Positions 1 to 27,102 of a stretch of DNA of 27,102 nt are shown one piece after another. Within the stretch, counting starts at the first letter, position 1. Every line of letters starts with the position of its first letter. Location of the stretch: positions 1 through 27,102 of the forward strand of contig JACPRC010000012.1 of assembly GCA_016190175.1 (NCBI GenBank), written 5' to 3'. A program made the translations under genes and the position numbers. This DNA comes from Planctomycetota bacterium (GTDB lineage: Bacteria; Planctomycetota; MHYJ01; JACPRB01). The notes beneath the pieces are model-generated. The model was given only the letters and a program-made list of their open reading frames with translations. It did no database searches and was not told the origin of the DNA.

Positions 1-15
1 AGCTGCCCGGAGGGT

Positions 16-55
16 GACTTATTCATCCGGGCGGCGGAGCCCGGATGAATAAGTC
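16..55. terminator. Perfect 16-bp inverted repeat (GACTTATTCATCCGGG-N8-CCCGGATGAATAAGTC). Candidate hairpin/terminator 3' of the minus-strand lipoprotein gene. No U-tract.
   Basis: Direct reading: the two arms are exact reverse complements. The stem is AT-rich in a GC-rich context. It lies about 38 nt downstream of the stop at position 93. Confidence 0.3.
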
Positions 56-92
56 AGGCTAGCCCGGTGCGGGAATCCCGCCGCAACAAAAA

Positions 93-1355
93 TCAGTTCT
101 GCGACCAGACGAACAGCCCGTCCGACACCGCCCGCTCGCCCCAGTGGTCGGCCTTCTGGTTGTCCGAGGGGAAGTTGACGATCCCGTTGATCGACATGTT
201 CGAGACGAACATGGTCGTCGAGCCGCCGCCGTCGAGGTTGAAGGCGTTCCACGCGCCGAGGTCCTTCATGTACTGCGCCAGCGCCGCGATCGTCATCCCC
301 GCCCCCGCCGAGGTGCGCCCGTCCACCGTCACGAGAAGCAGATGGCCGTCCTTCGTGGTGCCGATCGCCGTGCGCGGGTGCTTGGTGGTGTAGAACGTGC
401 TCGTCCCGGCGGGCCACACGTCGACCTCCCCGTCCGTAACCAGGTTCGGGTGGCCGCCGAGCGCCTGGAACGCCGCCGCCCAGTCCGTGTTCTGGCCGAC
501 GCCCTGCACCATCGGCGTCCCTTGCGCGGTGAGCCCGAACGTGGGTTGCGTTCCCACGCCGAGGTGGTTGTACGACTTGACGACGCCGTCGATCTTCACC
601 ATGTCGAGCGAGACGCCGCCGCTCGCGAAGAAGCCGCCGTTGATCGCGGCGACCGCCCCCGCGCCCGCCGCCTTCTGGCTCGTGTACATCGACGAACCCG
701 TCGTGAACGGCTTCACGACGACGCCGTTCGTCCCGAGCGCGACGTCGAGGACGTTCACCGTCTGCTTCCCGCCCGCGTAGTTCGAGTAGATCTTCTTCTT
801 CCACGTGACGCCGGGCTTGACCGCGACCGCCTGCCACTGGTCCGGGACGTCCAGCTCGATCGCGAGTTTGTACGCGCCGGAATGGACGACGCCGTTGCTG
901 AAGTAGCTGTCGACGACGACGTAGTAAGTCCCGGCCTGGACCTGGATTTCGAGCTGCGTGTTCGCCCGCGCCGTGCACTGTGTCGCGACGCCATCCTCGA
1001 CGGCGAGCCCGGTGAGGACGTTGATGTCCACGTCGACGTCCGCCGCCTCGAGGACCTCGGCCTTGAGCGTGCCCGCCTGGGCGACGACGACCTTGTAGTA
1101 GAACTCGGGGCCGCTCTCGTTGGTCGTCGGTGCGGCGGAGTAGTAGTCGATGAGGCTTGTCGCCGACTTCTTCGTGTCGTTGTCCTGGACGAAGGGGAAC
1201 TGGGCGGCGAGGTACGGGTGCCCGGGGGTGCCGTCCTCGACGGCGGGCGCGACGGCCGCCGCGGGCGGGGCCGCGTCGTCGGAGCCGCCGCCGCCGCAGG
1301 CGGCCAGGAGGAGCAGGAGCCAGGGGAGTCCGCGTCGCATGGGTTCGGGGAACAT
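93..1355 (-). CDS. Lipoprotein with a C-terminal phosphodiester glycosidase (NAGPA-like / DUF2233) domain. A likely alternative start is the ATG at 1340 (MRRGLPW...).
   Basis: Signal peptide with lipobox LLLLLAAC-GGGGS. C-terminal motifs INGGFF and NLDGGGS are typical of the phosphodiester glycosidase family. Codon usage is consistent with the GC-rich genome. Confidence 0.6.
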   Translation of the reverse strand: MFPEPMRRGLPWLLLLLAACGGGGSDDAAPPAAAVAPAVEDGTPGHPYLAAQFPFVQDNDTKKSATSLIDYYSAAPTTNESGPEFYYKVVVAQAGTLKAEVLEAADVDVDINVLTGLAVEDGVATQCTARANTQLEIQVQAGTYYVVVDSYFSNGVVHSGAYKLAIELDVPDQWQAVAVKPGVTWKKKIYSNYAGGKQTVNVLDVALGTNGVVVKPFTTGSSMYTSQKAAGAGAVAAINGGFFASGGVSLDMVKIDGVVKSYNHLGVGTQPTFGLTAQGTPMVQGVGQNTDWAAAFQALGGHPNLVTDGEVDVWPAGTSTFYTTKHPRTAIGTTKDGHLLLVTVDGRTSAGAGMTIAALAQYMKDLGAWNAFNLDGGGSTTMFVSNMSINGIVNFPSDNQKADHWGERAVSDGLFVWSQN

Positions 1356-1406
1356 ACCAGATTGAACGGGGATTTCAAGGGGTTCGTACGGGCGCGACCC
1401 CGGCTC

Positions 1407-2192
1407 CTACTCGACCACCTCGAACTCCGTCTCGCCTTCGAGCGTTCCCTGCCATGCCCGCGCGAGCATCGCCTTCGAGTTCCCCGCGAAGGACCAATCT
1501 CGGCTCGATGCCCCCTCCAACCGTCTCAGATCGAACTGGAACCGGTAGGACGCGCGGACCGTGTATCTCCCCGACTTGAGAGGGACCTGTTTCGCCTTCT
1601 CGTACGCCGCCTTCAGAGACGGATCCATGCCCCCGAGATCCCATTCCGCGCTGAAGTCGACGCTCCGGAGGGACGCCGACTTGCCCGGCTCGATGACGAA
1701 GAACCGATCCTCGGTCATGTGCCGGTGCACCATCACCTGGGGCAGGAAGCCCCCGGCGTAGCGGATGGGCTTCCCGTCCCGCAGCACGACGATCCGGCAG
1801 TCGGCGAGGAGCCCGCCGTCATGAATGAACTTGAGCGCCGTGACCGGGAAGTCCTCGACGTTCCTGATCTTCGCGTCGATGACGATCCTCTCGCCCGGCC
1901 TGTATTTCTTGCGGTCGCAGGATACTCCGAGTGTCAGGGCCTTTGCCTTGAGCGCGGCCTCGATCCGGTCCAGGATCGATCTTGCGCGGAGCCGCACCTC
2001 GCCGTCCCGGTGATCCAGGAGGGCCCGAACGGCGGAGACGGCGGGGCGACCGATCTTCACGAGCGCGGCGGTCGCCTCGTCCCGCACCTCCAGATCCTCG
2101 GAGGCCAGATCGTCGCACCATCTCCGGATACGCTCGTCGGTCGGAGGGTCCTGGGCGAACAAGACCATCGTCAGCAGTGTCTCGAGGATCAT
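1407..2192 (-). CDS. HEAT-repeat (PBS-lyase-like) protein with a C-terminal uncharacterised beta-rich domain. Start trimmed to the ATG at 2192 (MILETLL...) with an upstream GGAGG.
   Basis: HEAT-like repeats are visible (DLEVRDEATAALVKIG..., DGEVRLRARSILDRIE). The upstream 90 aa of the long ORF are Arg/Pro-rich and would overlap the divergent gene. GGAGG lies 5 nt before the ATG at 2192. Confidence 0.5.
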   Translation of the reverse strand: MILETLLTMVLFAQDPPTDERIRRWCDDLASEDLEVRDEATAALVKIGRPAVSAVRALLDHRDGEVRLRARSILDRIEAALKAKALTLGVSCDRKKYRPGERIVIDAKIRNVEDFPVTALKFIHDGGLLADCRIVVLRDGKPIRYAGGFLPQVMVHRHMTEDRFFVIEPGKSASLRSVDFSAEWDLGGMDPSLKAAYEKAKQVPLKSGRYTVRASYRFQFDLRRLEGASSRDWSFAGNSKAMLARAWQGTLEGETEFEVVE

Positions 2193-2331
2193 GATCTCCT
2201 CCGCAACTGGTAGACGAAAAAGCACATGCCGGGCCACGCCATCGGCGCGGCGATTTCGCGCCGGAGTGTATCTCGGAGGATACGGACGCGGCGCTCCCTG
2301 TCTCCCCATCTCCCTTCCCCCCCTTTGGGAC

Positions 2332-2362
2332 TTTGGACTTTTCGGCCGCCGCGCGCCATAAT
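2332..2362 (+). promoter_or_regulatory. Candidate sigma70-like promoter: TTGGAC-N18-CATAAT. The -10 element ends about 8 nt before the ATG at 2371, so the mRNA would be leaderless or nearly so. No SD is present.
   Basis: Direct reading. The -35 is 4/6 and the -10 is 5/6 to consensus. There is no GGAGG-like element upstream of the ATG. A C7 homopolymer and a polypyrimidine tract lie just upstream (2293-2330). Confidence 0.3.
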
Positions 2363-2370
2363 CCGCTCCC

Positions 2371-3639
2371 ATGAAACTCGCATGCGTCGGCGCCGGCGCC
2401 TGCTTCGCCAACGTCGTCGAGGACGTCCTGGCGAAGTGCCGCAAGAACAAGGACTCCGATTTCAAGTGGAAGGTGCTCTACGAGGCCCTCCAGCGCCCGG
2501 GACCGGGGCCGCAGTTCGAGGTCCACTACGTCGACTGCGGGCCCGAGCTCGCCCGCGCGAAGCAGAAGGGGGAAGTCTTCACCTACGACATCTCCAAGGG
2601 CGGCCTCCTCTCGGGCGCGGGCCACGTCGGCACGGGCGAGAAGTTCTTTCACGACGCCCAGTGGAGCGTCGTGCGGGACCTCCAGACGAACCTGAGCAAG
2701 AACCCGCCCGGCCTCTTCCTCTCGATCCGCGGCGGCGGCGCCACCAACTGCGGCGCGGGCTTCCAGCTCGACCGCGAGATCCTCGGGAAGTACGAGAACT
2801 CCGTCCTCCTCCAGTTCATCATCCTCCCCTACCGCGGCGAGGGGATCGAGGCGAGCCGCGTGGTGTACCTCGCCTGGCAGGTGCTGGAGCTCCTGCGCGA
2901 GTACCCCGACCGCTACGCTCCCGTCGTCATCTCGAACGAACAGATCCTGGCCGGCGCGCAGAGCTTCGAGAAGGCGGGGATGAACTGGTTCTACCCGCTC
3001 GCCAACACGATCGTCGCCGACGTGCTCGCGCGCATCCTCTATCCCACGCTCTATGCCGGCTCGGGCGAGAGCGGCGCGGTGGAGCAGGGCGCGTTCGAGC
3101 TGGACTCGCGGCAGAAGTACCTCGACATCCGCGACTTCGTCCGCCAGCCGGGCTTCCGCAGCGTCGGCTACGCCCACCTCGACGACACGGTGCCGCTCGA
3201 CCCGAAGGCGCTCGGGAAGCTCGTGAAGGACTCGCTCGGGGCTCTCCAGGTCGGGAAGATCCCGGACTCCGAGGAGCTGGGGCTGACGGGGAACCTCTCG
3301 CCGATGACGAACCCGCTCACGGCGTTCGCGCTCCTGACGGGTCCGCGCGGGGCGGTCGGCGACATCACGAAGGCGAAGCTCTCGGGCCTCCTCGAGGACG
3401 AGCTGCCCGGGTCGTTCCCCCGCGCGTACGCGTACGACATCACGCCGGGGAAGTACGAGTTCCTCCTTTTCCCGGGTGGCGGCGTCCCCGACGACATCCG
3501 CGCGTGGTGCGAGCGGTTCGGGAAGAACCTGCGCAACCCGCGGTACAAGGACGTCGTGAGCCAGGCGACGCACGACTTCGCGCGCGTCTGCGAGTACCAC
3601 GAGAAGCTCTGCGCGCAGTTCCAGATCAAGCCGGCATGA
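2371..3639 (+). CDS. Tubulin/FtsZ-superfamily GTPase (divergent tubulin-like protein), 422 aa.
   Basis: N-terminal glycine-rich T1-like loop CVGAGACFAN (tubulin: AGQCGNQ). T3-like LLSGAGHVGTGEKFF (tubulin: GQSGAGNNWAKGHY). T4-like signature RGGGATNCGAGF followed by DREILGKY (tubulin: GGGTGSG...SKIREEY). T7-like VISNEQIL (tubulin: IDNEALY; contains the catalytic Glu). Confidence 0.6.
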   Translation: MKLACVGAGACFANVVEDVLAKCRKNKDSDFKWKVLYEALQRPGPGPQFEVHYVDCGPELARAKQKGEVFTYDISKGGLLSGAGHVGTGEKFFHDAQWSVVRDLQTNLSKNPPGLFLSIRGGGATNCGAGFQLDREILGKYENSVLLQFIILPYRGEGIEASRVVYLAWQVLELLREYPDRYAPVVISNEQILAGAQSFEKAGMNWFYPLANTIVADVLARILYPTLYAGSGESGAVEQGAFELDSRQKYLDIRDFVRQPGFRSVGYAHLDDTVPLDPKALGKLVKDSLGALQVGKIPDSEELGLTGNLSPMTNPLTAFALLTGPRGAVGDITKAKLSGLLEDELPGSFPRAYAYDITPGKYEFLLFPGGGVPDDIRAWCERFGKNLRNPRYKDVVSQATHDFARVCEYHEKLCAQFQIKPA

Positions 3640-4694
3640 CCTACGACGTCGTCGTGGTGGGCGGCAGCGTCGCGGGCGCCGTGACCGCGCGGGAGCTGGG
3701 CCGCCGCGGGCTCCGCGTGGCGCTCGTCGAGAAGGCGCGGTTCCCCCGCCTCAAGCCGTGCGGGGAGGGACTGCTGCCCCACGGAGCCGCTGCGCTCGTC
3801 GGAATGGGGCTTCGCTACCCGGGCGAACCGGTGCGGGGGCTGCGCTTCGTCTCCCCCTCCGGCATCGTCGCGCAGGCGGACTTCCCGTGGGGCCGGGGGA
3901 TGGTCGTCCGCCGCGACCGCTTCGACGAGTTCCTCCTCCGCTCCGTCGGTCCCAACGTCGATGTCTTCGAGGGCACGTCCTACGATCCGCGCCGCTTCCC
4001 CGCGCGATGGATCGTCGGTGCCGACGGCGTGCGTTCGCAGTTCCACCGCCGTCCGGAATTCCGCGCCCGGCCGCCGCGCCACGTCCGCGTCGGCCTGAGC
4101 ACGCACGTGCGCGGGCTGCGCATCGACCGTGAACGGGTGGAGGTGGTCCTGTTCGAAGGCGGCGAGATCTACCTCGGGCCGTCGCACGGAGACGAGGCGC
4201 TCGTCGCGTGCCTCTATTGGAAGGAGGCGCTGCCGCGAGGGGCGTCCGGCGAGGAGCGTGTGCGGAAGACCCTCGAGGTCCGCCTGCCCGGCCGCGTCGG
4301 CCGCCTCGAGTTCACGTCCCCGTGTCTCGCGCTCGCGCCGCTGGGCCTCGCCGTGAACGGCGTCGCGCGCGACCCGGTCGTCCTGGTGGGGGACGCGGCA
4401 GGGACGCTGGATCCGCTGACGGGGGAGGGGATGTCGCTGGCGATCCTCTCGGCCCGCGCGGCGGCGGATGCGATCGCTTCCGGCGACCTGCGCGGCTATC
4501 CGCCCCGCCGGAAGGCGCTGGCGGCGGGCGCGGAGTGGCTGTCGCGGTGGATGCTGCGCGCGGCGCGGCGGCCGAAGGTCGCCGACCGCGTCGTGGCCGC
4601 GCTTGCGGACCGGCCCGCGCTGTTCGCGCGGCTCCTCGACATCGCCACGGGCGGGCGGGTGAGCTACGTCGCGCTGGCGCGGCTCGTGCTCTGA
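3636..4694 (+). CDS. FAD-dependent oxidoreductase of the geranylgeranyl reductase family. Translationally coupled to the tubulin-like gene by an ATGA overlap.
   Basis: N-terminal Rossmann motif VVVVGGSVAGAV. Motifs GADGVRS and VGDAAGTLDPLTGEGMS (FAD-binding GD motif). Its start ATG overlaps the upstream stop codon. Confidence 0.75.
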   Translation: MTYDVVVVGGSVAGAVTARELGRRGLRVALVEKARFPRLKPCGEGLLPHGAAALVGMGLRYPGEPVRGLRFVSPSGIVAQADFPWGRGMVVRRDRFDEFLLRSVGPNVDVFEGTSYDPRRFPARWIVGADGVRSQFHRRPEFRARPPRHVRVGLSTHVRGLRIDRERVEVVLFEGGEIYLGPSHGDEALVACLYWKEALPRGASGEERVRKTLEVRLPGRVGRLEFTSPCLALAPLGLAVNGVARDPVVLVGDAAGTLDPLTGEGMSLAILSARAAADAIASGDLRGYPPRRKALAAGAEWLSRWMLRAARRPKVADRVVAALADRPALFARLLDIATGGRVSYVALARLVL

Positions 4695-4695
4695 A

Positions 4696-5220
4696 TCACC
4701 GTTTCGTCCGGTTGTGGTGCTCCGTCGCGTCCAGGTCCAGCTTCCACTCGCCGCCCTCCCACACGAGGACGGCATCGGTGCGGAGCGTCGCGATCTTGCC
4801 GGTCCTCGGGTCGCGCAGCGGTTGCTCCGTCGTGATGACCCCTCGGTCCCCGTCCGCTCGACCGCCGAGATATCGGGCTTCCGAGAACGACCGGCGGTGG
4901 TCGGGATCCTCGAACAGGACCTCCTGCATGGCGAAATACAGTTCCTCGCCCGTCTCGTATGATGCGACGGGGCGCGGCAGCCTCGCCAGGTCCCGGTAGG
5001 CGGCCGCCTCGGCGGGGTCCGACTTCACCCGGTGCAGGATGGTGTCCCAGTAGCCCCGCACGGTGTCGCGGCTCCGCCGGGAGTGGAGCTGGAAGATGCG
5101 CCGCGCGTCCCGCCTCTGCGCGGCCGAGGTCAGGTGGGCGAAGTACTCCCGCGGCTCCGGACGCTCGTCCCGCTTCGTGCAGGCCGACAAGAGGATCAGC
5201 AGTACGACCGCGTGCCTCAT
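4696..5220 (-). CDS. Small lipoprotein of unknown function, 174 aa. Convergent with the flavoprotein gene with a 1-bp gap.
   Basis: This is the C-terminal part of the long antisense ORF 4696..7887. It starts at an internal ATG with signal peptide MRHAVVLLILLSAC (lipobox LSAC). The remainder of that long ORF is antisense to the kinase gene and Arg-rich (spurious). Confidence 0.5.
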   Translation of the reverse strand: MRHAVVLLILLSACTKRDERPEPREYFAHLTSAAQRRDARRIFQLHSRRSRDTVRGYWDTILHRVKSDPAEAAAYRDLARLPRPVASYETGEELYFAMQEVLFEDPDHRRSFSEARYLGGRADGDRGVITTEQPLRDPRTGKIATLRTDAVLVWEGGEWKLDLDATEHHNRTKR

Positions 5221-5278
5221 GGCGGCCTTATACTCGCCCGACTCGGCGGCCGCTAGGCTTTTCTTCGGCCCCCTAAGC

Positions 5279-5311
5279 CACACCAAAAGTTGACAGGGAG
5301 CTTTTGGTGTG
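5279..5311 (+). repeat. Solo REP-like palindromic element: CACACCAAAAG-TTGACAGGGAG-CTTTTGGTGTG (11-bp stem, 11-nt loop).
   Basis: Perfect inverted-repeat arms read directly. Near-identical copy at 12097-12133 and a degenerate inverted copy at 11183-11215, both flanking the RAYT gene. Confidence 0.6.
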
Positions 5312-5361
5312 CAAGTCGCGAGGGTTATCTTCGGCTCCCCAATTCTGCTATAACCGCGCTC

Positions 5362-8300
5362 ATGGCCGACGCACCCGCCCCCGCGCCGCTCCGGCGCATC
5401 GGAGACATCGAACTTCTCCGCGAGGTCGGGCGCGGAGGCATGGGCGTCGTCTACGAGGGGCGGCAGGAGAAGCGGCGCGTCGCGGTCAAGGTCCTCCTCG
5501 GGGACGACTCCGATCCGGAAGCCGTCGTCCGGTTCCAGCGCGAGGCCTCCGCCGCGTCGATCCTCCAGCATCCGAACATCGTCCCCGTCACGCAATTTGG
5601 CCGGCACGAGGGGGTCTACTACTACGTGATGCCGTTCGTGGACGGCGAGTCGCTGGCGGCCCGCGTGCGGCGGCAGGGCGCCCTCGATCCGCGGGAGGCG
5701 GCCCGCTTCGCGCTGCAGGCCGCGCTCGCTCTCGACCACGCCCACCGGTTCGGCATCGTCCACCGCGACATCAAGCCCGCGAACCTGATGCTGGGCGAAC
5801 GGCTCATGGTCACCGACTTCGGCCTCGCGAAGGCGCTCGCTGCGCCGACGCTCACGGCCGCCGGCACCGTCGTGGGGACGCCCGCGTACATGAGCCCGGA
5901 GCAGGCGGCCGGCCTCAAGGTGGGGTCGCGGACGGACATCTACTCGCTCGGTGCCACCCTGTACGAAATGGCGACGGGGCGCGTGCCGTTCCAGGAGCGC
6001 GACGTCGCGCTGCTGCTCCGCCGGATCGAGGAGACCGATCCGCCGCTGCCCTCCACGATCCGCGCGGTCCCGCGGGACCTCGAGACGATCCTCCTGCGAG
6101 CGATGCAGAAGGACGCATCGCTCCGGTATCCGACGGCGGCGGAGATGGCGGAGGACCTCGGCCGGTTTCTCGCCGGACAGTCCATCCGCGCCCGGCGGAC
6201 GGGGTCGGTCCGGAAGCTCGCGCGCTGGGTCGGGCGCAGCCGGGCGCTTCCGGCCGCGGTCGTCCTGCTCTCGGCGCTCGTCGTCGCCGGCGTCTTCGCG
6301 CTCCGTTCGAAACGCGAGGTCGCGAAAGTCCGCACCGAGGGCCGCGAGAAGGAGGACGCAGCCCGCCGGGCGCAGGCGGAGCGCGCGTTCGCGGCGGCGG
6401 AGGTCCTCTTCGGCGAGAAGAAATGGGACGAGGCGCGCAAGCTCTACGAGGAAGTCGTGGCGCTGGGCACGCCCCTTGCGTTCGAGGCGAAAGCGGCGCT
6501 GGCCGAACTGGCGCTGGCGGCGGGGCGCCTCGACGACGCCCGCCGGTGGATCGAGACCCTGGGCCGGCCGCCGCTCCTCGCCGCGAAGCTGGCGCTGCGC
6601 GAGGGGGAGTGGCGCAGGGCGATCGAACTCGCGAAGAGCGTCCCGGACGAGCCGGACGCGTGGGACGTTCTCATCGAGGCGCACACGGCGCTCAAGGATC
6701 TCGACGCGGCGCGCGCGGCGCTGAAGGAGAAGGTGGAGCGGCAGCGCGCGAGGGCGCAGCTCCTTCTGCGCGAGGCGGACGCGGTCGTCGAGTCCGAACC
6801 CGGACGCGCGGAGCGTCTCTACCGGCGGGCGCTCGCCCTGTGCGATGCGGTCGGGATGGAGGCGCCGGCCGCGGCGGGACGCTGCGGGAGGCTCCTCTTC
6901 GCCCGCGGGCTCGGGCGCGAGGCGCTCCCCTACCTCGACCGTGACCCGGCGCAGTCGTACTGGAGCGTCCGCGTCCGCGTGGATCTGGGCTTGTGGCACG
7001 ACGCGCACGCGCGCTTCCGCCCGCGCGACCTCGACCGCGAGTCGGCGGAGACGGGACTGCAGATCGGCCTGGCGATGCTCGACCCGACCCTGGTCCGGGC
7101 GTGCCTCCCGCACGTCGCCGACCCGCGCCTCCGCTCGCTGGCGACCGGCGAGTCCGAAGATCCCGTGCTCCGGGCGCTGGTGAGCTCGCGGGCGGGCGAT
7201 TGGGAGCGGGCCCTGCCCCATGCGACCGACCCGACCGTGCGAGGCACGCTTCTCTTCCGCCTGGAGCGGACCGTCGAGGCCGCGCGCGAGTTCGAGAAGT
7301 CGCGCGACCCGCTGGGACGCATCGCCTGCGCGTACGAGCTGCGAGGCGCCCGCGCGGCGCGCGAGCTTGCGGAAGGCGCGCCGGGGGGCGATGCCGTCCG
7401 CGTCGCGCGCGTCCTGCTGCTCCTGCTGGAGGACCGGACGAAGGAGGCGCTCGAGGTGCTGATGGCCCTCTTCGAGGAGCAGCCCCCGATCCCGGCCGTG
7501 GCCCTGCTCGTCTTCCGGCTCCAGGACGTGATCCTGCGGATGCCCAAGGAGCCTCTCGACCGGCTTACGCGCAAGTTCGAGAACATCTTCCTCCGAAGGT
7601 TTCTCTCGGGCGACCGGCGCGAGTTCGAACGCATCCTCTGGCCGCAGCTCAATCTCGGGTTCCGGATGCTCGTGCCGATGATGCGCGACCTGGCGCCGTA
7701 CCGCATGTGGCAAGCCGATCAGGACTGGTACGTCGGGAACTCCCCCTCCGAGACGTCGATCCTGGCTCTCCTCGAGGACGCCGCCGGCGGCGCGCCGCAG
7801 ATCCGCGAGCTGGCGGAACAGCGCCTCCGAGCCCTGGATCCGGCGGCGATCCTCGTCCTGGAGCAGATCGCCGTTCGGAAGGGCCATCCGCGCGCGGAGG
7901 CCGCGCGCCGCTGGGCGGAAGTCCTGGCGGAACGGAGACGGCAGGAGCAGCGGATGAGACTCGGCAGCTTCGTGCGGCTGTACTCATACCACAAGGTGGT
8001 GACCTCGCTGTTCGGGGACGAGCTTTCCCTGAAGGATTGCCTGCTCAAACTGACCTTGTTCCGGGAGGCCGCGGGGGACCTCAAGGCACCGGAAGCCACG
8101 GCCGTGCTGGAGACGTACGCCCGGGACGAGAATCTCTCCGTCGCCATCACGGCGCTGCAGGGACTGTACGCGGTCGATCGCGCCGCCTTTCTCCGACATC
8201 TGGGAAGCAGGGCGGGCCTGCTCGCCGCCGCCCTGGTGGACACGGTCTCGTTGAGAGAGCCGCTCGAATCCGCGCTGAAGACCGCTCCGGAAGAACTGCG

Positions 8301-11145
8301 ACCGCTGGCGGTCGTGCTCCTCGCGTCGATCGGCACCCGCGCGGAGACCTCCTCAGCCTGGAGCCGCGCGCTTGCGGACGCCCTGCTGGGCGGCACGGCG
8401 CCGTCCGCCTCCGATCCCGATCCCGTCGTGCGCGCGATGTGCGCCCTCGTCTTCGGGATGCGCGACGACCCCGGGCCGCTGATGACGCTCCTGGACGATC
8501 CGGATCCGCGGGTCGTCGAGGCGGCGCTCCTGGCGCTCCTGAGGGAGGATCCCGCGGATCCTCTGGAAACGGTGCCGTGCCCCTCCACGTGGGCCTATTT
8601 CCTGCTGGCGGCGAAGGCGGAGAAGAAACCGCCCGCGATCGCCCGGCTGCCCGCGTCGGAGCATGGCCGCATCGAAGCGGCCCTCCGCACGATCGCCGGG
8701 AAGACGCGGGCCGCGACGTCCCATCGGCTGGTGCTGGGACTCATGACGCGGGTGCCCATCGGCGTCGATCTCCTCCGCGGCGTGCTCCTGCGTTCTTTTC
8801 CCTCGTCGGGCGCGATCCGCGAGGGATTCGACCGCCAGGCTGCGCTCCAGCCGCGGGCGGAACTGGAGTCGCTTCTTCGGGAACTCGTGCAGACGGCGCC
8901 CCGCGAAGTCCGCCCGCGCTATTTCGAGGTCGCCTCGCAGAAGTCCCTCCTGACTGCGGACGATCTTCTCGGACAGATGGAATCCGACCTTCCCAAGATC
9001 CGGCTGGCGACACGCGACCTTCTCGTCCCGCTCCCCGACGCGCGCGCTGCGGCGCTCCTGGACCACGAGGATCTGCACGTCCGGCGGAACGCGGCTTGCC
9101 TCTTCGTTCTGTGGCACCTCGCCAGGACGCCGGGGTTCGGCTCCCTCTTCGCGCCGGCCACCTCGCCCCGTCGCTGCCAGACGCTGGCGTGGGCGCTGGC
9201 CCGGTTCGCCCTCGCCCCTTTCCACAAGAGGCGCGAGACGCCGGCGCTTTGGGGGGGGGAGATGATCAACGTGGAGATGATCAACTGGGAGGAGTTCGCA
9301 CCGTTCCGGGTCTCGGGAAAACTGCGCGTCAAGTCGCCCGAGGATGCGATCAAGCTGCTGCGCCTTGCGGTCGACCTCGATCCGTCCGACTCGAGCCTCC
9401 GGTACCACCTGGGATCGATGCTGGCGAGTCGAAGGTCCCACGCGGAGGCGATTGAGGCCCTTCTTGCGGCGGTCGAGAAACTCCCGCCGGAGTACGAGCA
9501 GATGCGCGCCGAGGCGTGCGAGAAGCTGGGGGAGGAGTATCTTGCGTCGAAGGACCCGGAGAACGCCATTCTCTGGCTTGAGCGATCGATGGCCTCCTTG
9601 CCCGAGCGGCCGGGTCCGCTCGCAAGGCTCGGAGAGGCGCTGATCCTCCGGGGGGAGTACGCGACCGCGGAGGCGAAGCTGACTCGTGCCCTCGACCTCG
9701 ACCCGCGGTCTGGAGAGGCGTACCTCATGCGAGGGCGCGCGCGGAAGAAACTGGGTCGTCTCGACGAGGCCGCCGTGGACTTGAGCAACGCGCTCGCCTA
9801 CGGAGGGAAGCCGACGGAGGAGGACAAGTCGGGGCTCGACTTCGACCGCGCGCTGCTGCCCTCGCTTCTGGAACGGATGCGCTGGGCGCGGACCGATGAC
9901 GAGCGCCTGAAGCTCGTCGGACACCTCAGACCGCTGATCGAGGGGGTCCCGTCTTCGGTCCGGGAGTGGCTCTCCTCAAGCAACTCCCTCCACCGCCGGA
10001 ACGCCGTCGCCGTGATCGCCGCAGTCTCGGACAGCCGCCGGGAGGAAGCGGACTGGGACGCGCTGGCCGCTGCGGCCGGCGATCCCGATCGGAGGGTGCG
10101 CCTGGCCGCCCTGTCGGCCTTGCGGGATGCGGAGGCGCGGCCGAGCGAGAGGGGAAGGTCGGACCTGCTGGCGGCCGCGCGGTCCGCCTTCCGTTCCGGG
10201 GATGAGGGACTTCGGGACGCGGCCCTGCCCGTCCTGGCCGCATGTCCGCTCGCGGAGGTCTGGGGCGAGCTTCTGGACTACATCGACCTGCCGCTACCCG
10301 TGATGGGCAGGGCGACGCAGCTCGCGAACCGCATGCGGGCTCTCGCCAGGTTCCTCAAGGAGGCGAAGCGGCTGCCCGCCGGGGCGGCGGAGCGGCTCCG
10401 TGCTTCGGCGGCGGTCGAAACGTGGGTCGTCCGTTTCGCGGCCGGCGAGCGCGGGGCGCGCTTCGTCGAGTCGCTCGTCGCGGCGCTGGTCGACGCCGAC
10501 CCGGCTCGGCGCGAGTACGCCGACGTCCTCGGCGCCGAATGGGACCCCGGGTTCGAGCAGGTTGCGGAAACTTGGATGGACCGTTCCGACCCCCACGCGG
10601 GCATCTACCTTGCCGGGTACGCGCCGGAGTTGTGGAAGAGGGCGGTCGATCGCCTGGCCGAGCTGGCCGTCCTGATCGACCATGCAATCGAGGCTCTCTT
10701 CCACCGTCGCGTCAGCGAGGGGGAGTCCTGTTGGCGCGGGCTTTCGGAGCCGCTGCTCGCGGTTCTGTGCCGTCTCCTGCCGGCGCGGACGGAGGCCGCA
10801 TGCGAGGTGGTCCGTCACTACGCGGCGCGGGCCGCGGGGCCGTCGCTTCGGACGATCGTGGGCGACGGGCGGGCGGCCGTCCGCGACCGGCTGGACGCGG
10901 CCGCGACGCTCGCCGAGATCGGCGAGGACGGGGGCGCGGAGTTCGTGGTCGAGGCGCTCCGGGGCCGGCTGGCGGGTGCAAGGGAGTACGCCGACCTCAA
11001 GCACGCGATCTGGCTCATCTGCCTCCGCGCGGCGGGGAAATCGGGGCGCAAGGAGTTCGTCCCCGTCCTGCGGGAATGCGCGGAGAAGTTCGAGGACAAT
11101 CACCTTCGCAAAGAGGCCGCCGCTGCGCTCCGCCAGTTGCAGTAG
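5362..11145 (+). CDS. Giant membrane Ser/Thr protein kinase, 1928 aa: N-terminal Hanks-type kinase, one TM helix, then about 1600 aa of HEAT/TPR repeats.
   Basis: Kinase motifs GRGGMGVVYEG, VAVK, HRDIKPANLML, DFGLA, GTPAYMSPE. TM segment LPAAVVLLSALVVAGVFAL. HEAT-like DPDPVVRAM..DDPDPRVVEAALLAL. TPR-like segment around 9300-9800. Start placed at ATG 5362 (MADAPAP...), downstream of the REP element. Confidence 0.8.
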   Translation: MADAPAPAPLRRIGDIELLREVGRGGMGVVYEGRQEKRRVAVKVLLGDDSDPEAVVRFQREASAASILQHPNIVPVTQFGRHEGVYYYVMPFVDGESLAARVRRQGALDPREAARFALQAALALDHAHRFGIVHRDIKPANLMLGERLMVTDFGLAKALAAPTLTAAGTVVGTPAYMSPEQAAGLKVGSRTDIYSLGATLYEMATGRVPFQERDVALLLRRIEETDPPLPSTIRAVPRDLETILLRAMQKDASLRYPTAAEMAEDLGRFLAGQSIRARRTGSVRKLARWVGRSRALPAAVVLLSALVVAGVFALRSKREVAKVRTEGREKEDAARRAQAERAFAAAEVLFGEKKWDEARKLYEEVVALGTPLAFEAKAALAELALAAGRLDDARRWIETLGRPPLLAAKLALREGEWRRAIELAKSVPDEPDAWDVLIEAHTALKDLDAARAALKEKVERQRARAQLLLREADAVVESEPGRAERLYRRALALCDAVGMEAPAAAGRCGRLLFARGLGREALPYLDRDPAQSYWSVRVRVDLGLWHDAHARFRPRDLDRESAETGLQIGLAMLDPTLVRACLPHVADPRLRSLATGESEDPVLRALVSSRAGDWERALPHATDPTVRGTLLFRLERTVEAAREFEKSRDPLGRIACAYELRGARAARELAEGAPGGDAVRVARVLLLLLEDRTKEALEVLMALFEEQPPIPAVALLVFRLQDVILRMPKEPLDRLTRKFENIFLRRFLSGDRREFERILWPQLNLGFRMLVPMMRDLAPYRMWQADQDWYVGNSPSETSILALLEDAAGGAPQIRELAEQRLRALDPAAILVLEQIAVRKGHPRAEAARRWAEVLAERRRQEQRMRLGSFVRLYSYHKVVTSLFGDELSLKDCLLKLTLFREAAGDLKAPEATAVLETYARDENLSVAITALQGLYAVDRAAFLRHLGSRAGLLAAALVDTVSLREPLESALKTAPEELRPLAVVLLASIGTRAETSSAWSRALADALLGGTAPSASDPDPVVRAMCALVFGMRDDPGPLMTLLDDPDPRVVEAALLALLREDPADPLETVPCPSTWAYFLLAAKAEKKPPAIARLPASEHGRIEAALRTIAGKTRAATSHRLVLGLMTRVPIGVDLLRGVLLRSFPSSGAIREGFDRQAALQPRAELESLLRELVQTAPREVRPRYFEVASQKSLLTADDLLGQMESDLPKIRLATRDLLVPLPDARAAALLDHEDLHVRRNAACLFVLWHLARTPGFGSLFAPATSPRRCQTLAWALARFALAPFHKRRETPALWGGEMINVEMINWEEFAPFRVSGKLRVKSPEDAIKLLRLAVDLDPSDSSLRYHLGSMLASRRSHAEAIEALLAAVEKLPPEYEQMRAEACEKLGEEYLASKDPENAILWLERSMASLPERPGPLARLGEALILRGEYATAEAKLTRALDLDPRSGEAYLMRGRARKKLGRLDEAAVDLSNALAYGGKPTEEDKSGLDFDRALLPSLLERMRWARTDDERLKLVGHLRPLIEGVPSSVREWLSSSNSLHRRNAVAVIAAVSDSRREEADWDALAAAAGDPDRRVRLAALSALRDAEARPSERGRSDLLAAARSAFRSGDEGLRDAALPVLAACPLAEVWGELLDYIDLPLPVMGRATQLANRMRALARFLKEAKRLPAGAAERLRASAAVETWVVRFAAGERGARFVESLVAALVDADPARREYADVLGAEWDPGFEQVAETWMDRSDPHAGIYLAGYAPELWKRAVDRLAELAVLIDHAIEALFHRRVSEGESCWRGLSEPLLAVLCRLLPARTEAACEVVRHYAARAAGPSLRTIVGDGRAAVRDRLDAAATLAEIGEDGGAEFVVEALRGRLAGAREYADLKHAIWLICLRAAGKSGRKEFVPVLRECAEKFEDNHLRKEAAAALRQLQ
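9251..9288 (+). repeat. G9 homopolymer (9251-9259) followed by a 15-bp tandem duplication (GAGATGATCAAC-GTG / GAGATGATCAAC-TGG), inside the kinase CDS.
   Basis: Direct reading. Encodes WGGEMINVEMINW. Confidence 0.5.
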
Positions 11146-11182
11146 CGGAATCCCTCATGGACCGGGCGCCAGTGAAACCAGC

Positions 11183-11215
11183 CCACCAATTCCTCCCTGT
11201 CAACTTTTTGAGCGT
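11183..11215 (-). repeat. Degenerate REP-like element in inverted orientation, 5' of the RAYT gene.
   Basis: Shares CTCCCTGTCAACTTTT (16/16) and CACCAA with the reverse complement of the 5279 element. The stem is partly decayed. Confidence 0.45.
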
Positions 11216-11255
11216 CGATTCCGAGTCAACTTATGGCACTACAAAGTAGGCGTTC

Positions 11256-12095
11256 ATGGGGATGCCGACTGCGATGCGTAGAGAGAAACGAGGCGAAGGA
11301 GCGTGGCACGTGTACGCCCGAGGGGCGCGTCGACTTGGCTTGTTCTACGAAGACGACCATTACCGCCGCTTCTTGTGCCTCCTTGAGAAGGGGGTTGCTA
11401 CCTCCGGCTGTTCTCTTTGGGCCTACGCCCTCATGTCCAATCACTACCATTTGATCGTTTTCGGGACCCCCGCTCAACTTGCAGGCTGCATGCAAGCAGT
11501 CAATCATGGGTTCGCCGTGTTCTTCAATGAACATCACGGGGTTGCCGGGCACACGTTCGATGGACCCTACCACGCTCATTTCCAGAGAACACCCTACCTG
11601 CTGGTCCGGCGCGTGGCCTATGTGTTCCTGAACCCCGTGGCGGCTGGGATCACGCTGCGGGCAGAAGACTATGCCTGGTCCAGCTATCGGGACTTTGTCG
11701 GTCTTCCTGGAGCGCCCCTGCATGTCGATCCGGACCCCGTTCTGAGGCTCCTCCACCATGATCCTCAGGAGGCTCGCAAGGAATTCGCCGGGATGATGTG
11801 TCGGCTGACGCCTGGGCGCGTCGAGTCTTCCGAAGGGGTGGCAACGGCGGCCGCGGTGGCTCGAGAGCAATTTGAGTGGCTGCTCGATGCGGCACGCGCA
11901 AGGCAGCGTACCGATGACGGTGAGGACTCGGAAGAGCGAGCGTTGCGCTGGGGACTCCAGTGCGGCATACCCCCACGGATCATGGCCGGCGTCCTTGGAA
12001 ACGGAACTCCGGCCCCGGTCTATTGGAGACTCCGACAGTTGCGAAAGAAGCTGGAAGCAGATCCGGAACGCTACCGTCGATTGCCTCCCCCGTGA
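11256..12095 (+). CDS. IS200/IS605-family Y1 (HUH) transposase-like protein of the REP-associated RAYT type.
   Basis: N-terminal AWHVYARG (compare HVMNRG). HUH motif NHYHLIV. Catalytic-Tyr region YAWSSY. Somewhat lower GC than the neighbouring genes. Flanked by REP hairpins. Confidence 0.7.
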   Translation: MGMPTAMRREKRGEGAWHVYARGARRLGLFYEDDHYRRFLCLLEKGVATSGCSLWAYALMSNHYHLIVFGTPAQLAGCMQAVNHGFAVFFNEHHGVAGHTFDGPYHAHFQRTPYLLVRRVAYVFLNPVAAGITLRAEDYAWSSYRDFVGLPGAPLHVDPDPVLRLLHHDPQEARKEFAGMMCRLTPGRVESSEGVATAAAVAREQFEWLLDAARARQRTDDGEDSEERALRWGLQCGIPPRIMAGVLGNGTPAPVYWRLRQLRKKLEADPERYRRLPPP

Positions 12096-12096
12096 G

Positions 12097-12152
12097 CCCC
12101 ACCAAAAGTTGGCAGGGAGCTTTTGGTGTGATTGGGAGCTTTTGGTGTGATT
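12097..12152 (+). repeat. REP-like palindromic element (CACCAAAAG-TTGGCAGGGAG-CTTTTGGTGTGATT) plus a tandem 19-nt partial duplication (GGGAGCTTTTGGTGTGATT x2).
   Basis: Direct reading: 12115-12133 and 12134-12152 are identical. It lies between the convergent RAYT and gluQ genes and may act as a bidirectional terminator. Confidence 0.6.
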
Positions 12153-12157
12153 GCGCT

Positions 12158-13033
12158 TCAGAGCCGGAAGCGGTCGGGCGTGAGGACGACACGCTCGCGC
12201 GGCCGGTCCCACGACCAGCGCCCGACAAGATCCGCCGGGCGCGCCGCGGTCACGTCGAAGCCGCTCCACCGGGCGACGGCGCCGATGACGCGTTCGGGCG
12301 CCACGCCGCGCGCGCGGTACGTCGAGATCCGCCCGTCGCCGTGGCGCTTTGCGAGGCGCTTCCCGTCGGGGCCGACGACGAGCGGCACGTGGCCGTACGC
12401 CGGGACCGGGGCGCCGAGCTTGCGGTAGAGGAGGATCTGCCGCGCGGTCGAGGGAATCAGATCGTCGCCGCGCACCACCTCGGTGACGCCCATCGCGATG
12501 TCGTCGGCGACGACGGCGAACTGGTACGCCGGGTCGTCGGGCGACTTCGCGACGACGAAATCGCCGACGGTGCCCGCGACGTCGATCTCGTGGCGGCCGG
12601 AGAGGAGGTCGTCGAAAGCGAGGACGCCGGGCTCGACGCGGAAGCGCCATGACCGCGCGACCGGGGGCGGATGTTCCCGGCACGTCCCCGGATAGCGCGG
12701 CTCGGCATCCCCCTCGTGCGGCGCGGCCTGCTCGAGGTCGGCGCGCGAGCACGCGCACGGGTAGGCGTCGAGCTTCGGGAAGAGCGCGCGGTAGCGGTCG
12801 CGCCGCTCCGTCTGCCGCACCGGCCCCTCGTCCCAGTCGAAGCCGAGCCACGCCAGCTCCTCGACAAGCCGCTCGCACGCGCCGGGCTTGACGCGGTTCG
12901 TCTCCAGGTCCTCGATCCGGAGGATCACACGCCCGCCTTGCGAGCGCGCGGAGAGCCAGGCCCAGAGGAACGTGCGGACGTTGCCGAGGTGGAGCGAGCC
13001 CGTCGGGCTGGGCGCGAGGCGGCCGACGACCAT
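12158..13033 (-). CDS. gluQ: Glutamyl-Q tRNA(Asp) synthetase (a GluRS paralog lacking the anticodon-binding domain).
   Basis: Class-I aaRS motif PTGSLHLGN (HIGH variant). At 291 aa it is truncated relative to GluRS. KRHG region present. Codon usage typical of the genome. Confidence 0.75.
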   Translation of the reverse strand: MVVGRLAPSPTGSLHLGNVRTFLWAWLSARSQGGRVILRIEDLETNRVKPGACERLVEELAWLGFDWDEGPVRQTERRDRYRALFPKLDAYPCACSRADLEQAAPHEGDAEPRYPGTCREHPPPVARSWRFRVEPGVLAFDDLLSGRHEIDVAGTVGDFVVAKSPDDPAYQFAVVADDIAMGVTEVVRGDDLIPSTARQILLYRKLGAPVPAYGHVPLVVGPDGKRLAKRHGDGRISTYRARGVAPERVIGAVARWSGFDVTAARPADLVGRWSWDRPRERVVLTPDRFRL

Positions 13034-13132
13034 GCGGAGGAGTATAGCCCGATGCGGCGGTGGTTGTCGAAGGCCGGATCGGGCGAATGGTGCGCGACCT
13101 TCTTCTCCAAGCGTTGACCGATCAGGTCCCGT

Positions 13133-14218
13133 TCACTCGACGCCCCCGCCTGCGCCGAGTCGGGTCAGACGGTCCACGGTCGTGGTGTCGTAGCTGGTGA
13201 ACCCTCCTCCCACGTAGATATCCCCGGAACCATCCCCTGCCGGGGCGATGGACCGGACCCAGTTGTTGAATCCGAAGCCGACGCCGAAGCCCGCGTCCAG
13301 CGTCCCGTCGGAGTTCAAGCGGGCAATGAAGTTGGTTGCGGTCCCGTTGTAGCTGGTAAAGAATCCTCCCACGTAGATGTCGCCGGAGCCGTCCTCCGCC
13401 GGAGTGATTGACCAGACGCTGGTGTTGAACCCGGAGCCGATGGCGAAGTCCGCGTCCAGCGTCCCGTCGGAGTTCAGGCGGACGATATAGTCCGTCGCGG
13501 CCCCGTTGTAGCTGGTGAAGTATCCTCCCACGTAGATATCCCCGGAGCCGTCCTCCGCCGGGGTGATTGGCCAGACGATGCTGTTGAACCCGGAGCCGAT
13601 GGTGAAGCCCGCGTCCACCGCCCCGTCGGAGTTCAGGCGGACGATGTAGTTCGTCGCGGTCCCGTTGTAGCTGGTGAAGTTCCCTCCCACGTAGATATCG
13701 CCGGAGCCGTCCCCCGCCGTGGCGATGGAGTTGACGCCGCTGTTGAACCCGGAGCCGACGGCGAAGCCCGCGTCCACCGTCCCGTCGTAGTTCAGGCGGA
13801 CAATGTAGTTCGTCGCCGTCCCGTTGTAGCTGGTGAAATCCCCTCTGACGTAGATATCGCCGGAGCCGTCCCCCGCCGGAGTGATTGACCAGACGGTGTT
13901 GGTGAACCCGGAGCCGACGGCGAAGCCCAGGTCGAGCGTTTCATCCGCGTTGAATCGAGCGATGCGATCGCGGCGCGTCGAGTTGTAGGTGAGGAAGCCG
14001 CCCGCTACGTAGACATCCCCGGTCCCATCCGCCGCGAGGGCGATCAAGTCGACCGGGCCGCTGAAACCCCGCGCCTGGTTGAAGCCTGTGGGGACCGGCG
14101 GGGGAGCGGGCGGTTGGTCGTCGTCGCCGTCACCATCACACCCCCCGACCAGCAGGAGCGACACGAACCCGATCGCGGCCAGCCGACCCATCCTCGATCT
14201 CCCGGCGGTCATGGTCAT
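13133..14218 (-). CDS. Lipoprotein with six tandem delta-60 repeats (Myxococcota-type beta-propeller-like repeats).
   Basis: Signal peptide and lipobox LLLVGGC. Six repeats of about 51 aa, each of the form DGSGDIYVGGxFTSYNGTATNYIVRLNSDGTLDAGFAIGSGFN. The repeats are also near-identical at the DNA level (153-bp period). Confidence 0.75.
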   Translation of the reverse strand: MTMTAGRSRMGRLAAIGFVSLLLVGGCDGDGDDDQPPAPPPVPTGFNQARGFSGPVDLIALAADGTGDVYVAGGFLTYNSTRRDRIARFNADETLDLGFAVGSGFTNTVWSITPAGDGSGDIYVRGDFTSYNGTATNYIVRLNYDGTVDAGFAVGSGFNSGVNSIATAGDGSGDIYVGGNFTSYNGTATNYIVRLNSDGAVDAGFTIGSGFNSIVWPITPAEDGSGDIYVGGYFTSYNGAATDYIVRLNSDGTLDADFAIGSGFNTSVWSITPAEDGSGDIYVGGFFTSYNGTATNFIARLNSDGTLDAGFGVGFGFNNWVRSIAPAGDGSGDIYVGGGFTSYDTTTVDRLTRLGAGGGVE

Positions 14219-14230
14219 GCCCTCTTCATT

Positions 14231-14395
14231 CTACCCCATGCACTGCTCCCGGGAGCCGTCAATGTGAGCCCGGGATCCTCCGCACGCGAGGAGGCGGTTC
14301 CCCTTGGGGAGACGCACCTCGAAGTTCGCGTCGCGCGAAGTGAAGGTGTCGTCCTGGAGACCGAGGAGCGGAGAGAGCAGGATCAGGACCGTCAT
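14231..14395 (-). CDS. Possible small ORF (54 aa, MTVLILLSPLLGLQDD...) immediately upstream of the delta-60 lipoprotein gene.
   Basis: GGAGG lies 5 nt upstream of the ATG. GC3 is about 80%. Hydrophobic N-terminus. No recognisable homology, so this is speculative. Confidence 0.25.
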   Translation of the reverse strand: MTVLILLSPLLGLQDDTFTSRDANFEVRLPKGNRLLACGGSRAHIDGSREQCMG

Positions 14396-14443
14396 GGCGA
14401 CCTCCACGATTCCACTCCGATGATAGGATCGCGGCCGCGGCCG

Positions 14444-17026
14444 TTACGGCGCCGTCGCCGCTTCGGCGACCGATTCGATCGCGATTGCCGCGACCGCCGC
14501 GCCGTAATCGAGGTCGATGTTCTTCATCGTGTCCTCGGTGTCGTGGTAGCCGGTGCGGTTGATGTCGTAGTTCTCCATGAAGAGCACGACGGGGATCCCC
14601 ATGTCGCTGAAGATCTGGCCGTCCGTGTTGTAGAGCGAGCTGCGCCGGTCCCACTCCGGCCGGATCTCGCCGATCAGCGTCGGATGTTCCGCGATCGGCG
14701 GCGGCTCGGGGCCCTCGACGCGCTTCGAACGGCCCTTGCGCCCGGCGTTCCATGCCTTCGTTCCGACGTTCCAGCGTTCGGTCGCGACATGCGCGATCCG
14801 GGCCAGCCGCGCGGAGCCGCGGCCTTCACCCGGCGCGATCTGGAAGACGTCGCGGTCCCGGTCGTGGTTGTGGGCGATCATGTCGAGGACGTACGCGCCC
14901 CGGACGCGGACCCCGAACCGCCCCGCGAGCAGGTCGCGCGCGAGGGCGCGGGCGCCGAGGCAATCCGCCGGGAACTCCTCGCCCGTGAGGTGGACGAGCC
15001 ACACGTCGCGCGCGAGGTCCATCCCCGCGAGCGCCTCCGCCGCGAGCATGAGCGCGGCGGTCGCCGAGTGATTGTCGTCCGCTCCCGAGGCCGCGGCACG
15101 CAGGCGGTCGCCCCCGCGGCTCGGGTAGTAGAGGTCCTCCATGTACGCCGTGTCGTAGTGGTCGCACATGAGGACGGCTTCGGAGCGGTCGCGTCCGGGG
15201 ATCTTCACGATGATGTTCCGCTCCCGCGCCTCGCCCGTCTGGTTCCGGCGCCATCCGTCCGACCACGGGTAGTCGAACTCCGTCTCCCAGCGGAACGAGT
15301 GGTCCTCGACCGAGCCGCGGCCGGCGAGCAGCGCCTCGTAGTAGCCGTGGAGGAAGTCGCCGAGGGGATCGAGGTGGCGCGCAGGCGCCACGGCGCGCCC
15401 CTTCGCCCCGCCGGTCCTTCCTTCGTTCGGTACGACCCGATCCGCGTTGTTCTTCTCGCGGTACTGACCGGTGCTCAGGACGGCGATCAGGCGCCAGAAG
15501 CGCTCCTCGAACTCGCGCGTGGCGGTGCGGACGAACGTGCGCGGCTCGCCGAGAGGGGGCTCTTCGCCGATGCGGGAGCGCAGCTCGTCGGACTGACGCG
15601 AGAGCCAATCCGTGAGCTTCGCATCCTTGGCGACGTCCAGCAGTCGGCGCGCGAGCGACGGCGGGAGCGGTTCCTCGAGCAGTTCGCGCCATTCGAGGAT
15701 CCGGCGCGCGTTGTCGGCGGCGCGCCGGTCCTGGGCGGCCGCTTCGACGTACCCGGCCCGCGAGGCGAGGCGCGGCCACAGCTCGACCGGCGGCGCCCCC
15801 TCGCGCTCGGCCGTGAGATGGCCGGCGAGCGCGAAGTCCGTCCCGTCTCGCCGTACGAGGATCGGCCGGTGCCAGAAGACCGACCGCGCGCGCACCCGCA
15901 TCGGGGGATAGAAGAAACGGTAGCCGAAGCGGCCGCCCGCCTTGAACGCGTCGAAGGCGGCGGAGAACTCGGCCCGCGACGCCCTCGGACCGTCGAGGAG
16001 CCGCGCGTACTTCTCGGTCCAGACCTGCGCGTTGCGGGCCATCGGCTTTCCGTACAGGCCGAGGTGGTCCGGGTCGTTCGAGAAGAGGGCCACCGTCACG
16101 GGGTCGTCGAGAAGGACGTCGCGCGTCGGGTCGTCGTCGCGCACGACGCGCTGCCAGCGGTGGCTGCGGACGATGCGGTTCGCCTTCCGGTGGCCTTCGT
16201 CCTGCTTCGCGTCCGCGACCTCGTCCAGCCAGCCCGACTGCGGGATGCGGAAGCCGGGGCGGAGCTCGGTATGCGGGAAGAGGTGGAGGAGGGGCACCTG
16301 CGTTGCGTAGGGCAGCTCGGCCGCGAGGCGCCGGTATCCCTGGTGTCCCCAGAAGAGGAGGCTCGCGGGCGAGGGGATCAGCTCGACGGAGCCGTCGAGA
16401 TAGGCGGCGCGCACGTCGGCAGGCAGCTCGGCGAAGAAACGGAACGTGAGGAGACGTTTCGCCGGTCGCCGGACGAGCTTCCGGGCGAAGGCGGGCAGCT
16501 CCTCGTCGGGACCGGGCAGGACGCTCGCGTCGCCGAAGAGCCGCAGGAACGTCGCCTCGGCGTCGGGCCGCTCGCGGCCGGGCGCCTCGAAGAAGCTCCG
16601 CCAGAAGGCGCGCTCCGGCCCCTCGTGGCTCGAGCCGAAGAGCGTCCACCGCACGTTGCCCTTGTCGTCCTGGGTGCGGGAGAGCGCGACGGGCAGGATC
16701 AGCGTCTCGGGCGGCCGGAGCGTCGGCGGCAGCGCGGGGTTGTCCCGGAGGAGGGTCTTCGAGAGCTGCGTCGCCTGCCCGCGCGCGAGCTTGTCGAGCT
16801 GCGCGAAGACGTGGCGCGCGACGTGATCGAGTCCGGGACGGAGTTCCTGCGCCTCCTCGAACTCGCTCACGTTCCAGCCGAACTCGTCGGCGGGCGCGAA
16901 GGGGTCGGGCTCGCCGGCCGGTTTGATGCCGAGGTAGGGTGGGGGCATGAACTCCGAGTAGGCGGCTAGGCGGGGCGTCTCGGTCTCCTCGCGGAGCAAC
17001 GAGGTCCAGCCGCCGTTCCGGGTCAC
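14444..17026 (-). CDS. Large protein with a C-terminal M28-family zinc peptidase domain and an uncharacterised N-terminal region of about 600 aa.
   Basis: M28-like motifs: SGADDNHSATAALMLAAE, VLDMIAHNHD, GYHDTEDT. The N-terminal region has no recognisable motifs. The antisense ORF 14114..16969 is rejected. Confidence 0.7.
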   Translation of the reverse strand: MTRNGGWTSLLREETETPRLAAYSEFMPPPYLGIKPAGEPDPFAPADEFGWNVSEFEEAQELRPGLDHVARHVFAQLDKLARGQATQLSKTLLRDNPALPPTLRPPETLILPVALSRTQDDKGNVRWTLFGSSHEGPERAFWRSFFEAPGRERPDAEATFLRLFGDASVLPGPDEELPAFARKLVRRPAKRLLTFRFFAELPADVRAAYLDGSVELIPSPASLLFWGHQGYRRLAAELPYATQVPLLHLFPHTELRPGFRIPQSGWLDEVADAKQDEGHRKANRIVRSHRWQRVVRDDDPTRDVLLDDPVTVALFSNDPDHLGLYGKPMARNAQVWTEKYARLLDGPRASRAEFSAAFDAFKAGGRFGYRFFYPPMRVRARSVFWHRPILVRRDGTDFALAGHLTAEREGAPPVELWPRLASRAGYVEAAAQDRRAADNARRILEWRELLEEPLPPSLARRLLDVAKDAKLTDWLSRQSDELRSRIGEEPPLGEPRTFVRTATREFEERFWRLIAVLSTGQYREKNNADRVVPNEGRTGGAKGRAVAPARHLDPLGDFLHGYYEALLAGRGSVEDHSFRWETEFDYPWSDGWRRNQTGEARERNIIVKIPGRDRSEAVLMCDHYDTAYMEDLYYPSRGGDRLRAAASGADDNHSATAALMLAAEALAGMDLARDVWLVHLTGEEFPADCLGARALARDLLAGRFGVRVRGAYVLDMIAHNHDRDRDVFQIAPGEGRGSARLARIAHVATERWNVGTKAWNAGRKGRSKRVEGPEPPPIAEHPTLIGEIRPEWDRRSSLYNTDGQIFSDMGIPVVLFMENYDINRTGYHDTEDTMKNIDLDYGAAVAAIAIESVAEAATAP

Positions 17027-17124
17027 ACGGGGGATATATCACATCCGAGCGCGCGGACAGGAGAAAAAAACGCGATCCTCCCCGTCCCCCCGCGCGTCTG
17101 GTTATTGTCTGGAGGAGAGATCCC

Positions 17125-17295
17125 GTGAAGAGAATCGCCGTTGGGCTCATGCCGATGCTGGTCGTCCTCGGATGCGTCTCTACGAGGATGCAACCCGTGC
17201 CGTTTGCTCCGCTCGCGTTCGGCGCCGGAGCGGACCTTCAGCCGTCGCTGCGAATTCCGCAGAGTCGAACTTCTGCATCCACCCGTGGAAGGTGA
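17125..17295 (+). CDS. Possible small lipoprotein ORF (GTG start, 56 aa: VKRIAVGLMPMLVVLGC...).
   Basis: GGAGG lies 9 nt upstream of the GTG. Signal-like h-region with lipobox VLGC. Moderate GC3 and a low-complexity C-terminus make this weak. Confidence 0.15.
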   Translation: MKRIAVGLMPMLVVLGCVSTRMQPVPFAPLAFGAGADLQPSLRIPQSRTSASTRGR

Positions 17296-17313
17296 CGAAG
17301 AAGTGAGCGAAGG

Positions 17314-18126
17314 TCACTTCCTCGCGAACAACTCCATTGCGTACGGGATCCACAGGTCCGCGTTCCGCCGGCCGGGCGCGAGGAGCTTCGGCGGCTTCTC
17401 CTCCGTGAACACGGTGTCCGGCGGGTTGTCGTTGATGCGCGTCCACGGGGCCTTGCCCGTCGCCGACGCGATCATCTGCAACGCGTGGCCGAACTTCTCC
17501 TTGTGGACGTGGTCGCGCTCGCTCTGGATGCGGAGATACGGGCAACGGAAGAGCGGCGCGAAGCGCACGGCCTCGCGCTCCTTCCACCACTCCTCGTCGG
17601 ACGTGCGGTGGCCGCCGAACGTGATGCGGCCCGGATGGTCGAAGACGCGGTCCCATACGGTAACCCAGAACCGGTCGCTCGGCCCCTCCCAGTCGATGTA
17701 GAACGCGACCTTCTCGTCCGGGTACCGGCCGAGCATCCCCGACGCCATCGCGATGCCGTAGGAGAGCGACACGATCCCGACGCGGTCGAGGTACTCCAGT
17801 TTCTTCGCGGCGCGGACGACGGCGAGAAGGCCGTCCTGGTGGATCTTGCCGTTGTAGTCCTCGGTGCCCCCGCTCTTCCCGCGCCCGTCGGGATCGAAGA
17901 TGACGAGGACCATCCCCTTCGACGTGACCTGGTCGGGGAGGGAAGGGGGCATCTGGGATCCGAACCCGATGCCCCCCGGGACGAGGATGACGGCGGGGTA
18001 TTTCCGTTGCGCGGAAGCGTCCTTGGGGGCGGAGACCCGGACCCAGAGCTTCGCCCCGCTTGCGGGATTCGTGACGTCGAGCTTCTCCTGAGCGAGAAGC
18101 GTCAGTGCGAGGGCAATCGTCTTCAT
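17314..18126 (-). CDS. Secreted alpha/beta-hydrolase-fold protein (dienelactone hydrolase / S9-like esterase).
   Basis: Signal peptide MKTIALALTLLAQE. Nucleophile elbow GIVSLSYG (GxSxG). Overall alpha/beta hydrolase pattern. Confidence 0.7.
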   Translation of the reverse strand: MKTIALALTLLAQEKLDVTNPASGAKLWVRVSAPKDASAQRKYPAVILVPGGIGFGSQMPPSLPDQVTSKGMVLVIFDPDGRGKSGGTEDYNGKIHQDGLLAVVRAAKKLEYLDRVGIVSLSYGIAMASGMLGRYPDEKVAFYIDWEGPSDRFWVTVWDRVFDHPGRITFGGHRTSDEEWWKEREAVRFAPLFRCPYLRIQSERDHVHKEKFGHALQMIASATGKAPWTRINDNPPDTVFTEEKPPKLLAPGRRNADLWIPYAMELFARK

Positions 18127-18190
18127 AAGGACGGAAGAACCTACCGGCCCGGCGGGTGCCGCGCCGGGAGAGAAAACACCCGGGCCCGGA

Positions 18191-18421
18191 TCGGGCCATC
18201 AAGAGCCATTGTCGGGCATGTCGCATTGGTTTTCGGGCATGCAAGAACGGACATCGGGCATACCAAATCGAATATCGGGCATACAAGAATGGATGTCGGG
18301 CAAGCCTGATCGTAAGTCGGGCATCATCCGATCAATATCGGGCATCATCGAATAATTATTGGGCATCATCCGATCAATGTCGGGCACTCATGAGCGCGCA
18401 TCGGGCATGAAAGAGCGACGC
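18191..18421. repeat. Phased array of 11 direct repeats with an exact 21-bp period. Each unit is the conserved octamer TCGGGCAT (ATGCCCGA on the minus strand) plus 13 variable nt. The segment is AT-enriched.
   Basis: Octamer starts at 18191, 18212, 18233, 18254, 18275, 18296, 18317, 18338, 18359, 18380 and 18401 (all spacings exactly 21). Variants are TCGGGCCA, TCGGGCAA, TTGGGCAT and TCGGGCAC. It lies between the kinase stop (18426) and the hydrolase start (18126). Confidence 0.85.
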
Positions 18422-18425
18422 GCGC

Positions 18426-20636
18426 CTACTGCCCGAACATCTCGCGGAGCCGCGGTCCCGCGTCCGGGTCCTCCAGGAGGGGCTGGAGGTACGAGTCCTT
18501 CATGGCGAACACCTTCGCCAGGACGAAGAAGGCGGGCGCGCGGTGGATGTACTTGAACCGAACCGGCGGTCCCGTCCCCTTCGTGAACAGGCCGTACTCG
18601 CCGGCGGCGGTCGCGTGCTTGATCGCGTTCTGGATGGAAGCCAGGACCGGGCGGCCCTGCTTCGCCGTCGCGCAGGCAAGATGGTACTCGGCGGGGTAGT
18701 AGTTCGTGAGCTGCGAGAACTTGCGTCCCGCCTGCTCCAGCCGGTTCTGGAGGAGATCGAGGACTCCCTGGAGATAGGTCCTCAGGTTGCTCCCAGGGAT
18801 GATCTGGACGATCGGCTCCGCCTCCCGGAACCGGCCCTGCTCGATGTGGCAGAGGGCGCGCAGGCACAGAACGGCCTCGTGCCCGCCCTTGGGGAGACGG
18901 GAGGCGGCATCGAGGATATTCTCGGCATCCTGCAGCCGGCCGTAGGTGAGGTGGGTCAGGGCGGCGATCGCCCCCATGACCGGGGTGGGGAAGTCCTCGA
19001 GGAGCTGCGGCATCTGGGACGCGTGATCGCCGTTCTTCCTGGCGTTGTAGGAGGCGATGGCCAGGAGGAGGCGGAACTCCGGAGCGGGGCCTTTGCCGCG
19101 CCGTTCCTCCTGCGGCGCCGCGACCTCGGTGTCCTTCTCGTCGAGGAGCTTGTTCACGGCGCCGGTGAAGGGCAGGTTGGAGAACTTGTCGAGCGCTTCG
19201 TGGACGGCGACGAACCGCGGGTCCTTGAGGAGACTCCGGAAGTCGATGCGATAGGGGCGGTCGACGAGCCGGAACGGTCCCGAGTTGGTCATGATGATGC
19301 CCAACTGGATCGCGCGGACCTCCCCTTCGGGTGCGCCCCGCCGCACCGCGTCCTCGAGGAGGCCGAGCGCCTCCTGATCGCGGCCCAGGAGGATCTCGGC
19401 GCGCGCGGCGACGTTGTGGCCCCAGATGTCCTTGGGGTTGCTCTCGATCGCGCGGCGCGCGAGGTCGCGGAGCCGGGCGACCTCCGCATCGCGCACGTTG
19501 AGCTCGCCGTTCAGCAAGGCGCGCCCGCCGCGCCTCCAGGGGTACGGTTCGAAGTTGCGGGGGGGCAGGTCTCCGTCGGCGGCCGGTTTCGGGATCGCGG
19601 GGAGCGGAAGGCCGACCCGGGCGGCCGGCAGACCGGGATCCGGCCTCACGGCAATGGCGATCGCGGCGCCGACCAGGACCAGCCCGGTTGCCGCCGCCGC
19701 GGGCATCCAGGTCCGGCGGACGATCCGCAGCACGGCCGACGGCGCGCGCGCGGAGACGTCCCCCCCGCCGAGCCACGAGCGAAGCTCCTTCGCCAGCGCG
19801 CCCGCGGAGGGATAGCGGTCCTCCTTCCGCTTCGCCATCGCCTTGAAGACGATCGCGGCGAGCTCCTTTGGAACCTCCTTGAGGGGCGGAGCGTCGAGGG
19901 CAAGGATCTGCTGCATCACGCCGAACGGGGTCGAGGCGCGGAACGGCAGCCGTCCCGAGAGCATCTCGTACATCAGGACGCCCAGGCTGTAGACGTCCGA
20001 CCGGGCGTCCACGTCGGCGGGCGACCCGTCCGCCTGCTCGGGCGACATGTAGTAGGGCGTCCCGATGACCGCGCCCGTGCGCGTCACGCGCTCGTCCTTG
20101 CCTATCGTGCGGGAGAGGCCGAAATCGACGAGCACCGGCCGCCCCTCCCCCGTGATGAGGATGTTGGACGGCTTGACGTCGCGATGGACGACGCCCTGGC
20201 GATGAGCGTGTTCGAGGGCCTCGGCGATCAGGACGAAACACTGCACCTTGCGGCGCGTCGGCGCGGCGGCGATGCTCGACAGCGGTTTGCCGCCGACGAG
20301 GTCCATCACCAGGAACGGCCGCCCATCGACGTCGCCGATCTCGTGGATCCGGACGATGCCCGGATGGGGCGCGCGCGACGGGGCGCGCGCCTCGCGGAGG
20401 AGCCGCTCGTAGTCCGTCTTGGAGAGCGAGGGCGGGAGGATCTTGAGGGCGACGTCGCGGTCGAGCGTGGGGTCGTGCGCCTTCCAGACCACGCCGACGC
20501 CGCCGCGGCCCAGCTCCTCGAGGAGGCGGAAGCGCCCGAACGAGGCCTGCTGCGGCACGGGCGCGGCCGGCTCCTCCTTCTCGAAGACGTTGCGGCACAG
20601 CCGGTCGAACACGGACTCGCGGGGCTTATCCGCCAT
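18426..20636 (-). CDS. Membrane Ser/Thr protein kinase: N-terminal Hanks kinase, a TM helix, and a C-terminal TPR-like helical domain.
   Basis: Motifs GRGGVGVVWKA, VALK, HRDVKPSNILI, DFGLS, GTPYYMSPE. TM segment LVLVGAAIAIAV. Its start overlaps the upstream sigma-factor stop by 11 nt. Confidence 0.85.
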   Translation of the reverse strand: MADKPRESVFDRLCRNVFEKEEPAAPVPQQASFGRFRLLEELGRGGVGVVWKAHDPTLDRDVALKILPPSLSKTDYERLLREARAPSRAPHPGIVRIHEIGDVDGRPFLVMDLVGGKPLSSIAAAPTRRKVQCFVLIAEALEHAHRQGVVHRDVKPSNILITGEGRPVLVDFGLSRTIGKDERVTRTGAVIGTPYYMSPEQADGSPADVDARSDVYSLGVLMYEMLSGRLPFRASTPFGVMQQILALDAPPLKEVPKELAAIVFKAMAKRKEDRYPSAGALAKELRSWLGGGDVSARAPSAVLRIVRRTWMPAAAATGLVLVGAAIAIAVRPDPGLPAARVGLPLPAIPKPAADGDLPPRNFEPYPWRRGGRALLNGELNVRDAEVARLRDLARRAIESNPKDIWGHNVAARAEILLGRDQEALGLLEDAVRRGAPEGEVRAIQLGIIMTNSGPFRLVDRPYRIDFRSLLKDPRFVAVHEALDKFSNLPFTGAVNKLLDEKDTEVAAPQEERRGKGPAPEFRLLLAIASYNARKNGDHASQMPQLLEDFPTPVMGAIAALTHLTYGRLQDAENILDAASRLPKGGHEAVLCLRALCHIEQGRFREAEPIVQIIPGSNLRTYLQGVLDLLQNRLEQAGRKFSQLTNYYPAEYHLACATAKQGRPVLASIQNAIKHATAAGEYGLFTKGTGPPVRFKYIHRAPAFFVLAKVFAMKDSYLQPLLEDPDAGPRLREMFGQ

Positions 20637-21375
20637 CCTTCTCCCCGCTGCCGAACAGGTACTGCATCTCGGCGTCGAGGTCCGACGGGTCGGTGACGGA
20701 CTGGAGCACGCGGTCGCGGAGGAAGCTGCGCAGGTCCGCGCGCACGCGGCGCAGCGCCCCGCGGACGGCGTCCTCGGTCACGCCGGACCGGTGCGAGAGG
20801 TCCGCGTACGAGGGCGGCGCCGGCGCGAGGTCGTACGCCTCGAAGATCTTGAAGACGTTCTCGCGTCCCGACTGCCGGTACTGGGTCCGCAGCGCCGCGA
20901 TCGCGTCCTGCATCAGCGCCTGCGCCCAGACGCGGTCGAAGGCGCGCTCGACGGACTCCGTCTTCGCCGGGAGCTGGAACAGGGGTTCCTCCGCCGCATC
21001 GATCGAGACGGGCCTCGACCCGCCGCCCCGCTTGATCCTCCCCTCGTCGCGTTTCTGGTTGAGCATGAAGTGCTCCAGCGCCGCGCGGACGAAGGAGCGG
21101 AAGCGCCCGCGGTCGGGCGAGACGGACTTGAGGAAGTCCTTCTCGAGGAACGTGGCGAAGAACTCCTGCGTGAGGTCCTTCGCGTCCTCGTTCCCGCGGT
21201 TCCACCGCAGGCGCACGAGCCAGTACACGGGCTTCCAGTAGTAGCGGCAGAGCTTCTCCAGGTTGGCCTGGGATTCCTTGTCACTCGCGTCGCGGGCGCC
21301 GAGGATGACGGTCCACAGGGTGGGCGGGAAGGCGCCGCCGGGGCCGCCGAGCTGGGTGACGGGGTCGACGTTCAT
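20626..21375 (-). CDS. ECF-type sigma-70 family sigma factor (the STK-associated type) with a C-terminal extension.
   Basis: Region-2-like LEKLCRYYWKPVYWLVRLRWNRGNEDAKDLTQEFF. Region-4 HTH-like SYADLSHRSGVTEDAVRGALRRVRADL. The ATG at 21375 overlaps the upstream stop (ATGA). Confidence 0.7.
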   Translation of the reverse strand: MNVDPVTQLGGPGGAFPPTLWTVILGARDASDKESQANLEKLCRYYWKPVYWLVRLRWNRGNEDAKDLTQEFFATFLEKDFLKSVSPDRGRFRSFVRAALEHFMLNQKRDEGRIKRGGGSRPVSIDAAEEPLFQLPAKTESVERAFDRVWAQALMQDAIAALRTQYRQSGRENVFKIFEAYDLAPAPPSYADLSHRSGVTEDAVRGALRRVRADLRSFLRDRVLQSVTDPSDLDAEMQYLFGSGEKDGG

Positions 21376-21998
21376 AGGTATCGCAGCAGCGCGCCGATCT
21401 CCTCGGGCATCTCCTCCGCGGTGCAGTACTCGCCGACGAGGCGCTCGATCTCCGCCTTCAGTTTCAACTTCGCGCGATGGACATGGTTGGTTACATCGCC
21501 CTCGCTGCGCCCGAGCGCGGCGGCGATCTCCTTGTAGGACTTCCCCCCGATCTGGAGCTCGAGGGCCGCGAAGTGGGGGTCGGGGCGCAGCCGTTCCATC
21601 GCGCGCCCGACGAGGTTCCGCACCCACAGCCGGTCGAACTCGGCGTCCGGGGGCGCCTCCGCGGGGAGATCGAAGTCGCCGAGCGCGACCTCGCGGCGCC
21701 GGTCGCGCGCGCCCGCGAGCGCGTGCCGGCGGTGCGAGGCGATCACGTGCCGCGTGACGGCGAGGAGGAGGTTGCGGAACCTCCCCTTGCTGCGGTCGGC
21801 CTTCCCCAGGAACTCCTCGCGGCAGACGCGGAGGAACACCTCCTGGGCGACGTCCTCGGCATCCTCGGGAGGGATCCCCTGCGCGCGCGCGAAGTCGACG
21901 ACGGGCTGCCGGTATCGGCGCACGACGAGGTCCTTGACGCGCTCGGGGTCGCTGCGGACCTGGAGGAGGCACGTCCACATCGTGGAGGGAAGCGGCAC
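21372..21998 (-). CDS. ECF-type sigma factor with a C-terminal extension. Start is the GTG at 21998 or the ATG at 21980.
   Basis: Region-2-like DFARAQGIPPEDAEDVAQEVFLRV. Region-4 SYKEIAAALGRSEGDVTNHVHRAKLKLK. TATACT lies 6 nt upstream of the GTG at 21998, so the transcript may be leaderless. Confidence 0.7.
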   Translation of the reverse strand: MPLPSTMWTCLLQVRSDPERVKDLVVRRYRQPVVDFARAQGIPPEDAEDVAQEVFLRVCREEFLGKADRSKGRFRNLLLAVTRHVIASHRRHALAGARDRRREVALGDFDLPAEAPPDAEFDRLWVRNLVGRAMERLRPDPHFAALELQIGGKSYKEIAAALGRSEGDVTNHVHRAKLKLKAEIERLVGEYCTAEEMPEEIGALLRYL

Positions 21999-22248
21999 GG
22001 CAATAGTATAACTCGCCCGCGGCGGGGGGCGTAGCGAGGAAATGGGGCCGTGGCGGGGAGCGCGGCGAACGGGCGCCTACTCGATCCGCGTCGCGCCCAG
22101 CACGTCGCGCGCCCGGACGATCATTCGCAGGACGCGGGCGAGGTCGGGGTCCTCGATTCTCTCGACCGGCCCGTAGAGCGTCTCCGCGCGCGCAAGCGCC
22201 GCCGAGATCAGGTGTTGGAGGATTTTCTACGCGCCCGCTTCGTTTCGA

Positions 22249-22277
22249 TTGACCCCCGCCGAACCCCGCGATAGATT
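22249..22277 (+). promoter_or_regulatory. Candidate sigma70-like promoter TTGACC-N17-TAGATT upstream of the MVP-like gene.
   Basis: Direct reading. The -10 ends about 28 nt before the ATG at 22306. GGAGG lies 8 nt upstream of that ATG. Confidence 0.3.
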
Positions 22278-22305
22278 GCCTCCCGCCCATATGGGAGGAA
22301 GAGAC

Positions 22306-24471
22306 ATGCCACAGGAGCGCGAGCTGCGGGAACGCGACATCCTCGTCGCGTCGAACGAGTACGCCTACGTCCAGGATCTCACGAAGGGCGACATCGTCCT
22401 CTACGTGGGGCCGACGAAGATCAGCCTCTCCAACACGGAACGGCTCGTCGAGTTCCGCAACGGCCGCTTCGTCCCCGTGCGCGGCGAAGAGGGCGGGCTC
22501 GGCGTCAACCCGTTCGTCGTCGCGTCGTCGGCGCAGTACATCATCCTCGAGAACCCGCCGAAGGACCCGAACGTCCGGACGGTGAAGGGCAACAACTCGG
22601 CGATCGAGCTCCTCATCGGCAAGAAGTTCGTCGTCTCCGGCCCCGCCACGTTCCCGCTCTGGCCCGGCCAGAAGGCGCAGGTGATCGACGGCCACGAGTT
22701 GCGCGAGGACCAGTACCTCGTGATCCGCGTGTACGACCGGGTCGAGGGAGAGAACGATCCCATCGGGACGCAGCGGATCGTGAAGGGCTCCGAGGTCAGC
22801 TTCTACATTCCGAAGACCGGGCTCGAGGTCGTGCCCGACGAGAAGGGCTACGTGCGCAGCGCGGTGACGCTCCTTGAGGGCGAGTACTGCATCCTCCTGG
22901 CGCCGAACGGCCAGACGCGGTTCGTGCGCGGGCCCGCGGTGGTCTTCCCGGGCCCGATGGAGGAGTTCGTCCGCAAAGGCGGGACGAAGATCTTCAAGGC
23001 CGTGCCGCAGCGGAAGAACATGGGACTCCGCGTGCGCGTGCTGAAGGACTTCACGGCCGCGGACTCGCAGCAGGTGCCCGCGGGGAAGTACACCGCGGGG
23101 CAGGAGATCTTCCTCAAGGACCGCGAGGGCTTCTTCTTCCCGAGCGAGTCGCTCGAGGTGACGGCGGAGGTGCAGGCGATCCCGATCGCGGAGAAGGAGG
23201 GGATCTACGTCCGCAACCTCGAGACGGGCAAGGTCGCGACCGAGATCGGGCCGAAGAACACCCTCGCCGATCCCACGAAGACGGAGATCGTCTCGCGCGC
23301 GCTCGACCCGGAGATCGAGAAGCTCTACGGCGTCACGGGTCGGGACAAGGGCAAGGCGGTCTCGATCTACATCCCGCCGAGCTACGCCGTGATGGTGACG
23401 GGGAAGAACAAGCGCGAGGTCGTGATCGGCCCCGCGACGCGCATCCTCGACTTCGACGAGGACCTGGAGATCCTCAAGCTCTCGACCGGGAAGCCGAAGA
23501 CGGACGAGACGCTCCTCTCGACCTGCTTCCTCCAGATCACGGGGAACAAGGTTTCCGACATCGTGCGCGTCAAGACCGCGGACCACGTGGAGCTGGAGGT
23601 GACGGCCTCCTACCGCGTGACGTTCGTCGCGCAGGACGCGCGCGAGCGCGAGAAGTGGTTCAACGTGAAGAACTACGTCGGGCTCCTGTGCGACCACCTC
23701 GGTTCGATCGTGCGCGCGGCGGTGCAGGCGACGCCGATCGAATCGTTCCACACGCGCAGCGCCGAGGTCGTGCGCGCGGCGATCCTCGGCGAGAAGAAGG
23801 GCGAGGAGAAGCGCGTCGGGCGCCACTTCGCCGAGAACGCGATGTCGGTCTACGACGTCGAGGTGCTCGACGTGAAGATCCTGGACCAGGACGTCAAGAA
23901 GCTCCTCTCGGACGCGCAGCGCAGCGCGATCGTCTCGGAGGTGCAGAAGAAGCAGGAGAACCTCCGCCTGAGCAACGAGTCGGTCAAGCAGGAAGTGGAC
24001 CGCAGGATCTACGAGGCGCAGATGACCACGATCGCGAAGGCGATCGATCTCGAAGGGGTCAAGCGGAACCTGTCGGAGGCGCGCGTCCGAGAGGCGGTCG
24101 AGCTGGACAAGCTGGAGAAGGTGGGGAAGGCGCAGAACCAGGCGCAGGCGCTCGACGTGTCGAGCACGGCGGCCGCCGCGGCCGCGGAGCGCGAGGCGCA
24201 AGTGGAGATCAAGAGCCTGAGCGCGAAGGTGGGGGCGTTCAAGGAGCAGATGTCGGCGCTGCAGCCGGAGCTCGTCACGACGCTCAAGGTGCTCGGCGAC
24301 CAGGAGATGAGCAAGGAGCTGACGCGGAACCTCTCGCCGCTGGCGATCCTGGGCGGGCAGAGCGTGGCGGAGGTGGCGGAGCGGCTCCTGAAGGCGCTTC
24401 CCGTCGGGATCGTGCTCAAGAACGGCGCGGCGGAGCCGGTGACGAAGGCGAGGAAGAAGACGGCGGAGTAA
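22306..24471 (+). CDS. Major vault protein (MVP) homolog, 721 aa: vault repeat domains, a shoulder-like region and a C-terminal coiled-coil cap-helix.
   Basis: Aligned against remembered human MVP. RIPPYHYIHVLD versus [21 protein letters not shown] versus [21 protein letters not shown] versus [34 protein letters not shown] versus [38 protein letters not shown] versus [18 protein letters not shown]. The last roughly 180 aa are predicted coiled coil. Confidence 0.8.
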   Translation: [721 protein letters not shown]

Positions 24472-24513
24472 ACAAGAGGGACGGTCCACAGGTCGACGCT
24501 GAAGGTCAAGCTG

Positions 24514-24927
24514 TTGACCGACCCCGCACTTGAAGTATGGCGGACCTCGATCGGCCAAAACAGGCTCGTCTATCTGCTCTTGGCCGACAAGAGGCTCAAA
24601 TACCTGCACGGGCGATCGCATGTCGCGTACATCGGCACGACCAAGAAAGGGGTCGCTCGCATAGCTGCCAGCGCGGCGTACAGGGCAGAGGAGATCCTCG
24701 GGATGCACGGCGTCAGGCGATGCACCGCGCGGGTTGTAACCGTCAAGCGTCGGCAGAACGTCAAAACCTGGGTGAAACTCGAAAGTGCCCTTCTGTTGGT
24801 TTTTCGCCGGGAGTACGGCCATGTGCCGATTTGCAATACTGCCGGCAAGAGAAGGCGGGAGACTGACGAGTTGAGGTTCTTTGATCGCGATCGTCTCGTC
24901 GGAATCTTGAAGGACCTCGTGGAATGA
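24514..24927 (+). CDS. Hypothetical protein (TTG start), possibly a GIY-YIG-like nuclease fold. Lower GC (about 57%).
   Basis: RLVYLLL ... AYIGTTKKGVARIA resembles GIY...YIGxT..R. A later Glu and Asn are present. The TTG start and atypical motif spacing keep confidence low. Confidence 0.3.
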   Translation: MTDPALEVWRTSIGQNRLVYLLLADKRLKYLHGRSHVAYIGTTKKGVARIAASAAYRAEEILGMHGVRRCTARVVTVKRRQNVKTWVKLESALLLVFRREYGHVPICNTAGKRRRETDELRFFDRDRLVGILKDLVE

Positions 24928-25013
24928 CCGGCTGACGAGAGCAGGAGACACGCCACCCCTCGGACCTTCGCAGTCGGATTGGGGAGTAGGGCATCCAAGC
25001 GCCGGAAGGGGCC

Positions 25014-25421
25014 TCAAGCGAACGGATTGAGGGTCTTCACGCGGGCCTTCTTGAAGTCGCGCACGTTCCGCGTGACTACGGTGAGGCCATGCGTCGCCGC
25101 AGTGGCGGCGATCAGACTGTCCTTGATCGGCATGGACCGGCCGGAAGCCCGAAGGTCCGCGAGGAGTTTCGCCCAGCAAAGACCCGTGCCCGCGTCCCAC
25201 GGGAGGCAGGCGAATCGGGCTACGCCGTCCTGGAACCAGCGTTCCAGCGCGCGACGGCGCCTGCCGGCGGGCAGCAGAAGGATGCCGAACCGGATCTCGC
25301 CCAGGATGATGGGGTCGACGACGATCTCGCGTTCGTTCCGCCGCAGCCACTCCACGACACGAGCATCGGGTGCGGGCTTGGTGGCCTCGCTGAGGACGTT
25401 CGCATCGACGAGGTACGTCAC
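25014..25421 (-). CDS. vapC: PIN-domain toxin VapC (GTG start overlapping the vapB stop: GTGA).
   Basis: TYLVDANVLSE (PIN N-terminal Asp). Conserved acidic residues further on (EIVVDPIILGE, DSLIAATA). About 135 aa. Position and 4-nt overlap with the antitoxin gene fit a vapBC pair. Confidence 0.7.
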   Translation of the reverse strand: MTYLVDANVLSEATKPAPDARVVEWLRRNEREIVVDPIILGEIRFGILLLPAGRRRRALERWFQDGVARFACLPWDAGTGLCWAKLLADLRASGRSMPIKDSLIAATAATHGLTVVTRNVRDFKKARVKTLNPFA

Positions 25422-25648
25422 AGCGAATCCGTCGATTCCGATTCGACGGGGACGAAGAAGTTCCTCTCGGGGCAGGCCAACAGCCAGTCCACCAGCCCTT
25501 GGTTCGGCCTGGGCTTGCGTCGGACCAGGCGGTATTCGCCTCGGGCGAGGCGTTCGATCGCGAACTCCTGACCGGGCACGATGCCGTCCCGCTTTCGGAG
25601 CCCGGCAGGAAGCACGATCTGGCCCTTCGTGGAAACCGTCGTCGTCAT
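25418..25648 (-). CDS. vapB: AbrB/SpoVT-type antitoxin VapB.
   Basis: MTTTVSTKGQIVLPAGLRKRDGI is a swapped-hairpin (SpoVT/AbrB) motif. 76 aa. Lies directly upstream of the PIN gene. Confidence 0.7.
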   Translation of the reverse strand: MTTTVSTKGQIVLPAGLRKRDGIVPGQEFAIERLARGEYRLVRRKPRPNQGLVDWLLACPERNFFVPVESESTDSL

Positions 25649-25653
25649 GGAAC

Positions 25654-25670
25654 GTAAGATAGCATCTTAC
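25654..25670. promoter_or_regulatory. Perfect palindrome GTAAGAT-AGC-ATCTTAC immediately upstream of vapB. Candidate autoregulatory operator.
   Basis: Direct reading. 7-bp arms with a 3-bp spacer, 5 nt from the vapB ATG. Confidence 0.4.
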
Positions 25671-25867
25671 CTCCTCGCGGTCAACGAGCGCGCGCCGGGC
25701 CGGCGATCGATCCCGCAGGCGCGTTCTCGCCCCGGCGGCCTCGCCCCACCGCGCCTGAACGAGATGTCCAGGGGACACTCCGTCGTCTCCGTCGCCGCCG
25801 GTGAGTCGGCGGTCGCGTTGCGGCGGATCGTCCGACGATCGCTGAAGGATCACGGGTCGAGGATTCA

Positions 25868-26290
25868 ATGCGTGGCCAAGCCACGCCATGGTATAGTGGC
25901 GGCAAGGGGATCATCGCCAAGAGAGTGTCCCTGTTCGGGAGCCGGGGGAAGAAGACCGTCTTCGCGCTCTTCGACAGCGGCGCCTCGAAGTCGCTCATCC
26001 GAAGAGATCTCGCGCGAGATCTGGGCCCGCTCGTCGAGCTTCCCGAGCCCGAGCGGTTCGAGATGGTGCGGGGGAGATTCATCGTCCGCGACGGGTGCGT
26101 AGCAAGCGTGGGGCTCGGGCGCGCCAAGCCGGCTCATCTCTTCCGCGCCGTCGAGAGACTGAGCGAAGATCTCATCGTAGGGGCCGACTTCCTCCAGCAG
26201 TGGGACGTGCGGCTGGAGCCGCGGCGCAAGAAGATCGTCCTGGATCCGCGTGCGTTGCGGCTCAAGGCCGTCGGTCACCGCCCGCAGTAA
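25868..26290 (+). CDS. Retropepsin-like (clan AA) aspartic protease domain protein.
   Basis: ALFDSGAS (D-S/T-G-A active site). GADFL near the C-terminus. At about 140 aa it has the size of bacterial retropepsin-like proteins. Confidence 0.55.
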   Translation: MRGQATPWYSGGKGIIAKRVSLFGSRGKKTVFALFDSGASKSLIRRDLARDLGPLVELPEPERFEMVRGRFIVRDGCVASVGLGRAKPAHLFRAVERLSEDLIVGADFLQQWDVRLEPRRKKIVLDPRALRLKAVGHRPQ

Positions 26291-26482
26291 TCCCCCTCCT
26301 TCGCCGGCTCCGCACGGCCTTGGAGTGCAACGGAGAATCCGGCCCATCGGATCGCGTCCGAGGCTGCCGCGGCAAGAACTCTGTTCCCGCGGGGTAACGT
26401 CGCCCTCACGGATCGCGTTCCGTTCCACCACGCAACCGTCTGGAGTTTCGACCATTGCATTTCCTTGGTTCCCGCGCATGGG

Positions 26483-26497
26483 TGGCACGCCGGTTGC
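26483..26497 (+). promoter_or_regulatory. Sigma-54 (-24/-12) promoter: TGGCACG-N4-TTGC.
   Basis: Exact match to the consensus GG-N10-GC core (TGGCACGccggTTGCgtt). About 36 nt upstream of the ATG at 26533. AAGGA lies 10 nt before that ATG. Confidence 0.5.
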
Positions 26498-26532
26498 GTT
26501 AGGCAGCGGAGTCATGTAAGGAACATCGACCC

Positions 26533-27102
26533 ATGGCTCCGACCAGCCTCCGCGGCTACGTGGTGCAGGAAGAAGTGAAGGAAGGGTCGATCGGGACCGT
26601 CTATCGCGTCACCGACTCCCGGAACCGCACGCTCGCCCTCAAGCAGATATCGGCCGGGAACGCCGTTCAGCCGCGAAAGCGCAGGGAGTTCCGCAAGGAG
26701 TACGAGATCCAGAAGCGCCTCGACCATCCTGCGATCGTCAAGGTGTTCGACTACGTGGAGATGGCCCCGCAGGATTTCTTCACGATGGAGTACTTCGAGA
26801 GCGAGAGCCTCAAGGTCACGATGTTCCACCTCCCGGAGCGCATCCGCAAGCGCGAGTTCCGGCTCCTGCGCCGGCTCGCGGAGGCGCTCGAACACGTCCA
26901 CTCGAAGGGGATCATCCACAAGGACATCAAGCCCGAGAACGTCCTCGTCGACGCCAAGGGCGACATCCGTCTGATCGACTTCTCCCTCGGCCAGACGAGG
27001 TGGGACCGGTGGCTCCAGTTCGGAAAACGCGTCGAGGGGACGCCGCTCTACATGGCGCCCGAGCAGATCCGCGGCGGGCGCTGCGACGAGCGCACCGACA
27101 TC
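26533..27102 (+). CDS. Ser/Thr protein kinase, 3'-truncated by the window end.
   Basis: GSIGTVYRV, ALKQI, HKDIKPENVLV, DFSLG, GTPLYMAPE. The reading frame is open to the last base. Confidence 0.8.
   Translation, partial: MAPTSLRGYVVQEEVKEGSIGTVYRVTDSRNRTLALKQISAGNAVQPRKRREFRKEYEIQKRLDHPAIVKVFDYVEMAPQDFFTMEYFESESLKVTMFHLPERIRKREFRLLRRLAEALEHVHSKGIIHKDIKPENVLVDAKGDIRLIDFSLGQTRWDRWLQFGKRVEGTPLYMAPEQIRGGRCDERTDI

What the first reader, a model, noticed from the sequence alone, without database searches (positions are those of the whole stretch)
2332..4694. Divergent bacterial tubulin-like GTPase translationally coupled to a geranylgeranyl-reductase-family flavoprotein
The 422-aa product of 2371-3639 has a full set of tubulin/FtsZ GTP-binding loops: T1 GAGACFAN, T3 SGAG, T4 GGGATNCGAG followed by a tubulin-like H4, and T7 SNEQIL with the catalytic Glu. 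The T3 and T7 loops are closer to tubulin than to FtsZ. Known bacterial tubulins are either the BtubA/B pair, TubZ/PhuZ on plasmids and phages, or FtsZ-like families. A single divergent chromosomal tubulin-like gene whose stop overlaps the start (ATGA) of an FAD-dependent geranylgeranyl-reductase-like oxidoreductase is not an arrangement I recognise. The promoter appears to give a leaderless transcript: TTGGAC-N18-CATAAT, with no SD. A HEAT-repeat protein is encoded divergently. This pairing of a cytomotive filament with a lipid or prenyl reductase could be a new membrane-remodelling or cytoskeletal module.
Basis: partly seen in the sequence, partly recalled or inferred. Interest (0 to 1): 0.85.

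Follow-up and report, generated by a model that had tools for sequence, protein, structure and literature searches.

The report
New divergent tubulin/FtsZ-family protein in Planctomycetes
The gene at 2371-3639 encodes a real but very divergent relative of tubulin and FtsZ, from a tiny unannotated family shared by a few uncultured Planctomycetes and Thermoplasmatota archaea; its link to the neighbouring flavoprotein gene holds only in its three closest relatives.

Summary

That motif is T6 (tubulin DNEAL). The true T7 is KYLDIRDF (249-256), with invariant D252 and D255. T4 is aberrant: GGATNCG instead of GGGTGSG.

The family is tiny: two full-length 50%-identity clusters among 1.84 billion representatives. 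One group is in uncultured Planctomycetota. A 46%-identical group lies on Thermoplasmatota archaeal contigs. The only more distant relatives found include at least one archaeal protein, and the nearest solved relative by sequence is CetZ.

The ATGA overlap with the flavoprotein gene is real. The flavoprotein follows the gene in only 3 of 8 planctomycete contexts, the three closest relatives, and in no archaeal locus. It is a sub-clade operon, not a family-defining module. A -10-like box 6-8 nt before the start codon recurs in 6 of 8 planctomycete loci, which fits a leaderless transcript.

Best reading: a new family of GTP-dependent filament-forming proteins, probably exchanged between archaea and Planctomycetota. 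Cellular role unknown. Interest is moderate to high.

The parts
2334..2362 (+). Sigma-70-like promoter (TGGACT or TTGGAC, 17-18 nt spacer, CATAAT). It ends 8 nt before the ATG and no Shine-Dalgarno sequence lies between, so a leaderless or near-leaderless mRNA is likely.
   Evidence: 1 site found, 0.1 expected. A (C/G)ATAAT or TAAAAT box sits 6-8 nt upstream of the start in window, L003, L001, L007, L021 and L022, and 11-12 nt upstream in L009 and L014. The archaeal members have GGAGG-like sequences instead.
2371..3639 (+). Gene for a 422-aa divergent tubulin/FtsZ-superfamily protein: N-terminal GTPase domain, core helix H7, T7 loop, C-terminal beta-sheet domain and three C-terminal helices.
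2389..2412 (+). T1 loop GAGACFAN (res 7-14)
   Evidence: Invariant in all 13 family members. Aligns with the GxGxxG T1 of P0021 and of Asgard AtubA.
2608..2640 (+). T3 loop LSGAGHVGTGE (res 80-90). The family consensus is SGAGN; the window protein has His85.
   Evidence: Aligns with GAGN of Asgard tubulin and GVGAN of CetZ.
2728..2760 (+). T4 loop RGGGATNCGAG (res 120-130), an aberrant version of the tubulin signature. GGATNCG takes the place of GGGTGSG.
   Evidence: hhalign places 122-128 on beta-tubulin 140-146. MAFFT aligns it with P0020 and P0021, which carry GGT(S/G). G123, A124, T125, N126, C127, G128 and G130 are invariant.
2827..2850 (+). T5 loop PYRGEGIE (res 153-160), of FtsZ/CetZ type (P-[FY]-x-x-E-G)
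   Evidence: Aligned to CetZ 'LPFREEG'. Invariant P153, R155, G156, E157, G158.
2932..2949 (+). T6 loop and start of H6, SNEQIL (res 188-193).
   Evidence: Aligned with AtubA 'DNEALF' and P0021 'SNEQII'. The strand-helix junction E182-188 / H189-194 in the model fits this position.
2986..3054 (+). Core helix H7 (res 206-228) with invariant Y208 and N212. Their spacing matches the base-contacting Tyr224...Asn228 that I recall for tubulin.
   Evidence: Helix 209-228 in the model. Y208 and N212 are invariant even when P0020 and P0021 are included.
3106..3153 (+). T7 loop and H8: SRQKYLDIRDFVRQPG (res 246-261). D252 and D255 occupy the positions of the N-x-D-x-x-D/E motif.
   Evidence: K249, L251, D252, R254, D255, F256, R258, Q259, P260 and G261 are invariant in 13 of 13. 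The segment lies between H7 and the short helix 253-257 in both models. Mapping onto FtsZ NVDFAD and tubulin NVDLTE is my inference from known sequences.
3154..3636 (+). C-terminal domain (S7-H9-S8-H10-S9-S10) followed by three helices (374-417) in the place of tubulin H11/H12
   Evidence: DSSP of both models. 326 residues aligned to Asgard tubulin against 257 to FtsZ. pLDDT is low for 232-250 and 315-362, and high (82-93) for the C-terminal helices.
3636..4694 (+). FAD-dependent oxidoreductase (352 aa) of the GG-reductase / UbiH-like group. Its start overlaps the upstream stop (ATGA). Co-operonic only within a sub-clade.
   Evidence: Orthologues of 59-65% identity lie downstream of the tubulin-like gene in L003 and L021 only.

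Best explanation
Window 2371-3639 encodes the founding member of a small, previously unannotated family within the tubulin/FtsZ superfamily.

Shown:
- It has the complete two-domain fold, with recognisable T1-T7 loops, the core helix H7, the C-terminal beta-sheet domain and tubulin/CetZ-like C-terminal helices.
- The family evolves under purifying selection.
- It occurs in a narrow group of uncultured Planctomycetota and, at 46% identity, in uncultured Thermoplasmatota archaea.
- Its only detectable more distant relatives are two ~500-aa proteins. One lies on an archaeal contig. The other passes the Pfam Tubulin threshold and is closest to CetZ among solved structures; its source organism is unknown.

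Inferred mechanism:
- The protein binds GTP in the N-terminal domain through T1-T6 plus Y208 and N212 of H7.
- It assembles head to tail into protofilaments.
- The invariant T7 acidic residues (D252, D255) of one subunit complete the GTPase site of the next, giving polymerisation-coupled hydrolysis as in FtsZ, CetZ and tubulin.

Inferred history: one inter-domain transfer, more likely archaea to Planctomycetota, that is old enough for the gene to have taken on host composition.

Other points:
- In the window the gene is transcribed from its own promoter as a probably leaderless mRNA.
- In this sub-clade only, it is co-transcribed with a GG-reductase-like flavoprotein gene. That gene is an operon passenger or lineage-specific partner, not a core component.
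- The cellular role (shape, division or positioning in a phylum reported to lack FtsZ) is not determined.
For: Fold:
- Foldseek against PDB puts tubulins in all top 50 places, E 5e-12.
- A second, independent model of the 46%-identical archaeal member has the same topology, pLDDT 75.8, pTM 0.82.

Sequence links:
- 9 of 13 members give the same sub-threshold PF00091 hit.
- The family profile finds P0020 and P0021 at E about 4e-5 among 1.84 billion proteins.
- P0021 passes the Pfam Tubulin threshold (55 bits against 33).
- hhalign of the family against P0021 gives probability 95.9%, E 6e-9, over residues 2-229.
- The extended profile hits CetZ at 2e-5, Asgard AtubA at 8e-5, beta-tubulin at 0.01 and FtsZ at 0.08.

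Motifs: T1, T3, T4, T5, T6, H7 and T7 residues are invariant across 13 members.

Selection: dN/dS is 0.12-0.17.

Rarity: 14 hits among 5.8 billion clusters; one GTDB species representative; 6 metagenome loci.

Archaeal subgroup:
- Its contigs carry CTP-dependent riboflavin kinase, an HVO_0163-type HTH protein and a KaiC-like ATPase.
- Every organism-named homologue of that riboflavin kinase is labelled Thermoplasmata, Thermoplasmatales, Thermoplasmatota or Euryarchaeota archaeon.
- The P0020 contig carries the PolD small subunit.

Host adaptation: GC3 of 0.96 matches the neighbouring genes.

Context and promoter.

FtsZ status: absence of FtsZ across Planctomycetota is stated in PMC11032199.
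Against: - No biochemical data exist. GTP binding and polymerisation are inferred.
- The T4 loop departs from the near-universal GGGTGSG: two Gly are replaced and Asn-Cys are inserted into the pattern. Nucleotide binding could therefore be altered.
- The window protein also has His85 for the otherwise invariant T3 Asn.
- The model is low-confidence for 232-250 (just before T7) and 315-362. Four of the five models of the window protein have pLDDT 55-58.
- The family profile alone hits nothing in PDB. The sequence link depends on two bridging singletons.
- The direction of transfer rests on one archaeal outgroup (P0020) and one of unknown origin (P0021), with no formal phylogeny.
- I could not check whether the host MAGs lack FtsZ.
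- The flavoprotein adjacency survives in three genomes whose other flanks all differ. That argues for some selective retention of the pair in that sub-clade.
Confidence: 0.65

Rival explanations
1. The first reader's module: the tubulin-like protein and the GG-reductase-like flavoprotein form an obligate two-component system, a filament that organises or is regulated by a lipid or prenyl reductase, for membrane remodelling.
For: ATGA stop/start overlap in the window. Orthologous flavoprotein genes (59-65% identity) lie downstream in L003 and L021, although every other flanking gene differs among the three genomes. In L021 all three genes overlap by 4 nt.
Against: The pair is absent from 5 of 8 planctomycete contexts (L001, L007, L009/L013, L014, L022) and from both archaeal contexts. 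In L021 a SnoaL-like gene separates the two, and in L003 there is a 27-nt gap. The flavoprotein is less conserved (62-65%) than the tubulin-like protein (76-82%). It scores below the GG-reductase subfamily cut-off, so even its substrate class is uncertain.
Confidence: 0.12
2. A tubulin-fold protein that has lost GTPase-coupled polymerisation, a pseudo-enzyme or scaffold. It would keep the fold but use the altered T4 pocket for another ligand or none.
For: T4 is GGATNCG rather than GGGTGSG, with an invariant Asn-Cys. The window protein has His for the T3 Asn. No partner or membrane anchor is recognisable.
Against: Every other nucleotide-contacting position I could map is invariant (T1 Gly, T2 Asp/Glu, T3 GAG, T5 Glu-Gly, T6 Asn, H7 Tyr/Asn). 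So are both T7 acidic residues, which matter only at a polymer interface. Purifying selection is strong.
Confidence: 0.18
3. A TubZ/PhuZ-type DNA-segregation protein of an integrated plasmid or prophage. This would explain the patchy, cross-domain distribution.
Against: No TubR-like gene and no iteron array next to the gene. No PHROG or PADLOC hit. BFVD viral tubulins match worse (best E 1e-8) than cellular tubulins in PDB (5e-12), although these come from separate searches of different libraries. Neighbours are ordinary chromosomal genes in most loci. GC3 equals that of its neighbours.
Confidence: 0.04
4. Not a tubulin relative at all: a Rossmann-like or other nucleotide-binding protein with chance Gly-rich motifs.
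For: Pfam PF00091 reaches only E=0.11. Neither the protein nor the family profile hits PDB by sequence.
Confidence: 0.01

Closest known systems
CetZ (archaeal tubulin/FtsZ-like cell-shape proteins) and the sparse 'CetZ-like' groups described in PMC9871819
   Same: - Best PDB sequence hit of the extended family profile is 3zid, E 2e-5. It is also the best hit of the bridging protein P0021.
- T5 is P-[FY]-x-x-E-G.
- C-terminal helix or helices follow S10, and neither has a recognisable Pfam C-terminal domain.
- Part of the family is archaeal, and the genomic context is sparse and variable.
   Different: - The family profile alone does not detect CetZ.
- T4 is GGATNCG, not GGTGSG.
- T3 is the tubulin-like GAGN.
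- There is an extra helix (31-40) between H1 and S2.
- Most known members are in Planctomycetota, where CetZ has not been reported.
- No formal phylogeny was done.
Tubulins in the strict sense (eukaryotic alpha/beta/gamma, BtubA/B, Asgard AtubA/B, OdinTubulin)
   Same: - About 320-326 residues align, including the C-terminal helices.
- T3 'SGAGN' and T6 'NE' resemble tubulin, as does the Y...N spacing in H7.
- BtubA/B is a precedent for archaeon-to-PVC-bacterium transfer of a tubulin-family gene (PMC13394414).
   Different: - Identity is only 10-14%.
- There is no Tubulin_C Pfam hit and no GGGTGSG signature.
- The T7 catalytic position is Asp, not Glu.
- T5 is short and FtsZ-like.
- It is a single gene, not an A/B pair.
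- There is no evidence of microtubule-type lateral contacts.
FtsZ
   Different: - Fewer residues align (257).
- There is no FtsZ_C or NCBIfam FtsZ hit.
- The gene is not in a dcw-cluster context.
- C-terminal helices take the place of a disordered linker plus conserved C-terminal peptide.
FtsZl1 (Pfam Tubulin_2), the tubulin-like domain already known in Planctomycetes, and FtsZl2 (Makarova & Koonin 2010, PMC2875224)
   Same: These are divergent, non-canonical superfamily members found outside the division cluster. Like FtsZl2, this family has all of T1-T7 and no conserved gene partners.
   Different: - FtsZl1 lacks recognisable T6-H7 and has coiled-coil and helical C-terminal regions, often fused to kinases (PMC2875224). 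Here T6, H7, T7 and a canonical C-terminal domain are present, and PF13809 does not hit.
- FtsZl2 is proteobacterial, with a C-terminal region of about 300 aa. No such relatives appeared in the exhaustive profile search.
TubZ / PhuZ
   Different: No plasmid or phage context, no TubR or centromere, and no PHROG hit.

Membership tests
Tubulin/FtsZ superfamily | Two-domain fold: Rossmann-like GTPase domain, core helix H7, and a C-terminal domain with a four-stranded sheet | tested here: met
   [not shown]
Tubulin/FtsZ superfamily | Glycine-rich T1 loop and T4 signature [SAG]-G-G-T-G-[SA]-G | tested here: inconclusive
   T1 GAGACFAN is present and invariant. T4 is in register but reads G-G-A-T-N-C-G, so the literal signature is not matched.
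Tubulin/FtsZ superfamily | T7 loop with acidic catalytic residue(s) after H7 (N-x-D-x-x-D/E) | tested here: met
   Y250-L-D252-I-R-D255, invariant in 13 of 13, lying between H7 and H8 in both models. The register with FtsZ and tubulin is assigned by inspection.
Tubulin/FtsZ superfamily | Pfam PF00091 at or above the gathering score | tested here: not met
   13.2 bits against a 33 cut-off. 9 of 13 members give the same sub-threshold hit. The link is made transitively through P0021, which scores 55 bits.
Tubulin/FtsZ superfamily | GTP-dependent head-to-tail polymerisation with polymerisation-activated GTPase | not testable with these tools
   Needs purified protein.
Tubulin sensu stricto (including BtubA/B and Asgard tubulins) | Tubulin_C domain, GGGTGSG signature, and clear sequence similarity to tubulins | tested here: not met
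   No PF03953 hit. T4 is aberrant. Identity is 10-14%. The family profile alone gives no tubulin hit in PDB.
FtsZ | FtsZ_C domain or the NCBIfam FtsZ model; division-cluster context | tested here: not met
   No hits. Neighbours are unrelated to cell division.
CetZ | Sequence membership of the CetZ clade (archaeal, Euryarchaeota-type) | tested here: inconclusive
   CetZ is the best PDB hit only for the extended profile, E 2e-5, over the T3-T5 region, and for P0021. The family profile alone does not hit it. No phylogeny was done.
FtsZl1 (Pfam Tubulin_2) | PF13809 match; coiled-coil and helical C-terminal region; no T6-H7 | tested here: not met
   No PF13809 hit for any member. T6, H7 and T7 are present. 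Features of FtsZl1 are taken from PMC2875224.
FtsZl2 | Proteobacterial proteins with a C-terminal extension of about 300 aa | tested here: not met
   Members are 422-449 aa and come from Planctomycetota and Thermoplasmatota. The exhaustive profile search returned only ten proteins: family members or fragments plus P0020 and P0021. No direct alignment with FtsZl2 sequences was done.
TubZ/PhuZ partition systems | Plasmid or phage location with an adjacent TubR-type DNA-binding protein and centromeric repeats | tested here: not met
   No iterons, no small HTH gene beside it, and no PHROG hit.
Geranylgeranyl reductase family (the downstream gene) | TIGR02032 at or above the cut-off | tested here: not met
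   128.2 bits against 158.8. The generic FAD_binding_3 model passes. The best PDB hits are halogenases and archaeal GG reductases, through the FAD-binding N-terminus only.

The most novel reading that the evidence does not exclude
This would be a new cytomotive filament family that moved between Thermoplasmatota archaea and Planctomycetota, a phylum reported to lack FtsZ. In these planctomycetes it would serve as a working cytoskeletal element for division, budding or shape. Its modified nucleotide pocket (GGATNCG in T4) would give it unusual nucleotide handling. It would be a second, independent case, after BtubA/B, of a PVC bacterium adopting an archaeal tubulin-family protein.
Probability: 0.25. 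Interest if true: 0.8.

Novelty: new variant of a known kind. Interest (0 to 1): 0.62.

Why it matters
- The tubulin/FtsZ superfamily is the basis of cell division and of microtubules. Each new deep branch (CetZ, TubZ, PhuZ, artubulin, OdinTubulin, Asgard tubulins) has taught something about how filament dynamics and function evolved.
- This family lies below the detection thresholds used in published surveys. The PF00091-based search at E<=1e-3 in PMC9871819 would miss it.
- It keeps a full catalytic and polymerisation apparatus but has an altered signature loop.
- It sits in two unrelated lineages, one of them a bacterial phylum that divides without FtsZ.
- It is an easy target for expression, GTPase assays and EM.
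- It adds a data point on inter-domain transfer of cytoskeletal genes into PVC bacteria.
- Its rarity limits its general importance. It cannot be the general planctomycete division protein.

Tried and rejected
- Direct sequence annotation found nothing usable. Pfam gave only E=0.11; NCBIfam, PADLOC and PHROGs gave nothing; PDB gave nothing for either the protein or the family profile.
Single-sequence templates are too weak.
- A homologue search with P0021 returned only itself.
- The afdb50 fold library was unavailable.
- I looked for a conserved partner gene by BLAST across all flanks. Only the flavoprotein recurs, and only in the three closest relatives. The HEAT-like neighbour, HEAT-VWA, H+-PPase-like and other neighbours are each unique to one context.
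- I looked for tubC-like iterons, RNA families and tRNAs near the gene and found none.
- I considered a formal superfamily phylogeny from the alignment in the Makarova-Koonin supplement. I dropped it because the block format would need many look-ups and hand transcription, for a tree of doubtful resolution at 10-15% identity.
- The genes around the distant relatives P0020 and P0021 are not detectably related to each other or to this family's neighbours.
Full report
**1. What is in the sequence**

The window is a 27.1-kb, 68.6% G+C contig. NCBI labels the product of this gene a hypothetical protein of a 'Planctomycetes bacterium' MAG, locus tag HYY17_00750.

The ORF at 2371-3639 (+) encodes 422 aa. 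Its GC3 is 0.96, like its neighbours. Its stop overlaps the ATG of the next gene, 3636-4694, as ATGA.

That next gene encodes a 352-aa FAD-dependent oxidoreductase. Its best NCBIfam match is the geranylgeranyl-reductase subfamily TIGR02032, at 128 bits, below the 158.8 cut-off. Pfam FAD_binding_3 passes. PDB matches are mostly through the FAD-binding N-terminus.

Upstream and divergent lies 1407-2192 (-), which gives only a sub-threshold HEAT_2 hit (start codon). Downstream and convergent is a small gene at 4696-5220 (-) whose product starts with a signal-peptide- and lipobox-like N-terminus, which I read as a lipoprotein.

A sigma-70-like site, TGGACT-N17-CATAAT, ends at 2362, 8 nt before the ATG. 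One site was found against 0.1 expected. No Shine-Dalgarno sequence lies between.

**2. Is it a tubulin/FtsZ relative?**

Standard annotation tools do not say so.
- Pfam PF00091 gives E=0.11, 13 bits against a cut-off of 33.
- NCBIfam gives nothing.
- phmmer and a family profile against all PDB sequences give nothing relevant.

Three independent lines do say so.

(i) Structure.
- An AlphaFold2 model built on the 13-sequence family alignment has pLDDT 70.8 and pTM 0.77. The N-terminal domain scores 85-90; residues 232-250 and 315-362 are poor.
- In Foldseek against PDB the top 50 are all tubulins, E about 5e-12, TM about 0.6.
- A separate model of the 46%-identical member P0012 has pLDDT 75.8 and pTM 0.82, with the same order of elements. 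That order includes S7-H9-S8-H10-S9-S10 and three C-terminal helices.

(ii) Transitive sequence links.
- The family profile, scored against 1.84 billion representatives, finds only family members plus two distant proteins: P0020 (E 3.6e-5) and P0021 (E 5.1e-5).
- P0021 passes the Pfam Tubulin gathering score, 55 bits, E 1.5e-14.
- hhalign of the family against P0021 gives probability 95.9%, E 6e-9, over residues 2-229.
- The archaeal family member hits both directly in BLASTP, at 2.5e-7 and 5.8e-6.

(iii) An extended profile.
- A profile of the family plus these two proteins hits CetZ (3zid) at 2e-5, Asgard AtubA at 8e-5 over positions 2-222, Heimdall beta-tubulin at 3e-4, yeast beta-tubulin at 0.01, BtubA at 0.035 and FtsZ at 0.08.
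- In addition, 9 of 13 members give the same sub-threshold PF00091 match.

**3.

The map uses the models' secondary structure and the alignments.

| Element | Sequence (residues) | Note |
|---|---|---|
| T1 | GAGACFAN (7-14) | |
| T2 | D55...E59 | |
| T3 | SGAG(N) (81-85) | Tubulin-like: Asn directly after GAG. The window protein alone has His85. |
| T4 | GGATNCG (122-128) | In register with tubulin GGGTGSG but does not match the signature. |
| T5 | PYRGEG (153-158) | Aligns with CetZ LPFREEG. |
| T6 | SNEQIL (188-193) | Aligns with Asgard tubulin DNEALF. |
| H7 | 209-228 | Invariant Y208 and N212, conserved even in P0020 and P0021. |

The real T7 follows H7: S246-R-Q-K-Y-L-D252-I-R-D255-F-V-R-Q-P-G261, with ten invariant positions among 13 sequences. 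By inspection it is in register with FtsZ N-V-D-F-A-D and tubulin N-V-D-L-T-E. The catalytic position is an Asp, as in FtsZ; this rests on my knowledge of those sequences.

The protein is thus a mosaic. T3, T6, the H7 contacts and the C-terminal helices resemble tubulin. T5 and T7 resemble FtsZ and CetZ. T4 is unique.

**4. How big is the family and who has it?**

- 14 clusters appear among 5.8 billion.
- Two full-length 50%-identity clusters, plus fragments, appear among 1.84 billion.
- One GTDB species representative carries it, and six metagenome loci.

Ten sequences, 62-82% identical to the window protein, lie on high-G+C contigs. Three of these (P0001, P0002 and P0006) trace to records labelled Planctomycetes, Planctomycetales or Planctomycetota.

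Three clusters at 45-47% identity (P0012-14) lie on contigs that carry a CTP-dependent riboflavin kinase (which I know as an archaeal enzyme), an HVO_0163-type HTH protein and a single-domain KaiC-like ATPase. Every organism-named homologue of that riboflavin kinase is labelled Thermoplasmata, Thermoplasmatales, Thermoplasmatota or Euryarchaeota archaeon.

P0020 lies next to a DNA polymerase D small subunit, which marks its contig as archaeal. P0021's contig carries no informative genes.

The family therefore spans two domains at 46% identity. One of its two outgroups is archaeal and the other is of unknown origin.

The window gene shows no compositional anomaly, and dN/dS is 0.12-0.17. The simplest history is one old transfer, more likely from archaea into Planctomycetota. 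This is an inference, not a tested phylogeny. A precedent is the reported Asgard origin of verrucomicrobial BtubA/B (PMC13394414).

**5. Genomic context**

There are eight distinct planctomycete contexts:
- window: HEAT-like gene (-) | TUB > FAD | lipoprotein-like gene (-)
- L003: BNR > TUB > (27-nt gap) > FAD > GDH
- L021: unknown gene (-) | TUB > SnoaL_2 > FAD, with 4-nt overlaps
- L007: GT4 (-) | TUB > 403-aa protein of unknown function
- L001: PhoU-like (-) | TUB > HEAT-VWA
- L009/L013: Mrp antiporter genes (-) | TUB > 484-aa multi-pass membrane protein that I read as an H+-pyrophosphatase
- L014: TUB | 384-aa gene (-)
- L022: IS110 > HNH > TUB

The flavoprotein orthologues, 59-65% identical, occur only in the three genomes whose tubulin-like proteins are closest (76-82%). 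Everything else around the pair differs among those three. The pair is therefore probably a genuine operon in that sub-clade, but it is not a property of the family.

In both archaeal contexts (L006/L015 and L016-18) the gene sits between genes for giant single-pass surface proteins with NosD/beta-helix, PKD or Ig domains.

A (C/G)ATAAT or TAAAAT box lies 6-8 nt upstream of the start codon in six of eight planctomycete loci, and 11-12 nt upstream in the other two, with no SD sequence. The archaeal genes have GGAGG-like sequences instead.

No iterons, TubR-like gene, Rfam family, tRNA, PADLOC hit or PHROG hit accompanies the gene.

**6. Mechanism**

Shown:
- the fold;
- conservation of the loops that contact the nucleotide in known family members;
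- conservation of both T7 acidic residues;
- purifying selection.

Inferred:
- GTP binding;
- head-to-tail assembly, with T7 of one subunit completing the active site of the next;
- hydrolysis-driven dynamics.

The invariance of T7 is the strongest argument for polymerisation, because those residues have no role in a monomer.

The aberrant T4 (two glycines replaced, invariant Asn-Cys) and His85 in the window protein are the main reasons for caution.

The cellular role is open. Planctomycetota are reported to lack FtsZ (PMC11032199). The only tubulin-like domains known there are the FtsZl1/Tubulin_2 type, which lacks T6-H7 (PMC2875224, PMC8382908). A complete FtsZ/tubulin-fold protein in this phylum is therefore notable. 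Its rarity means it cannot be the general division protein of the phylum.

**7. Comparison with known families**

- It is not FtsZ: no FtsZ_C, no division-cluster context, fewer aligned residues.
- It is not a tubulin in the strict sense: 10-14% identity, no Tubulin_C, no signature, a single gene.
- It is not FtsZl1: no PF13809 hit, and T6-H7 are present.
- It is not FtsZl2: different taxa and size, and nothing resembling one in the exhaustive search.
- It is not TubZ or PhuZ: wrong context.

Closest by sequence are CetZ and the loosely defined archaeal 'CetZ-like' groups (PMC9871819). Membership of that clade is untested. That survey collected homologues with PF00091 at E<=1e-3, so it would have missed this family.

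**8. Verdict**

- This is a new, very small family within a well-known superfamily, with an unusual signature loop and a bacterial-archaeal distribution.
- Interest is 0.62.

Noticed in passing
window 22249-24471 (+): A 740-aa protein with a major-vault-protein shoulder domain (PF11978, E 1.4e-31) and a vault repeat (PF17795, 3.2e-9). This is an MVP-like protein in a planctomycete MAG. An ECF sigma factor gene lies upstream on the opposite strand, at 21372-21998.
   Followed up: no
window 5290-11145 (+) and 18426-20636 (-): Two large Ser/Thr protein kinases with TPR and, in the larger one, HEAT repeats (1951 aa and 736 aa). The first starts about 70 nt from the lipoprotein-like gene that ends the tubulin-like locus.
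   Followed up: no
L015 1041-7826; L016 4364-7780; L006 1-2448 (archaeal relatives): The giant surface proteins encoded just upstream of the archaeal tubulin-like genes end in a TM helix, a cytoplasmic linker (Pro-rich in two of the three distinct proteins) and a conserved ~45-aa C-terminal motif (G-x-D/E-x-x-[KR]-ARN-x-[LF]-[KR]-[LI]-A-[KQ]-x-[FY]-x-x-KG...). The motif looks to me like a TPR-type helical hairpin and is shared between paralogues. It could be a docking site for a cytoplasmic partner such as the filament.
   Followed up: partly
L019 10001-11506 (P0020) and L020 6632-8143 (P0021): The two distant ~500-aa tubulin-like singletons (P0020 on an archaeal contig, P0021 of unknown origin) each sit inside a co-directional cluster of large proteins with no Pfam domains. 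The clusters are not detectably similar to each other. P0021 matches CetZ best in PDB and the PhuZ PHROG at E 5e-7.
   Followed up: partly
window 2623-2625 (codon 85): The window protein has His where the 12 other family members have the T3 Asn (SGAGN). This may be a real substitution or an assembly error.
   Followed up: no
L022 584-2983: In one planctomycete relative (P0006) an IS110-family transposase and an HNH endonuclease lie directly upstream of the tubulin-like gene. This is the only hint of mobility near any family member.
   Followed up: no
L021 3091-3477: A SnoaL_2 (NTF2-like) gene lies between the tubulin-like gene and the flavoprotein gene, with 4-nt overlaps on both sides. This suggests the downstream genes form a small metabolic cassette.
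   Followed up: partly
window 12158-13033 (-): A 291-aa protein consisting only of the class I Glu/Gln tRNA-synthetase catalytic domain, which I read as GluQ-RS-like.
   Followed up: no

Follow-up and report, generated by a model that had tools for sequence, protein, structure and literature searches.

What is a strictly phased row of short direct repeats doing in the gap between the kinase and hydrolase genes of an uncultured Planctomycetota bacterium: is it read as DNA, translated, transcribed into a functional RNA, or does it do nothing at all? The row lies on contig JACPRC010000012.1, whose full length of 27,102 nucleotides was analyzed and is called the window below. A sequence-only reading had described the row as eleven perfectly phased copies of an octamer, separated by spacers without conservation. 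We cut the sequence into 21-bp registers, which delimited the following features.

18191 to 18421, plus strand: phased array of 11 units of 21 bp (repeat family D2)
18212 to 18282, plus strand: four consecutive exact TCGGGCAT octamers (at 18212, 18233, 18254, and 18275) with A-type spacers
18317 to 18379, plus strand: three units whose spacers form a separate, recently duplicated family, CATCCGATCAATA and variants (repeat family D6)
18430 to 18436, minus strand: inverted exact copy of TCGGGCA, overlapping the last codons and the stop of the kinase gene (…FGQ-stop)

The units start at 18191 + 21k through 18401, with zero indels over ten intervals, and follow the plus-strand consensus TCGGGCAT-nnnn-GAnYG-nnnn. 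Thus, the exact 21-bp spacing stands, but it holds for a degenerate motif, since only 7 of the 11 units carry TCGGGCAT exactly (18212, 18233, 18254, 18275, 18317, 18338, and 18401). The other four differ from it by one or two changes each: TCGGGCCA (18191), TCGGGCAA (18296), TTGGGCAT (18359), and TCGGGCAC (18380). Conservation is concentrated in the first seven columns, where the core 7-mer TCGGGCA is exact in nine units and TNGGGC is found in all eleven; 8 of the 11 units have T in column 8. That the array is not a product of chance was borne out by dinucleotide-preserving shuffles (n = 100), which gave 1.0 ± 0.9 exact octamers compared with the 8 observed in the window and in no case reached 8. 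In the rest of the 27 kb, the motif occurs at chance frequency, with no excess when one mismatch is allowed. Besides the inverted copy, which lies 22 bp past the last direct copy, only about three other exact TCGGGCA sequences are found outside the array.

The spacers proved less featureless than described. They are near random, yet their mean pairwise identity is 0.37 compared with 0.26 expected from composition, they form two sub-families, and they contain a weak second box, GAnYG, in columns 13 to 17 (G13 in 7, A14 in 9, Y16 in 11, and G17 in 7 of 11 units). The center of this box is 11 bp from the center of the core, on the same helical face. The 13-nt spacers of the units at 18317, 18338, and 18359 have 8 to 12 bases in common with one another and only 1 to 4 with the remaining spacers, which is the random level. 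Because the spacers are so diverged, Tandem Repeats Finder recovered the array only in fragments (periods 21 and 42, 75 to 78% matches). Spacer columns agree with their own consensus in about 55% of cells, compared with 75 of 77 cells in columns 1 to 7. Together with the few bases shared between spacer families, this indicates that the core was held while its neighbors reached saturation. GATC sites are present in some of the spacers.

The array is also an AT-enriched island, as had been claimed, with a GC content of 0.52 compared with 0.64 to 0.74 along the contig. For the spacers alone the value is 0.45, whereas most other intergenic stretches have 0.60 to 0.72 and the third codon positions of native genes (GC3) about 0.9, a difference which argues that the AT-richness is maintained. 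In short, the array is real and nonrandom, its anatomy and phasing are statistically solid, it is under constraint at the nucleotide level, and, as the comparisons below make plain, it is specific to its lineage.

The period of 21.0 bp corresponds to two helical turns. Since the units repeat at exactly this distance, every site lies on one and the same helical face, and proteins bound to the sites could therefore touch each other and coat the array cooperatively. Our leading interpretation, which we put forward tentatively, is that the array is a noncoding, lineage-specific row of about 11 in-phase sites for one sequence-specific DNA-binding protein, probably an operator-like scaffold; protein binding, cooperativity, and a regulatory role are what we infer for it. 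Each 21-bp unit would offer one strong 7- to 8-bp box (TCGGGCAT) and, one helical turn further on, one weak box (GAnYG), so that in every unit a dimer or a two-domain protein would contact the major groove twice, once specifically and once loosely, and bound proteins could contact their neighbors and cooperatively coat about 230 bp. The sequence-only reading had pointed to the two-turn geometry as typical of iteron or centromere-like sites or of a cooperative transcription-factor array, and with its 21.0-bp period, 8-bp box, and AT-rich spacers the array does look like a phased protein-binding array: it combines the direct repeats, the helical phase, and the nucleotide-level conservation of the contact box by which phased operators are recognized.

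The closest parallel for a single unit is the operator of the phage P2 C repressor, in which 8-bp direct repeats lie 22 bp apart and are bound by a dimer through one specific and one less specific contact (PMC2995052). Both systems use a nonpalindromic 8-bp box in direct repeats 21 to 22 bp apart, center to center, and the contact model for P2 C is mirrored by the strong core and weak second box of the array. However, P2 has two half-sites that span a promoter element next to the repressor gene, whereas the array has eleven units, no nearby repressor gene, and no phage context. For the logic of the row as a whole, the closest parallel is RctB on the 12-mers of oriCII, which have to be phased on one helical face (PMC4551981). 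No candidate binding protein is encoded adjacent to the array.

What such a scaffold might control depends on the setting, which comprises the following features.

20629 to 21375 and 21372 to 21998, both minus strand: two sigma-70/ECF-like genes preceding the kinase gene
18426 to 20636, minus strand: gene for a Ser/Thr protein kinase with TPR, upstream neighbor of the array
18394 to 18425, minus strand: GC-rich stem-loop directly after the kinase stop (arms GCGCGCATCG and CGACGCGCGC, 12-nt loop)
18355 to 18383, minus strand: sigma-70-like promoter match, CCGACA-17-AATAAT (1 found, 0.2 expected)
18178 to 18197, minus strand: weak terminator-like hairpin (GGCCCGATCCGGGCC, then GTTTTCTCTC), formed partly from the last, degenerate unit
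18127 to 18190, minus strand: ancestral hydrolase leader, 72% GC, whose GGTTCT block and neighboring positions are common to relatives without the array
17314 to 18126, minus strand: alpha/beta-hydrolase-like gene, downstream neighbor of the array (NCBI HYY17_00795)

The array indeed sits between the stop of the Ser/Thr kinase gene (18426) and the start of the hydrolase gene (18126). Along the minus strand, the kinase stop is followed in turn by the GC-rich stem-loop, the array, the weak terminator-like hairpin, the 64-bp leader, and the hydrolase ATG. In a homology search, the hydrolase-like protein was 100% identical to HYY17_00795, and its homologues carry PF02129/PF00561; a gene for an M28 peptidase comes next. 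On the other side, the sigma-like gene at 20629 to 21375 overlaps the start of the kinase gene. The available portion of the ECF classification paper treats ECF sigma factors associated with kinases as a recognized signaling arrangement and gives no target motif for the kinase-associated ECF groups (PMC7826278). Nothing links the two sigma-like genes or the kinase to the array motif. We also compared the boxes by eye with an ECF promoter and rejected this candidate, as their spacings misfit the usual ECF -35/-10 geometry. The content of the contig is chromosomal, including a GluRS-like gene and kinases.

Given the position of the array between an ECF-sigma/sigma/kinase module and the hydrolase and peptidase genes, which in relatives follow the kinase gene directly, an operator or roadblock-type scaffold appears to be its most likely role. 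A scaffold of the large-operator or roadblock type would set the level of transcription that enters the hydrolase gene or starts toward it. The sigma-70-like promoter match points toward the hydrolase gene and combines a unit's core with the first bases of the spacer that comes next; with a -35/-10 pair arising from adjacent units, the array could also carry promoter activity.

Since the array is co-oriented with both flanking genes, it might alternatively act as RNA. A minus-strand transcript, made with or after the kinase mRNA, would then present eleven single-stranded AUGCCCGA motifs, which could titrate or recruit an RNA-binding protein (as a sponge or 3'-UTR element) or form a C-rich Rho-loading stretch. 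The bracketing of the array by the stem-loop and the terminator-like hairpin would fit this proposal, as would the excess of C over G and of U over A on the minus strand, and constraint at the nucleotide level suits RNA equally well with DNA. The upstream stem-loop contains the first octamer in its loop, and no U-run follows it. The hairpin is not significant alone, with 2 overlapping sites compared with 0.5 expected, and as a terminator it does not rise above the chance level. On neither strand does the folding energy stand out (z = -1.3 and -1.2), and the Rfam search gave no match, either at gathering thresholds or at E ≤ 10. Of two models of a hairpin per unit, one paired 56% of cells and the other 50%, values that did not exceed those of shuffles or slid controls, and neither model showed a compensatory, double-sided change. 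Moreover, the sponge RNAs known to us do not need exact 21-nt spacing. We consider action as RNA distinctly unlikely, and nothing specific speaks for an unstructured RNA. Among known RNAs, a CsrB/RsmZ-type sponge, which shows its repeated motif in the hairpin loops of a discrete and terminated transcript, was rejected because the array has no supported unit hairpin, an ordinary folding energy, and no Rfam match.

If the array is a binding scaffold, is it one that relatives share? The closest homologues of the hydrolase are 70% (P0002) and 62 to 64% (P0003 to P0005) identical, and their contigs retain the kinase-hydrolase-peptidase neighborhood. None of the syntenic loci (L121 to L127, L239, and L240) contains a phased run of TCGGGCA. 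In L121 to L125, the spacer between kinase and hydrolase measures 850 bp and contains a 73-aa gene and no tandem repeat; judging the sequence by eye, we take this gene to be HicB-like and to be followed by an uncalled HicA-like frame. The same spacer is 62 bp long in L126, and in L239 a different gene ends 17 bp ahead of the hydrolase gene. The last 45 nt or so before the hydrolase ATG, including GGTTCT, can be aligned across three lineages. It follows from this shared leader, and from the lack of the array in these relatives, that the array was inserted or expanded between the ancestral leader and the stop of the kinase gene, in a slot that has taken up other insertions as well.

The sequence-only reading had held that absence from close relatives, with no associated binding protein, would speak against a DNA site. 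In formal terms this is what we found, as the nearest available relatives are without the array. Given that the hydrolases are only 62 to 70% identical, we take the absence as a sign of lineage specificity, not of lack of function.

Wider searches led to the same picture. We scanned a genome collection for three successive TCGGGCA-N14 units (more than 120 loci among the matches listed) and metagenomes for three successive TCGGGCAT units, excluding heptamer repeats (111 loci). Neither the listed genome matches nor the metagenome loci included an array like this one; each listed locus was a heptamer microsatellite of the type (TCGGGCA)n, a coding heptad repeat, or a young tandem repeat whose spacers are conserved. 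Among the 158 non-heptamer 21-bp arrays of at least four units in the listed scan matches, 107 lie inside open frames of at least 150 codons, and the array described here is the only long one outside such a frame with diverged spacers (identity of 0.37). A scan of viral contigs revealed no similar array, and BLAST against 72,556 plasmids and 50,697 phages showed no similarity. The array is therefore an orphan, known from a single locus on one metagenome-assembled contig, with no second copy within the 27 kb, and its absence from every relative and, among the matches listed, from every collection searched means that comparison offers no proof of function.

The orphan status would be expected if the array were a functionless, decaying minisatellite whose conserved core has no role, for example, a leftover piece of foreign DNA or a (TCGGGCA)n heptanucleotide microsatellite rearranged into units of 21 bp. 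Heptamer repeats of this sequence are common, also in Planctomycetota MAGs (L014, L028, and L081), and 21 is 3 × 7. When each unit is divided into three heptamers, the second and third still have 51 matches to the core in total, compared with 36 ± 5 after shuffling (P = 0.005), although an offset of 10 scores about as high; the spacer sub-families, in turn, show that units are still being duplicated. Together, the heptamer residues and the (TCGGGCA)n repeats in Planctomycetota MAGs suggest that the array may have grown from a heptamer repeat, which, owing to the weak offset control, is a lead only. As an account of the present array, however, neutral decay is unlikely. It cannot hold seven contiguous columns at 97% beside 13 near-random neighbors, nor conserve the core across spacer families with only 1 to 4 of 13 bases in common, and mutation bias does not explain the pattern, since both A/T and G/C positions of the core were kept. 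The zero indels over ten intervals and the persistence of AT-rich spacers in a genome with a GC3 of about 0.9 count against it as well.

A more serious rival is that the array is, or once was, coding. Its minus strand can be read as a Met/Pro/Asp-rich heptad peptide, (M-P-D-[ILV]-[RD]-[SR]-x)n, either as a live ORF or as the decaying fragment of a heptad gene from a donor of lower GC content. The ORF reported by the sequence-only reading is present.

18199 to 18387, minus strand: 62-codon ORF with a GTG start, (M-P-D-[ILV]-x-x-x)9, peptide VPDIDRMMPNNYSMMPDIDR…

The MPD frame, ATG CCC GAY…, runs through all 11 units and is in frame with the hydrolase ATG, but it is broken by TGA at 18388 to 18390 and at 18199 to 18201, that is, after unit 1 and after unit 10, so that only 9 of the 11 units are open. 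Several properties of the variation nevertheless look like those of a translated sequence. Within the variable part, it is the third-codon columns that vary most (mean information of 0.31 compared with 0.69 and 0.77), which for the five third-codon columns used in this test gives an exact P of 10/1287 = 0.0078, or about 0.02 when corrected for three phases. The change appears synonymous (Asp GAT/GAC, Ile ATT/ATC, Arg CGN, Ser TCN), the second box coincides exactly with two codons, CGN TCN (Arg-Ser), whose wobble bases vary, and replacements in the core are conservative (Met to Leu or Val, Asp to Glu or Asn). The pN/pS ratio in the MPD frame is 0.67, the lowest of all six frames (0.98 to 1.68 in the other five; P = 0.053 by column shuffling). 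Neither the codon-like periodicity nor this low ratio is predicted by a pure DNA-site model. In addition, 107 of the 158 listed 21-bp arrays lie in long open frames, as described above, the other long arrays with diverged spacers that were translated (L001 and L109) are coding, and the low GC content of the array fits a foreign origin, the same slot holding an inserted HicAB-like pair in a relative.

Against translation stands, in particular, the proline codon, which is CCC in 11 of 11 units, whereas change at the other wobble positions has reached saturation (Arg CGC/CGA/CGT/CGG, Ser TCA/TCG/TCT). In native genes, 40% of prolines are encoded by CCC and 56% by CCG, and the heptad array of L109, which is truly coding, shows variation in its conserved Pro and Cys codons. 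The TCG and GGC of the core, read in the complementary frame, never change either. An unchanging CCC wobble beside saturated ones implies that at least part of the constraint acts on the nucleotide sequence itself. Codon usage is non-native too: ATT, TCT/TCA, and CGA/CGT each make up 1 to 5% in native genes, and, counted by hand, the variable codons have a GC3 of about 0.41, compared with about 0.9 in native genes. The peptide also lacks recognizable kin. The ORFs of the array are absent from a collection of 15 billion proteins, a word index yielded no protein with three 5-residue words in common with the 62-aa peptide, and Pfam gave no match; the 160 phmmer matches are generic, unrelated xPDxxxx low-complexity repeats, not a family, and those inspected were tandem repeats of near-identical units, mostly eukaryote-like.

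With heptad-repeat coding sequences, such as the Cys-Pro heptad protein of L109 and the xPDxxxx repeats, the array shares the strict 21-nt period, what looks like codon-periodic variability, and a conserved core of two to three codons among variable ones. In contrast to them, however, it contains stops, an alien codon usage, and an invariant wobble, whereas coding heptads lie in long open frames with host-like composition (GC3 of 0.81 in L109). What marks a coding heptad repeat, namely, a single open frame with host-like codon usage and homologous proteins elsewhere, was not found for the array. The original judgment that the ORF is probably noncoding because of its low GC3 is thus reinforced by codon usage, but it was too quick in view of the periodicity and the lowest pN/pS in the MPD frame. 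Because of the invariant wobble C, we rank coding second, not first, and consider a present or former coding origin possible if not probable, and in any case a serious, live rival to the binding scaffold.

The arrays of parC, tubC, and iterons are also built of short direct repeats that keep helical phase and have AT-rich spacers between them (PMC6009700; PMC4551981), and it had been proposed that the array is such a maintenance site of a plasmid or chromosome, either a parC- or tubC-type partition centromere or an iteron origin. The short direct repeats of parC (bound by ParR) and tubC (bound by TubR) come in blocks that serve both to nucleate a filament or ring of protein and to repress a promoter (PMC6009700). 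The eleven direct units do match the description of tubC as several short direct repeats in blocks. Nevertheless, parC and tubC each lie directly upstream of the operon for their own proteins, parR-parM or tubR-tubZ, as is the case for all described tubC sites (PMC6009700), while the array is flanked by a kinase and a hydrolase gene, not by ParR/ParM, TubR/TubZ, or Rep, so that the centromere proposal does not hold. A type II parC centromere was rejected on the same grounds, as there is no parM or parR beside the array and its neighbors are the kinase, the hydrolase, the M28 peptidase, and the sigma factors. The tubulin-like GTPase named as a speculative partner, a 422-aa ORF 15 kb away (2371 to 3639, plus strand), could not be upheld either: its Pfam Tubulin match has E = 0.11 and 13 bits, far below the cut-off of 33, and the ORF has no NCBIfam match and no sequence match to a solved structure in the PDB.

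An origin finds little more in its favor. The RctB array on oriCII of Vibrio cholerae consists of six 12-mers whose same-face helical phasing is required for function (PMC4551981), and like the present array it is built of a short box and spacer in tandem, with GATC in both. In contrast to oriCII, the array lacks an initiator gene, a DnaA box, an AT-rich unwinding element, and a skew switch, and its context is chromosomal and intergenic, between two co-oriented genes. The iteron proposal thus fell for want of a Rep gene, a DnaA box, or a skew switch: none of the 20 gene-sized ORFs scanned contains a Rep-like domain, no DnaA box lies near the array (the sole DnaA-box-like sequence, with 1 mismatch, is at 26912 and at chance level), and cumulative GC skew rises monotonically through the array. 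Since the array has no similarity to plasmids or phages in the collections named above, and the contig has the content of a chromosome, the maintenance-site reading is largely refuted by context, and we regard it as highly improbable.

Two further repeat classes can be set apart on structural grounds. CRISPR arrays have repeats of about 23 to 50 bp, unique spacers of similar size, and usually cas genes. As the sequence-only reading correctly concluded, an 8-bp repeat with 13-bp spacers is not of this kind; the spacers are, besides, mutually related, and the sole match to a CRISPR direct repeat has E = 3.3 and lies at the flank. A REP is a palindrome that forms a hairpin; as a rule REPs occur as inverted pairs, and copies are scattered over the genome. 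The array resembles REP/BIME elements in placing short repeats in an intergenic operon spacer but differs from them in its direct units, in the lack of a supported hairpin (the pairing of 50 to 56% equaling that of shuffles), and in having no other copies in the window. A RAYT-like gene with its own REP-like palindromes (CACCAAAAG…CTTTTGGTG) is present on the same contig; this RAYT-associated palindrome has no sequence in common with the array, and a REP relationship was rejected.

Taken together, the array is best read, by analogy, as a variant within a class that is already known, the binding arrays of phased direct repeats. It is tempting to speculate that it goes beyond this class and represents the docking track of a novel planctomycete nucleoprotein switch, on which a protein would polymerize along 11 same-face sites between the signaling module and its output genes, so that the occupancy of the array, not a single operator, would set the expression of these genes. 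Equally, the eleven motifs might be read as single-stranded RNA by an 8-nt-specific repeat protein. Even jointly, we consider these two versions of the track quite unlikely.

At present, the value of the array is that of a clean case in which nucleotide-level and codon-level signatures conflict, and it opens no general question yet. If it is a binding track, its meaning would be wider. It would then rank among the longest operators with strictly phased direct repeats on a bacterial chromosome, and it adjoins a sigma/kinase module. To our knowledge, very few transcription-factor sites have been characterized in the Planctomycetes, and a binding track at this locus would provide a first handle on the cis-regulatory logic of the phylum.

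Among the matches listed in scans for TCGGGCA-type repeats with a 21-bp period are several kinds of loci in other genomes. A non-coding 21-bp tandem repeat, TCGGGCAGTCGTTTATTGAAT, is conserved in 4 to 14 copies in many Nostoc and Tolypothrix genomes, where it does not lie within long open frames (loci L013, L026, L039, L044, L064, L068-L070, L079, L080, and L088); it appears to be a separate cyanobacterial repeat family. At L109, a Verrucomicrobia MAG locus of ~2.5 kb (JAPLUI010000331.1), a very long open frame encodes ~90 heptads T-x-C-P-x-x-x, a Cys-Pro heptad protein, which accounts for how often TCGGGCA-type scans meet TGCCCG spaced at 21 nt. Pure (TCGGGCA)n heptanucleotide microsatellites, in turn, occur in phyla as widely different as Planctomycetota, Sorangium, Streptomyces, Paraburkholderia, Gilliamella, and cyanobacteria (L014, L028, L081, L042, L019, L024, L063, and others).

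The contig itself carries further repeats:

13190-14086, minus strand: 159-bp unit, ~4.7 copies with 85% matches, inside a DUF5122 beta-propeller gene
11181-11208, 11256-12095, 12088-12153, and 5269-5311: RAYT-like ORF and REP-like copies

The first is an ordinary coding blade repeat. The ORF in the second resembles a RAYT tyrosine transposase (its NCBIfam match to REP_Tyr_transpos, at E=1.5e-9, is under the cut-off) and is flanked on both sides by a palindromic REP-like element, CACCAAAAGTTGrCAGGGAGCTTTTGGTG, with one inverted copy upstream and, downstream, a copy together with a perfect 19-bp tandem duplicate; an additional copy lies at the start of the gene for a 1951-aa kinase. Together, the ORF and its palindromes look like a small planctomycete REP/RAYT system.

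Around the array and the adjacent kinase gene, the following features were found:

18430-18436: exact 7-mer core in inverted orientation, 22 bp past the array
20629-21375 and 21372-21998, minus strand: two adjacent sigma-70/ECF-like genes, ahead of the kinase
22249-24471, plus strand: MVP-like ORF with Vault_3 and Vault_4 repeats

The sigma-like gene next to the kinase (20629-21375), which matches Sigma70_r2 at no better than E=0.0012, overlaps the kinase start by ~8 to 11 nt; this suggests that the two sigma genes and the kinase form one operon, of the kinase-regulated ECF type. The ORF on the plus strand has the shoulder domain of the major vault protein (MVP_shoulder in Pfam, E=1.4e-31) and encodes a bacterial MVP-like protein, 4 kb away from the array.

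The inverted core copy overlaps the last kinase codons (…FGQ*), and the kinase ends in …AGQ* or …LGR* in relatives, so the copy may owe its sequence to coding by coincidence, or else be a seed or boundary of the array. In the closest relative, which has the kinase-hydrolase synteny without the array, the spacer between the two genes holds a pair of frames (L121, 9520-9741 and ~9745-9955), the second without a gene call, which, judged by eye without a profile search, we take to be a HicB-like antitoxin and a HicA-like toxin; L122-L125 likewise carry such a pair. Insertions recur at this site between the kinase and hydrolase genes.

Follow-up and report, generated by a model that had tools for sequence, protein, structure and literature searches.

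Can a single receptor kinase control two sigma factors? The question, for which a tandem operon is a natural case, arises from three reverse-strand genes, two encoding ECF sigma factors and one a Hanks-type Ser/Thr kinase. All three lie in the window analyzed here, the 27,102 nucleotides at positions 1-27,102 of contig JACPRC010000012.1 (assembly GCA_016190175.1), and were compared with relatives designated by locus number (L081, L087, L172 etc.).

Gene layout and probable promoter of the operon

Sigma-1 (21,372-21,998, reverse strand) encodes a 208-aa ECF sigma factor from a GTG at 21,998 that, as read from the sequence, is the earliest start possible after an in-frame stop upstream. Sigma-2 (20,626-21,375, reverse strand) encodes a divergent ECF sigma factor of 249 aa and the kinase gene (18,426-20,636, reverse strand) a receptor kinase of 736 aa, each from an ATG. 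Coordinates and the pairwise overlaps of the three genes, as given in a preliminary description of the locus, were all verified on the sequence. The sigma-2 ATG sits on the sigma-1 TGA in a start/stop ATGA (21,372-21,375, reverse strand) of the kind associated with translational coupling, and the kinase ATG lies inside the end of sigma-2 in an 11-nt overlap (ATGGCGGATAA; 20,626-20,636, reverse strand). Judged by comparison, these overlaps are not chance, because orthologous loci L081, L087 and L172 keep an 8-nt sigma-2/kinase overlap and the sigma-1/sigma-2 junction stays tight, abutting in L087 and overlapping by 4 nt in L172. A terminator-like GC hairpin followed by a T-run (18,178-18,197, reverse strand) is the probable end of the operon. 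An Rfam scan of the window returned zero matches.

The sigma-1 GTG is preceded, at a spacing of 6 nt, by a -10-like hexamer, TATACT (22,005-22,010, reverse strand). The window, L087 and L172 all keep the arrangement TATACT-N6-GTG amid diverged flanks, and this conservation in three tandem loci strengthens the earlier suggestion that the first sigma gene may be leaderless. Locus L088 has GATAAT-N6-GTG, and L081, which has no sigma-1, carries the same element (GTTATACTAATGCC) upstream of its sigma-2 orthologue. Over 79 family loci, TAnnnT hexamers showed roughly five-fold enrichment in the interval 5-11 nt ahead of the start codon. The spacing is that expected for a leaderless transcript, whose -10 would end some 6-7 nt ahead of its start codon. 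A sigma-70 promoter scan detected no -35/-10 pair where sigma-1 begins and no convincing -35 with TATACT. Sigma-1 holds no -10-like hexamer suitably spaced from the sigma-2 ATG to act as an internal sigma-2 promoter. TATACT is probably the promoter of a leaderless sigma-1/sigma-2/kinase transcript, and it looks housekeeping-type rather than like an autoregulated ECF promoter. Comparative evidence suggests that such operons tend to be leaderless with housekeeping-type promoters. A housekeeping-type -10 and a leaderless mRNA would imply constitutive synthesis with control exerted on the protein, a pattern suited to such control rather than to autoregulation.

Sigma-2 and its receptor kinase

As a single sequence, sigma-2 scores below domain cutoffs (19 bits for Pfam region 2; 39.9 bits for TIGR02937 against a cutoff of 42.9). 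At the family level, TIGR02937 is matched by 35 of 35 members at E <= 0.01 (best 6.7e-18), and the family profile matches Mycobacterium tuberculosis SigE over regions 2-4. The best PDB matches listed for its AlphaFold model (pLDDT 82) are sigma factors, ECF sigmas first. Both sigma-2 and sigma-1 consist of sigma2 and sigma4 domains only, without region 1.1 or region 3, as expected of ECF (group 4) proteins. Family profile and predicted structure indicate that sigma-2 is a true ECF sigma despite its weak Pfam and NCBIfam scores. The alternatives of a PhyR-like sigma mimic or an anti-sigma factor were set aside, since sigma-2 retains the HTH and the core-binding traits that mark genuine sigmas. 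Its distinguishing motifs are an N-terminal T-x-x-G-G...F-P-x-T-x-W, EDAKDLTQEFF in region 2.2 and KRGGG in the linker; across the family, region 2.2 shows 100% conservation of the second Asp and 96% of Lys66.

The kinase is, as first described, a transmembrane protein, and its outer domain is TPR-like. A cytoplasmic kinase domain (aa 37-278; Pkinase, 144 bits) is followed by a single transmembrane helix (aa 310-331), which leads to the TPR-like domain outside the cytoplasm; this domain is helical throughout, and its TPR matches are borderline (TPR_19, 25.5 bits; cutoff 25). All hallmarks of Hanks-type kinases (G-loop, VAIK Lys, HRD, DFG and APE) are present, as GRGGVG at 43, VALK at 62, HRDVKPSN at 151, DFG at 171 and SPE at 198, and judging by these motifs the enzyme is apparently catalytically competent. 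Its nearest solved relatives are PknB (E 1e-47), PknA and PknE. The L081 orthologue aligns with 475 bits over the kinase domain and 322 bits over the sensor domain.

Sigma-2 has 2244 homologues. Its family comprises at least 594 confirmed loci in species-representative genomes, 80 of which, from several phyla, were examined. A kinase lies directly downstream on the same strand (domain start within 700 nt; median distance 36 nt) at 62 of the 75 loci having enough downstream sequence, and at several of the remaining loci a kinase is encoded farther away within the same locus; in L083-86, the kinase's place is taken by a 442-aa protein for which a Pfam scan gave nothing. The sigma-kinase order, with its start/stop overlap, is kept across at least five phyla, and the module occurs in Planctomycetota, Acidobacteriota, Verrucomicrobiota, Myxococcota and others. 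Among the neighboring genes scanned against Pfam, none encodes an anti-sigma domain, which bears out the proposed unit of ECF sigma and membrane Ser/Thr kinase without an adjoining anti-sigma gene. With a kinase downstream at 62 of 75 loci, the sigma-2 family is therefore, by gene context, a sigma/Ser/Thr kinase module lacking an anti-sigma, of the type seen in ECF43 and in the kinase-linked groups of planctomycetes. This extends a known theme and overturns no current view.

Sigma-1 and the origin of the tandem arrangement

Sigma-1 scores above the Pfam cutoffs (Sigma70_r2, 33.8 bits; r4_2, 39.4 bits), matches TIGR02937 with 57.4 bits and has an AlphaFold model with a pLDDT of 81. Its region 2.2 (EDAEDVAQEVF) is canonical, with the acidic DAED kept, and its linker carries a basic RDRRR patch. 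More than 120 homologues, nearly all of 208 aa, share 55-77% identity. The two sigmas of the window are 27% identical (E 6e-16), and this distance, together with their membership of two separate conserved families, rules out a recent gene duplication; the "duplicated sigma" of the preliminary description is thus a pair of distinct proteins.

The order sigma-sigma-kinase was found only in the window and in two close metagenomic relatives, L087 and L172, and an adjacent upstream sigma was present at 0 of 80 sigma-2 family loci from other genomes. A metagenome scan for sigma-1 relatives used generic back-translated patterns, and true orthologues made up 3 of its 80 loci. Locus L081 has the orthologous sigma-2/kinase pair and keeps downstream synteny with the window, but has no sigma-1. 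In the tree it branches from within the tandem loci, so this close relative has apparently lost sigma-1 and the tandem unit is dispensable. On these comparisons, the juxtaposition of the two sigmas is of shallow age and specific to one lineage, a small planctomycete clade. The view of the locus as an unusual signaling unit holds in that two sigmas upstream of one kinase are rare; only the extra upstream sigma is unusual, the sigma-kinase pair itself being widespread and already recognized. The divergent MVP gene, which the preliminary description had also proposed for a promoter search, is not a conserved neighbor: upstream genes differ in L081, L087 and L172, and a functional link was rejected. 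Pfam scans of neighbor genes gave nothing for a 251-aa gene in L081 or a 370-aa gene in L172.

Is sigma-1, then, a client of the kinase or a passenger that landed between the promoter and the sigma-2/kinase module, conserved, constitutively active, otherwise orphan and co-transcribed with a kinase that acts on sigma-2 alone? The passenger reading is possible, though we consider it the less probable of the two. Its EDAEDVAQE is fully canonical, the family alignment holds no conserved Ser/Thr in the linker, and orthologues stand as orphans in L088, L090 and L092/93. The window kinase is moreover orthologous to that of L081, where sigma-1 seems to have been lost again and the kinase's partner is sigma-2 alone. 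Against this, members of the sigma-1 family lie directly upstream of kinases of their own in L174/L175 (4-nt overlap), L173 and L094, a linkage that is occasional in this family. The tight sigma-1/sigma-2 junction, abutting or overlapping by 4 nt, is also maintained in three loci whose proteins have diverged to 72-77% identity. Proximity to the kinase is itself weak evidence for a sigma-1 link, because kinases are abundant in this genome, three of them within these 27 kb.

We favor, with some confidence, a model built on a two-gene core, sigma-2 and a cognate single-pass receptor kinase, that would have been inherited as a unit across phyla. With its TPR-like domain, the kinase would detect a signal from outside the cytoplasm and then activate sigma-2 at the protein level, most probably by phosphorylating it directly and with no anti-sigma factor involved. 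In a small planctomycete clade, represented by the window and its two metagenomic relatives, a second ECF sigma would have been placed between the promoter and sigma-2. This sigma belongs to a different family, one that is strongly conserved and in certain genomes is coupled to kinases too. The outcome would be one operon of stop/start-coupled genes, transcribed constitutively from the housekeeping-type TATACT into an mRNA on which sigma-1 is leaderless, and both sigmas would plausibly answer to the one kinase.

Region 2.2 and the putative phospho-switch

Direct phosphorylation of ECF sigmas has precedents in EcfP, modified by PknT, and EcfK, modified by PknS, and kinase-linked groups include ECF43, ECF59-62, ECF217, ECF267 and ECF283 (PMC8999054, PMC13147305, PMC7826278). 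The window unit resembles EcfP-PknT of Vibrio parahaemolyticus, EcfK-PknS of Xanthomonas citri and ECF43 generally in having a Hanks kinase at +1 with one transmembrane helix, an extracytoplasmic TPR domain and no anti-sigma factor, but has two sigmas before the kinase where ECF43 has one. To our knowledge, mechanistic work on kinase-linked ECF groups is confined to ECF43, whose model requires that the acidic motif of region 2.2 be lost. There, DAED is replaced by uncharged Ser/Thr residues (STTA, QTTA) and phospho-Thr supplies the missing charge, whereas the window sigmas retain an acidic DxxD motif, DAED in sigma-1 and DAKD in sigma-2. Because both keep this motif, the EcfP phospho-switch signature is absent, and both could therefore bind core RNA polymerase unphosphorylated. 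The resemblance to phosphorylation-controlled groups claimed in the preliminary description lies in kinase linkage and lack of an adjoining anti-sigma gene, and does not extend to the region 2.2 signature of ECF43. The sigma-2 family is much larger than ECF43, is kinase-coupled and keeps most of the acidic motif, so if it is phospho-regulated, its switch must differ from that of ECF43.

We infer that sigma-2 is phosphorylated and that the kinase may also control sigma-1. Candidate phosphosites in sigma-2 are T69, near-invariant in region 2.2 beside the family-specific Lys66, T19 and T7 in the N-terminal motif, and Ser/Thr residues of the linker. The switch may consist of phospho-T69 offsetting Lys66, or of phosphorylation of the disordered N-terminal motif. 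The C-terminal extensions noted earlier do exist, as one helix past region 4.2 in each sigma (residues 197-205 of sigma-1 and 230-241 of sigma-2), but nothing marks them as phosphosites; they are single helices of 20-25 aa, conserved throughout both families, and the phosphosites established by experiment in ECFs under kinase control fall within region 2.2 and the linker joining sigma2 to sigma4, away from the C terminus (PMC13147305, PMC8999054).

It is improbable that the kinase acts on neither sigma and is merely co-expressed with them (for instance, with a sigma driving kinase expression), having other substrates while the sigmas answer to transcriptional control or to an unlinked anti-sigma: the acidic residues that both sigmas keep in region 2.2 and the very many kinases of planctomycete genomes, with substrates unknown (PMC11032199) and three in this window, would allow it, but the conservation of sigma-kinase order and start/stop overlap in at least five phyla, the direct sigma phosphorylation by which ECF43 works (PMC13147305, PMC8999054) and the seemingly housekeeping-type, not autoregulated, promoter all speak against it. 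That one receptor kinase gates two ECF sigmas and, jointly, that the sigma-2 family uses a switch unlike the charge restoration of ECF43 is a tentative and rather doubtful proposition. If true, two ECF sigmas would be made stoichiometrically from one leaderless operon, giving a branched phospho-switch with one sensor and two regulons.

Neither window sigma matches PF07638 (Sigma70_ECF) at E <= 0.01, and TIGR02999 is not among the sigma-2 matches nor among the best 25 of 51 for sigma-1. Relatives of sigma-2 match both weakly (PF07638 in 21 of 35, TIGR02999 in 10 of 35). Because of this weak similarity and the KRGGG linker, which may resemble the ECF43 linker motif, the comparison suggests that the sigma-2 family is distantly related to ECF43. 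In ECF59, ECF60 (original), ECF61, ECF62 and ECF217, a kinase usually occupies +1, in many cases with a single transmembrane helix and TPR, and an anti-sigma is lacking; the reported descriptions give them no conserved autoregulatory promoter motif, and their mechanism is uncharacterized (10.1101/2019.12.11.873521, supplement). Compared by context features only, the window unit is compatible with these groups (same phylum, kinase at +1, TPR, no anti-sigma), but they are described as 100% Planctomycetes whereas the sigma-2 family spans several phyla. A text search of that supplement turned up no tandem ECF pair for ECF59-62 or ECF217.

Two ECFs in one neighborhood also occur in ECF12s22 (tandem sigmas, no evident anti-sigma) and ECF280 (second ECF at -3/-4). 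Unlike the window pair, these have no kinase link and form no stop/start-coupled operon with a kinase. Sequence past region 4.2, as in the window sigmas, is likewise known from ECF41 and ECF42, whose C-terminal extensions are domains of about 100-200 aa (SnoaL-like, TPR); the window tails differ in comprising one short helix each.

Organization of the sigma/kinase operon

The window is a whole 27,102-bp contig from a metagenome-assembled genome labelled 'Planctomycetes bacterium', to which both sigma proteins match at 100%. The operon comprises three minus-strand genes arranged head to tail, encoding the ECF sigma factors sigma-1 (21372-21998, GTG start, 208 aa) and sigma-2 (20626-21375, 249 aa) and a Hanks-type Ser/Thr kinase (18426-20636, 736 aa). 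The sigma-2 ATG lies on the sigma-1 TGA in an ATGA overlap and the kinase ATG sits 11 nt within sigma-2 (ATGGCGGATAA). These coordinates and overlaps, reported in a preliminary description of the region, were exact when checked against the sequence. A terminator-like hairpin downstream of the kinase (18178-18197) probably closes the operon.

Sigma-1 exceeded the Pfam cutoffs for Sigma70_r2 and r4_2 and scored 57 bits with TIGR02937, and its sequence assigns it unambiguously to the ECF sigma factors. Sigma-2 scored weakly against library models (19 bits with Sigma70_r2; 39.9 bits with TIGR02937, cutoff 42.9). Nonetheless, the sigma-2 family profile aligned with M. tuberculosis SigE over regions 2 to 4, an AlphaFold model (pLDDT 82, pTM 0.71) displayed sigma2 and sigma4 helical bundles separated by a disordered linker, and the best PDB matches among those listed for this model were sigma factors, ECF members first (SigE, AlgU, sigma-E, SigH, SigL). 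Thus, sigma-2 is a real ECF sigma factor despite its weak scores. Consistent with its earlier designation as a membrane Ser/Thr kinase with TPR repeats, the kinase contains every Hanks-type catalytic motif, a single hydrophobic segment (residues 310-331), and a helical C-terminal domain of ~400 aa where TPR matches are borderline; its closest solved relatives are PknB, PknA and PknE. No anti-sigma domain was found in neighbouring genes scanned against Pfam. Hanks-type kinases without an adjacent sigma gene are also encoded on the plus strand at 5290-11145 (a 1951-aa giant with TPR and HEAT repeats) and at 26503-27102, where the gene is cut by the contig end.

Distribution of the sigma families and the tandem layout

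The view of the pair as a duplicated sigma does not hold: sigma-1 and sigma-2 are only 27% identical over their whole length (E 6e-16) and represent two distinct conserved families. Judged by sequence, they are distant paralogues, with an N-terminal P-x-[ST]-x-W motif, G[RK]FR, a basic linker patch and a short C-terminal helix in common. The sigma-1 family (>120 matches, 55-77% identity) consists almost entirely of proteins of exactly 208 aa with a canonical EDAEDVAQEVF motif and RDRRR in the linker. Sigma-2 relatives (2244 matches in the search) are proteins of ~245 aa with near-invariant YWKPVY, [E/D][D/E]AKDLTQxFF and KRGGG motifs. Scanning of species-representative genomes yielded at least 594 confirmed sigma-2-family loci. 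Among the 80 kept for study, Planctomycetota, Acidobacteriota (Bryobacterales and others), Verrucomicrobiota, Myxococcota and further phyla are represented, and a single genome often holds many paralogues.

A same-strand kinase domain started within 700 nt downstream (median distance 36 nt) in 62 of the 75 sigma-2-family loci with at least 1.2 kb of downstream sequence, and several of the remainder had a kinase elsewhere in the locus. Therefore, the sigma-2/kinase pair is a conserved module. In two verrucomicrobial loci (L036, L042), one complete sigma-2-type/kinase pair follows another on the same strand, a different route to two sigma-2-family sigmas in one neighbourhood. In a clade whose sigma-2 orthologue is 63% identical (L083 8673-10744; also L084-L086), this sigma gene has no kinase; the gene upstream of it, joined by stop/start coupling, encodes a 442-aa protein that matches nothing in Pfam and may serve as an alternative regulator.

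Placement of two sigmas upstream of one kinase is indeed unusual. None of the 80 loci had a second sigma directly upstream of the sigma-2-type gene, and outside the window the three-gene layout was found only in L087 (sigma-1 77% identical, sigma genes abutting) and L172 (75% identical, 4-nt overlap), in both of which the kinase gene begins 8 nt before sigma-2 ends. Of the relatives on long contigs, L081 is the closest (sigma-2 78% identical); its kinase is orthologous and the genes that follow are those of the window, among them one for Peptidase_M28, and it is without sigma-1 and the major vault protein (MVP) homologue. In a neighbour-joining tree of sigma-2 orthologues (no bootstrap), L081 nested among sigma-1-bearing loci and the outgroups L176 and L177 were without sigma-1, a pattern that suggests sigma-1 was gained once, then lost in L081. 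Sigma-1 orthologues also lie directly upstream of their own kinase in L173, the more distant L094, and L174/L175 (1102-aa TPR kinase, 4-nt overlap), and are orphans in L088, L090 and L092/93. The L088 orthologue (10001-10627, 63% identity) is divergent from a complete contractile-injection-system-like cluster (L088 1-9934, minus strand; sheath, tube, baseplate, Pvc16_N) that may hint at the sigma-1 family regulon in that organism. Most likely, the operon represents a conserved sigma-2/receptor-kinase phospho-signalling module that, in a small clade of planctomycetes, acquired a further ECF sigma distantly related to sigma-2.

Comparison with kinase-linked ECF groups

Documented kinase-linked ECF groups without an anti-sigma factor are ECF43, ECF59-62, ECF217, ECF267 and ECF283 (PMC7826278 and supplement). 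The mechanistic model derives from EcfP/PknT and EcfK/PknS of ECF43, where S/T replaces the region 2.2 DAED and phospho-Thr restores the negative charge for beta-prime binding; in EcfK, the sigma2-sigma4 linker is a site of phosphorylation as well (PMC8999054, PMC13147305). Like the window kinase, ECF43 kinases have one TM helix, with extracytoplasmic TPR repeats. However, region 2.2 reads DAED in sigma-1 and DAKD in sigma-2, with no S/T replacement in either. Therefore, the unit resembles ECF43-type modules in layout and is not an ECF43 member. Within the sigma-2 family the second Asp of region 2.2 is invariant, and Lys66 (96%) and Thr69 (98%) are highly conserved. The window sigma-2 did not match PF07638 or TIGR02999, to which a fraction of its relatives match weakly. 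In the reclassification supplement, a term search turned up tandem or second ECFs only for groups without a kinase link.

The preliminary description, confirmed in its observations and supported in part in its interpretation, had drawn attention to C-terminal extensions as possible phosphorylation targets. Sequence past region 4.2 is present in both sigmas, but as a single 20-25-residue helix, conserved within both families and unlike the regulatory domains of ECF41/ECF42, and none of our findings marks a phosphosite in either helix. Conserved Ser/Thr residues of sigma-2 elsewhere, namely T7 (86%) and T19 (99%), within or next to an N-terminal segment modelled largely at low confidence, and T69 of region 2.2, are candidate phosphosites. 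We infer that the kinase probably phosphorylates sigma-2 and may also control sigma-1.

Promoter elements and other features of the window

Six nucleotides separate TATACT from the sigma-1 GTG downstream of it, and TATACT-N6-GTG is kept in all three tandem loci (window, L087, L172) despite diverged flanks. This conservation favours the proposal of a leaderless sigma-1, although no -35 element was found for the hexamer. L088 has GATAAT-N6-GTG; the element of the tandem loci is preserved in L081 (GTTATACTAATGCC), where it lies ~47 nt upstream of the sigma-2 ATG; and L176 and L177 have TATAAT 8 and 15 nt before this codon. A survey of 79 sigma-2-family loci showed TAnnnT hexamers concentrated 5-11 nt ahead of the predicted start (34 in these 7 offsets versus 27 in the next 28). 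Given this conservation and clustering, operons of the sigma-2 family seem commonly leaderless or nearly so, with a housekeeping-type -10 element, a pattern compatible with constitutive synthesis and control after translation.

Downstream of the kinase stop and before the next gene (18191-18408, minus strand), a 21-nt unit with a conserved core, ATGCCCGA, is repeated ~10-11 times at exact 21-nt phasing. Exact copies of the core number 7 in the array and 8 in the whole window versus 1.3 expected, and 0 of 100 shuffles reached 8. The array, followed immediately by a terminator-like hairpin, would lie in the operon 3' UTR or form a phased binding array upstream of a 270-aa gene (17314-18126). It had no Rfam match and was absent from syntenic L081 and from all 175 loci compared. 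Divergent from sigma-1 is a bacterial homologue of eukaryotic MVP (22249-24471, plus strand; Pfam MVP_shoulder E 1.4e-31, also Vault_3 and Vault_4), a 740-aa ORF whose internal ATG may be the true start and whose position beside the sigma operon is not conserved in relatives. A probable toxin-antitoxin-type nuclease is encoded by a minus-strand ORF at 25014-25889, in which Pfam places a PIN domain at the C terminus (E 4.5e-12).

Follow-up and report, generated by a model that had tools for sequence, protein, structure and literature searches.

A seven-repeat bacterial member of the major vault protein family from Planctomycetota and its possible assembly into a vault-like shell

The gene and its control signals

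The window analysed here was a stretch of 27,102 nucleotides from a Planctomycetota bacterium (contig JACPRC010000012.1). It carried a gene for a 721-aa homologue of MVP (major vault protein), whose features are listed in Table 1. The product was identical to a 'hypothetical protein' (P0001) of a Planctomycetes bacterium MAG at NCBI, and an NCBIfam search of the homologue returned no meaningful family. The reading frame was open from 22249 to 24471 on the plus strand, and the initial annotation had taken 22249 as the start. This position is a TTG coinciding with the −35 hexamer of the promoter-like site. Translation really begins with the ATG at 22306. A Shine-Dalgarno-like site precedes it, and the homologues begin at the same position with a 14-residue consensus. 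As proposed earlier, a sigma70-like promoter-like site and a Shine-Dalgarno sequence were both present. The promoter-like site occurred once in 21900-24700, compared with 0.2 expected in shuffles. The GC3 of the gene was 0.95, similar to that of the neighbouring genes.

Table 1. Features of the MVP homologue gene, with positions in the window and the basis of each assignment.
Feature	Position	Strand	Basis
Sigma-70-like promoter-like site, TTGACC-17 nt-TAGATT	22249..22277	+	consensus match only
Shine-Dalgarno-like GGGAGGA	22293..22299	+	6 nt 5' of ATG; read from sequence
CDS of the 721-aa MVP homologue	22306..24471	+	stop codon 24469-24471
Repeat b1 (aa 8-60), putative R1-type N-terminal 'waist' domain	22327..22485	+	colinear hhalign
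Repeat b2 (aa 61-122), R2 / Vault_2 type, holds FPLWPGQ	22486..22671	+	hhalign vs R2, P 5.7e-6
Repeat b3 (aa 123-184), single repeat in place of R3-R5	22672..22857	+	full-length hhalign: opposite R5
Repeat b4 (aa 185-231), R6 / Vault_2 type	22858..22998	+	hhalign vs R6, P 1.6e-5
Repeat b5 (aa 232-281), R7 position	22999..23148	+	colinear alignments
Repeat b6 (aa 282-357), R8 / Vault_4 type, inserted helix	23149..23376	+	hhalign vs R8, P 2.5e-14
Repeat b7 (aa 358-412), R9 / Vault_3 type, 'keyhole' loop STGKPKTD	23377..23541	+	hhalign vs R9, P 2.9e-9
SPFH-type shoulder (aa 413-527)	23542..23886	+	MVP_shoulder; pLDDT ~85-93
Cap-helix equivalent (aa 528-682), ~155-residue helix	23887..24351	+	AF2; aligns with MVP cap helix
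C-terminal tail (aa 683-721), possible cap-ring remnant	24352..24468	+	pLDDT <55

The gene was divergent from an ECF-sigma gene at 21375-21998 (Sigma70_r2 and r4_2), beyond which lay a second sigma-like ORF and then a Ser/Thr kinase. The divergence from an ECF-sigma/ECF-sigma/kinase set, as described initially, was thus seen, with the second sigma-like ORF being weak. Directly downstream lay a toxin-antitoxin pair of PIN/MazE-like type together with a retropepsin-like gene.

Homology and domain architecture

The 721-aa protein is a true bacterial member of the MVP family. The homology had been proposed in the initial annotation, and Pfam, phmmer, the family profile, hhalign, and Foldseek all agreed on it. 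Pfam MVP_shoulder (PF11978) matched aa 414-527 with 109.5 bits (E 1.3e-31, cut-off 25) and spanned model positions 3-118 of 118, and Vault_3 matched with 37.7 bits (E 2.3e-9, cut-off 28.8), while Vault_4 was under threshold (E 6e-4). The Pfam check suggested with the annotation was therefore borne out for MVP_shoulder and Vault_3, but Vault (PF01505) gave no match to the homologue at E<=1. The same model scored 211 bits on Xenopus MVP, in 4 stretches (R3, R4, R5, and R7). Furthermore, phmmer against the human, rabbit, and rat MVP chains in the PDB gave E 1e-32, and the family profile against the PDB MVP chains gave E 3e-54. The hhalign comparison with 15 animal MVPs reached a probability of 100% (E 4e-41) over aa 123-660, with 27% identity across 516 columns. 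In the Foldseek search of the AF2 model, vault structures took all of the first 12 places (E 1.7e-37 to 2.6e-32), and the murine R1-R7 crystal structure was matched at E 2e-14.

Four motifs had been quoted as shared with MVP, and three of them aligned as claimed: the 20-residue R8 motif and the 18-residue shoulder motif, each opposite an MVP stretch of equal length in phmmer, and the R2 motif FPLWPGQ opposite MVP FPLYPGE (E 2e-4). The fourth, of 10 residues, resembled a 10-residue stretch of R6, but its repeat was placed opposite R5 by the colinear alignment.

The second tier of Foldseek matches consisted of prohibitin, flotillin, HflK/C, and stomatin (E 4e-7 to 1e-4), and it covered the shoulder and helix only. 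The shoulder has the SPFH fold, and some sources label relatives of the protein as 'regulator of protease activity HflC', so that a generic SPFH/band-7 membrane scaffold misread as MVP might be considered. SPFH cages (HflK/C, flotillin, prohibitin, stomatin, erlin) have in common with the MVP homologue an SPFH domain and a long helix, which in the cages bundles into a dome. However, the cages are membrane-anchored and have no vault repeats, whereas the homologue is predicted to be soluble and its shoulder follows a run of repeats about 410 residues long, with Vault_3 above the Pfam cut-off. Moreover, Foldseek gave 1e-37 for MVP structures versus 1e-7 for SPFH proteins, there was no membrane segment (maximum 19-residue Kyte-Doolittle hydropathy 1.25), and no NfeD or FtsH partner gene was present among the window ORFs scanned. 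This reading is extremely improbable. A generic band-7 identity, which the initial annotation had named as one way in which its claim might fail, was ruled out by Pfam, the family profile, Foldseek, and hhalign.

The AF2 model comprised seven beta modules, followed by the shoulder and a helix of 124+29 residues (528-651 and 654-682); a further helix was located at 335-341 in b6. The result was in agreement with the coiled coil of cap-helix length described earlier. The pLDDT was low at aa 90-102 (b2) and ranged from 39 to 79 over the N-terminal third. With hhalign, aa 123-660 aligned with MVP 210-797, and the best register for aa 8-126 was MVP 3-106 (E 2e-4, with a probability of only 46%). 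About 100 residues, equal to two of R3-R5, are thus absent, and seven repeats were counted here compared with nine (R1-R9) in rat and human MVP. In phmmer, the query from aa 185 on aligned with human MVP from residue 272.

The repeats were also compared one by one. For b1 alone, R8 was the best match (P 2.6e-5), followed by R1 (P 0.017). The profile of the N-terminal 130 aa found no MVP among the PDB sequences, giving chance-level matches only, so the R1-R2 assignment is that of hhalign. For b3 alone, the order was R6 (3.6e-4), R9, and R3, which differs from the colinear placement at R5 and makes its type ambiguous. In addition, b5 alone matched R3, R5, and R7, the 'Vault'-type repeats. The MVP waist-loop motif NER[VL] aligned with TERL, which was invariant in the clade of close relatives.

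Compared with eukaryotic MVP (rat, human, and Xenopus; PDB 4V60, 9BW5, and others), the order of the parts was the same: a putative R1-type domain came first, then the repeats and the SPFH shoulder, and last a cap helix of some 155 residues, equal in length to that of rat MVP. Clear alignment was obtained for R8, R9, and the shoulder, which kept its conserved Cys and His positions. The differences were that seven repeats stand in place of nine, with one repeat replacing R3-R5, that the PF01505 match of the eukaryotic protein is absent here, and that the eukaryotic cap-ring was not demonstrably present in the tail, where hhalign gave a weak colinear similarity (E 0.011, probability 4%). The R3-R5 region is where PARP4 docks on eukaryotic MVP (PMC12280208).

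A further difference was found in the NAD+ pocket. The inter-subunit NAD+/ADP-ribose pocket of human MVP is formed by R504, K506, R507, P508, H509, R511, L517, D521, F522, W545, P565, and K573 (PMC12280208). The equivalents in the phmmer alignment were K396, K398, T399, D400, E401, L403, L409, N414, K415, V438, K455, and D463, respectively. Only 2 of the 12 were identical and 1 was conservative; the loop length and a G-x-P-K motif were retained, the loop being conserved as STGxPKTD. Judged by this alignment, the human pocket is not conserved in the bacterial homologue, its residues being mostly replaced.

Distribution and genomic neighbourhood

Prokaryotic homologues had been described as rare, and novelty had been implied; neither held. 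The close relatives formed 461 clusters (90% identity) in Myxococcota, Planctomycetota, and Acidobacteriota, with 59-89% identity to the MVP homologue, and the whole family at E<=1e-30 comprised 714 clusters (50% identity), huge phages and an archaeon included. With only two peptide patterns, 64 species-level genomes with relatives were found. Bacterial MVP homologues have been in print since 2013 (Daly 2013, PMC3762200; Sokolskyi 2019, bioRxiv 10.1101/872010), and there are also reports on phages (10.1101/2023.11.10.566534) and, from 2026, on Asgard archaea (PMC12962969).

Within the clade, the proteins were about 700-765 aa in size, and the mean column identity was 55%. The most conserved domain was b1, with a majority fraction of 0.88 and 18 of 53 columns invariant. 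In 57 homologues, the cap-helix segment measured 148-162 aa, with a median of 155. Animal MVPs were likewise strongly conserved. Such conservation across phyla fits a protein whose whole surface is an interface, and the conservation of the N-terminal domain is consistent with a protein-protein interface there.

The identity to animal MVPs was 24-26%, compared with 59-90% within the clade and 32-48% to other prokaryotic or viral representatives. The phyla were interleaved in the NJ tree. Its eukaryotic sequences were animal MVPs only, so it speaks to recent rather than deep transfer. MVP is best known from eukaryotes, and a transfer from eukaryote to bacterium was considered by Daly et al. 2013 (PMC3762200). 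Nevertheless, it can hardly be credited here that the gene was acquired recently from a eukaryote or is eukaryotic contamination. The low identity to animal MVPs, the large bacterial clade, the GC3 matching that of the contig, and the bacterial genes around it (ECF sigma, PIN toxin) refuted a recent transfer.

No neighbouring gene family was conserved, either over 64 loci by clustering or in comparison with the 89%-identical homologue (P0002). The initial annotation had drawn attention to eukaryote-like neighbours, a tubulin-like GTPase and Hanks kinases. Kinases did recur near the homologues, but approximately as expected for kinase-rich genomes (the expected rate being an estimate, not a computed value), and the 'tubulin-like' ORF was 19 kb away with no Pfam match. 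Since none of the adjoining genes is conserved, this 'eukaryote-like' company is a coincidence. The gene of the MVP homologue stands alone: it has a promoter-like site to itself and lacks a conserved partner. In this genome, the partner search covered the window and its flanks. The eukaryotic vault particle also contains vault RNA, TEP1, and PARP4. In the window, no Rfam family reached threshold, vault RNA included, and no TROVE or PARP domain was present among the ORFs scanned; there was no conserved partner beside the homologues.

The MVP homologues of phages (bioRxiv 10.1101/2023.11.10.566534; LR756500, LR756501, and LR756503) belong to the same family, with 30-37% identity over most of the length, but they are of about 800-900 aa, form another clade, and lie in phage genomes. 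One of them, in the 735-kb huge phage LR756501, had 37% identity, and another homologue was found on a 172-kb phage-like contig, adjoining NADAR. The gene could in principle be a mobile conflict gene, phage-derived or anti-phage, whose shell would sequester or scaffold something during infection. The phage copies, the interleaved phyla, the absence of synteny even at 89% identity, and the toxin-antitoxin pair and retropepsin-like gene just downstream are in line with this. So are eukaryotic vaults, with their binding of NAD+/ADP-ribose and their TIR-like NADase (10.64898/2026.05.01.722283). However, no clade member was found among the 2.9 million viral contigs of IMG/VR, and the closest phage homologues were merely 30-37% identical. 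In addition, PADLOC gave no defence-system match for the homologue or three neighbouring ORFs, no partner gene was conserved, and the NAD+ pocket was not retained. We therefore regard a conflict role as improbable.

Proposed assembly and comparison with known systems

The rat vault is a closed two-cup barrel of 39+39 chains. To our knowledge, the function of vaults has been unknown for 40 years. For the bacterial protein, the reading we prefer, with a probability of roughly 0.55, is that of a soluble, cytoplasmic MVP member that self-assembles, free of partners, into a shorter vault-like shell. The chains would pack laterally through the repeats and the shoulder, as in MVP and other SPFH-family proteins, and the cap helices would bundle to give a closed cup. 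Two cups would then meet through their conserved R1-type N-termini to form a hollow vault-like shell. With two repeats fewer in each half, it would fall short of the eukaryotic vault, which measures roughly 65-70 nm, and it would do without vault RNA, TEP1, and PARP4. Both ends that make assembly contacts in the vault appear to be retained, with the putative R1-type domain being the most conserved and the cap helix keeping its length of 148-162 aa. Moreover, MVP expressed alone forms vaults (10.64898/2026.05.01.722283), and closed cups have been modelled for Asgard homologues (PMC12962969). In the literature searched, no experiment reporting vault particles from bacteria was found.

The assembly may instead be a single cup that stays open, or a small ring, like a half-vault or an SPFH dome, the rim of which might dock on a membrane or another structure. 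The other SPFH assemblies among the second-tier Foldseek matches (HflK/C, flotillin, prohibitin, and stomatin) are all single domes, and modelling of the Asgard homologue gave a 10-mer closed cup only (PMC12962969). Some eukaryotic vaults, a subpopulation, are reported to be membrane-associated in situ (PMC13100048), and the R1 assignment of b1 is weak. However, the protein has no hydrophobic or membrane-anchoring segment, and its N-terminal domain, the most conserved one, aligned best with the R1-R2 waist of MVP. A single cup is thus rather unlikely, though worth keeping in mind.

The two-cup shell may be extended to a broader and more tentative proposal, for which the odds are somewhat below even. 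Planctomycetota, Myxococcota, and Acidobacteriota might all contain, in their cytoplasm, true vault-like nanocompartments with closed shells, built by this whole clade of partner-free, seven-repeat proteins. These would be the prokaryotic equivalent of the eukaryotic vault in minimal form, and perhaps its forerunner, with R3-R5 expanding later in the eukaryotic vault to give the PARP4 docking site. If true, bacteria would possess a class of protein shell that experiments have yet to reveal. A simple, partner-free bacterial version could offer a tractable way to study assembly, cargo, and function, and it would bear on the origin of the eukaryotic vault organelle.

MVP-like proteins were reported earlier from Corallococcus (H8MNI3), Plesiocystis, Saprospira, Microscilla, Herpetosiphon, and cyanobacteria, with an MVP-like fold, and perhaps docking, predicted in silico only (PMC3762200, bioRxiv 10.1101/872010). 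Judged by their description, these proteins probably share a Myxococcota-centred clade with the present homologue. The available text of the two reports does not mention Planctomycetes, whereas the present copy is from a Planctomycetes MAG, and what is available of the earlier bacterial reports gives no repeat count, neighbour conservation, or state of the NAD+ pocket. The locus itself adds little beyond the hundreds of bacterial homologues, some of which are in named species such as Corallococcus (PMC3762200). The additions made here are an architecture of seven repeats, the extreme conservation seen at the putative R1-type end, the lack of a conserved partner gene, and the loss of the human NAD+ pocket. 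Like the present protein, the Asgard archaeal MVP homologues have repeats, shoulder, and cap helix, and fewer repeats than those of eukaryotes; by description, they possess five repeats and a 10-mer cup model, compared with seven repeats here (PMC12962969).

Identity and domain structure of the window protein

The 721-aa window protein was matched to the major vault protein (MVP) at every level tested. Pfam MVP_shoulder gave an E-value of 1.3e-31 (109.5 bits, cut-off 25) and Vault_3 one of 2.3e-9 (37.7 bits, cut-off 28.8); Vault_4 fell slightly under its cut-off. Among the families named in the initial annotation, MVP_shoulder was thus recovered, and PF01505 (Vault) gave no match on the protein. 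A phmmer search of PDB sequences returned MVP chains only (E ~1e-32), the next match having E 0.2, and with a profile of 57 homologues the MVP match rose to 3e-54. Furthermore, profile-profile comparison with 15 animal MVPs aligned residues 123-660 with residues 210-797 of Xenopus MVP (probability 100%, E 4e-41). The AlphaFold2 model had a mean pLDDT of 75, with values above 85 across R8, R9 and the shoulder (R1-R9 and b1-b7 denote the repeats of eukaryotic MVP and of the window protein, respectively). In Foldseek, the top 12 matches of this model were vault structures (E 1.7e-37 to 2.6e-32), followed by the murine R1-R7 crystal structure (2e-14), and the SPFH cages (prohibitin, flotillin, HflK/C, stomatin) reached only ~1e-7, through the shoulder and helix alone. 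Because MVP was matched at each of these levels, a generic band-7 protein was excluded, and the homology first noticed was correct and statistically overwhelming.

The expected equivalent of the cap helix was present in the model as a very long helix. The cap-helix segment measured 148-162 aa in all 57 of 57 homologues (median 155), the same length as the rat cap helix, as supported by the animal-MVP profile alignment. The similarity of the tail to the eukaryotic cap-ring was not significant. No membrane segment was found in the protein (maximum 19-residue hydropathy 1.25), and the N-terminus, highly charged on inspection, does not suggest a signal peptide.

For repeat typing, the bacterial and animal families were both split into single repeats and compared by hhalign. 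The result assigned b2 to R2 (P 5.7e-6), b4 to R6 (1.6e-5), b6 to R8 (2.5e-14) and b7 to R9 (2.9e-9); b5 occupied the R7 position, and b3 was ambiguous in type. The best colinear register of the N-terminal 130-residue profile was MVP 3-106, namely R1-R2 (E 2e-4, probability only 46%; next registers 0.007), which pairs a stretch of the window protein with GPKTYIRQDNERVL of MVP, and FPLWPGQ with FPLYPGE. Set beside the Pfam order of Xenopus MVP (R1, Vault_2, three Vault, Vault_2, Vault, Vault_4, Vault_3), the typing indicates that a single bacterial repeat stands where eukaryotic MVP has three, R3-R5. The several vault repeats initially described thus amounted to seven beta modules, with R3-R5 represented once. 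In addition, b1 (aa 8-60) matched eukaryotic R8 (P 2.6e-5) better than R1 (0.017), the R8-type b6 also matched R1 (5e-4), and both had the common motif NE-x-x-YV-x-D-x-x-x-G; these cross-matches and the motif may point to a more recent common origin for R1 and R8 than for the other repeats.

Domains of the window protein (aa) and features around its gene (nt)
Feature	Position	Strand or location	Basis or remark
Seven beta modules	aa ~10-57, 66-116, 122-176, 186-230, 232-280, 283-356, 358-410		AlphaFold2 model
Alpha/beta shoulder	aa 414-527		AlphaFold2 model
Single very long helix	aa 528-651, extended by 654-682		AlphaFold2 model
C-terminal tail	after aa 682		AlphaFold2 model, poorly predicted
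Very large ORF	5257-11145	(+)	Stop-to-stop frame 1963 aa; N-terminal Ser/Thr kinase-like sequence, then long helical-repeat region
Ser/Thr kinase with TPR repeats	18429-20633	(-), upstream, divergent side	Pfam
Second ORF	20629-21291	Upstream, divergent side	Sub-threshold r2 match
ECF sigma	21375-21998	Upstream, divergent	Sigma70_r2 + r4_2
137-aa ORF	24514-24927	(+)	Starts 43 nt past MVP stop codon; GC3 0.74, lower
PIN-domain toxin, overlapping MazE/AbrB-like antitoxin, adjacent retropepsin-like aspartyl protease ORF	25017-25645 (-), 25865-26287 (+)	Just downstream of MVP gene	E 6.5e-13; E 3e-4, below threshold; E 2e-6
Further kinase-family ORF	26503-27102	(+), downstream	Sequence clustering

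The gene and its neighbourhood

In the ORF listing, the frame was 22249..24471 (+), 740 aa, starting at a TTG at 22249, and this extent had been given to the gene. The TTG doubles as the first base of the sole sigma-70-like match in the region (TTGACC-17-TAGATT, 22249-22277; 1 found against 0.2 expected). Inspection of the sequence found GGGAGGA at 22293-22299 ahead of an ATG at 22306, from which the 721-aa product initially described is obtained. This product was 100% identical to P0001, a 'hypothetical protein' of a Planctomycetes bacterium MAG at NCBI, and the homologue starts coincided with this ATG in the alignment. The CDS is therefore 22306-24471; the end first assigned was retained, and the start at 22249 belongs to the promoter-like site. 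Its GC3 was 0.95, like that of other genes in the window (window GC 64-74%).

A divergent operon of two ECF sigma factors and a Ser/Thr kinase had been proposed upstream, of which the first sigma and the kinase were recovered and the second sigma was a sub-threshold match. Downstream, no terminator-like site was found between the MVP gene and the 137-aa ORF, which had no Pfam or PADLOC match and no homologue in related loci, and may be spurious or strain-specific. The PIN/MazE-like pair and the retropepsin-like ORF were not conserved at other loci. All-against-all clustering of the ORFs of 64 homologue loci and the window gave one common family besides MVP, the kinases (22 ORFs in 19 loci), a recurrence which we estimate to be about chance level for kinase-rich genomes. 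No neighbour gene was conserved in this clustering, and the 89%-identical homologue was flanked by DoxX and an ABC transporter. Moreover, PADLOC had no match for MVP and three neighbouring ORFs, and Rfam had none in the window, so that no vault RNA was found there. Since no neighbour was conserved and neither database matched, the MVP gene behaves as a stand-alone unit, and the eukaryote-like neighbourhood is a coincidence.

The supposed tubulin-like GTPase, ORF 2473-3636 (+), contains GGGATNCGAG and lies 19 kb from the MVP gene. It had no Pfam match at E<=0.01, none of the 64 related loci contained a homologue, and its PDB match to FtsZ (aa 57-177) was at chance level (E 0.2), which did not bear out the assignment. 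The very large ORF, the TPR kinase and the further kinase-family ORF clustered as one kinase family, with a Pfam basis for the TPR kinase only. ORF 11256-12092 (+), of 279 aa, had no Pfam family at E<=0.01 and carries SNHYHLIV, which we take to be HUH-like and reminiscent of IS200/REP-associated tyrosine transposases.

Occurrence and origin

At E<=1e-5, the first search gave 461 clusters (90% identity), of which the best 120 were 59-89% identical to the window protein over nearly the full length. Where a source was named, it was Planctomycetes, Gemmataceae, Acidobacteriota/Blastocatellia or, in most cases, a member of Myxococcota such as Archangium. A pattern scan with one genome per species found the 64 loci, and 714 clusters (50% identity) passed E<=1e-30 when 1.84 billion representatives were searched exhaustively with an HMM; the window clade was essentially one of these, and most others were 800-900 aa. 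Daly et al. 2013 (PMC3762200) describe homologues of MVP from Corallococcus, Plesiocystis, Microscilla, Saprospira, Flexibacter, Herpetosiphon and cyanobacteria, and Sokolskyi 2019 (10.1101/872010) an in silico analysis of bacterial ones. Homologues in phages were reported in 2023 (bioRxiv 10.1101/2023.11.10.566534), and Asgard homologues with five repeats in 2026 (PMC12962969). Rarity and novelty, like the meaning of the neighbours, had thus been overstated in an interpretation whose homology holds. A search for the term in three papers on bacterial and phage MVPs found no mention of Planctomycetes, and the window protein is a Planctomycetota addition to a known MVP-like family.

The window clade was monophyletic in a neighbour-joining tree of 72 sequences, where it grouped with a few metagenomic sequences of 745-946 aa, far from animal MVPs. 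Identity to animal MVPs was 24-26%, and that to other representatives 32-48%; within the clade it was 59-90%. Of the origins first considered, transfer from eukaryotes and ancient descent, recent eukaryote-to-bacterium transfer was excluded by this distance in tree and identity, as was contamination. In this tree, built without bootstrap, the Planctomycetota homologues (P0001-3, P0022, P0082) were scattered, Acidobacteriota nested beside the window's group, and the sequences of both phyla and of Myxococcota were interleaved at 60-68% identity. Synteny was absent even between copies 89% identical. The interleaving and the absent synteny are only suggestive of single-gene transfer between bacterial phyla.

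One homologue (L067) was placed on a bacterial chromosome. Huge 'uncultured phage' genomes (735 kb and 462 kb) also encode MVP homologues in unannotated records (L071, LR756501.1 17320-19605; LR756503.1; LR756500.1), which match the window protein with 37% identity across aa 6-676 and with 30% across aa 147-676. The 859-aa homologue P0253 (L065 8001-10580; also L066) lay on a 172-kb phage-like contig with co-directional phage-like genes (NADAR, HU, DksA/TraR zinc finger, ClpP, RlaP, RNA ligase, HSP20, PIF1-like helicase); NADAR, for ADP-ribose processing, is notable there because human vaults bind ADP-ribose. The 745-aa homologue P0243 (L070 8001-10238, = L051; CAYGYR010000001.1, 585 kb, Methanosarcinales) was 42-44% identical; its gene adjoins eIF-1A and diphthamide synthase, with an S49/NfeD-like peptidase gene 2 kb upstream, and L063 was a second such locus. 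Because eIF-1A and diphthamide synthase lie alongside, P0243 is truly archaeal and not mis-binned.

Proposed assembly and comparison with the eukaryotic vault

Whether bacteria build vaults is a real question that had been raised before and reaches beyond this locus, and the papers retrieved contained no experiment on a bacterial MVP homologue. The analyses established the fold, domain order and solubility of the window protein and, within the window and beside its homologues, the lack of partners. We infer that it would self-assemble, and on the arguments below favour, with a probability of about 0.55, a closed two-cup shell that would be shorter than its eukaryotic counterpart; the main rival, an open single cup, was considered rather unlikely. 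To our knowledge, every characterised SPFH-plus-helix protein makes a ring or dome. This favours self-assembly, as does the formation of vaults by MVP alone when expressed (10.64898/2026.05.01.722283). Both ends that make vault assembly contacts appear to be kept, and the majority fraction in the clade was highest in the putative R1-type end (0.88; shoulder 0.77, helix 0.63), which also argues for assembly. Self-assembly is further favoured by the fixed helix length and by the conservation of the whole protein, which was unusually high across phyla, as in animal MVPs, and fits a protein whose entire surface would be interface.

Repeats 3-4 of MVP are the docking site of the PARP4 MINT domain (PMC12280208). 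Since one repeat replaces R3-R5, this site is probably missing from the window protein. The NAD+/ADP-ribose pocket of human MVP was not conserved either: 2 of 12 mapped residues were identical and 1 conservative, with T, E and L in place of the basic R507, H509 and R511. A role for another ligand or as an interface is possible for the STGxPKTD loop, because it was nearly invariant across the alignment of the window clade.
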